A stretch of 64,000 bases of DNA from Eledone cirrhosa (Eukaryota): NCBI GenBank assembly GCA_964016885.1, contig OZ024742.1, forward strand, positions 34,844,001 through 34,908,000, read 5' to 3'. This document shows positions 1-64,000 of this stretch, in pieces. The position numbers and the translations under genes were made by a program. Position 1 is the first letter of the stretch. Each line of letters opens with the position of its first letter. The notes under the pieces were generated by a model. That model made no database searches. It was not told the DNA's origin and saw nothing but the letters and a program-made list of their open reading frames with translations.

Positions 1-4
1 ATAT

Positions 5-46
<42 letters not shown>

Positions 47-273
47 GATCGAGTATCGAAAAATCGGCGCACGAGTTCACGATAAACAATATTCGAAATG
101 AGCGGCAGAGGGCTCAATAATTCAGATGAATCAGAGCTATAACTATCGTTAAAATACCGTCACACATAGAACAAGTCTACAATCAACCATACGATAAAAA
201 ATCGATAATAGAAGATTCGGGACAAACAGATAAAAAATATCAATAAAACAATACATCAATAATTTAAATATAC

Positions 274-304
<31 letters not shown>

Positions 305-889
305 GGACGAAAAAACGGGTCAGTACTATACGAACATGCTAGACAACAACATGACGGTAACATAGACAACATAGAAATTAGAATAATATCTAAACATAAG
401 AATGACCCAGCAGATAGGCAAATCAGAGAGGCCAGTGAAATAGAAATTAGAAGACCAAAGCTAAACAGAAAGAATGAGTGGAACAACAACACCCAAACAA
501 ACAACACTGACCTAAGACAAGTATAAATAAGTAAATCAAATCAAATAAAATAAGATAAATAAATACATACACAAGCACAATAACAACAAGCACATAAACA
601 CACACTAGTCACCCAGCAGACACAACACTATACACACTAGTCACACAGCACACATAACACTATACACACACGCAAACGCATGCGCAAAGAAGACAAAATA
701 AAATAAAATAAACAAACAAGCAAATAAATAAATAAATATATAGACAGACTGGATAAAAAATGGCGTAGACATACAACACAACAGGAGGAACAAAGAATAT
801 AACACCACTGACGATGTTGCAGATGTGCAACGAAAGATTTATGTAAATTATGTAAACTATATATATGTGTTTGTGTCTATATTGTATCT

Positions 890-1056
890 GTATTATTTTT
901 GACCGTCGGTCAGTCAATGGCAACATTGAGGACCGAGTAAGTTAGATCGCAGATATAAAAGACAGCGAGAAGCGAAAACCAACCAAACAGTGAGTGTGTT
1001 CTGTTATTAATTCTGGCAATATTACGCAAATATGACCCTCCCCAAGTATAACAATA
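890..1056 (+). repeat. Interspersed repeat terminus abutting (TA)n (copies at 6683-6853; relatives at ~36430-36577, 38240-38405, 43190-43340)
   Basis: The shared end ATGACCCTCCC(C)AAGTATAACAAT is followed by TA repeats, or in one copy by unique sequence. Confidence 0.75.
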
Positions 1057-1060
1057 TATG

Positions 1061-1282
<222 letters not shown>

Positions 1283-1324
1283 CATATATCGTTCCTAGGT
1301 TTTTAACCCTAGGAAAGGAAAATG

Positions 1325-1403
1325 CTTCTCTGATGATCTTTGTTTATCCATTAATATCCATAGGATATCTAATGTTTTGCAAAGTGAAACTGTACAGTAA
1401 GGG
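1325..1403 (+). ncRNA. Candidate type I hammerhead ribozyme (second copy at 7561-7638)
   Basis: TTCT-CTGATGA-T-CTTTG...CAAAG-T-GAAA-CTGTACAG-TA-AGGG, with a palindromic stem III typical of Penelope-associated hammerheads. Confidence 0.55.
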
Positions 1404-1518
1404 CCATCTGAGTAGGTAAATATTTATATTATATTTTTTAATTTTAATTAATTTTAATTTTAAATTAATTTTGATTTATTTTGAAAAATTGGTTGAATTT
1501 TACTTGTTCTGCTTATCT

Positions 1519-1605
<87 letters not shown>

Positions 1606-2063
1606 GATATAGCCAGAGAATGATGTATTTATATACACACTGGAAGTCACCATATATCCATAATTTAGAGGACGTGTGTGGTTAGTATATACTCTGATGA
1701 GCGTCAATGTGTGTATGTGTATCTGCGCGCGCACTGACATGTGTTTGTGTTTGAACGGATGAATCTATGTGTTTGAATGTGTGAATGAATATGTGGGTTT
1801 TGTATTTCAGTCTCATGGCTACGCTGCTGCTTAATCTATTAGATTAGAGTTTCATCGGAAATAGAAAATGCTTAGACTGCAGAAGATGGTGTATATGTAA
1901 AGAGAAAGAAAGAATTTAAGAAACTAATTTGAAACTAAGCACTGTTTGTAGCCTGTTGTTACATTTGTACGTATGTATGTGTGATTTGGACATTCTTTCT
2001 CATATTTCTTGTTTATGTATATTAAATGAGTACATTCACCCAGTCCACCCCCATGCATAGCTG

Positions 2064-2094
<31 letters not shown>

Positions 2095-2096
<2 letters not shown>

Positions 2097-2285
2097 GGAA
2101 CGAGTAGGACCCCGACGGCTGAGATCATACGTTTCGACGGCTAATTCTGGTCCAGAATTAGCCGTCGAAACGGCTTGAGCTCAGCCGTCGGGGTCCTACT
2201 CGTTCCTATTACCCACTCTACTACCCTAAGTATTGAGTACTTTGGTGCGTTATGGTCCACCTGGTTCCTTACCACATTTCCTCCG

Positions 2286-2288
<3 letters not shown>
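2095..2288. repeat. Fold-back (hairpin + tail) element within (TA)n; homologues at 3984-4168 and 5985-6184
   Basis: An inverted repeat with ~55-bp arms is followed by the shared tail TACCCACTC(T/C)ACTA(C/T)CC(T/C)AAGTAT(T/C)GAGTACT; TA tracts flank both sides. Confidence 0.85.
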
Positions 2289-2321
<33 letters not shown>

Positions 2322-2323
<2 letters not shown>

Positions 2324-2498
2324 GTTTCTATTTTAGGCACAAGGCCAGCAATTACCCACTACATTACTGGTACTTTATTTTATCGACCCCGTAAGGATGA
2401 AAGGCAAAGTTAACCTCGGCGGGATTTGAACTCAGATCATAAAGGGACGTAACTCTATGCTTCAAAGCATGGTGTCCGACTCTCTACCGAAACTGCCA
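2322..2498 (-). mobile_element. tRNA-derived SINE, family A
   Basis: Reverse complement of the 13368-13552 consensus. Confidence 0.85.
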
Positions 2499-2617
2499 AA
2501 TAATGAAATACTGTTGGCTTCACGCTCACAACAATTTCTATACTTTAATTTATATATATATATATATATATACATATACATATGTATATGTATAGATGTA
2601 TATATACAGACACACGT

Positions 2618-2685
<68 letters not shown>

Positions 2686-3198
2686 ACGTGTGTCTGTATA
2701 TATACATCTATACATATACATATGTATATGTATATTCAAATATATAAAAATACATACATACACGCATATGTATGTATGTGTGTGTATGTACGTATATATA
2801 TATATCTATTCATATATAAATGTATATGTATATTATTCAAATATATAAAAATACATCTCATATTCCCTCTTCTCTCTGTCATACTATTCCTTTATTCTTC
2901 TACGGGTTCCAATTCGTAGACTGCTTTCAGGCTGGTACCAATTATATATATATATATATTATATTATATTATATTTAGAGTTATAAACTCAAACAGTCCT
3001 TTACAATTAATTAGCTCAAAGAAAGAAGCATTTCTGAGCCGTGAAATACAAGTTAATATAAATTAATATATGATAAACACATAAGTGTTTGTATTGTAAA
3101 AGACGAAGTTAGCTAGAATGAAATAAACTAATTCAAATAAATATAGTTTGCCTGTCTCGATTTAAAATAATAAATCAATAAAAACAAACCCATATTGG

Positions 3199-3269
<71 letters not shown>

Positions 3270-3472
3270 GATGTTGTTTACTTGTCCCCCTAGCTTTACA
3301 GGAATTACTGGTCCCAATAACTTTTTTAGTTATTGCTCGCACCAACCTGAGGTATCTGATTTTTAATGCGATGAAATACCAATGATGGTTGGAAAATCAC
3401 CGACGAAGGATTATTTTTATCATATGTAACCCATGTGCAAACCACGCAGTATTCTTCTTTCTTCTCATGTTT

Positions 3473-3510
<38 letters not shown>

Positions 3511-3519
<9 letters not shown>

Positions 3520-3855
3520 AGATCAAAAGATGGTTAAATGAGTTCCATGTATTTTATTATGCGCATTTCAAAAACAAATATCATCATACAATAACATTTG
3601 TGTTTTCATCAGATAAAATAGGAAGACATGATATGAAGGTTAAAAAAACACTTGTGGATAGTGCAGTTTTAAATCAACATATCATATATGTTGATTTAAA
3701 ACTGCACTATCCACAAGTGTTTTTAACCTTCATATCATGTCTTCCTATTTTATCTGATGAAAACACAAATGTTATTGTATGATGATATTTGTTTTTGAAA
3801 TGCGCATAATAAAATACATGGAACTCATTTAACCATCTTTTGATCTTATATATTA
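3511..3855. repeat. Near-perfect palindrome with ~170-bp arms centred near 3683
   Basis: The ORF track gives the same peptide on both strands (3435 + and 3707 -). The same terminus recurs unpaired at 7782-7882. Confidence 0.92.
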
Positions 3856-3939
3856 TGTATACTCCAGTCCTACAAATTGTAGAGTGCTTCTTATCCGATA
3901 TCTGCATTGCTTTATTGTACTACAATAAAACTCACCTCC

Positions 3940-3986
<47 letters not shown>

Positions 3987-4164
3987 AGAAATCGTGACCC
4001 CGACAGCTGAGCTGTCAACAGCTAGATCCAACTCGATCTAGCTGTTGAAACGACACAAGCTCAGCCGTTGGGGGTCCAGAATTTGTTCTCACTACCCACT
4101 CCACTATCCCAAGTATCGAGTACTTTGGTGAGTAATGGCCTAACTGATTTTTACTGCATCCACA

Positions 4165-4215
<51 letters not shown>

Positions 4216-4218
<3 letters not shown>

Positions 4219-4268
4219 TTTCAGAAGATCCCGTTAAGGGTGAAAGCAGCGATTCTTTGCTTAAACTT
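4216..4268 (+). ncRNA. Candidate type I hammerhead ribozyme, variant core CAGAAGA (also at 32402-32452, ~38617-38665 and duplicated copies)
   Basis: AAGTTT-CAGAAGA-T-CCC-GTTAA-GGG-T-GAAA-GCA...TGC-TT-AAACTT; stems I, II and III pair by eye. Confidence 0.55.
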
Positions 4269-4374
4269 TAATCTGTTATTTTAATAAATATTTGCTCTAC
4301 GGTTCTTATATATTTGATATATATTTATCCTTATCGAGCCCTCTTTGGATTTTAGTCTTCAAATTTATTATTAT

Positions 4375-4405
<31 letters not shown>

Positions 4406-4909
4406 AGAGAGAGATTGATAGTCAGTCTACAATATATTCCACGATACTATGGAGAGGAAAACGAGACTGCAGCACTCCATAAGATATCTAAAAGTATCCC
4501 CCCCCCAAAAAAAAAACAAACACAAAAAAAGCCAAACAAACAAACGAAAAAAAAACAAACAAAACAAACAAACAACAAATCGACACAAAAATCTTCAAAA
4601 CCTGTCTCTGACATTCTTCATCACACCAATCCCTTCTAGAGAACTCTACTTTATAGAATATCAACAAGGAATTTATCCAAATGCTTGCACCATCACAAAT
4701 GCCTGTGCTTAGACTAACAATATTTCTCTTCTGCTGAATACTTCAGTACGAGAGGAAACATTTTATTAAGCACGTTCAGTATACCTGTACTAGAACGTTA
4801 TTCATACTTCCCGAAAGTTGGTAACATTGTATGTAGAACTAACGTATACGTTCTTTCGAGATGACATCCTTGGAAAACGTGGGCGGTAGACGTAATCTGT
4901 CACCACAGG

Positions 4910-5096
4910 CAGTGCTGGATTTACCATAGTGCTTAGGTGTGATTAAGCACAGAGCTCTGTTGGCTAGAGAGGCCTATCTTCCTGTCCACCAACATTTTTA
5001 CGATGAATTTTTCAAATGATTTTCAAATGTCAAACGTTCAAAGGAGCCTCATAACTTGACTAGCACAGGGCCTCATTTGTCCTAAATCCGGCACTG
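4910..5096. mobile_element. hAT-type MITE
   Basis: 14-bp TIR CAGTGCTGGATTTA / TAAATCCGGCACTG with 1 mismatch; 8-bp TSD ACCACAGG on both sides. Confidence 0.85.
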
Positions 5097-5918
5097 ACCA
5101 CAGGTAACCTAGTACTGACGATCCTCGGTCAATTCTTGGACATCGCTGTGCGTTATGTTCTTAAGAAAGCCGATTTATTTCTCATAGTTATTTATTATAG
5201 AACTTCCCTCTCTCCACATGTATTAATAAACACGACAAAGAAACCTCTTATGAAATGTAATACTGTAGAAATCCAAATAAAGCTACATAAGTGTGAGCGG
5301 TAAATTTCATTTCATTTTTATGGTATCAGTCGGTTAAACGAGATGTCACACAGAACGTTTAAAACTGGGTCTTTATGATTGCGAATCTCACTTCTTAATA
5401 TACGGCCATGCTACTGCTACACAAGTATTTATTGCTTATTTCTATTACCCTTGAACTAATTTACAACAATAAAAATCTGAACACTATTATGTTAACCTCA
5501 TCCATTTACACAGTTTATCATGGCATACAGAAGCTATAGGAACTGTCATTTACTTCATACTAACTACTGTGGACCCTGTATGGCAAAATGATTAAGAGGT
5601 TTGCTTCACATTCATTAGCTCTATGGTTCGATCCTCGAGTTGACTCAGGACCAGTGAGTGAAATTGGGTTGATGGAAACTGTTTGGACGTTCGTCAGATG
5701 GACTGTATCTGTCAATCGAAGGGCCAGCTTCGTCTCAATCTGTGTCTTGCTGAATCTCCTCAAAAATAACGATCAGATGGACTGTACCTACAAATCAAGG
5801 GCTAACCTCATCATATTCTGACTCTTGCTGAATATTCCCGAGGATTAGCTTAATGGTATTCCTATCTATTGAATGTTCGACCATTTACACGTTCATTTCA
5901 TTAGTAAGCTGTTCAGTT

Positions 5919-5988
<70 letters not shown>

Positions 5989-6182
5989 AAAATGTTTAAT
6001 TCCGACAGTAGAGCTCAAGCCGTTTCGACGGCTATTTCTGGACTAGTCCAGAAATAGTCTTCGAAACGGCTTGAGCTCTACTGTCGGAGTTAAACGTTTT
6101 CCTATTACCCACTCTACTACCCTAAGTATTGAGTACTCTGGTGCGTTATGGTCCATCTGGTTCCTTACCACACCTCTTTCGT

Positions 6183-6281
<99 letters not shown>

Positions 6282-6509
6282 TGCAATTCGATTTCGATTA
6301 ATGCCATCGCTTGATACTTAAGCATTAGCATCACGGAAGTGGGTTTTTAGAACCGTGGGAAAACATGTCACATATCAAGCGGTGCCTGTGTTTGACGCTT
6401 CTTTAAGTAAGGAAAGTCTTTGCACGACCCGACCATGGACTATGCACAGGTTGTACTGGATTACATGTACCAGTAGCGCTGTGTGTGTGTGTGTGTGTAC
6501 TTACGGTAA

Positions 6510-6619
<110 letters not shown>

Positions 6620-6846
6620 ACGGCGATGAATTAGTTTTGCGAGGTTTTTGATATGAAATCATGTGTCGAAACAAATATTGTTATATTATTTTTGACCGTT
6701 GGTCAGTCAATGGCAACATTGAGGACCGAATAAATTAGATTACCGATATAAAAGACACATCGCGAGAAGCGAAAACCAACCAAACAGTGAGTGTGTTCTG
6801 TTATTAATTCTGGCAATATTACACAAATATGACCTTCCCCAAGTAT

Positions 6847-6879
<33 letters not shown>

Positions 6880-6927
6880 CGATATTAAACAAATGGAAAC
6901 TATATTTATAAAACCATATTTATTTCA

Positions 6928-6982
6928 TTATAAATATTTCGGGGATACCATATTAAAAATATGGCATGCCTTCGTCAGATAA
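6928..6982 (-). ncRNA. Candidate minimal hammerhead ribozyme
   Basis: Minus strand reads TTAT-CTGACGA-AGGCATGCCATATT-TTT-AATATGGTATCCCC-GAAA-TATTT-ATAA. Confidence 0.55.
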
Positions 6983-7393
6983 AATACAATATATAAACAG
7001 TTTTATAAATAATTTTGACGTACCATAAATATGAGCGACCATTAAGGTAGGAAGCTGGTTTGGTATATATATATAATCTGAATTTGATCATAAATCCAAC
7101 ATTCTAATCATTAAGTCACAAACCTTCACTTGAAATTGAATAAAAATCATACTTAATGTTGACATTTGAACATATATGTTTCTTTATTAGCCACAGGGGC
7201 CACAAGAAGGGGTCAAGTACAAAGGGGGAAGTTTACATACAATAAAAACGTGTAAAATATTATCACAAATGCAATTTAAAAATTAGTCGATTTTCCCCAA
7301 TCACCAGTAGCACCAACTGGTGACCTGACATATATATATATATATACATACATACATATATATATACATACATACATATATATATATACATAC

Positions 7394-7459
<66 letters not shown>

Positions 7460-7756
7460 TATTTACGGGTCACTTTACGACCTTTTAGACCTGTATTAGT
7501 TGGAGTGAGGTTATATATTTTGTCGTTCCTGGGGTTTTTAACCCTAGGACAGGAAAATACTTCTCTGATGATCGTTGCTTTTCCATTAATATCCTCGTGA
7601 TATTTAATGTTTTGCAAAGTGAAACTGTACAGTTAGGGCCATTTGAATAGGTAAATATTTATATTATATTTTTAAATTTTGATTAATTTTAATTGTATAT
7701 TAATTTTGATTTATTTTGAAAAATTGGTTGAATTTTACTTGTTCTGCTTATCTTGT

Positions 7757-7791
<35 letters not shown>

Positions 7792-7880
7792 AGATCAAAA
7801 GATGGTTAAAGGAGTTCCATGTATTTTATTATGCGCATTTCAAAAACAAACATCATCGTGCAATAATATTTGTGTTTTCA

Positions 7881-7950
<70 letters not shown>

Positions 7951-8127
7951 TATATGTGAAGGTATGTATATTCTCTTTGATAGTTTGTATAATTTTGTAC
8001 ATAGATCTTTTGAATATGCATACCAATTATAACACATATATGTCCTAGAACGATCGTAAAATAATGAACTTTTTTTGTTTAATATAAGGAACTGTTTCTT
8101 TGTTTATTCATTATTTTTTTAATAATT

Positions 8128-8552
<425 letters not shown>

Positions 8553-8652
8553 CCCAGGGGGTGTAACTTGGGGTTACTGAAGGTTCGCCCGGGTTCATCA
8601 TTTACCAATAAATGCAATGAAGGAGTAATCAATAGTCCTTGTTATCCTTTCA

Positions 8653-8693
<41 letters not shown>

Positions 8694-9218
8694 CATATAT
8701 ACACATAAGCACAAGTCATATTCTCTCTATTCTTTATACATACATACATACATACAAGCATACATATATACATGCGAGCATACATACATACATACATACA
8801 TATATTATATTAAAGCAGAACTATATTTTATATAGGGGTATCATTCTCTCATTGGAATTCAGACAAACAGCATATATGTGGAATCACAGCAATTAGAGAA
8901 ACCATAAGAAAAATAAAAAGACATATCATGCGTAATATTTGTCCCTCGTTTTCATATTTATCAGAAATTTAGCATCATTTTCTCATCATTTTCAATGCCG
9001 TTTACAACCTCATCTTTTCAAAATTTCTTATCAATCCTGTTTTAAAACAAGCGAAAGCAGCACCGATAATTATAGACATAAACGTGAGTCCAGAATATAT
9101 AAGATTATTGGAGCAAAAGGATGAGAGAAACATGTTATTAAATATTGTTGTCCGGGTTGATATTCTGGGAAATGTTCGCATTGTTAACATATGCCAATCA
9201 CAACTATTCCACATCGAT

Positions 9219-9418
9219 NNNNNNNNNNNNNNNNNNNNNNNNNNNNNNNNNNNNNNNNNNNNNNNNNNNNNNNNNNNNNNNNNNNNNNNNNNNNNNNNNN
9301 NNNNNNNNNNNNNNNNNNNNNNNNNNNNNNNNNNNNNNNNNNNNNNNNNNNNNNNNNNNNNNNNNNNNNNNNNNNNNNNNNNNNNNNNNNNNNNNNNNNN
9401 NNNNNNNNNNNNNNNNNN
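9219..9418. other. Assembly (scaffolding) gap
   Basis: 200 consecutive N. Confidence 0.99.
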
Positions 9419-11062
9419 AATCATGAGGTTCTGGGTTTGTCCCACTGTGTTGTATCTTGGACAAGTTAACCATAGTCTCAAGTTAACCTAAGCCTTGTAA
9501 GTGAAATTGGGTAGATGGAAACTTTTTAGAAGCCCATTGGATGAACAGTACCAGTCATGCCATGCTTAATCTATCTGAGAATTATGTTACGGGTACACAT
9601 GCCTGAGGAATACTCAACCAGTTACACATTAATTTAGTGAGTCAGCTATTCCATTGACTGAACAACTGGAATACTCATTGTTCAAACCTAAAATAAAAAT
9701 AGTCATATGAATTCATTTTATAGAACCTAAAATATAATTTCACTCTTATATTTTTATTTTCTGAGAAAATATGCTTTTTCAAAATACTGTAGTAATTTGC
9801 ATGATTACTTTAAATAAATTATTGTTCTCATCAGTAAATTTTCCAGTGTATATTGCCATATTTGTGGGTGTAGAATATTTTTACTTTTTCTGTCTTGGAC
9901 TAAAATGAACAAATTTCAGATAGATTTCGATAGCCTATGACCTTCTCAGTTAAAGTATGTACCCATTTTGCAAAATTTCTGCAAATTTGTGTGTAAATAT
10001 GTATATCATAATCACTTATTTTCCCTGCTTGCATTAATTAGGCAGGTTGTCACATTATGAGGTCAGATAGGACAGGTGATCACGTCTTGTTCGTATAATC
10101 TGTTGTTGACTTCGTTTTCTGCAACTAGATGCCCTTCCTAATGCCAACCACATTACAGCATGTACTGAGCTTCTTTTGTGGCACTACCACTACAACCTTA
10201 CTGAGTGTACTAGGTTTTTTTTTGTGTGGCACCAGCACTACCACTTTACATGGTAGACTGGGTTCTTTTTGTTATGGCACCACCACTACCACCTCAAAGA
10301 ATTGATGGGGGCTTTTTTGTTAAGGCACTAGCACTACCCCCTTAAAGGGTGATCTTATGTTATAGTAAATAACACTTGCCCACGATGGTATGCAGTGTCA
10401 TCAAACACAGAACTTCATAGCTACAATGCAACTTTATAACCGTTTGGCCATGCTGTGTGGATGTAACAAGTAATAATATAATGGTACATATATGTGTGTG
10501 TGTTAGGTTGATTTTGTTGGAAATTCCAGCTGAATAGTAATATCTAATTTTAAAAGAAATAAACAAAATTGTATTTATATATGAATCCTAGAAAAGTGTA
10601 TTAAAAGAAGAAGAAATGGAACAGAATTAAATAAACTGAATGAAAATAAAATCATCATCATCATTACCGTTTAATGTCCATTTTCCATGCTAGCATGGGT
10701 TAAATGAGTTGTCCCATTTGAGGCAAGTCAGATTAGGTAGCAGTGCCTTGCTCATACAGAACTGGCAGACATTTAATGGGCATCTAGCCATAGAAATCAT
10801 GCCAAAATATGGTGAGACATGGTTCTCCAACCTGTTTAGTTTTGGACTGTAACTACTTGGTCCAACCCATACCAGCATAGAAAGTGGACATAAAATTATG
10901 AAGATGATATATATATATATTTAAGTTTGGTGGTTCACCACTGGATAGAACTGGTCATTCCATATAGTTAACTGTGATGTAATAGTAGGAAAAGCACTCA
11001 ACATCATTTTAATTAAACTAATATATATATATGTTGTTTAATTTTTTCTTCATATATTGCAG

Positions 11063-11206
11063 ATATATAATCAAGTGATTGATAAACCTTATAAAGAAGA
11101 ACTGAGCCAACAAATCAAAAGGCTCAATGCAGTCCATTCCTCCCCCTTAATATGTGGCGACCTTGACCTGCAGTTTCTAAGCAAAGCCACTGACAACCTA
11201 AAACAT
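11063..11206 (+). CDS. FANCF: FANCF-like gene, first visible coding exon (phase 0-0): IYNQVIDKPYKEELSQQIKRLNAVHSSPLICGDLDLQFLSKATDNLKH
   Basis: Pyrimidine tract plus TTGCAG acceptor and CAT|GTTAGT donor; 144 nt open. Position and pattern resemble the FANCF region just after the N-terminal W-x-x-Y helix (from recall). Confidence 0.75.
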
Positions 11207-12446
11207 GTTAGTATATTTTACTGTTTTTTTTTATTTTTTAGTTCAATGTCTGCCCTAATTGAGCAAACTTTAAAGGTTTGAATCTTCCACCTTTTTGTAT
11301 GTCTATGACTACATTGTCTAATATGTCTTTGCTTTTGAAAAAGAGTAGGGCTTGATTTCAGAAAGTTGTGACTGCTATTTCTAACAGATTCATTGATCAC
11401 ATTGAAGCTCCTTCATTGTCTTGAAGACAACGACAGCTTAATATATTTGATTCTTGTGGTTTAACTCCAGGTCAACCCTGACTAAGCAGACTTATGATCA
11501 ATGAAAATTTTGTCATGACCTTCCTGTCTTTTTATATAGGCTGACTGAACACACTTGCATTTTGTCAAAAAATTGTTTTGCCATTCTTTCCTCTTATCTT
11601 TTATTTCTCATTCTATCTTCTGTTGAAGGATTAATATCCTAAATGTAAAGACTCTGAATACGTGTAGATTATGATGTCCATGATAAATAACAGTCATTAA
11701 AACAATCGATTAACTACTATTACATTCTTCTTATTAATTTGTTTGTAGCTGCTTATTTTAAAATGTCCACATTTAGATATTTCTAACAATGACACAGAAC
11801 TACAAATTCTGGGGAGGAGAGAGAAAAAGAGAGTATTTAACTCATTTAATACCAACCTACTTGAAACTACATCAGGTTCTATGATACAAAACTATGCTAA
11901 CCTGCAAAAATAAATGTATGTAACATAGTTTAATAAAATTGATAAACATGAACATAAGTTATCATTTGATACTAAACTGTTTGAAACTGCCCCTGTTTCT
12001 ATAATACAAAACTGTGTTTTAAAATGTTTATATTTATATAGAAATCTATCATAAATTTATAAAATAACCTTTAAGTTATGTTCCAAACACCAGCTTAACC
12101 CTTTAGTATTTAAACCAGCTGTATCCAGCCAGAATTCTCTCACCCCTTTCTGTTCAAACTGGCTGTAACTGGCCACTCATACTTATGTTAAGGTATTGTT
12201 CTCTAAATAAATAATATCAAAATTTCATAGCTTCGATATTATGTGGGATAAGTATGTGAAATAAAGTGTTTACCATGAAAATACAATAGTAAATATAGGG
12301 TAATGTAAATGTTAATAATGGGAAAGATATTAAATTGCTCCCAATTCATGATTATTTCAAAATGATTTGAAAATCATAAAATCCATCTATGATTGGAAAT
12401 ATTGTAACAAAAGGGTTTAATAAGATCTTTCATGTTTACCTTTCAG

Positions 12447-12533
12447 TTGTTACTCTGTAATGGTCATCTTTCAGATGAATTATTTGAGGAGCTCATTCAA
12501 ACTTCACTAGGAGACAGGGAATTTATCATCAAA
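12447..12533 (+). CDS. FANCF: FANCF-like exon (phase 0-0): LLLCNGHLSDELFEELIQTSLGDREFIIK
   Basis: TTTCAG acceptor and AAA|GTAAGG donor; 87 nt. LLLCNGHL resembles human FANCF RLLENRAL. Confidence 0.78.
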
Positions 12534-12570
12534 GTAAGGATTTTTCAGAATGTAATATTGTTGTCTAGTT

Positions 12571-12718
12571 CAGTGTTCACCAACCTTTTGGACCTCACGG
12601 ACCACTAAATTCATAATTTTAACTCCTGCAGACCACTAATATGAATTTTTTTAAAAAGATAAATACATTAAAATGTTTCTGCAGACCACCAAAATTTCTC
12701 GTAGTCCGCGGACCACTG
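12571..12718. mobile_element. hAT (Charlie-like) MITE
   Basis: Ends CAGTG...CACTG; 8-bp TSD GTCTAGTT on both sides. Confidence 0.8.
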
Positions 12719-13367
12719 GTCTAGTTAATCCAACAATAAATGGGCAGAATTGTTAGAGTGTAGGATAAAATACCTTGCAGTATTTATTCCTCTACTCTGT
12801 TCTCTAACTTCAAATTCCATTGAAATCAATTTTTGCCTTTCATCCTTTCAGGCTTTATTAAATAAAGTATCGATCCTAGATAGTGGATTGGCTGACACAA
12901 TGTTAATTTTTTTGTCCTAGGGGAAGGGGAATTGAGTTAAAACCCCTGAGTATTACTGCTAGTTATTGTATTAACACACAGAACTCTTTTAGTATTTTAA
13001 CTCAGTAGGACAAAAATCAAATTCAATACCAGTGGAGTTTGTGTCAAACCATAAAACAAGGCAACTTAACCTTGAAATATTTAATTTAGTTCACTGACAA
13101 ATCCACCAATGTATGGCATTTGTATTCTGCTGCTTCCAGTTATTGAACTGTGACCAAATTAGTGGCCTGGTTTCATGAATTACAGTTCATTATACCAACT
13201 GTACAGTACTTGGCTGGTACATGATAAAACTGCTACCTTTATAACATCATGCATGACATCTATGAAGTCTTTGTGTTGCAACCTCATAGGAGGCTGGCTA
13301 AACCTACAAAGTGTAAGCCATAATTGTTTCTCTGGCACAAAGCCAGCAATTACCCAGTGTATTACTG

Positions 13368-13552
13368 GGTGGATTGGCAGTATCGGTAGAGAGTCGGACG
13401 CCATGCTTTGCAGCATAGAGTTACGGCCCTTTATGATCTGAGTTCAAATCTCACCGAGGTCAACTTTGCCTTTCATCCTTACGGGGTCGATAAAATAAAG
13501 TACCAGTAATACACTGGGATAATTGCTGGCCTTGTGCCAAAAGTAGAAACAA
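13368..13552 (+). mobile_element. tRNA-derived SINE, family A
   Basis: A-box-like TGGCAGTATCGG, B-box GAGTTCAAATC, central CTTTGCCTTTCATCCTTACGGGGTCGATAAA (resembles the MetaSINE-type domain, from recall); 15-bp TSD AAGTGTAAGCCATAA. Confidence 0.88.
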
Positions 13553-14209
13553 GTGTAAGCCATAACTTGAATGGTATTTACTTAACATTATAAAGGACAG
13601 TATGCACCCCAAGATATTTTGTTTGGTGCTTATTTAATAATCTTGAAAAGATGAAAAGCAAAGTTGATCTGGCTGGGGATTGAATTCAGATTATAAAATG
13701 TCCAAATACCACAAAATATTTTGCCAGTGTCAAGGGCATGACAGCCTCTATAGCATTGGTGATCTCCATGATAAACACCTTGTACGCTCTGTAACATGGT
13801 TGTTGGTAGGAAAAGCATACATCTGTAGAAAACTTGCCAAAATTATGGGTCTGGAGGACTCTTCATCTGTGTAAAAGACATGAAAACCTCCCTAGTGCTG
13901 GTGCAGTGATAAAATGCACCTGGTGCACTTACTAGAATGCAGATCCCAGGCCTGTTTGAGAGGTCAGTAGGTCCTATTAAATACTGACTTAGTCTGTTAC
14001 AACCCATCCAATTCTTGCTAGCAGGGAAAGTAGACATTAAATAATTTTTTACCAGTTCTAAAACTCACTCCTGTTTTAAAATTACAAACCTCTCTAACCC
14101 ATACAAGCATGGAAAACACTTAAAATAGTGGAGATGTTGATGATACACATACTAGAAATACATAGTCTAAACATTTTTTTCTTTATTTTTTTTCTGTGTC
14201 TTTTTACAG

Positions 14210-14406
14210 CAATGTTCCCAGCTCTGCAGTCACTATGCTTCCTTGCAAATGGTTTCCTGACTAGAAAGGGACATTACAAACTGCAACTATGGCAAATGGC
14301 AACCCAGCAGAACAGAGCCACATTTATCGATAGTTACTACTGTTAAAGCTGATATAATCTGGCAGAGACTTATCAGCCAAATCTCTATTGTTTCTGATGA
14401 AGACAG
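14210..14406 (+). CDS. FANCF: FANCF-like exon (phase 0-2) with an in-frame TGA at 14258-14260: QCSQLCSHYASLQMVS*LERDITNCNYGKWQPSRTEPHLSIVTTVKADIIWQRLISQISIVSDED(R)
   Basis: Long T-rich tract plus TACAG acceptor and AG|GTTTGT donor; phases match both neighbouring exons. TVKADIIWQRL resembles human KTQAELLLERL. Confidence 0.7.
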
Positions 14407-15225
14407 GTTTGTCATCAATTTACTAATCTTGCTCCTTCCTTTATATCAGATAAGTAGACCATTTATTTATTTAGTAGCATAGCTGTGATGGATGCCCCAT
14501 CAATTTTTATGATGAGTATTCAGTTGTTCAATTATTTCTGTTTTCAAATTTCTTATAAATTAACAATTGTCATCTATTTTGTGAAAAATAAAAGGAAGTA
14601 AATTGACCTCCACCGATTTCAACATTAGGTGTTCCAATGGACCAGCCTGCTTGTTAAATTAACATGTAAGTGACTGAGTATTTTACAGAGACGTGAGCTG
14701 AATCAACATGACAAGGCTAGACCATAAGATTACAAGTACAATCCATCTGATAAACTTCCACACAGTTTTTGTTTACCAATTTCTCTCAGAAGGCTTGAGC
14801 CGACCCCAGAACTGGTGAAAGTCATTTGCCCAAGATGACATGCTGTAAAATCAAAGCTTGACTCCCTTCACTATGGAAGAAAACATAGTCACAAATGAAT
14901 TAACAAAAGTGTCTCTACATGTGCCTGCTATAAATAGCTGCTAAATACTCCTCAAATATCATGTCCTCTGTGATATTAGATAATTTAATAAATACATATA
15001 ATAAATACATATTATGGGATGGTCATGGCTGGAATGTCTTTTATCATAGGTCTGCTCAACTGGGGCTAATCACCAAAAACCTACTCGGTAATGGTCATAG
15101 TCTAATTTTTCTTTTTTATATATATTTCACAAAACTTTAAAACCTTTAAGAAGAGATTATATTCTCTGAGCACCTCTCCATAATGAAATGCTGGCAGAGA
15201 AATTTCAAATATATTTGTTAATGAT

Positions 15226-15440
15226 GGCAGCAGATTGGCAGAATCAATAGAGTGTCGAACAACATGCTTCGCAGCATAGAGTTATGGCCCTTTCGATTCT
15301 GAGTTTAAATCCCGCCAAGGTTAACTTTGCCTTTCATCCTTATGGGGTCGATAAAATAAAGCACCAGTAATCTACTGGGGTCAATTCAATCAACTTTTCC
15401 CTTCCCCAAAATTGCTGGCCTTGTGCCTAAATCTGAAATC
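15226..15440 (+). mobile_element. tRNA-derived SINE, family A (older copies at ~12742-12870 +, ~18523-18670 -, ~20575-20690 -, ~28726-28875 +)
   Basis: Shared B-box and TTTGCCTTTCATCCT core. Confidence 0.8.
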
Positions 15441-15865
15441 ATTATAAGATAACATTGTGAAGTTAGACAAAAAAAATAATATTTAAATGAAACAAAAAAG
15501 GAAAAGGAAAGAACAAAAATAAAATAGAGAATGAAGGAAAGGAAGAGGGGGAGAGAGGGACAAAATCTACACCCCAGTCTGAGTGGTGATTCAGCTGTGC
15601 ACTGCGAACAGAATAGCAAAGTCGTGGCCATGGAGGGTAGCCAATGAGACCCACTGTGACAGCCACTCAGCCACAAAGAGCTGCTTCCTCAGGTAGGCTG
15701 CTGTCTTTCCAATTTTGCAGAAGAAATCAGCAGTGCAGGGATGAAGGACACCAAGGGTCTTGACGGCAACTGGTATGAAAAGGAAGTGGTCAGGCAAGCC
15801 CCAGTATTTCTTTTGTCTAGAATTAAACAAGAGCAAAAGCTAATAAAATGTTAAAGCATTTTATA

Positions 15866-16462
15866 TCTATATATATAAAACTGAGGATGTCTGTCTGTGT
15901 GTGTGTGAGTTTGAATCCCTAAAATTCGAGAAGCACCCAACCTACTGTTTTCAAACTTTACACATGTAATACTTATGTTTCAGGGAGTGTTCTGAGCAAA
16001 AAAAATTTCAAATTTTCAATGTCCTAGGGACCGCATTAGGCGATTTAGCGATCTCTCTCTATAATTCTTAGTCTTTCTCTTTTTAGATAGATACATACAT
16101 ATAACGTCGCGCCCTTATAATATCTGTCTGTATGTCTGGCTGTCTGCATTACGTCACTTCCCACAATTCCCTCTGCGTCCAGAACGCGCCCTTATAATAT
16201 CTGTCTGCATTATGTCAGTTACGGCCCACTGCCTCCGGTTATTATGCCACCCTTGCTCAAGACAAATCTCACACTCATTCCCCAAACAGTTGGTAAGTGC
16301 ACATAACTTCTTCCTCATGTTTTAAGCCACAGTGTTTCTTACTTACGTACCACCAGACCCTTACTTCTTTGTCAGCCGTGGTTGTCACAATACTAAGCTT
16401 AGTTAAGGCGGTTATATATTTCACAATGCCTTATCCCATGCAACACCGGGTTCCACTGCTAG
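15866..16462 (+). mobile_element. Non-autonomous Helitron
   Basis: Begins A|TCTATATATATAAAA and ends CCCATGCAACACCGGG...GCTAG|T (subterminal hairpin plus CTAG). Inserted at AT with no TSD; has an internal direct repeat. Confidence 0.7.
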
Positions 16463-16865
16463 TATTATGTAAATATGAAGTTTGAAAGCCATGACAATGT
16501 GAAATGTATGAACAAGAAAACAAGACAAACGAAGATGTTATGTGTTACCTTATTTATTTATCTGTCCTGATATTTTGAGATAAGATCTCTTCTTCGAAGG
16601 TATATAACAAGGGACATGCATGACTTAGCATGTTTATTGATTCCGGACCTGTCCCTTGATGTTTCACTCTGAAGAAGAGATTTTATCTCGAAATATCAGG
16701 ACAGATAAATAAATAAGGTCTAACCCATATAGCATGGAAGATTGACATTAAACGATGACGATGATGATGATGATGAAGGTGACCCATAGCATCTTGTTTC
16801 GTCCTATTTTCTTATTCATCCATCTCACATTGTCGTGGCCTTCAAATGTCATATTTATATACCAT
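16463..16865. repeat. Imperfect inverted repeat with a hammerhead-like motif in each arm; the right arm is interrupted by a SINE-B tail at ~16719-16776
   Basis: CCTTATTTATTTATCTGTCCTGATATT pairs with AATATCAGGACAGATAAATAAATAAGG; the outer arms also pair. Confidence 0.8.
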
Positions 16866-16931
16866 ACACAATGCTTCAAGCAAACTACAACTTCCTCCTA
16901 TTTTATATATTATTTTATTTCTTTCAAAAAG

Positions 16932-16989
16932 GTTAAACCAGTTGGTGACAAGAACAATTTCTAATTTACCTACTTCTAAACATGGCTGG
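16932..16989 (+). CDS. FANCF: FANCF-like small exon (phase 2-0): (R)LNQLVTRTISNLPTSKHGW
   Basis: T-rich tract plus AAAAG acceptor and TGG|GTAAGT donor; 58 nt, exactly bridging the phase-2 donor at 14406 to the phase-0 acceptor at 17744. Confidence 0.7.
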
Positions 16990-17139
16990 GTAAGTTAATC
17001 TTTATATATACGCACACACATATATATATGTATACACACACACACATGACTTGACTTTACTCACTATATGTTTCAGCATGTAGTGTTTGTGTTTCAAATT
17101 GTTGTGTATCTTTCTGATTGTTGCATGAATATATATATG

Positions 17140-17708
17140 TGGTTTATTTAGTGGTTAGGGTGATAGGGTTGCAATTGTAATATCATGAGATCTATTCCTG
17201 GCTGGGCATTGTGCCCTTGAGCAAGACATTATGTTCCACCTAAATCCCTAGCTCACACTGTAAAGTGGTGGTGATGTCGAAATGATAAAAAGCACCCAGT
17301 CCATACTGTAAAGTGGTTGTGTAGGTGACACATAAAAAGCGCCCAGCCCACACTGTTAAGTGGTTGTTTTGGTGTCACAACAAAATGTGCCCAGCCCACA
17401 CTGTAAAGTGGTCATGTAGGTGACATTACAAAAAGCGCCCAGCCCACACTGTAAAGTGGTCATGTAGGTAACATAATACAAAGTGCCTAGCCCACATTGT
17501 AAAGTGGTTGTGTAGGTGTCTCGACAAAAAGTACCCAGTGCATACTGTAAATGTGGTTGGCGTTAGGAAGGGCATCCAGCTGTAGAAATCTTACCAGAAA
17601 CAGTTCTGTATGAGCAAGGCATGGTCACCTGACTTAACTTGCCTCAAATGGGACAACTTGTTTCACCCATGCTAGCATGGAAAGTGGATGTTAAATGATG
17701 ATGATGAT
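17140..17708 (+). mobile_element. SINE family B with internal ~48-bp tandem repeats and a (GAT)n tail (relatives at ~10100-10460 -, 10652-10908, ~13730-14045 +, 20946-21290 -, ~29020-29400 -, ~36643-37040 -)
   Basis: tRNA-like head, 6-7 diverged copies of CACACTGTAAAGTGGTTG..., and the 3' end CCCATGCTAGCATGGAAAGTGGATGTTAAATGATGATG. Confidence 0.75.
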
Positions 17709-17743
17709 ATATATATATATAAATGTATGTATTTATCTTGCAG

Positions 17744-17871
17744 GAAATACTTCTTTATCTTTTAACAAAGAAAGATGTCAGCAGTGACATTCCCAAAGAT
17801 TGCTATTCCAAAATGTATCAATGTCTTGAAGAATTTGTTCAAAGTAACATCACAGCATCAAAACCTCCAAG
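17744..17871 (+). CDS. FANCF: FANCF-like exon (phase 0-2): EILLYLLTKKDVSSDIPKDCYSKMYQCLEEFVQSNITASKPP(S)
   Basis: TTGCAG acceptor and AAG|GTTAGT donor; 128 nt open. Confidence 0.75.
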
Positions 17872-18750
17872 GTTAGTTATTTAAGAATCTTTTAACCCTT
17901 TCATGACTGCATTTCTAATGAAAAACACTCTTTTTTATTAATTAATTAAGAATTTTAAGGGATTTACTAAAATTATAAATTATTTCATTAGTAATGTTAC
18001 GTTCTTAATTCTAGGTTCTTATATAAATTATGTCAGAAGATTTTAATTTAAATTGGTAATCTTTAAAATGGGTGGCTTTATTTCATAGAACCAGTGCTGG
18101 TTTTGGCTGGGTTGGTAACTAAAGGTTTAAACCATCCTTCCTTCTTATTTTTTCTCATCTCATGAACTCAATTTAAACTCTTCTTCTCTTAGTATTAAGT
18201 GCAAACCAACATTCAAGCCTGTATGTGATCCCTTAATAAGCTCGAAATAACAGTGAAATCGCCCTCAAATCATACTTGCCATCTTGAAAGTGGAAGGACA
18301 CTGAATAATATAGTTCCTGAAATTGCACCTTACTGTCTGAAAAGGATAAAGACACATTATATAATGTGTCTCTGGGTGTACAATCCCTGTAAACAATACA
18401 GAATGGTCACAGTTGGAATACTTTTGATCATAGGTCTGTTTCTCTACTGCACTCCGGCTAAACAACACTTCTTTTGTACTTAAACACAATAACAGTGTAA
18501 TCAATGTCTGGTTCTATAATATTGATTTCTATTTTAGACACAAAGTTAGCAAATTTGGATGAGGGGCAAAGTTGATTAAATCAATCCCAGTAATCTTTAT
18601 TTTATTGACCCCAGAAGGGTGAAAGGCAAAGTTGACCTCAGCAGGATTTGAACTCAGAATGTAGAAAGGGTTTTGTTTAATATTAAAAAATCTTTATATA
18701 ACTTTATATAAAAGTGTGTGAATGTGAATGTATGTATGCATGTGTGTGTG

Positions 18751-19910
18751 TATTGGGTTGGCCAAAAAGTCTGTTCAGTTTTTGCCAATACTAAACTTCA
18801 AGCATTTTAATAGTTGCTAACTTCACTTTTTTTCCTTCCGAGTATGCACTCATTAGATACTTGATACTTTAAAGTAGTTCATAGCGAAACTCCTATGATA
18901 TTGGTTTCATTTTGCGTGTTTATCTTGACCTTCAAAATGGAGAAGCAAAATGAACATTATCAATACATCATACTTTTTTTATTTCAAAAAATGTAAGAAA
19001 GCAACAGAAACTTTCAGAAACATATGCACTATGTATGGAGAGGATGCTGTTACAGAACGTGCATGCTAGAAGTGGTTTTCAAAATTTCGATCAGGAAATT
19101 TTTCAATTCAAGATACACCTTTCTCTGGATGACCAAGTGAAAGAGTTAGTCGACACCAACTCCCGTCTTTCAACCAGAGAGATCAAAGATATTCTCCAGA
19201 TATCCAAATCACGTGTTGAAAACCATCTGCATAAACTTGGTTATGTCAGCAGACTTCATGTTTGGGTTCCCCATAAATTGAATGAAGCCAACCTCACCCA
19301 ACGAATTTCCATCTGTGATTCCTTGCTTAAACATGAAGGAAATGGCAACTGGAGACGAAAAATGGATCATCTATAACAATATTGAGCGAAAATGATCATG
19401 AGTTAATCCCCAAGAACCACCGCAATCAACCTCCAAAGCAGGACCTCATTCAAAGAAGATTATGCTTCTAATTTGGTGAGGTTGGAAGGATGTTGTCTTT
19501 TATGAGCTTCTTTCCCAAACAGCACCATCAATTCGGATGTGTACTGTGAAAAGCTGGATAAATTAAACACAACATCCAGAAGTTGCTAATCAAAAGGGTA
19601 TTGTCTTTCATCAAAACAATGCCAGACTACAAACTTCCTTGCAGACATGGCAGAAGTTACTAGAGCTTGACTGGGAAGTTTTGCCTCACCCTCCATATTC
19701 CCCTAACTTTGCTCCTTCAGATTTCCTCCTCTTTCGGTCACTTCAAAATTCTTTGAATGGACAGACTTTCAATTCTTCAGGAGATGTGAAAATTCATTTG
19801 GAAGGGTTCTTTGCCAGTAAAGACAGGAAATTCTTTGAACAGGGAATAATGGATCTAGCTAGAAGATGACAGAAGGTACTGGAATGAAATGGCAAATATA
19901 TCATTGATTG
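18751..19910 (+). mobile_element. Degenerate mariner (Tc1/mariner) DNA transposon; transposase pseudogene from ATG 18937
   Basis: 5' end TA-TTGGGTTGGCCAAAAAGT resembles mariner TIRs. Frameshifted motifs include YGEDAVTER, WVPHKL, TGDEKWI and LPHPPYSPNFAPSDF. Multiple stops; no 3' TIR seen. Confidence 0.92.
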
Positions 19911-20237
19911 AATAATTTGCTTTGGGTTTAAAACTGCTCATTAAGTATTTTAGTAATCAGTGCTCAATACATATGATTTATGTATGAGTTACTGCTGTAC
20001 ACATATACCTGTAGTGTATATGATATACTTACAGGTAGCAGAACAGAGTAAAAGAAATAAAATGAGAGAAATACCACCCCCACTACCAACCCCCACTTAA
20101 AAAAGTAGGCCTTCCTGACCCCTTCCCTGTTCTGGTACATTTGTTAGTATATGTATAATGTATACAAAATATAAGAAATGCATTTGTTCCATAAGGATAG
20201 ACAGGATTATCTAGAATTTTTATTGTTTCTTTTATAG

Positions 20238-20396
20238 CCTCATATGGTCCGTGCCAAAAAATTTGCTTATACAGGTGATAGTCATCTCTTTTCCTGTGTT
20301 TTCCACCTGTTTACGACACCTTATTAACTGGGCAGAACAATATTCACCTCTCTATCACCAACGACAACACACATACAATTCATTCTACACTTGGCA
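20238..20396 (+). CDS. FANCF: FANCF-like exon (phase 2-2): LIWSVPKNLLIQVIVISFPVFSTCLRHLINWAEQYSPLYHQRQHTYNSFYTW(Q)
   Basis: TTTATAG acceptor and CA|GTAAGT donor; 159 nt. VPKNLL...HLINWA resembles human LPAGLL...LLTDWG. Confidence 0.8.
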
Positions 20397-21089
20397 GTAA
20401 GTTCTTTTATTTATTCATTTAATGTCCTGTATTTGGTGGACAATAGCATCATTAGTTACTGGTTTGAGAATTATAGCAAGCACCAGATTAAGTCTACTAC
20501 CCAACAATTCCGAACAAGTATCTCAAGGTATATTTTCCGAAAACTAACAATTTAGCTAATCCACTGCTTGGGCTGGTATTTTATTTTAACTGACCTGGAA
20601 GGATGAAAGGCAAAGTTGACCACAGCTGGATTTGAACTCAGGCAAAGACTGCATTTTGTTGTATGCTCTAACAACTCTAACAACTCGCTGCACATAAAAA
20701 AATGGAACAAACTCGTATACGGGAGTCAAACCACTTATCTACCATATACAACTGAAGAATCCTCTCAGCCCTTTTTTTTTTACATGATATTGGCTAAAAA
20801 TCTATAGGTATATTCTGTAGTACATACAATACAACATTGAAACAAAAAACTATTCACGCACCAATAAACTACTCCCAGTTTAGAATGTTTGTGCATGTAC
20901 TAGCAGCAGCAGCATTGTCCTTAAATATGTGGCTCCTACTTGATCATTATCATCATCATCATCATCACTGTTTAACATCCATTTTTCCGTGCCAGCATGG
21001 GTTAGACGAGTTTTCCCTTTGTGAGACAAGCCAGATCAGATGACGGTGTCTTGTTTTCTATGGCTGGATGCCCTTCCTTAAACCAGCCA

Positions 21090-24000
21090 CATTTACACAT
21101 TTACAGTGTGTATTGGATGCTTTTTATCGTGGCTCCAAAACGACCACTTTACAGTGTGGGTTAGGTACTTTTTGTCGTGACACCTACACAACCACTTTAC
21201 AGCATGGGTTAGGTACTTTTTGTTGTGGCACCTACACAACCACTTTACAGTGTGGATTGGGCACTTTTTGTCATGTCACCAACAGGAGCACTTTACAGTG
21301 TGGACTGCGCGCTTTTTGTCATGTCACCAAAACAACCACTTTACAGTGTGGACTGTGTGCTTTTTGTCATGTCACCAAAACAACCACTTTACAGTGTGGA
21401 CTGCATGCTTTTTGTCATGTCACCAAAACAACCACTTTACAGTGTGGACTGTGTGCTTTTTGTCATGTCACCAAAACAACCACTTTACAGTGTGGACTGC
21501 ATGCTTTTTGTCATGTCACCAAAACAACCACTTTACAGTGTGGACTGTGTGCTTTTTGTCATGTCACCAAAACAACCACTTTACAGTGTGGACTGCATGC
21601 TTTTTGTCATGTCACCAAAACAACCACTTTACAGTGTGGACTGCATGCTTTTTGTCATGTCACCAAAACAACCACTTTACAGTGTGGACTGCATGCTTTT
21701 TGTCATGTCACCAAAACAACCACTTTACAGTGTGGACTGTGTGCTTTTTGTCATGTCACCAAAACAACCACTTTACAGTGTGGACTGCATGCTTTTTGTC
21801 ATGTCACCAAAACAACCACTTTACAGTGTGGACTGCATGCTTTTTGTCATGTCACCAAAACAACCACTTTACAGTGTGGACTGTGTGCTTTTTGTCATGT
21901 CACCAAAACAACCACTTTACAGTGTGGACTGCATGCTTTTTGTCATGTCACCAAAACAACCACTTTACAGTGTGGACTGCATGCTTTTTGTCATGTCACC
22001 AAAACAACCACTTTACAGTGTGGACTGTGTGCTTTTTGTCATGTCACCAAAACAACCACTTTACAGTGTGGACTGCATGCTTTTTGTCATGTCACCAAAA
22101 CAACCACTTTACAGTGTGGACTGTGTGCTTTTTGTCATGTCACCAAAACAACCACTTTACAGTGTGGACTGCATGCTTTTTGTCATGTCACCAAAACAAC
22201 CACTTTACAGTGTGGACTGCATGCTTTTTGTCATGTCACCAAAACAACCACTTTACAGTGTGGACTGTGTGCTTTTTGTCATGTCACCAAAACAACCACT
22301 TTACAGTGTGGACTGCATGCTTTTTGTCATGTCACCAAAACAACCACTTTACAGTGTGGACTGCATGCTTTTTGTCATGTCACCAAAACAACCACTTTAC
22401 AGTGTGGACTGCATGCTTTTTGTCATGTCACCAAAACAACCACTTTACAGTGTGGACTGTGTGCTTTTTGTCATGTCACCAAAACAACCACTTTACAGTG
22501 TGGACTGCATGCTTTTTGTCATGTCACCAAAACAACCACTTTACAGTGTGGACTGCATGCTTTTTGTCATGTCACCAAAACAACCACTTTACAGTGTGGA
22601 CTGCATGCTTTTTGTCATGTCACCAAAACAACCACTTTACAGTGTGGACTGTGTGCTTTTTGTCATGTCACCAAAACAACCACTTTACAGTGTGGACTGC
22701 ATGCTTTTTGTCATGTCACCAAAACAACCACTTTACAGTGTGGACTGCATGCTTTTTGTCATGTCACCAAAACAACCACTTTACAGTGTGGACTGTGTGC
22801 TTTTTGTCATGTCACCAAAACAACCACTTTACAGTGTGGACTGCGTGCTTTTTGTCATGTCACCAAAACAACCACTTTACAGTGTGGACTGTGTGCTTTT
22901 TGTCATGTCACCAAAACAACCACTTTACAGTGTGGACTGCGTGCTTTTTGTCATGTCACCAAAACAACCACTTTACAGTGTGGACTGTGTGCTTTTTGTC
23001 ATGTCACCAAAACAACCACTTTACAGTGTGGACTGCATGCTTTTTGTCATGTCACCAAAACAACCACTTTACAGTGTGGACTGTGTGCTTTTTGTCATGT
23101 CACCAAAACAACCACTTTACAGTGTGGACTGCATGCTTTTTGTCATGTCACCAAAACAACCACTTTACAGTGTGGACTGCGTGCTTTTTGTCATGTCACC
23201 AAAACAACCACTTTACAGTGTGGACTGCGTGCTTTTTGTCATGTCACCAAAACAACCACTTTACAGTGTGGACTGTGTGCTTTTTGTCATGTCACCAAAA
23301 CAACCACTTTACAGTGTGGACTGCATGCTTTTTGTCATGTCACCAAAACAACCACTTTACAGTGTGGACTGTGTGCTTTTTGTCATGTCACCAAAACAAC
23401 CACTTTACAGTGTGGACTGCATGCTTTTTGTCATGTCACCAAAACAACCACTTTACAGTGTGGACTGCATGCTTTTTGTCATGTCACCAAAACAACCACT
23501 TTACAGTGTGGACTGCATGCTTTTTGTCATGTCACCAAAACAACCACTTTACAGTGTGGACTGTGTGCTTTTTGTCATGTCACCAAAACAACCACTTTAC
23601 AGTGTGGACTGTGTGCTTTTTGTCATGTCACCAAAACAACCACTTTACAGTGTGGACTGCGTGCTTTTTGTCATGTCACCAAAACAACCACTTTACAGTG
23701 TGGACTGTGTGCTTTTTGTCATGTCACCAAAACAACCACTTTACAGTGTGGACTGCATGCTTTTTGTCATGTCACCAAAACAACCACTTTACAGTGTGGA
23801 CTGCATGCTTTTTGTCATGTCACCAAAACAACCACTTTACAGTGTGGACTGCGTGCTTTTTGTCATGTCACCAAAACAACCACTTTACAGTGTGGACTGC
23901 ATGCTTTTTGTCATGTCACCAAAACAACCACATTACAGTGTGGACTGCATGCTTTTTGTCATGTCACCAAAACAACCACTTTACAGTGTGGACTGCATGC

Positions 24001-26682
24001 TTTTTGTCATGTCACCAAAACAACCACTTTACAGTGTGGACTGCGTGCTTTTTGTCATGTCACCAAAACAACCACTTTACAGTGTGGACTGCATGCTTTT
24101 TGTCATGTCACCAAAACAACCACTTTACAGTGTGGACTGCGTGCTTTTTGTCATGTCACCAAAACAACCACTTTACAGTGTGGACTGCATGCTTTTTGTC
24201 ATGTCACCAAAACAACCACTTTACAGTGTGGACTGCGTGCTTTTTGTCATGTCACCAAAACAACCACTTTACAGTGTGGACTGCATGCTTTTTGTCATGT
24301 CACCAAAACAACCACTTTACAGTGTGGACTGCGTGCTTTTTGTCATGTCACCAAAACAACCACTTTACAGTGTGGACTGCATGCTTTTTGTCATGTCACC
24401 AAAACAACCACTTTACAGTGTGGACTGCATGCTTTTTGTCATGTCACCAAAACAACCACTTTACAGTGTGGACTGCATGCTTTTTGTCATGTCACCAAAA
24501 CAACCACTTTACAGTGTGGACTGCGTGCTTTTTGTCATGTCACCAAAACAACCACTTTACAGTGTGGACTGCATGCTTTTTGTCATGTCACCAAAACAAC
24601 CACTTTACAGTGTGGACTGCGTGCTTTTTGTCATGTCACCAAAACAACCACTTTACAGTGTGGACTGCATGCTTTTTGTCATGTCACCAAAACAACCACT
24701 TTACAGTGTGGACTGCGTGCTTTTTGTCATGTCACCAAAACAACCACTTTACAGTGTGGACTGCATGCTTTTTGTCATGTCACCAAAACAACCACTTTAC
24801 AGTGTGGACTGTGTGCTTTTTGTCATGTCACCAAAACAACCACTTTACAGTGTGGACTGCGTGCTTTTTGTCATGTCACCAAAACAACCACTTTACAGTG
24901 TGGACTGTGTGCTTTTTGTCATGTCACCAAAACAACCACTTTACAGTGTGGACTGTGTGCTTTTTGTCATGTCACCAAAACAACCACTTTACAGTGTGGA
25001 CTGCGTGCTTTTTGTCATGTCACCAAAACAACCACTTTACAGTGTGGACTGCGTGCTTTTTGTCATGTCACCAAAACAACCACTTTACAGTGTGGACTGC
25101 GTGCTTTTTGTCATGTCACCAAAACAACCACTTTACAGTGTGGACTGCGTGCTTTTTGTCATGTCACCAAAACAACCACTTTACAGTGTGGACTGCGTGC
25201 TTTTTGTCATGTCACCAAAACAACCACTTTACAGTGTGGACTGCATGCTTTTTGTCATGTCACCAAAACAACCACTTTACAGTGTGGACTGCGTGCTTTT
25301 TGTCATGTCACCAAAACAACCACTTTACAGTGTGGACTGCATGCTTTTTGTCATGTCACCAAAACAACCACTTTACAGTGTGGACTGCGTGCTTTTTGTC
25401 ATGTCACCAAAACAACCACTTTACAGTGTGGACTGCATGCTTTTTGTCATGTCACCAAAACAACCACTTTACAGTGTGGACTGCGTGCTTTTTGTCATGT
25501 CACCAAAACAACCACTTTACAGTGTGGACTGCATGCTTTTTGTCATGTCACCAAAACAACCACTTTACAGTGTGGACTGCGTGCTTTTTGTCATGTCACC
25601 AAAACAACCACTTTACAGTGTGGACTGCGTGCTTTTTGTCATGTCACCAAAACAACCACTTTACAGTGTGGACTGCGTGCTTTTTGTCATGTCACCAAAA
25701 CAACCACTTTACAGTGTGGACTGCGTGCTTTTTGTCATGTCACCAAAACAACCACTTTACAGTGTGGACTGCGTGCTTTTTGTCATGTCACCAAAACAAC
25801 CACTTTACAGTGTGGACTGCATGCTTTTTGTCATGTCACCAAAACAACCACTTTACAGTGTGGACTGCGTGCTTTTTGTCATGTCACCAAAACAACCACT
25901 TTACAGTGTGGACTGCATGCTTTTTGTCATGTCACCAAAACAACCACTTTACAGTGTGGACTGCGTGCTTTTTGTCATGTCACCAAAACAACCACTTTAC
26001 AGTGTGGACTGCATGCTTTTTGTCATGTCACCAAAACAACCACTTTACAGTGTGGACTGCGTGCTTTTTGTCATGTCACCAAAACAACCACTTTACAGTG
26101 TGGACTGCATGCTTTTTGTCATGTCACCAAAACAACCACTTTACAGTGTGGACTGCGTGCTTTTTGTCATGTCACCAAAACAACCACTTTACAGTGTGGA
26201 CTGCATGCTTTTTGTCATGTCACCAAAACAACCACTTTACAGTGTGGACTGCATGCTTTTTGTCATGTCACCAAAACAACCACTTTACAGTGTGGACTGC
26301 ATGCTTTTTGTCATGTCACCAAAACAACCACTTTACAGTGTGGACTGTGTGCTTTTTGTCATGTCACCAAAACAACCACTTTACAGTGTGGACTGCGTGC
26401 TTTTTGTCATGTCACCAAAACAACCACTTTACAGTGTGGACTGCATGCTTTTTGTCATGTCACCAAAACAACCACTTTACAGTGTGGACTGCATGCTTTT
26501 TGTCATGTCACCAAAACAACCACTTTACAGTGTGGACTGCGTGCTTTTTGTCATGTCACCAAAACAACCACTTTACAGTGTGGACTGCATGCTTTTTGTC
26601 ATGTCACCAAAACAACCACTTTACAGTGTGGACTGCGTGCTTTTTGTCATGTCACCAAAACAACCACTTTACAGTGTGGACT
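21090..26682 (+). repeat. 48-bp minisatellite (ACCACTTTACAGTGTGGACTG[CA/TG/CG]TGCTTTTTGTCATGTCACCAAAACA), about 112 homogeneous units plus about 5 diverged 5' units, in the last FANCF intron
   Basis: Exact 48-bp period from 21335 to 26663 with no indels. Diverged relatives of the unit occur inside SINE-like elements elsewhere in the window. Confidence 0.99.
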
Positions 26683-26966
26683 TGAAGCTGGGGTGGGAGA
26701 CGTGTATGGGGATTGGAGAGGTAAATATAGAGTGGGGCACATGTGGTGAAGGATGAGGTGTTAGGACGTGGGATATGGATGGAGGGTGAAGGGAAGATAG
26801 AGAAAAGTGGTGCATACTAGATGCATGCTTCAACCCATGCATTTTAGAAAATCAGCATCTGATCACAGCTGAAATATCCTATTCCCCCAAGAGAAAACCT
26901 AGTCTTTGAGATGCAATTTGGCAGCTTAAAAGGTATTTTTTATCTATTTTTTATTTTTATTTTCAG

Positions 26967-27159
26967 GCTCCAAGAAACAGATAGCATCAATGAAATCTCA
27001 TCATTTGAAGAACTTTTTAAACATTTTGTAATTCTCAGTAACTGTGGAGACCAACCTAAGAAAGCAGTACTTGCTATATTGAATAGTTTACAGGCCCAAA
27101 CAAGCTGTAGTATATGGCATGACCTTCTCACCAAAATATCAACAACAGATCAAACTTGA
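26967..27159 (+). CDS. FANCF: FANCF-like terminal coding exon: LQETDSINEISSFEELFKHFVILSNCGDQPKKAVLAILNSLQAQTSCSIWHDLLTKISTTDQT*
   Basis: TTTTCAG acceptor, phase 2, ends in TGA. FEELFKHF...KKAVLAIL...AQ...SIWHDLL parallels the recalled human C-terminus WEELHNRF...KDKVLTAL...AQ...SIWTDLL. Confidence 0.82.
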
Positions 27160-27309
27160 AGCTATGTAAATTAACCTGTAATAGATTTACTTCTTTTTAA
27201 GAACACCGTATGTGTTGACTAAGGAAAAGTGTTATTTCTACATGTTCACCCTATTTCTAAGTGTGTGTATAGACAAGGAAAATAGGAGTATTTTATTGCA
27301 AATGTTTAA

Positions 27310-27517
27310 CTCTTTAGCATTTAAACTGGCCATATCTAGTCAGAATTCTCTCACCTTTTTCTGTTCAAACCAGCTGTAACCGTTCACTCATACTGATGTT
27401 AAAGTATTGTTCTCAAAATAAATAATATCAAAATCTCATAGCTTCGATATTATGTAAGATAAAGCCTTTACCACAAAAATACAATAATATATATATAGTA
27501 ATGTAAATGTTAAAGGG
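27310..27517. mobile_element. piggyBac-like TTAA MITE (related copy at ~12099-12416; similar ends at ~17896-18125)
   Basis: TTAA|CTCTTTAGCATT...AATGTTAAAGGG|TTAA; the internal sequence is shared with 12099-12320. Confidence 0.6.
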
Positions 27518-29433
27518 TTAAAATATCAATCTCCAACTGATTAAAAAAAACATGAATCAAGCCATGAAAGCTTGATTGCATTGGTGGTTCCAACATCTGT
27601 AATGATAGGACATTGTGGTAAAAAAATTCTCATGTTCAGGCCTTTAGACAATTTTGAGAACTTCTTTTACACCTTTTATTACCATATCTAAACTATAATA
27701 AAGAAAGGAGTGCGGGACTGCATCCAGAATATATTTTTTTATCCTGTTTGTAAAATAAGTTGGATTACTTTGAATAAATAATGAATGAATATTACATAAT
27801 TTATCTACTAAATTTCGTTATTCTTGATTAAATATAAATAATTTGGTGGCATATTTAAAGATTCACTTCTTTAAAATTTTCAAATGTCAACACTTCCGGT
27901 TAGCGATCGCTTAAATAAACATTCATATATTTCCGTCACTAATTTTCTCGTAATGCAGTTTATATATAATATTGTCTTTTTTTATGTATCATGGATTACG
28001 TTACTAATTACATAAGAGAGTGTAACGCAGTCTTCATTCAATTTCTGTGTATATTGTCAATTACAATCTTATTTGATGTATCATATCTACATGCATATAT
28101 ACTTGCGTATAATATCAATATGCACAGTGCATATGCTAGCAGAAAACCCCTCGAAGGGTGGTTTTTCTGCTAATTTCTATAAATTTCAAATCATTTTGAA
28201 AATAATGAAGAATCTGGAGAGATTTAGTAGCACAACTAACTTTCTCATTATTTACATTTTGTTTGGAATATAACTTTACAAAGGTTCTTACATAGAATTA
28301 CCATTGAAAGTTTATAAATAAATATAATCACTTTATAACTGGTATGGTAGAACCAGTGGTAGTTTCAGATGGCTTGGTATCAAAGGGTTTTTAAAAATTC
28401 AGAGTTGATTTATTCAATGACAGTGTGTTAAAATTGTTATGTTCACTTTTTGTTTATTAATTTCTAACACAATTACACTGCCTTTGGTATTGTTTCAGTG
28501 ATCATGTCACAGAGGTCCTCATAGGTTACTTTAATTTTATTATTAAGTAGACTATTCATAAATTAAAAGACTCAACACAAGAAAAGTACAATGGCTAACT
28601 TTATTTTTAGGAATTTTCCAGTACTTTTGTTTCAAATATATATCCACTTAAATTCAAAACAGAAATACTTCTGTAAAACATCCAAAAATAAAGAATATAT
28701 ATGTGTGTGTATATATTCCATCATAGGTGGTGAATTAGCAGAGTCGTTAGAACATTGGATGCTTTATGGTATTCGTTCCGGTTCTCTGCTCTCTGAGTTC
28801 ATATCATGCTGAGGTCAACTTTGCCTTTCATCCTTTCGAGGTTGATAAAAAATGTACCAGTCTTGTACTGGGTTTGATTCTTCCTCTCTCTGGAAGAAAT
28901 TTGTTGTACTCAGGCCTGGGGAAAGATGGGCTACGCCAGGCTTAAAATGCCCAAGAAATGACCTGTCTCAATACAGCGCCCCTATGACTTTATCAGGAGT
29001 TACAGGACCATACCATATATACCATCAACATCATCATTTAATGTCTGCTTTATCTGCTACCAAGGGCTGGATGGATCATCAACAAACCGGGTTGAGACTC
29101 AAGTGGAGCTACTAACCTTTCAGATAAGCCAGGACCATGCATCTTGTTTACATAAGTTCCCATGTTCTACCAAGCGCATTTTATCAGAACACCAGCATTA
29201 GGGAGGTCGTCATGTCTTTTATACAGCTGAAGAGTCCTTCCAACCATTTGTTTGGTTGGATTTTGTGGTTGGATACCCTTCCATCACCAACCACTTTACA
29301 AAGTGTACAGGGTGTATTTATCATGTAGACCAGCCAACACAAGACAGTTTATTGTGTCCTTGACACAACTGGAGAGTCCTTTCGAATCTTTTTAATCATG
29401 GGTTTTACAGCAGGATGCCCTTTATGTCACCAA

Positions 29434-29585
29434 TTACCATGGCCATCCCACTGATTGTGAACCTTTAGTTAGCTTGCCATACAATAAGTTTTTGGGAATG
29501 CAACCCGAGGCCATTTTCCTGATGTGGTTTTGCCAACAAAAATTCCTCTTGCTGAGAATGGTGAACATGCTGCCCATCTTTGCCT
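29434..29585 (-). mobile_element. RTE-clade LINE ORF2 C-terminal fragment
   Basis: CWQNHIRKMASGCIPKNLLYGKLTKGSQSVGWP resembles the RTE motif W.GH..RM...RIPK.LLYGEL..G.R..GRP. Confidence 0.65.
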
Positions 29586-29589
29586 GGAG

Positions 29590-30420
29590 ACTGGTTGTCC
29601 CGGAGATGCTTGGCAAACCGGTCTGTTAGCCAATGACCAGTTTGTCCAATGTAGACTGATACACATAGCGTGCAACAGAGCACATAGACCTGACTGGAGG
29701 AGGTGCGGTGGAAGGATTAGCCATTGAGTCCACAGAGAGTGGTGGTGTTGGTGATGAAGTTGCATGTGTGGCAGCAGGGTCAGGAGCAGAAGTGGGATCC
29801 ATGAGAGGAGTTGGAGGGAGGAAGGGACCTATGGACAAAGAAGTTTCGGAGGTTGTATGTGCACCTAACGGGGGGGGGGGGATGGTGGAAGTGAAGGGGT
29901 CCATCGGAGGTGGCAGAAGAGCTAGAGGACCATCTTCTGGGGGCAGCAAGGTGAAGGGTTTATAGGTAAGGAGGAATGAGAAGTCGGTGGAGTGAAAGCA
30001 GTATGGACCAGGGAGTGGGTAATGACACCAAATGAAGAGTCTAACCATGTAATTATCCTGAGCCTTAAAGTCATGGGTTCAACTGCATAGGCGGTGGAAA
30101 TGGAGAAATTGAAAGAAACAGATGGGGGTGTCATGAAGTGAAAAGTTGAAGGAGTCAAGGAAGCGGGGGGCATGATTGGTATCTGATATGTGGGAGGGGA
30201 GGGCGACTACTAGGGGTGCGAGAATGGAGTAGAGATAGGCGGGGGTAGTTGCAGGCAGAGGCGATGGAGCGGCCAGGAGTATCCGGTTTATGGATTTGGG
30301 GGAAGAAGTAGATGGTGGAGTGTATGAGTGGGGAGGTGAGTTGTACGGTGGAGGATACTTGTTGCTGGTATGGTGAGGTGAGGAGAAAGCAGAAGAGAAG
30401 GCTATGAAGTTGTAGAGCCT
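29590..30420 (-). mobile_element. Third Penelope-like fragment (GIY-YIG region)
   Basis: Minus-strand CTLCVSVYIGQTGHWLTDRFAKHLRD motif with C-rich degenerate coding sequence upstream; boundaries approximate. Confidence 0.7.
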
Positions 30421-30865
30421 CTGTCCTGTGGACGGCGGCGAAATATGCTCAAGAAATTTTGCTCCGTTTTGAGCATTTACGGAAGTTGCACCAATTGGTG
30501 ACTCTATGGTAGGCGTCAAGAATAAACACTTAGAAAGCCATATCTATGAATAACACACTGGCAGCTAAATTATACAGCTTCATATGCAAATGAGATTAAT
30601 CACCTCATTTACACAGATGAAAAAACAATATATTTTTGCCTCTTCTCAAAGTCCGGCAGTTGCAAGAGCGGGAGAGATCGTCCTGACGAGCACAAGTTGA
30701 GTTTGAAATGCTGGGCACTGCTGGCTGGCGTCAGCTGGTAGTGTGAAGGTCATAACTATGGCTTTCTAAATGTTTATTCATAAACATACCGTATTTCTAA
30801 AGAAATAGGAAATTCAAATGCATATTTGTATACAGCTATGTTCAAAGCTAAATTCTAATATATAT

Positions 30866-32593
<1,728 letters not shown>

Positions 32594-32760
32594 TAGTAAT
32601 AATAATAAATGTGAAGACTAAAATCCAAAGAGGGCTCGATAAGGATAAATATATATCAAATATATAAGAACCCTAGAGCAAATAATAATTAAAATAATAG
32701 ATTAAAGTTTAAGCAAAGAATCGCTACTTTCACCCTTAATCGTTAAGGGTGAAAGCAGCG

Positions 32761-32808
<48 letters not shown>

Positions 32809-32955
32809 TTTATACTTATATATGAGTTATATTCAATTATAAATATGAAAAGGTAGTATGAAGTGAGAGAAAAAGCTTAATGTAAATTATCATATGTATT
32901 ACAGAGCCGAGATAGAAAATATAAAACAATCAAATTTTAGCTTAATACATTTAAT

Positions 32956-33000
32956 TGCTGACGATCGTTTCTTCCAGACAACTTTGGTATCATCGGAGCA
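32956..33000 (-). ncRNA. Candidate hammerhead of the antisense Penelope-like element (core CCGATGA)
   Basis: Minus strand reads TGCT-CCGATGA-TA-CCA...TGG-AA-GAAAC-GATC-GTC-AGCA. Confidence 0.5.
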
Positions 33001-33448
33001 TACACAATGTTTAAACAAGTAATTATAATCCTAGTCTTCGGAACGTTCATAAAGATACATTACTATTGACAGTGTCAGTGACATCATATTGAAACGCAAG
33101 AGAGACAAAGGGTATTATGTTATACAGATATCAAAGTATTAGGAGCTGTTGTGATGAGTAAAAATACTGAGCATATTATATAGAAAGTTATTCATTAAGG
33201 TAATTCAGATGCAAAAGACACCAAGCAAAAAGGTGTTACAGAAGATAGATAAAGATATCATAGCATTGAAAATGTAATAGTAAGGGTATATGATGCAAAA
33301 TATTAATAAAGACATGCATGAGGTAAGAGTTAGAAAATGAATATATCAAGCATATTTCATACAGAATGTTAAAGAGTGTTAAAAATGGCATGCATTATGG
33401 TAAAGAAATATGTAATGATAATATGAATAAATGTTGTGTAATGCAAAT

Positions 33449-33696
33449 AATTGTTTCTACTTTAGGCACAAGGCCAGCAATTACCCAGTGCATTACTGGT
33501 ACTTTATTTCATCGAAATAATTGTTTCTACTTTAGGCACAAAGCCAGCAATTACCCAGTGCATTACTGGTACTTTATTTTATCGACCCCATAAGGATGAA
33601 AGGCAAAGTCAACCTCGGCGGGATTTGAACTCAGATCGTAAAGGGACGTAACTATGCTGGAAAGCATGGCGTCCGACCCTCTACCGATACTGCCAA
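33449..33696 (-). mobile_element. tRNA-derived SINE, family A, with tandemly duplicated 3' end (also at ~44931-45178 and ~54121-54368)
   Basis: The TTGTTTCTACTTTAGGCACA...CATTACTGGTACTTTATTT segment occurs twice in tandem, next to a full SINE body. Confidence 0.85.
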
Positions 33697-35534
33697 AGTA
33701 AATATGATAGGTTAGTGTCATTCAAACATTTTTATACTAGAGTTCATGTAGAAATGTTTATGTTGGATGTAAAACAAAGGTTCGATACTTGGAATGTTTT
33801 TAATTCTAGTTATATTGTATGTGAAATATGTATAGTTTAAAAATACGTGTGAAGTAAACATTAATTCCACCGTTTTTGTTGCCATGTCAATATAAGTAAA
33901 AGAAAGATATTATATAATACATTCCTCCCTTTAGATTCTCTATTAAGGAATATTTCACATTCCTGTGAGTTCTATTAAGAATTATTTCACGAAGTCTAAT
34001 GGTAAAAATGTCGTTAAATAGTTGTAACGTTATGAATTTAAAAATAAGGAAAAAGATATTCACAAGGGAAGTTAATAACAAAAGGGAGGTAATTAAGGAA
34101 GTATTACAAGTTTACAATATAAAACCAATCTTTATTATTAAAACCATTTATTAGTTAATAATAGCCATTAATGAATATCGTATGGTATCAAGATTTAGTT
34201 AGAATTAATCAGTTAATCAATTAATATAATTGTTTATTATATATTTATTTATTTATTTTATTAATATAAAATATTTTTTATTATTATAATTCTTAAAAAC
34301 TTTTCCAAAGAATTATAATCTATTAATATTTATCGATATAGATGGGGGTATTGTTTTATTATTATAATAAAATTATTGTTAATTATCTATTAAAAATTAT
34401 CATTCATTAAATGCTGTTATAAATTAATATTTATAAATTATAAATTATTATAAATTATTTATCAATTATATATAAAAATTATTTATTATTATTATTTATT
34501 CAAATTGTGTAAAGAGAGTTGAATTATTAATAACTAGAGAGGGATTTATATAATATATGGCAATATATAATGGAGTAATTAGTGTTGTGGACACTGTTAT
34601 CAGCTATCTAATTAGTGTTATATTACTTTAGTAGTAAGGATGGAGAGCATAGTAGGGTTCATAAATTGTTTATTTATTTGGTTATTAAGAAATATATGAT
34701 CTGTATTAGATATGAGATATAAGAAAGAGTTTATTAACATATATATATGTTATAATGATAATTAAGAAAAAATGATATTAGATAGAATATAGGGTGGTAG
34801 GGTTTATTAACGTTTACGTAGCTATAGAATATAGGGTGGTAGGGTTTATTAACGTTTACGTAGCTATATAATTACAAAAAACAAATGAATTAAACATAAT
34901 GGTAGTAATATTGGAATAGATCCGACATTGATTAGCTATTTGGTTTGAAATAGTGGAAAGAATATCGGTGGTAATGTGGACACGTGGAGAAAATTTCTGA
35001 TTTTCTATTTAGTAGGTTGAGATTTGAATAAATAATAGTGCGAGACTCAAGGAGACGAAGGTTACAGAATTTGTTAGGTGGTTTAGCTATCACTTCCCAT
35101 TCTAGGGTATATGGTATATTACTTGTTTTTAATGAGTGTATGTAGGTAAATAATGAAGTAGCGTTACTAAGTCTATTACTAAACGGATGAAGGTGTGAGT
35201 TATATTTGGTCTTAAAGCTATTCGATGTTGAACCTATATAAATTTTCGAAATTTGATTAGTAGTGACAGTACAGGAGTAGATAGTGTATTTAATAAGGTT
35301 GTAATTGTAGACCTAATAGAACTTACCCATTAAGGAATAATTATGGTTCTCTGCTCGCTGAGTTCAAATGCCGCAGATTCTTTCTCTTTGTCTCTTTCAC
35401 ACTACCATTCTCTCACACTCACTATCCTTCTCTGCTATATTCAGACCTGGAGAATTTCTGCCTGGTTTAAACATGCCCTAGAAACGCTGTATGTCAATAC
35501 GGCACCCTACTACTCCCCCAGCAGTTACGGGACC

Positions 35535-35674
<140 letters not shown>

Positions 35675-35689
35675 TGTGTGTGTGTGTGC

Positions 35690-36235
35690 GTGTCACAAAC
35701 GATGAGGTACTGAAGCGTGCAAAGACTCCCGACATTGGAACTATCCTCTCCTCTAAAGGAATAGACTCAGATGTGTTGGCATATCCGCATGGATGATTGT
35801 AAACCTGTAAAGAAACTTCATTTTGGTGAGCTTAAAGATGGTGCTCTCTCTTGAGGAATTAGGACGCGATCAAGGATATTTTGAGTAAAAGTAACATTCT
35901 TCACTGCTGGAGGCATTATGTTGATGACCAACCATTATGACGGTGGATTGGCAGTATCAGTAGCGGGTCGGACGCCATGCTTTCCAGCATAGTTACGTCC
36001 CTTTACGATCTGAGTTCAAATTCCGCCGAGGTTGACTTTCATCCTTGCGGGGTCGATAAAATAAAGTACCAGTAATGCACTGGGTATTTGCTGGCCTTGT
36101 GCCTAAAGTAGAGACAATTATGACGGAAGCTAATCCATGCTGTAAGCATTGATATTGAAAACCAAAGGAAGCAGGTCAACAAGAGAAAAGATGAGAAATG
36201 GCACAATAACAAGCCGGATCAACTGATATAATGAA
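35690..36235 (+). mobile_element. RTE-clade LINE fragment interrupted by a SINE (also at ~56372-56920)
   Basis: [11 protein letters not shown] followed by frameshifted [24 protein letters not shown] at ~35941-36116 is flanked by the TSD ATTATGACGG. Confidence 0.6.
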
Positions 36236-36573
36236 CGAACTCTGTCATGCTAGTAATGTAAACTTTATTTTTTAATTAACTGGAAGGACTGCTTGGATGT
36301 TCGACTGAAACTCATCTTGTGAACTGTTCTTTTCCCGTATCGGGACTCAGGCAAGCATATATACATAATAATGTCACTGATGATGTCAAATATGTGTGAC
36401 GAAAGAACTCTCTGAGACTATATTTATATCTATATTTTTAACTGTTAGTCAATCAATGATAAACATTGATTACCAGCTGAATTAATTATAGAAATATAAA
36501 ATATACTGAACCGAAACCAAACAGTGAGCGTATTTTACTATATACTTCTGGCATTATTATTACATGACCCTTC

Positions 36574-36643
<70 letters not shown>

Positions 36644-37942
36644 TCACCGCTTAACATCCATTTTCTACGCTTGCATAGATTAGACGAGTTGTCCCATTGT
36701 GAGACAAGTCAGATCAGATACACTACTATTTCTAGCGATATTTCTACGACTGCATGTCCTTCCTTACACCAACCCCATTTACAGTATGGACTGGGTGCTT
36801 TTTATCGTGGCACCAAAGGATTAACTGACTGGTTGGGTTCTTTTCCATCTCACCAGCACAACCACCTTACAAAGTGGACCACGGTTTTTGTTGTCATGTT
36901 ACTAAGACGACCACCTTACAGAGTGGGATTGGTGCTTATTTGACGTGTCCCTAATACGGTGACCTTACAGGGTTGACTGGATGCTTATTTGTTGTCTCAC
37001 CAACACCTGGGTGCTTTTTGACTTGTCACCAGCACGACCATCATTCAGGGAGGGCTAGTTGCTTAATGGCTATATATATGCAGGTCTTTAAATGTATTTA
37101 TAAACCAACGGGCATAAGACTGAATTTGTAAACCATTATATTTGGAGGTACAGCGGTGGTTATAAGGGTAGCATTGGCAGGGGAAAAGAAGGACTACAAT
37201 CCAAGCATAAAACAGTGACTGAGTTAAGATACTACTGAGTTAATCCTGCTAAACTGCTCAAACCAGCATAAAATACCAACCACTTCTAGGTTGTTGGCAA
37301 TGAGAAAATACATAGAATTAATTGCTCCATTTTGACACAAAAATATCCAGTATGGAAAAATTGGTTTGTGACTATATCCCATAAATGTAGCTTTTCGTGT
37401 AATAGTAAACATTGGAATTGATTTATTGAGTGTGTGTGTTTGTGTTTGTGTGTGGTTGCGTGGGTGTGTTTGTGTTTGTTTGTGTGTGTATGTGGTGGGG
37501 GGGGGGGGGGTCACGTAACCTTATTTATGTTGGTAAAATAATGTGACTATGATCTATTGTCAGCAGATGTGACACTTATAAGGGTAAACATATTGGCATG
37601 AAGATTCATGGTTTTCATTGTATGACTACTAAATATTAGTAAAGTCACGTTGTAAGGACATGAGTATAATTTTTGTTAGCGCGTTTTCTCCTTGAGCACG
37701 ACATTTTATTTCATGCTGCTTCAGTCAACTCAGTTGGAAAAAATAATGATCTGTACCTATAATTCCAAGGGCATGCTTTATAATACGTTGTGTCACGCTG
37801 AATATCAGGAATATCGTACGATTTCATACGAATGAAACAGTTCTAGTCCTGTAGAAGCCTTTCTATATAAACCTCTGTCGTCACTCTGCTTATTTATTGA
37901 GTACATTATTTACTCTAGTTAAAGATTCTAATCGGGATCAAC

Positions 37943-37990
<48 letters not shown>

Positions 37991-38400
37991 TATATATTTA
38001 AAAGAAAAGAGGTGTAACACACAAGTTATTATATATTGGTAAACGGAATAGAAAATGCTGACAAATTGTTCACAGTGAAAAATAGTTTAATTAGGAATAA
38101 GTGAGAATTAGTAATAGTATTGGTTAGTATTCAGTTTTGGTTTTAAGTTTTACCGGTTGCGCATTTCTAATGCTTTTCAAAAATAATTTTGAGATAGAGC
38201 GTCCTTGATGTTTGCTCAGAGCAAACATCAAGGACTATGACTATATATAAACAACTATCTGGTTGTGGAACCAACCAACCAACCAGAAATTTATAAGTTT
38301 GTAGATTTGTAAATTTATAAATTTATAAATATATAATAAATTGAAGTGAAAGCAACTGGTGCGTGTGTTTCTTATTGGCAACATGACCCTCCTAAAGTAT

Positions 38401-38454
<54 letters not shown>

Positions 38455-38772
38455 TTATACCATAAACATGCTTTTGTCTTTGCGTGTAATTGTTCTCATT
38501 GGTCCACATAACGATGTATTATCCCCGCTTTTTTCCGTTCATTGCCAAGGAACGTCTTCACGAACCAAAGTATCGTCTTCCTGTTTTCCTTCGGTTGCAA
38601 CGTTTTTTTTTTTTAGTTTCAGAAGATCCCGTTAAGGGTGAAAGCACCGATTCTTTACTTAAACTTTAATCTGTTATTTAAAAAAATATTTGCTCTAGGG
38701 TTCTTATTTATTTGATATATATTTATCCTTATCGAGCCCTCTTTGGATTTTAATCTTCATATTTATTATTAT

Positions 38773-38831
<59 letters not shown>

Positions 38832-38840
38832 CATACATAC

Positions 38841-41800
38841 CTATGTGAAACGATCAAAACATACTTTACGAATAACACAAACCTAATTCAAACAAATGAG
38901 GAACCATGTGGCACTGATGCACTAACAACATACAAAATAAAAAACAAATAATACCACAATGGAACACATCACTCAGAGACAGAAAATTCCCCTTCTTGAA
39001 GATGATCCAAAACAACAACAAAGCGGAGATTTATGAAAAATGGCTCAATTCATCCCCATTAATTCTTGCCCGCAAACTACAGATTAAACCCATCCCAGAT
39101 GAACCCGAGACGTAAAGACAACTTAGGGAAAGAATGGCACTGGAACAAATGAAGACGGAAATTGAACTTCTAAAATTGAGAGGTCAAACAAATGAGGATA
39201 AAATAAAATCCATCGACGAAGAGATCAACCAAGAAATTAACAAAAAGACTCAAGGCCCAGCCTAGAAAAGATCTCTAAACTATTGGATTGCAGCAAGGAG
39301 GAACTGAAATCCCTTCAGTGCTGGGAAAAAAGCGACACTTGCTTCTTAAACTATGGAACAATCTTTCAAACAGAATACGCTTCCAACAACCCCTTCATAA
39401 AAACAAGAAAACCTAAACGCCACTCATACACTGTTCTACAACCAACCAAAAACACAACCTCCTCCCTTACCAAAAAAAGAAGGCAACACCTAATCCTTAC
39501 CTCTTAACCCAACCGGGCAGCAACTAGGCGGACACCCCTGCAACTCACAAAGAAATAAGAAAACATCACCTCCAGGATGGACATTACAACCTCTCTCCCA
39601 CTAGGAGATACCAAGGAAACCTCCATTCTTACAACCCCCCAACCACCACACACAACAAACCCAAACTACTCGATATATTCATCAACGAAGGGCTCCTAAA
39701 ACACAACTACCACACATGATATCTAAGGACACACAACCACACACTAAATATAGGGACGCCCTAATCAACCCTCATCCACGAAACCCGAACCTTCAATAAC
39801 AACAGCATGGAACAACACAACACAGGAGACAACCCAACATCAACAACCATCACAATTACTTTAATCAACAAAAAAATAATGAGAAACCTAAAATCTCTGA
39901 CAACCCTTTACAGAGAAGGGCTTACCGACAAGGAATACAACTACATCACTGACTTCAAAAGCAAACCCAGCCTTTTCTACGGTATCCCTAAGATACACAA
40001 AAGCGAAACATAAGTAAGGCATGCAAGGAAGCCAGAGAAATATTCATCAATGTCCCCTCACCCAATGACCTTAAATTAAGACCTATAATAGCAGGTCCCG
40101 CTTGCGAAACCCACCGCCTCAGCAACTTCCTAGGTATCCCGTTAAAACCATTCCCGAAACACATTAAAAGCTACATAAGGGACGACCTTGATATGCTCAA
40201 CCACCTCCCCAAAACACTTAATAATGAACATACCCTACTAGTGTCTTTTGATGTAGTCAACCTTTATTCCAATATCCCACACAACCTAGGAATAGAGGCA
40301 ATCCAATTCTGGTTAGAAAATTACCCCCAATGCACTACCACACCGCACCATAAAATAATTCGTAATAGAAGGGCTCAAATTTATTTTGGAGAATAACTAC
40401 ATCGAATTCGATACCAAATTCTACAGACAGAAATCTGGGACTGCCATGGGCACGAAAACGGCCAACCTCGTTATGGGATACATGGAAATCACCCTCTACC
40501 GAAAAGTACTAGAAAAATACGGAAACCCCTTCTACCTCTACATAGAAAAAACTGGAAGAGATATCTGGATGATTGTTTCATCGTCTGACATGAAAGTATA
40601 GAAAGACTTACTGAATTTAAAACACTTCTAAATGGACTCAACACAAACATTCAATTTACAATGGAATACAGCCATGAACAACTTCCTTTCCTCGACATCC
40701 TTATCAAGAAAACAACAACAAAATAGAAACAGACATATACTATAAACCCACAGAATCCAAACAGTATCTTCCTTTCAACTCATGCCACCCTAGACACACC
40801 AAAATGCGCATTCCCTACAACCTAGCCAAAAGGATCTGCACTATAGTACCTGATAAATACACATGCTACATACGTCGGGAAGAATTAAAGAACACACTTA
40901 TTAGCAGGAATTATACACCATCCCTAATCAACAATGGATTCCAACGTGCCCTAAAACTCAACATCCAGGAACTTAGACACGCCAAACCAAGAAATGATTC
41001 GTAACTGAAAACTATACCATACATCTCCACACACAACCCCCTTAACAATGAGGCATTCGACACCATACTCCAGAACATACATTTACTTTAAAGAGACCTA
41101 AGAATGAATCAAATCCTTCAAACGCACAACATCATAAAGTGCAAAAGACAACCCAAATAAAAAAAAAAAACATTCTTACACAGGCCAAAGTCCAGCCGAC
41201 CCTTACAATGAACCCTACAGTTAAAAAATGTGGAAGACCTAACTGTGACATAGGTATCAATCTAATAGAGGGATCGGAGTTCTACTTCAAACAAGGACAA
41301 CACTTTACAGTTAAATACAATTTCACATGTGCATCAGAAAACTTGATTTATGTGTTGACTTACTCAGGTTGTCGAGAACACTACATAGGACAGATTAAAA
41401 ACAGCCTCCGCCAACGTGTGGCCGTCCATAGATCCCAAATTAAAATACGGGAATACAGAAAGATAGCACTGAGTGAACACATCGCGACCTGCGCATCTAA
41501 TGAACAACCCAATTTCAGAATGTTTACCCTCTACAAATTTAAAGACAACGCTTCCTACATCCAGCGCATTAGCAAGGAATCACACTTTATCGCCAAATAC
41601 GAACCCCTTCTAAATGCATCCACTTCGGACTAAACTAAAGCTGGCACACTTTAAAATTAACATCCTAGACAAATTAACCCTTTGGCAATGTATCCTTCTC
41701 CAAGATTCCAGCAACTTCTGACAACTATATAATGCAGGCCAAGCAGCCACATAGAAACACCCAAATCAGCTAGTCCTTGAGGACTTTCACGAGATAATCG

Positions 41801-42410
41801 GATAAATAGGAGCATTAAGGTGTCCAACTAAATGCTTTACAATATGTACAGCCCGGTACGTTTTAGCTTTGAATCCCACCAATGTCATCCTTCTTTCTCA
41901 TCCTTAATGGGCCCACAATATAGTTGGTTGGTTGCTTTCCCATAATAGAATCGATGAAACCCCTTTTTTCCATTCCCCTGTATCTGGAATTCTCTGCTGA
42001 AGATAGAATTGGTATTTCAGTAACTCTGAATCTTTTTTGTGGCAACATCACAAAGTCAATGGTGATGATTTCTTCTAAGATAAAATACCAAGATAGATAT
42101 TTTTAGAAACAACCCCCCCCCCCCCCAGTCAACTCTAAGGTCAGCCAACGTTTCAAACCAACCCCAGCTCTTTGTTGCAATTTCTGGGAGTGGCTTTCAC
42201 CACAACATACTTCTCCTTATCCCCTCCCTTCTTCTTCTTCCCTCTCCTTCTCCCTCTCCTCACCCTCTCTCCCCCAACTTTTACCAGTCAAACCAAAACA
42301 TCAAAACTATTACTTCTGTTAGCCCACTAACAGAGAAAGAAGGACAAACACGGATACAGATATGAACTCTCCTTTCAAAATTTGTATGTAAAAATTAATA
42401 ACTTTTCTTC
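38841..42410 (+). mobile_element. Penelope-like retroelement (RT + GIY-YIG), degenerate, copy 1
   Basis: Frameshifted RT motifs FYGIPKIHK, LRPIIAGP, SFDVVNLYSNIP, YRQKSGTAMGT, RYLDD and LPFLD; GIY-YIG NLIYVLTYSGCREHYIGQ ends at 41633. Starts at a (TA)n tract; the 3' boundary is approximate. Confidence 0.92.
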
Positions 42411-42413
42411 TAC

Positions 42414-42598
42414 GGGGGATTGGCAGTATCGGTAGAATGTCGGACGCCATGCTTTGCAGCATAGAGTTACGCTCCTTTATGGTCTGAGTTCAAATCCCGC
42501 CGAGGTTAACTTTGCCTTTCATCCTTACGGGTTCGATAAAATAAAGCACCAGTAATGTACTGGGATAATTACTGGCCTTGTGCCAAAAGTAGAAACAA
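42414..42598 (+). mobile_element. tRNA-derived SINE, family A (also at ~51615-51799 and ~63116-63300)
   Basis: Full-length match to the family consensus. Confidence 0.85.
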
Positions 42599-43145
42599 TT
42601 ATTTGTATAAATATGGAACTTAAATATATTATGCATATCCGCAGTTGTCAATGCATATAATGCTGAAACCGGTACCATTATTAAATGCAGAAATTTCCTC
42701 TTTATAAATAAATATTATTTTGATATTACACTGAAAGAATCTCTTCAGCATTTTCTACTGAAAAAAATCTTTTTCCTTTGTACAATTTTATATATATATA
42801 TATCGACAGTCGATCGACTTTCGTCAAATCGGAACGAGGAAACAATGTTTCCAATGGTCTTTCCAATTGCTAACTCTTTCTATCGATCGCAACTCCAGGT
42901 AGGAGGAGCAACGTGAAATAAAGTGTCTTGCCCAAGCATCGTCCGGTTCGAGAATCGAACTCACAACATCTTGATTCAGAGTCCATTTCTCTAACCACTC
43001 AGTAACATGCCTTCACATATATATATTCCTTCCGGATACTGTACTGATTGTGTTGTTATTTCTGTTTAACTTTTGCATACACAAAAACAAGATGGCGTAG
43101 GACAGAACAAAGGAGAGGCACAAAAAACAAAGAAAAGAATCCCCA

Positions 43146-43188
43146 GTCACTGAAGAGGTCACAGAATGTGTGACGAAAGAACTTTGAC
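43146..43188 (+). ncRNA. Candidate minimal hammerhead ribozyme (copies at 52347-52389 and 63848-63890; relatives at 803-845 and 36373-36418)
   Basis: GTCA-CTGAAGA-G-GTCAC-AGAATGT-GTGAC-GAAA-GAAC-TT-TGAC. Confidence 0.55.
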
Positions 43189-43396
43189 AATATATAAACA
43201 ACCATCTGGTTGTGGAACCAACCAACCAACCGGAAATTTATAAATTCCTAAATTTATAAATTTATTATAATAAATTGAAGTGAAAGCTACTGGTGCGTGT
43301 GTTTCTTATTGGCAACATGACCCTCCCAAAGTATAACAATATCGGTTTCAACATACGTTTTCAGATAAAGAATCTTGCTAAACAAATTCAGAAACG

Positions 43397-43434
<38 letters not shown>

Positions 43435-43895
43435 TTTATATTTATATATATATATATATACATACTTATATTTAAGTAACAGCCGTACTAAGAGTGAGAA
43501 TGAAATTTCGTTTCATTTTTCCATTTATCGTTTTCGGTGCGCCCAGCCGACTAACTCACTCGATATGCAAATTAGGCTGCTCAGCCGTTAATATGCATAA
43601 GGAAAGTATATACTTTCAGACATTCAATCATCTTGCAGGAAGGTATACGATGCTGATGATAGCTAATAAGCTTGAAACTAGTACATCGTTCCTTTGTCAG
43701 TGTTGAACAAATGGGCAACGATGGTTGCTAAACACTGTACGGCTTAATTCGGGCTGTTTGTTTGTTTACAAACAAACCGAGCATTATAATAAATGTTCGG
43801 TAAAAACCATACGTACATATATATATGTGTGCATGTATGTATATATATACATACTACTGTACGTCTGTATACATATATGTATGTACGTATACATA

Positions 43896-44049
<154 letters not shown>

Positions 44050-44245
44050 TAGTAATAATAATAAATGTGAAGACTAAAATCCAAAGAGGGCTCGATAAGG
44101 ATAAATATATATCAAATATATAAGAACCCTAGAGCAAATATCAAATATATAAGAACCCTAGAGCAAATAATAATTAAAATAATAGATTAAAGTTTAAGCA
44201 AAGAATCGCTACTTTCACCCTTAACCGTTAAGGGTGAAAGCAGCG

Positions 44246-44290
<45 letters not shown>

Positions 44291-47149
44291 TTTATACTTA
44301 TATATGAGTTATATTCAATTATAAATATGAAAAGGTAGTATGAAGTGAGAGAAAAAGCTTAATGTAAATTATCATATGTATTACAGAGCCGAGATAGAAA
44401 ATATAAAACAATCAAATTTTAGCTTAATACATTTAATTGCTGACGATCGTTTCTTCCAGACAACTTTGGTATCATCGGAGCATACACAATGTTTAAACAA
44501 GTAATTATAATCCTAGTCTTCGGAACGTTCATAAAGATACATTACTATTGACAGTGTCAGTGACATCATATTGAAACGCAAGAGAGACAAAGGGTATTAT
44601 GTTATACAGATATCAAAGTATTAGGAGCTGTTGTGATGAGTAAAAATACTGAGCATATTATATAGAAAGTTATTCATTAAGGTAATTCAGATGCAAAAGA
44701 CACCAAGCAAAAAGGTGTTACAGAAGATAGATAAAGATATCATAGCATTGAAAATGTAATAGTAAGGGTATATGATGCAAAATATTAATAAAGACATGCA
44801 TGAGGTAAGAGTTAGAAAATGAATATATCAAGCATATTTCATACAGAATGTTAAAGAGTGTTAAAAATGGCATGCATTATGGTAAAGAAATATGTAATGA
44901 TAATATGAATAAATGTTGTGTAATGCAAATAATTGTTTCTACTTTAGGCACAAGGCCAGCAATTACCCAGTGCATTACTGGTACTTTATTTCATCGAAAT
45001 AATTGTTTCTACTTTAGGCACAAAGCCAGCAATTACCCAGTGCATTACTGGTACTTTATTTTATCGACCCCATAAGGATGAAAGGCAAAGTCAACCTCGG
45101 CGGGATTTGAACTCAGATCGTAAAGGGACGTAACTATGCTGGAAAGCATGGCGTCCGACCCTCTACCGATACTGCCAAAGTAAATATGATAGGTTAGTGT
45201 CATTCAAACATTTTTATACTAGAGTTCATGTAGAAATGTTTATGTTGGATGTAAAACAAAGGTTCGATACTTGGAATGTTTTTAATTCTAGTTATATTGT
45301 ATGTGAAATATGTATAGTTTAAAAATACGTGTGAAGTAAACATTAATTCCACCGTTTTTGTTGCCATGTCAATATAAGTAAAAGAAAGATATTATATAAT
45401 ACATTCCTCCCTTTAGATTCTCTATTAAGGAATATTTCACATTCCTGTGAGTTCTATTAAGAATTATTTCACGAAGTCTAATGGTAAAAATGTCGTTAAA
45501 TAGTTGTAACGTTATGAATTTAAAAATAAGGAAAAAGATATTCACAAGGGAAGTTAATAACAAAAGGGAGGTAATTAAGGAAGTATTACAAGTTTACAAT
45601 ATAAAACCAATCTTTATTATTAAAACCATTTATTAGTTAATAATAGCCATTAATGAATATCGTATGGTATCAAGATTTAGTTAGAATTAATCAGTTAATC
45701 AATTAATATAATTGTTTATTATATATTTATTTATTTATTTTATTAATATAAAATATTTTTTATTATTATAATTCTTAAAAACTTTTCCAAAGAATTATAA
45801 TCTATTAATATTTATCGATATAGATGGGGGTATTGTTTTATTATTATAATAAAATTATTGTTAATTATCTATTAAAAATTATCATTCATTAAATGCTGTT
45901 ATAAATTAATATTTATAAATTATAAATTATTATAAATTATTTATCAATTATATATAAAAATTATTTATTATTATTATTTATTCAAATTGTGTAAAGAGAG
46001 TTGAATTATTAATAACTAGAGAGGGATTTATATAATATATGGCAATACATCTCACCAGCACAACCACCCTACAAAGTGGACCACGGTTTTTGTTGTCATG
46101 TTACTAAGACGACCACCTTACAGAGTGGGATTGGTGCTTATTTGACGTGTCCCTAATACGGTGACCTTACAGGGTTGACTGGATGCTTATTTGTTGTCTC
46201 ACCAACACCTGGGTGCTTTTTGACTTGTCACCAGCACGACCATCATTCAGGGAGGGCTAGTTGCTTAATGGCTATATATATGCAGGTCTTTAAATGTATT
46301 TATAAACCAACGGGCATAAGACTGAATTTGTAAACCATTATATTTGGAGGTACAGCGGTGGTTATAAGGGTAGCATTGGCAGGGGAAAAGAAGGACTACA
46401 ATCCAAGCATAAAACAGTGACTGAGTTAAGATACTACTGAGTTAATCCTGCTAAACTGCTCAAACCAGCATAAAATACCAACCACTTCTAGGTTGTTGGC
46501 AATGAGAAAATACATAGAATTAATTGCTCCATTTTGACACAAAAATATCCAGTATGGAAAAATTGGTTTGTGACTATATCCCATAAATGTAGCTTTTCGT
46601 GTAATAGTAAACATTGGAATTGATTTATTGAGTGTGTGTGTTTGTGTTTGTGTCTGGTTGCGTGGGTGTGTTTGTGTTTGTTTGTGTGTGTATGTGGTGG
46701 GGGGGGGGGGGGGGGGGTCACTGAATATTATTTATGTTGGTAAAATAATGTGACCATGATCTATTGTCAGCAGATGTGACACTTATAAGGGTAAACATAT
46801 TGGCATGAAGATTCATGGTTTTCATTGTATGACTACTAAATATTAGTAAAGTCACGTTGTAAGGACATGAGTATAATTTTTGTTAGCGCGTTTTCTCCTT
46901 GAGCACGACATTTTATTTCATGCTGCTTCAGTCAACTCAGTTGGAAAAAATAATGATCTGTACCTATAATTCCAAGGGCATGCTTTATAATACGTTGTGT
47001 CACGCTGAATATCAGGAATATCGTACGATTTCATACGAATGAAACAGTTTTAGTCCTGTAGAAGCCTTTCTATATAAACCTCTGTCGTCACTCTGCTTAT
47101 TTATTGAGTACATTATTTACTCTAGTTAAAGATTCTAATCGGGATCAAC

Positions 47150-47197
<48 letters not shown>

Positions 47198-47607
47198 TAT
47201 ATATTTAAAAGAAAAGAGGTGTAACACACAAGTTATTATATATTGGTAAACGGAATAGAAAATGCTGACAAATTGTTCACAGTGAAAAATAGTTTAATTA
47301 GGAATAAGTGAGAATTAGTAATAGTATTGGTTAGTATTCAGTTTTGGTTTTAAGTTTTACCGGTTGCGCATTTCTAATGCTTTTCAAAAATAATTTTGAG
47401 ATAGAGCGTCCTTGATGTTTGCTCAGAGCAAACATCAAGGACTATGACTATATATAAACAACTATCTGGTTGTGGAACCAACCAACCAACCAGAAATTTA
47501 TAAGTTTGTAGATTTGTAAATTTATAAATTTATAAATATATAATAAATTGAAGTGAAAGCAACTGGTGCGTGTGTTTCTTATTGGCAACATGACCCTCCT
47601 AAAGTAT

Positions 47608-47658
<51 letters not shown>

Positions 47659-47976
47659 TTATACCATAAACATGCTTTTGTCTTTGCGTGTAATTGTTCT
47701 CATTGGTCCACATAACGATGTATTATCCCCGCTTTTTTCCGTTCATTGCCAAGGAACGTCTTCACGAACCAAAGTATCGTCTTCCTGTTTTCCTTCGGTT
47801 GCAACGTTTTTTTTTTTTAGTTTCAGAAGATCCCGTTAAGGGTGAAAGCACCGATTCTTTACTTAAACTTTAATCTGTTATTTAAAAAAATATTTGCTCT
47901 AGGGTTCTTATTTATTTGATATATATTTATCCTTATCGAGCCCTCTTTGGATTTTAATCTTCATATTTATTATTAT

Positions 47977-48029
<53 letters not shown>

Positions 48030-48038
48030 CATACATAC

Positions 48039-51000
48039 CTATGTGAAACGATCAAAACATACTTTACGAATAACACAAACCTAATTCAAACAAATGAGGA
48101 ACCATGTGGCACTGATGCACTAACAACATACAAAATAAAAAAACAAATAATACCACAATGGAACACATCACTCAGAGACAGAAAATTCCCCTTCTTGAAG
48201 ATGATCCAAAACAACAACAAAGCGGAGATTTATGAAAAATGGCTCAATTCATCCCCATTAATTCTTGCCCGCAAACTACAGATTAAACCCATCCCAGATG
48301 AACCCGAGACGCAAAGACAACTTAGGGAAAGAATGGCACTGGAACAAATGAAGACGGAAATTGAACTTCTAAAATTGAGAGGTCAAACAAATGAGGATAA
48401 AATAAAATCCATCGACGAAGAGATCAACCAAGAAATTAACAAAAAGACTCAAGGCCCAGCCTAGAAAAGATCTCTAAACTATTGGATTGCAGCAAGGAGG
48501 AACTGAAATCCCTTCAGTGCTGGGAAAAAAGCGACACTTGCTTCTTAAACTATGGAACAATCTTTCAAACAGAATACGCTTCCAACAACCCCTTCATAAA
48601 AACAAGAAAACCTAAACGCCACTCATACACTGTTCTACAACCAACCAAAAACACAACCTCCTCCCTTACCAAAAAAAGAAGGCAACACCTAATCCTTACC
48701 TCTTAACCCAACCGGGCAGCAACTAGGCGGACACCCCTGCAACTCACAAAGAAATAAGAAAACATCACCTCCAGGATGGACATTACAACCTCTCTCCCAC
48801 TAGGAGATACCAAGGAAACCTCCATTCTTACAACCCCCCAACCACCACACACAACAAACCCAAACTACTCGATATATTCATCAACGAAGGGCTCCTAAAA
48901 CACAACTACCACACATGATATCTAAGGACACACAACCACACACTAAATATAGGGACGCCTTAATCAACCCTCATCCACGAAACCCGAACCTTCAATAACA
49001 ACAGCATGGAACAACACAACACAGGAGACAACCCAACATCAACAACCATCACAATTACTTTAATCAACAAAAAAATAATGAGAAACCTAAAATCTCTGAC
49101 AACCCTTTACAGAGAAGGGCTTACCGACAAGGAATACAACTACATCACTGACTTCAAAAGCAAACCCAGCCTTTTCTACGGTATCTCTAAGATACACAAA
49201 AGCGAAACATAAGTAAGGCATGCAAGGAAGCCAGAGAAATATTCATCAATGTCCCCTCACCCAATGACCTTAAATTAAGACCTATAATAGCAGGTCCCGC
49301 TTGCGAAACCCACCGCCTCAGCAACTTCCTAGGTATCCCGTTAAAACCATTCCCGAAACACATTAAAAGCTACATAAGGGACGACCTTGATATGCTCAAC
49401 CACCTCCCCAAAACACTTAATAATGAACATACCCTACTAGTGTCTTTTGATGTAGTCAACCTTTATTCCAATATCCCACACAACCTAGGAATAGAGGCAA
49501 TCCAATTCTGGTTAGAAAATTACCCCCAATGCACTACCACACCGCACCATAAAATAATTCGTAATAGAAGGGCTCAAATTTATTTTGGAGAATAACTACA
49601 TCGAATTCGATACCAAATTCTACAGACAGAAATCTGGGACTGCCATGGGCACGAAAACGGCCAACCTCGTTATGGGATACATGGAAATCACCCTCTACCG
49701 AAAAGTACTAGAAAAATACGGAAACCCCTTCTACCTCTACATAGAAAAAACTGGAAGAGATATCTGGATGATTGTTTCATCGTCTGACATGAAAGTATAG
49801 AAAGACTTACTGAATTTAAAACACTTCTAAATGGACTCAACACAAACATTCAATTTACAATGGAATACAGCCATGAACAACTTCCTTTCCTCGACATCCT
49901 TATCAAGAAAACAACAACAAAATAGAAACAGACATATACTATAAACCCACAGAATCCAAACAGTATCTTCCTTTCAACTCATGCCACCCTAGACACACCA
50001 AAATGCGCATTCCCTACAACCTAGCCAAAAGGATCTGCACTATAGTACCTGATAAATACACATGCTACATACGTCGGGAAGAATTAAAGAACACACTTAT
50101 TAGCAGGAATTATACACCATCCCTAATCAACAATGGATTCCAACGTGCCCTAAAACTCAACATCCAGGAACTTAGACACGCCAAACCAAGAAATGATTCG
50201 TAACTGAAAACTATACCATACATCTCCACACACAACCCCCTTAACAATGAGGCATTCGACACCATACTCCAGAACATACATTTACTTTAAAGAGACCTAA
50301 GAATGAATCAAATCCTTCAAACGCACAACATCATAAAGTGCAAAAGACAACCCAAATCAAAAAAAAAAACATTCTTACACAGGCCAAAGTCCAGCCGACC
50401 CTTACAATGAACCCTACAGTTAAAAAATGTGGAAGACCTAACTGTGACATAGGTATCAATCTAATAGAGGGATCGGAGTTCTACTTCAAACAAGGACAAC
50501 ACTTTACAGTTAAATACAATTTCACATGTGCATCAGAAAACTTGATTTATGTGTTGACTTACTCAGGTTGTCGAGAACACTACATAGGACAGATTAAAAA
50601 CAGCCTCCGCCAACGTGTGGCCGTCCATAGATCCCAAATTAAAATACGGGAATACAGAAAGATAGCACTGAGTGAACACATCGCGACCTGCGCATCTAAT
50701 GAACAACCCAATTTCAGAATGTTTACCCTCTACAAATTTAAAGACAACGCTTCCTACATCCAGCGCATTAGCAAGGAATCACACTTTATCGCCAAATACG
50801 AACCCCTTCTAAATGCATCCACTTCGGACTAAACTAAAGCTGGCACACTTTAAAATTAACATCCTAGACAAATTAACCCTTTGGCAATGTATCCTTCTCC
50901 AAGATTCCAGCAACTTCTGACAACTATATAATGCAGGCCAAGCAGCCACATAGAAACACCCAAATCAGCTAGTCCTTGAGGACTTTCACGAGATAATCGG

Positions 51001-51611
51001 ATAAATAGGAGCATTAAGGTGTCCAACTAAATGCTTTACAATATGTACAGCCCGGTACGTTTTAGCTTTGAATCCCACCAATGTCATCCTTCTTTCTCAT
51101 CCTTAATGGGCCCACAATATAGTTGGTTGGTTGCTTTCCCATAATAGAATCGATGAAACCCCTTTTTTCCATTCCCCTGTATCTGGAATTCTCTGCTGAA
51201 GATAGAATTGGTATTTCAGTAACTCTGAATCTTTTTTGTGGCAACATCACAAAGTCAATGGTGATGATTTCTTCTAAGATAAAATACCAAGATAGATATT
51301 TTTAGAAACAATCCCCCCCCCCCCCCCAGTAAACTCTAAGGTCAGCCAACGTTTCAAACCAACCCCAGCTCTTTGTTGCAATTTCTGGGAGTGGCTTTCA
51401 CCACAACATACTTCTCCTTATCCCCTCCCTTCTTCTTCTTCCCTCTCCTTCTCCCTCTCCTCACCCTCTCTCCCCCAACTTTTACCAGTCAAACCAAAAC
51501 ATCAAAACTATTACTTCTGTTAGCCCACTAACAGAGAAAGAAGGACAAACACGGATACAGATATGAACTCTCCTTTCAAAATTTGTATGTAAAAATTAAT
51601 AACTTTTCTTC
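48039..51611 (+). mobile_element. Penelope-like retroelement, copy 2 (part of the tandem duplication)
   Basis: Near-identical to copy 1 at an offset of about 9.2 kb, with the same frameshifts. Confidence 0.92.
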
Positions 51612-52597
51612 TACGGGGGATTGGCAGTATCGGTAGAATGTCGGACGCCATGCTTTGCAGCATAGAGTTACGCTCCTTTATGGTCTGAGTTCAAATCCCG
51701 CCGAGGTTAACTTTGCCTTTCATCCTTACGGGTTCGATAAAATAAAGCACCAGTAATGTACTGGGATAATTACTGGCCTTGTGCCAAAAGTAGAAACAAT
51801 TATTTGTATAAATATGGAACTTAAATATATTATGCATATCCGCAGTTGTCAATGCATATAATGCTGAAACCGGTACCATTATTAAATGCAGAAATTTCCT
51901 CTTTATAAATAAATATTATTTTGATATTACACTGAAAGAATCTCTTCAGCATTTTCTACTGAAAAAAATCTTTTTCCTTTGTACAATTTTATATATATAT
52001 ATATCGACAGTCGATCGACTTTCGTCAAATCGGAACGAGGAAACAATGTTTCCAATGGTCTTTCCAATTGCTAACTCTTTCTATCGATCGCAACTCCAGG
52101 TAGGAGGAGCAACGTGAAATAAAGTGTCTTGCCCAAGCATCGTCCGGTTCGAGAATCGAACTCACAACATCTTGATTCAGAGTCCATTTCTCTAACCACT
52201 CAGTAACATGCCTTCACATATATATATTCCTTCCGGATACTGTACTGATTGTGTTGTTATTTCTGTTTAACTTTTGCATACACAAAAACAAGATGGCGTA
52301 GGACAGAACAAAGGAGAGGCACAAAAAACAAAGAAAAGAATCCCCAGTCACTGAAGAGGTCACAGAATGTGTGACGAAAGAACTTTGACAATATATAAAC
52401 AACCATCTGGTTGTGGAACCAACCAACCAACCGGAAATTTATAAATTCCTAAATTTATAAATTTATTATAATAAATTGAAGTGAAAGCTACTGGTGCGTG
52501 TGTTTCTTATTGGCAACATGACCCTCCCAAAGTATAACAATATCGGTTTCAACATACGTTTTCAGATAAAGAATCTTGCTAAACAAATTCAGAAACG

Positions 52598-52635
<38 letters not shown>

Positions 52636-53096
52636 TTATATTTATATATATATATATATACATACTTATATTTAAGTAACAGCCGTACTAAGAGTGAGAA
52701 ATGAAATTTCGTTTCATTTTTCCATTTATCGTTTTCGGTGCGCCCAGCCGACTAACTCACTCGATATGCAAATTAGGCTGCTCAGCCGTTAATATGCATA
52801 AGGAAAGTATATACTTTCAGACATTCAATCATCTTGCAGGAAGGTATACGATGCTGATGATAGCTAATAAGCTTGAAACTAGTACATCGTTCCTTTGTCA
52901 GTGTTGAACAAATGGGCAACGATGGTTGCTAAACACTGTACGGCTTAATTCGGGCTGTTTGTTTGTTTACAAACAAACCGAGCATTATAATAAATGTTCG
53001 GTAAAAACCATACGTACATATATATATGTGTGCATGTATGTATATATATACATACTACTGTACGTCTGTATACATATATGTATGTACGTATACATA

Positions 53097-53268
<172 letters not shown>

Positions 53269-53435
53269 TAGTAATAATAATAAATGTGAAGACTAAAATC
53301 CAAAGAGGGCTCGATAAGGATAAATATATATCAAATATATAAGAACCCTAGAGCAAATAATAATTAAAATAATAGATTAAAGTTTAAGCAAAGAATCGCT
53401 ACTTTCACCCTTAACCGTTAAGGGTGAAAGCAGCG

Positions 53436-53480
<45 letters not shown>

Positions 53481-55603
53481 TTTATACTTATATATGAGTT
53501 ATATTCAATTATAAATATGAAAAGGTAGTATGAAGTGAGAGAAAAAGCTTAATGTAAATTATCATATGTATTACAGAGCCGAGATAGAAAATATAAAACA
53601 ATCAAATTTTAGCTTAATACATTTAATTGCTGACGATCGTTTCTTCCAGACAACTTTGGTATCATCGGAGCATACACAATGTTTAAACAAGTAATTATAA
53701 TCCTAGTCTTCGGAACGTTCATAAAGATACATTACTATTGACAGTGTCAGTGACATCATATTGAAACGCAAGAGAGACAAAGGGTATTATGTTATACAGA
53801 TATCAAAGTATTAGGAGCTGTTGTGATGAGTAAAAATACTGAGCATATTATATAGAAAGTTATTCATTAAGGTAATTCAGATGCAAAAGACACCAAGCAA
53901 AAAGGTGTTACAGAAGATAGATAAAGATATCATAGCATTGAAAATGTAATAGTAAGGGTATATGATGCAAAATATTAATAAAGACATGCATGAGGTAAGA
54001 GTTAGAAAATGAATATATCAAGCATATTTCATACAGAATGTTAAAGAGTGTTAAAAATGGCATGCATTATGGTAAAGAAATATGTAATGATAATATGAAT
54101 AAATGTTGTGTAATGCAAATAATTGTTTCTACTTTAGGCACAAGGCCAGCAATTACCCAGTGCATTACTGGTACTTTATTTCATCGAAATAATTGTTTCT
54201 ACTTTAGGCACAAAGCCAGCAATTACCCAGTGCATTACTGGTACTTTATTTTATCGACCCCATAAGGATGAAAGGCAAAGTCAACCTCGGCGGGATTTGA
54301 ACTCAGATCGTAAAGGGACGTAACTATGCTGGAAAGCATGGCGTCCGACCCTCTACCGATACTGCCAAAGTAAATATGATAGGTTAGTGTCATTCAAACA
54401 TTTTTATACTAGAGTTCATGTAGAAATGTTTATGTTGGATGTAAAACAAAGGTTCGATACTTGGAATGTTTTTAATTCTAGTTATATTGTATGTGAAATA
54501 TGTATAGTTTAAAAATACGTGTGAAGTAAACATTAATTCCACCGTTTTTGTTGCCATGTCAATATAAGTAAAAGAAAGATATTATATAATACATTCCTCC
54601 CTTTAGATTCTCTATTAAGGAATATTTCACATTCCTGTGAGTTCTATTAAGAATTATTTCACGAAGTCTAATGGTAAAAATGTCGTTAAATAGTTGTAAC
54701 GTTATGAATTTAAAAATAAGGAAAAAGATATTCACAAGGGAAGTTAATAACAAAAGGGAGGTAATTAAGGAAGTATTACAAGTTTACAATATAAAACCAA
54801 TCTTTATTATTAAAACCATTTATTAGTTAATAATAGCCATTAATGAATATCGTATGGTATCAAGATTTAGTTAGAATTAATCAGTTAATCAATTAATATA
54901 ATTGTTTATTATATATTTATTTATTTATTTTATTAATATAAAATATTTTTTATTATTATAATTCTTAAAAACTTTTCCAAAGAATTATAATCTATTAATA
55001 TTTATCGATATAGATGGGGGTATTGTTTTATTATTATAATAAAATTATTGTTAATTATCTATTAAAAATTATCATTCATTAAATGCTGTTATAAATTAAT
55101 ATTTATAAATTATAAATTATTATAAATTATTTATCAATTATATATAAAAATTATTTATTATTATTATTTATTCAAATTGTGTAAAGAGAGTTGAATTATT
55201 AATAACTAGAGAGGGATTTATATAATATATGGCAATATATAATGGAGTAATTAGTGTTGTGGACACTGTTATCAGCTATCTAATTAGTGTTATATTACTT
55301 TAGTAGTAAGGATGGAGAGCATAGTAGGGTTCATAAATTGTTTATTTATTTGGTTATTAAGAAATATATGATCTGTATTAGATATGAGATATAAGAAAGA
55401 GTTTATTAACATATATATATGTTATAATGATAATTAAGAAAAAATGATATTAGATAGAATATAGGGTGGTAGGGTTTATTAACGTTTACGTAGCTATAGA
55501 ATATAGGGTGGTAGGGTTTATTAACGTTTACGTAGCTATATAATTACAAAAAACAAATGAATTAAACATAATGGTAGTAATATTGGAATAGATCCGACAT
55601 TGA

Positions 55604-55985
55604 TTAGCTATTTGGTTTGAAATAGTGGAAAGAATATCGGTGGTAATGTGGACACGTGGAGAACATTTCTGATTTTCTATTTAGTAGGTTGAGATTTGAA
55701 TAAATAATAGTGCGAGACTCAAGGAGACGAAGGTTACAGAATTTGTTAGGTGGTTTAGCTATCACTTCCCATTCTAGGGTATATGGTATATTACTTGTTT
55801 TTAATGAGTGTATGTAGGTAAATAATGAAGTAGCGTTACTAAGTCTATTACTAAACGGATGAAGGTGTGAGTTATATTTGGTCTTAAAGCTATTCGATGT
55901 TGAACCTATATAAATTTTCGAAATTTGATTAGTAGTGACAGTACAGGAGTAGATAGTGTATTTAATAAGGTTGTAATTGTAGACC
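55604..55985 (-). mobile_element. GIY-YIG remnant of the antisense Penelope-like element in duplication copy 3 (deleted in copy 2)
   Basis: Matches 34932-35310 at offset 20672. Confidence 0.8.
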
Positions 55986-56222
55986 TAATAGAACTTACCC
56001 ATTAAGGAATAATTATGGTTCTCTGCTCGCTGAGTTCAAATGCCGCAGATTCTTTCTCTTTGTCTCTTTCACACTACCATTCTCTCACACTCACTATCCT
56101 TCTCTGCTATATTCAGACCTGGAGAATTTCTGCCTGGTTTAAACATGCCCTAGAAACGCTGTATGTCAATACGGCACCCTACTACTCCCCCAGCAGTTAC
56201 GGGACCATGTGTATATATATAT

Positions 56223-56356
<134 letters not shown>

Positions 56357-57255
56357 TGTGTGTGTGTGTGCGTGTCACAAACGATGAGGTACTGAAGCGT
56401 GCAAAGACTCCCGACATTGGAACTATCCTCTCCTCTAAAGGAATAGACTCAGATGTGTTGGCATATCCGCATGGATGATTGTAAACCTGTAAAGAAACTT
56501 CATTTTGGTGAGCTTAAAGATGGTGCTCTCTCTTGAGGAATTAGGACGCGATCAAGGATATTTTGAGTAAAAGTAACATTCTTCACTGCTGGAGGCATTA
56601 TGTTGATGACCAACCATTATGACGGTGGATTGGCAGTATCAGTAGCGGGTCGGACGCCATGCTTTCCAGCATAGTTACGTCCCTTTACGATCTGAGTTCA
56701 AATTCCGCCGAGGTTGACTTTCATCCTTGCGGGGTCGATAAAATAAAGTACCAGTAATGCACTGGGTATTTGCTGGCCTTGTGCCTAAAGTAGAGACAAT
56801 TATGACGGAAGCTAATCCATGCTGTAAGCATTGATATTGAAAACCAAAGGAAGCAGGTCAACAAGAGAAAAGATGAGAAATGGCACAATAACAAGCCGGA
56901 TCAACTGATATAATGAACGAACTCTGTCATGCTAGTAATGTAAACTTTATTTTTTAATTAACTGGAAGGACTGCTTGGATGTTCGACTGAAACTCATCTT
57001 GTGAACTGTTCTTTTCCCGTATCGGGACTCAGGCAAGCATATATACATAATAATGTCACTGATGATGTCAAATATGTGTGACGAAAGAACTCTCTGAGAC
57101 TATATTTATATCTATATTTTTAACTGTTAGTCAATCAATGATAAACATTGATTACCAGCTGAATTAATTATAGAAATATAAAATATACTGAACCGAAACC
57201 AAACAGTGAGCGTATTTTACTATATACTTCTGGCATTATTATTACATGACCCTTC

Positions 57256-57347
<92 letters not shown>

Positions 57348-58651
57348 TCACCGCTTAACATCCATTTTCTACGCTTGCATAGATTAGACGAGTTGTCCCA
57401 TTGTGAGACAAGTCAGATCAGATACACTACTATTTCTAGCGATATTTCTACGACTGCATGTCCTTCCTTACACCAACCCCATTTACAGTATGGACTGGGT
57501 GCTTTTTATCGTGGCACCAAAGGATTAACTGACTGGTTGGGTTCTTTTCCATCTCACCAGCACAACCACCTTACAAAGTGGACCACGGTTTTTGTTGTCA
57601 TGTTACTAAGACGACCACCTTACAGAGTGGGATTGGTGCTTATTTGACGTGTCCCTAATACGGTGACCTTACAGGGTTGACTGGATGCTTATTTGTTGTC
57701 TCACCAACACCTGGGTGCTTTTTGACTTGTCACCAGCACGACCATCATTCAGGGAGGGCTAGTTGCTTAATGGCTATATATATGCAGGTCTTTAAATGTA
57801 TTTATAAACCAACGGGCATAAGACTGAATTTGTAAACCATTATATTTGGAGGTACAGCGGTGGTTATAAGGGTAGCATTGGCAGGGGAAAAGAAGGACTA
57901 CAATCCAAGCATAAAACAGTGACTGAGTTAAGATACTACTGAGTTAATCCTGCTAAACTGCTCAAACCAGCATAAAATACCAACCACTTCTAGGTTGTTG
58001 GCAATGAGAAAATACATAGAATTAATTGCTCCATTTTGACACAAAAATATCCAGTATGGAAAAATTGGTTTGTGACTATATCCCATAAATGTAGCTTTTC
58101 GTGTAATAGTAAACATTGGAATTGATTTATTGAGTGTGTGTGTTTGTGTTTGTGTCTGGTTGCGTGGGTGTGTTTGTGTTTGTTTGTGTGTGTATGTGGT
58201 GGGGGGGGGGGGGGGGGGGTCACTGAATATTATTTATGTTGGTAAAATAATGTGACCATGATCTATTGTCAGCAGATGTGACACTTATAAGGGTAAACAT
58301 ATTGGCATGAAGATTCATGGTTTTCATTGTATGACTACTAAATATTAGTAAAGTCACGTTGTAAGGACATGAGTATAATTTTTGTTAGCGCGTTTTCTCC
58401 TTGAGCACGACATTTTATTTCATGCTGCTTCAGTCAACTCAGTTGGAAAAAATAATGATCTGTACCTATAATTCCAAGGGCATGCTTTATAATACGTTGT
58501 GTCACGCTGAATATCAGGAATATCGTACGATTTCATACGAATGAAACAGTTCTAGTCCTGTAGAAGCCTTTCTATATAAACCTCTGTCGTCACTCTGCTT
58601 ATTTATTGAGTACATTATTTACTCTAGTTAAAGATTCTAATCGGGATCAAC

Positions 58652-58699
<48 letters not shown>

Positions 58700-59109
58700 T
58701 ATATATTTAAAAGAAAAGAGGTGTAACACACAAGTTATTATATATTGGTAAACGGAATAGAAAATGCTGACAAATTGTTCACAGTGAAAAATAGTTTAAT
58801 TAGGAATAAGTGAGAATTAGTAATAGTATTGGTTAGTATTCAGTTTTGGTTTTAAGTTTTACCGGTTGCGCATTTCTAATGCTTTTCAAAAATAATTTTG
58901 AGATAGAGCGTCCTTGATGTTTGCTCAGAGCAAACATCAAGGACTATGACTATATATAAACAACTATCTGGTTGTGGAACCAACCAACCAACCAGAAATT
59001 TATAAGTTTGTAGATTTGTAAATTTATAAATTTATAAATATATAATAAATTGAAGTGAAAGCAACTGGTGCGTGTGTTTCTTATTGGCAACATGACCCTC
59101 CCAAAGTAT

Positions 59110-59158
<49 letters not shown>

Positions 59159-59476
59159 TTATACCATAAACATGCTTTTGTCTTTGCGTGTAATTGTTCT
59201 CATTGGTCCACATAACGATGTATTATCCCCGCTTTTTTCCGTTCATTGCCAAGGAACGTCTTCACGAACCAAAGTATCGTCTTCCTGTTTTCCTTCGGTT
59301 GCAACGTTTTTTTTTTTTAGTTTCAGAAGATCCCGTTAAGGGTGAAAGCACCGATTCTTTACTTAAACTTTAATCTGTTATTTAAAAAAATATTTGCTCT
59401 AGGGTTCTTATTTATTTGATATATATTTATCCTTATCGAGCCCTCTTTGGATTTTAATCTTCATATTTATTATTAT

Positions 59477-59533
<57 letters not shown>

Positions 59534-59542
59534 CATACATAC

Positions 59543-62500
59543 CTATGTGAAACGATCAAAACATACTTTACGAATAACACAAACCTAATTCAAACAAATG
59601 AGGAACCATGTGGCACTGATGCACTAACAACATACAAAATAAAAAACAAATAATACCACAATGGAACACATCACTCAGAGACAGAAAATTCCCCTTCTTG
59701 AAGATGATCCAAAACAACAACAAAGCGGAGATTTATGAAAAATGGCTCAATTCATCCCCATTAATTCTTGCCCGCAAACTACAGATTAAACCCATCCCAG
59801 ATGAACCCGAGACGCAAAGACAACTTAGGGAAAGAATGGCACTGGAACAAATGAAGACGGAAATTGAACTTCTAAAATTGAGAGGTCAAACAAATGAGGA
59901 TAAAATAAAATCCATCGACGAAGAGATCAACCAAGAAATTAACAAAAAGACTCAAGGCCCAGCCTAGAAAAGATCTCTAAACTATTGGATTGCAGCAAGG
60001 AGGAACTGAAATCCCTTCAGTGCTGGGAAAAAAGCGACACTTGCTTCTTAAACTATGGAACAATCTTTCAAACAGAATACGCTTCCAACAACCCCTTCAT
60101 AAAAACAAGAAAACCTAAACGCCACTCATACACTGTTCTACAACCAACCAAAAACACAACCTCCTCCCTTACCAAAAAAAGAAGGCAACACCTAATCCTT
60201 ACCTCTTAACCCAACCGGGCAGCAACTAGGCGGACACCCCTGCAACTCACAAAGAAATAAGAAAACATCACCTCCAGGATGGACATTACAACCTCTCTCC
60301 CACTAGGAGATACCAAGGAAACCTCCATTCTTACAACCCCCCAACCACCACACACAACAAACCCAAACTACTCGATATATTCATCAACGAAGGGCTCCTA
60401 AAACACAACTACCACACATGATATCTAAGGACACACAACCACACACTAAATATAGGGACGCCCTAATCAACCCTCATCCACGAAACCCGAACCTTCAATA
60501 ACAACAGCATGGAACAACACAACACAGGAGACAACCCAACATCAACAACCATCACAATTACTTTAATCAACAAAAAAATAATGAGAAACCTAAAATCTCT
60601 GACAACCCTTTACAGAGAAGGGCTTACCGACAAGGAATACAACTACATCACTGACTTCAAAAGCAAACCCAGCCTTTTCTACGGTATCCCTAAGATACAC
60701 AAAAGCGAAACATAAGTAAGGCATGCAAGGAAGCCAGAGAAATATTCATCAATGTCCCCTCACCCAATGACCTTAAATTAAGACCTATAATAGCAGGTCC
60801 CGCTTGCGAAACCCACCGCCTCAGCAACTTCCTAGGTATCCCGTTAAAACCATTCCCGAAACACATTAAAAGCTACATAAGGGACGACCTTGATATGCTC
60901 AACCACCTCCCCAAAACACTTAATAATGAACATACCCTACTAGTGTCTTTTGATGTAGTCAACCTTTATTCCAATATCCCACACAACCTAGGAATAGAGG
61001 CAATCCAATTCTGGTTAGAAAATTACCCCCAATGCACTACCACACCGCACCATAAAATAATTCGTAATAGAAGGGCTCAAATTTATTTTGGAGAATAACT
61101 ACATCGAATTCGATACCAAATTCTACAGACAGAAATCTGGGACTGCCATGGGCACGAAAACGGCCAACCTCGTTATGGGATACATGGAAATCACCCTCTA
61201 CCGAAAAGTACTAGAAAAATACGGAAACCCCTTCTACCTCTACATAGAAAAAACTGGAAGAGATATCTGGATGATTGTTTCATCGTCTGACATGAAAGTA
61301 TAGAAAGACTTACTGAATTTAAAACACTTCTAAATGGACTCAACACAAACATTCAATTTACAATGGAATACAGCCATGAACAACTTCCTTTCCTCGACAT
61401 CCTTATCAAGAAAACAACAACAAAATAGAAACAGACATATACTATAAACCCACAGAATCCAAACAGTATCTTCCTTTCAACTCATGCCACCCTAGACACA
61501 CCAAAATGCGCATTCCCTACAACCTAGCCAAAAGGATCTGCACTATAGTACCTGATAAATACACATGCTACATACGTCGGGAAGAATTAAAGAACACACT
61601 TATTAGCAGGAATTATACACCATCCCTAATCAACAATGGATTCCAACGTGCCCTAAAACTCAACATCCAGGAACTTAGACACGCCAAACCAAGAAATGAT
61701 TCGTAACTGAAAACTATACCATACATCTCCACACACAACCCCCTTAACAATGAGGCATTCGACACCATACTCCAGAACATACATTTACTTTAAAGAGACC
61801 TAAGAATGAATCAAATCCTTCAAACGCACAACATCATAAAGTGCAAAAGACAACCCAAATCAAAAAAAAAAACATTCTTACACAGGCCAAAGTCCAGCCG
61901 ACCCTTACAATGAACCCTACAGTTAAAAAATGTGGAAGACCTAACTGTGACATAGGTATCAATCTAATAGAGGGATCGGAGTTCTACTTCAAACAAGGAC
62001 AACACTTTACAGTTAAATACAATTTCACATGTGCATCAGAAAACTTGATTTATGTGTTGACTTACTCAGGTTGTCGAGAACACTACATAGGACAGATTAA
62101 AAACAGCCTCCGCCAACGTGTGGCCGTCCATAGATCCCAAATTAAAATACGGGAATACAGAAAGATAGCACTGAGTGAACACATCGCGACCTGCGCATCT
62201 AATGAACAACCCAATTTCAGAATGTTTACCCTCTACAAATTTAAAGACAACGCTTCCTACATCCAGCGCATTAGCAAGGAATCACACTTTATCGCCAAAT
62301 ACGAACCCCTTCTAAATGCATCCACTTCGGACTAAACTAAAGCTGGCACACTTTAAAATTAACATCCTAGACAAATTAACCCTTTGGCAATGTATCCTTC
62401 TCCAAGATTCCAGCAACTTCTGACAACTATATAATGCAGGCCAAGCAGCCACATAGAAACACCCAAATCAGCTAGTCCTTGAGGACTTTCACGAGATAAT

Positions 62501-63112
62501 CGGATAAATAGGAGCATTAAGGTGTCCAACTAAATGCTTTACAATATGTACAGCCCGGTACGTTTTAGCTTTGAATCCCACCAATGTCATCCTTCTTTCT
62601 CATCCTTAATGGGCCCACAATATAGTTGGTTGGTTGCTTTCCCATAATAGAATCGATGAAACCCCTTTTTTCCATTCCCCTGTATCTGGAATTCTCTGCT
62701 GAAGATAGAATTGGTATTTCAGTAACTCTGAATCTTTTTTGTGGCAACATCACAAAGTCAATGGTGATGATTTCTTCTAAGATAAAATACCAAGATAGAT
62801 ATTTTTAGAAACAATCCCCCCCCCCCCCAGTAAACTCTAAGGTCAGCCAACGTTTCAAACCAACCCCAGCTCTTTGTTGCAATTTCTGGGAGTGGCTTTC
62901 ACCACAACATACTTCTCCTTATCCCCTCCCTTCTTCTTCTTCCCTCTCCTTCTCCCTCTCCTCACCCTCTCTCCCCCAACTTTTACCAGTCAAACCAAAA
63001 CATCAAAACTATTACTTCTGTTAGCCCACTAACAGAGAAAGAAGGACAAACACGGATACAGATATGAACTCTCCTTTCAAAATTTGTATGTAAAAATTAA
63101 TAACTTTTCTTC
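59543..63112 (+). mobile_element. Penelope-like retroelement, copy 3 (part of the tandem duplication)
   Basis: Near-identical to copy 1 at offset 20702. Confidence 0.92.
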
Positions 63113-64000
63113 TACGGGGGATTGGCAGTATCGGTAGAATGTCGGACGCCATGCTTTGCAGCATAGAGTTACGCTCCTTTATGGTCTGAGTTCAAATCCC
63201 GCCGAGGTTAACTTTGCCTTTCATCCTTACGGGTTCGATAAAATAAAGCACCAGTAATGTACTGGGATAATTACTGGCCTTGTGCCAAAAGTAGAAACAA
63301 TTATTTGTATAAATATGGAACTTAAATATATTATGCATATCCGCAGTTGTCAATGCATATAATGCTGAAACCGGTACCATTATTAAATGCAGAAATTTCC
63401 TCTTTATAAATAAATATTATTTTGATATTACACTGAAAGAATCTCTTCAGCATTTTCTACTGAAAAAAATCTTTTTCCTTTGTACAATTTTATATATATA
63501 TATATCGACAGTCGATCGACTTTCGTCAAATCGGAACGAGGAATCAATGTTTCCAATGGTCTTTCCAATTGCTAACTCTTTCTATCGATCGCAACTCCAG
63601 GTAGGAGGAGCAACGTGAAATAAAGTGTCTTGCCCAAGCATCGTCCGGTTCGAGAATCGAACTCACAACATCTTGATTCAGAGTCCATTTCTCTAACCAC
63701 TCAGTAACATGCCTTCACATATATATATTCCTTCCGGATACTGTACTGATTGTGTTGTTATTTCTGTTTAACTTTTGCATACACAAAAACAAGATGGCGT
63801 AGGACAGAACAAAGGAGAGGCACAAAAAACAAAGAAAAGAATCCCCAGTCACTGAAGAGGTCACAGAATGTGTGACGAAAGAACTTTGACAATATATAAA
63901 CAACCATCTGGTTGTGGAACCAACCAACCAACCGGAAATTTATAAATTCCTAAATTTATAAATTTATTATAATAAATTGAAGTGAAAGCTACTGGTGCGT

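Follow-up and report, generated by a model that had tools for sequence, protein, structure and literature searches.

An in-frame UGA in the FANCF gene of the octopod Eledone cirrhosa, probably a young nonsense allele in a stop context known as leaky

In wild Drosophila, nonsense alleles have been reported in about 35 genes per genotype (PMC5888714), and the change of an arginine CGA codon to UGA is given as the most frequent premature stop among human disease alleles (PMC12361112). Basal readthrough of disease stops has been put at 0.01-2% (PMC9436315). For the UGA-CUA context by itself the reported readthrough is 1.5%, and for OPRL1 it is about 31%; of the 23 human genes with UGA-CUAG, only four were described as having a positive coding signature (PMC4132726). 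The core genes of the Fanconi anemia (FA) pathway are reported to tend to be absent from lower eukaryotes (PMC4657327).

Here we describe a single in-frame TGA in the FANCF gene of the octopod Eledone cirrhosa. The window analyzed is a stretch of 64,000 nucleotides (GenBank assembly GCA_964016885.1, contig OZ024742.1, positions 34,844,001 to 34,908,000); its own coordinates are used throughout, and all parts of the gene described lie on the + strand. A first-pass annotation had proposed that full-length FANCF might depend on readthrough or RNA editing at this stop, with a recent nonsense allele or a consensus error as the fallback. The reading that we prefer, at a probability of about 0.6, is that a recent nonsense mutation left the allele null or strongly hypomorphic, and that the stop is not a programmed switch; this figure, like the weights given in words to the other readings, is a judgement and not a computation.

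The FANCF locus and its reading frame

The FANCF-like identity originally proposed for the gene was borne out by protein comparison. A HMMER search with the last coding exon (E7) gave four hits, the best of which was a protein from Argonauta hians that scores 89 bits on the Pfam FANCF profile (PF11107) and led us to the Octopus proteins, so that the orthologs compared were those of O. sinensis, O. bimaculoides, O. vulgaris and Argonauta. Two further hits were repetitive, looked unrelated and were dropped, and another one (90 aa, without a Pfam hit) was left unused because it spans the last exon only. The Eledone protein is 70% identical to O. sinensis FANCF (222/318) and 54% identical to the Argonauta protein (170/317), levels which fit an octopod outside the group formed by the three Octopus species, and on this protein evidence we assign the locus as the FANCF ortholog. 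Single exons were poor queries: five of the six exons tested gave no Pfam hit and E7 scored 19.3 bits, below the cut-off of 24, while word-index searches with single exons found no homologs, a search type that is insensitive since the orthologs surfaced later by HMMER. A PDB search with E7 gave no useful match, and the O. sinensis protein matched a single PDB entry, human FANCF (E 0.025), through its N-terminal 43 residues only.

When O. sinensis FANCF was searched against the whole genome, 11 matches were obtained, six of them exons at this locus and five weak ones (contig C28, E 0.3-3, three stops each) that we judged to be chance; no second FANCF copy was found in this search. The profiles PF11107 and PF11510 (FANCE) gave zero genome hits, which does not imply absence, as PF11107 missed even the known FANCF.

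Seven exons make up the visible gene: E1 (11063-11206, 144 nt, corresponding to ortholog residues 44-91, with an acceptor and without a start codon), E2 (12447-12533, 87 nt coding), E3 (14210-14406, 197 nt coding, with a single DNA match in the genome assembly), E4 (16932-16989, 58 nt coding), E5 (17744-17871, 128 nt coding, with an in-frame deletion of five residues relative to the orthologs), E6 (20238-20396, 159 nt coding) and E7 (26967-27159), which ends in a normal stop. Joined, they give 966 nt or 322 codons with the terminal stop counted, and the splice signals are intact at each of the 13 visible sites (seven AG acceptors of seven, six GT donors of six). This frame contains one internal stop, the TGA at 14258-14260 in E3, which is codon 94 of the joined frame, corresponds to residue 137 of O. 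sinensis FANCF and is surrounded in frame by TCC TGA CTA GAA. The CTAG that follows (14261-14264) comprises a Leu codon and the first base of a Glu codon and equals the known leaky UGA-CUAG context. The seven GT-AG exons, the 322-codon frame and the single UGA of the first-pass annotation were thus all recovered, and its description of the gene as otherwise intact is borne out for residues 44-367; the N-terminal 43 residues were not found in the assembly. The counterpart of E1 (48 residues) is missing from isoform X2 in both O. sinensis and O. bimaculoides, so that skipping of E1 is annotated as an alternative splice of FANCF in both species.

Searches with an ortholog N-terminal query found residues 1-43 neither in the window, nor in the 60 kb upstream (best scores 36/81 and 29/149, as compared to 106/150 and 66/101 for control exons), nor in the genome assembly. 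An assembly gap of 200 N (9219-9418) lies about 1.6 kb before E1, and contigs from the sequencing runs extend about 430-460 nt past 9218. The first FANCF exon or exons therefore probably lie within this gap, a genuine deletion of them being the possible alternative. The sequence directly before the gap (8812-9218, + strand) is enriched in CpG (4.4 per 200 nt vs 1.7), ends in a CCAAT-box-like motif at about 9193 and has a read depth of about 60% of that of the remaining gene; it could possibly be a promoter, a tentative suggestion. Further upstream, the region at 3522-3630 and that at 3690-3850 (about 150 nt each) appear by eye to be mutual reverse complements, one of which recurs at 7790-7880, and 3522-3850 is possibly an assembly fold-back or an inverted repeat.

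Most of the last FANCF intron is filled by a 48-bp tandem array at 21100-26682 (116 copies, 97% matches), whose three + strand frames stay open for 1834-1901 codons as a by-product of the repeat, and a related 48-bp array lies on the opposite strand at 17288-17559. In the E5-E6 intron, at about 18950-19900, there is a degenerate frame with many stops and only a weak Pfam HTH hit (E 0.005), which we take to resemble the remnant of a mariner-type transposase. Positions 32469-64000 form a tandem segmental duplication in units of 9-11.5 kb with 97-99.8% identity (32469-43298 pairs with 53136-64000, and 36846-46047 with 46048-55237), which is either a real recent array or uncollapsed assembly. Elsewhere in the genome assembly, FANCL (L019:853-1707, contig C17) carries its d2, d3 and RING domains on one open exon of about 285 C-terminal codons. 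This is unusual for a gene with many exons in vertebrates, and FANCF shows the reverse, with one coding exon in humans and several in Eledone.

Reality, zygosity and origin of the stop

The TGA was present in all three runs of one sample, and each run gave one unbroken contig over 14016-14700 with zero differences, at depths of 7, 12 and 8. These runs probably come from the assembly's own sample and are as such not independent of it. It is clear from these contigs that the TGA is genuine genomic sequence, and the consensus error offered initially as an alternative is excluded. We place an assembly error together with a selenocysteine codon as the least probable of the readings considered. A lone in-frame UGA is the mark of selenoproteins, which speaks for selenocysteine; the orthologs have no Cys at the column (0/4), no SECIS was among nine weak Rfam hits in 26900-30000, and a pattern scan of 27160-31000 also found none, all of which speaks against it.

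Whether the animal carried the stop on both chromosomes was judged from the same runs. At site 9824 the alternative base stands at full depth in two of the three runs, which shows that the contigs collapse heterozygous sites, and therefore the finding of T in three of three runs favors homozygosity by only about 8:1. The summed depth on E3 (27) equals the summed depth where two alleles are visible (27), so that both haplotypes appear to be covered at E3. The sequenced animal was on these grounds probably homozygous for the stop. The allele is known from this one sample, and two RAD-seq runs of other individuals had no depth on E3. The runs differ at 9824 (G/T) and at 10312 (one extra T), and at no other site seen in the roughly 4.3 kb of single-copy contig, so that heterozygosity around the locus seems to be low.

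At the column of the stop the residue is Arg in O. sinensis, O. vulgaris and O. bimaculoides and Gln in Argonauta, and none of the four orthologs has a stop, Trp or Cys. A recoding switch conserved among related species is therefore not supported, and sense codons in relatives, which the first-pass annotation had named as evidence against recoding, are seen here at the protein level. Directly after the column Leu-Glu-Arg-Asp is invariant in all four orthologs, and the CTAG is simply the start of the conserved Leu-Glu codons (CTA and the G of Glu). The match to the UGA-CUAG context was confirmed, and it is less surprising than it first seemed, since these bases encode residues that do not vary among the orthologs.

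CGA is the only Arg codon that is a single change away from both TGA and a Gln codon, and CGA>TGA is therefore the parsimonious origin of the stop. The comparison was made at the protein level with nearest orthologs about 70% identical, and from it an ancestral CGA, converted by a CpG transition, appears likely. The reading frame contains 5 CpG where 33 are expected, with TpG and CpA in excess, as expected under methyl-CpG decay. The initial fallback of a recent CGA>TGA nonsense allele is supported by the Arg/Arg/Arg/Gln column together with this parsimony, and there is good support for an origin of the stop by recent nonsense mutation at a CpG.

How much of a coincidence the leaky context represents can be estimated from the frame itself. 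There are 154 single-base routes to a stop in the frame; with CpG weights that are assumed, and hence as a range, 1.5-9.8% of the weighted routes produce TGA followed by CTAG, the share of this site being 1.0-9.5%. By chance, CTAG would come after about 0.3% of TGA triplets, and CTA is used for 4 of the 41 Leu codons in the gene. The coincidence is modest yet not nil, and tilts the balance somewhat toward a leaky allele.

Selection on the frame and routes past the stop

Selection was gauged by amino-acid relative rates in the protein alignments. With Argonauta as outgroup, Eledone has 25 private changes and O. sinensis 22 in 315 columns (p=0.77), divided into 10 vs 5 before the stop and 15 vs 17 after it (222 columns), and the comparison with O. 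bimaculoides gives 22 and 16 in 256 columns (p=0.42). The Eledone branch is longer in the tree (0.22, as compared to 0.15-0.16 for Octopus), yet acceleration is not supported by the relative-rate test. Relaxed selection downstream of the stop, which had been named beforehand as a sign against recoding, was thus not seen in the 15 vs 17 changes. All indels relative to the orthologs are in frame, there is no second lesion in the seven exons, and the FANCF frame is open in all four other octopods. A decayed pseudogene was rejected, since the 966 nt hold a single lesion, no splice site among the 13 is damaged and the relative-rate test gives p=0.77. The gene looks to have been selected until very recently, and from the lack of both rate acceleration and a second lesion it follows that either the stop arose not long ago or the allele continues to function; a young dead allele and a still-working one are inseparable on these data. 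If dead, the allele would, from zero further lesions and with assumed indel rates, be younger than about 2-3% neutral divergence.

In the preferred reading, a CpG transition from CGA to TGA recently turned the Arg137 codon of FANCF into a stop at which ribosomes would halt near residue 136 of 365. By the usual rule, a stop well upstream of an exon junction marks a transcript for nonsense-mediated decay (NMD); here the next junction follows at 146 nt and four junctions lie beyond the stop, so that the mRNA is a predicted target of NMD. If a few percent of ribosomes read through incidentally, traces of full-length protein would be made. Some points count against a null allele: the gene looks selected until recently, the stop is apparently homozygous and it sits in the leakiest known context, for which the dead-allele model gives 1.5-9.8%. 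The 285-codon last exon of FANCL, open in the genome assembly, counts against it as well.

The main rival reading is that the allele is a pseudo-pseudogene, in which CGA changed to TGA in front of a pre-existing CTA-G, readthrough supplies working FANCF, the allele is homozygous or fixed and the frame is still selected; we consider this less likely, though with a fair chance. It would be helped by the apparent homozygosity, by the downstream frame without relaxation and by the whole-genome search, which found no other copy of the gene. Of all nonsense alleles, leaky ones should become homozygous most readily. Readthrough of UGA inserts Arg, Trp or Cys, and the position of the stop tolerates Arg or Gln. 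FANCF is required in dividing cells, which counts against this reading, and the absence of relaxation is equally expected of a young dead allele. There is also no stimulatory 3' structure (z 0.57 and 0.17; exon z 0.15), and the transcript is a predicted target of decay. From the literature, UGA-CUAG is reported as the core of mammalian readthrough (PMC4132726; 10.64898/2026.07.14.738498), readthrough reportedly softened the effect of a premature UGACUA stop in a patient, and in Drosophila the Ir75a gene, with a stop of recent origin, is described as yielding a functional protein (PMC5829715, PMC7244557). The strong readthrough in the fly is described as neuronal, however (PMC5829715/PMC7244557), readthrough in the UGA-CUAG context is mostly given as a few percent, and context effects beyond -3 to +4 are said to transfer poorly across genes (10.64898/2026.07.14.738498).

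A second way around the stop would be splicing, with E3 and E4 skipped jointly or a cryptic site in E3 used to give a shorter in-frame protein. The outcomes of exon skipping claimed earlier were reproduced: loss of E3 alone shifts the frame and leads to a stop at codon 88, and loss of E3 and E4 together keeps an open frame of 237 codons, 85 fewer. The 85 residues, called conserved-looking at first sight, do include many invariant columns among the orthologs, and their removal argues against such a product. In-frame cryptic acceptors (14318, 14366), in-frame GC donors (14221, 14245) and several internal intron options are present, and Octopus FANCF is alternatively spliced at E1. The pyrimidine fraction of the cryptic acceptors is 0.39, as compared to 0.61-0.83 at the true sites, the one GT donor close to the TGA, at 14252, would not keep the frame, and E3 is present in all six Octopus protein models. 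Taken together we find a bypass by splicing improbable.

Less probable still is A-to-I editing, by which UGA would become UGI, read as Trp, and the frame would be restored. Coleoids are reported to recode heavily (PMC4384741), stop-restoring editing is described in fungi (PMC4817773), and folding predicts that A14260 is base-paired (p=0.89) within a short hairpin nearby, with a z of -1.73 for a segment that was picked post hoc. The target A has a 5' G, reported as the least favored neighbor for ADAR (PMC11019741), the product Trp occurs in 0/4 orthologs, and no partner strand was found in 9419-28500, where the best duplex (-26.9 kcal/mol) was beaten by 7 of 14 control 41-mers. The editing to Trp that the first-pass annotation had suggested is thus unlikely, given the 5' G, the lack of Trp at the column and the absence of a long duplex.

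Comparison with known systems

No literature on FANCF in octopus was found, the combination of Fanconi anemia and cephalopod returning only unrelated work (subscription journals lay outside the search), and among the matches listed for octopus premature stops, readthrough or pseudogenes none concerned this case by title or start of abstract. The best explanation is a modest one, a FANCF allele that lost its function recently in a single octopod and has yet to decay. It would be of use in annotation, and it raises the question of how far short-lived cephalopods can do without the Fanconi core complex. Should the allele be a pseudo-pseudogene, it would be a rare natural case, outside fly neurons, of a housekeeping repair gene in which readthrough makes a premature stop tolerable. 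The species would then make FANCF by leaky readthrough, the UGA-CUAG signal having arisen within a coding exon by a single step, and readthrough would set an upper limit on how much of this Fanconi core subunit is made.

As a member of the FANCF family (PF11107) the gene resembles its relatives in that the orthologs match nearly the entire profile (Argonauta positions 1-342 of 346), and differs from the human gene, which has one coding exon where that of Eledone has at least eight. The seven-base stop context is identical to that described for programmed UGA-CUAG readthrough in AQP4, OPRL1, OPRK1 and MAPK10 (PMC4132726). Those cases are reported as terminal stops that give C-terminal extensions, with UGA-CUA conserved across vertebrates (PMC4132726), whereas the Eledone stop is internal (residue 137 of 367) and found in one lineage only. 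Membership in the programmed class was accordingly rejected, the stop being internal and not conserved (Arg, Arg, Arg, Gln).

The Ir75a gene of Drosophila sechellia, as described in the sources (PMC5829715, PMC7244557), is closer: it too has a recent internal stop with C at +4, a frame that looks selected and a sense codon in relatives. It differs in that full-length protein is reported as demonstrated in neurons, whereas for Eledone FANCF, which acts in dividing cells, such a protein is a prediction. Natural nonsense alleles and young unitary pseudogenes, as far as they are described (PMC5888714), share with the Eledone allele one stop with an inferred CpG origin, an otherwise clean frame and sense codons in relatives; the Eledone stop differs from them in lying in a conserved single-copy repair gene, in being apparently homozygous and in its leaky context. 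Of these systems, it is the natural nonsense allele that the Eledone allele works most like.
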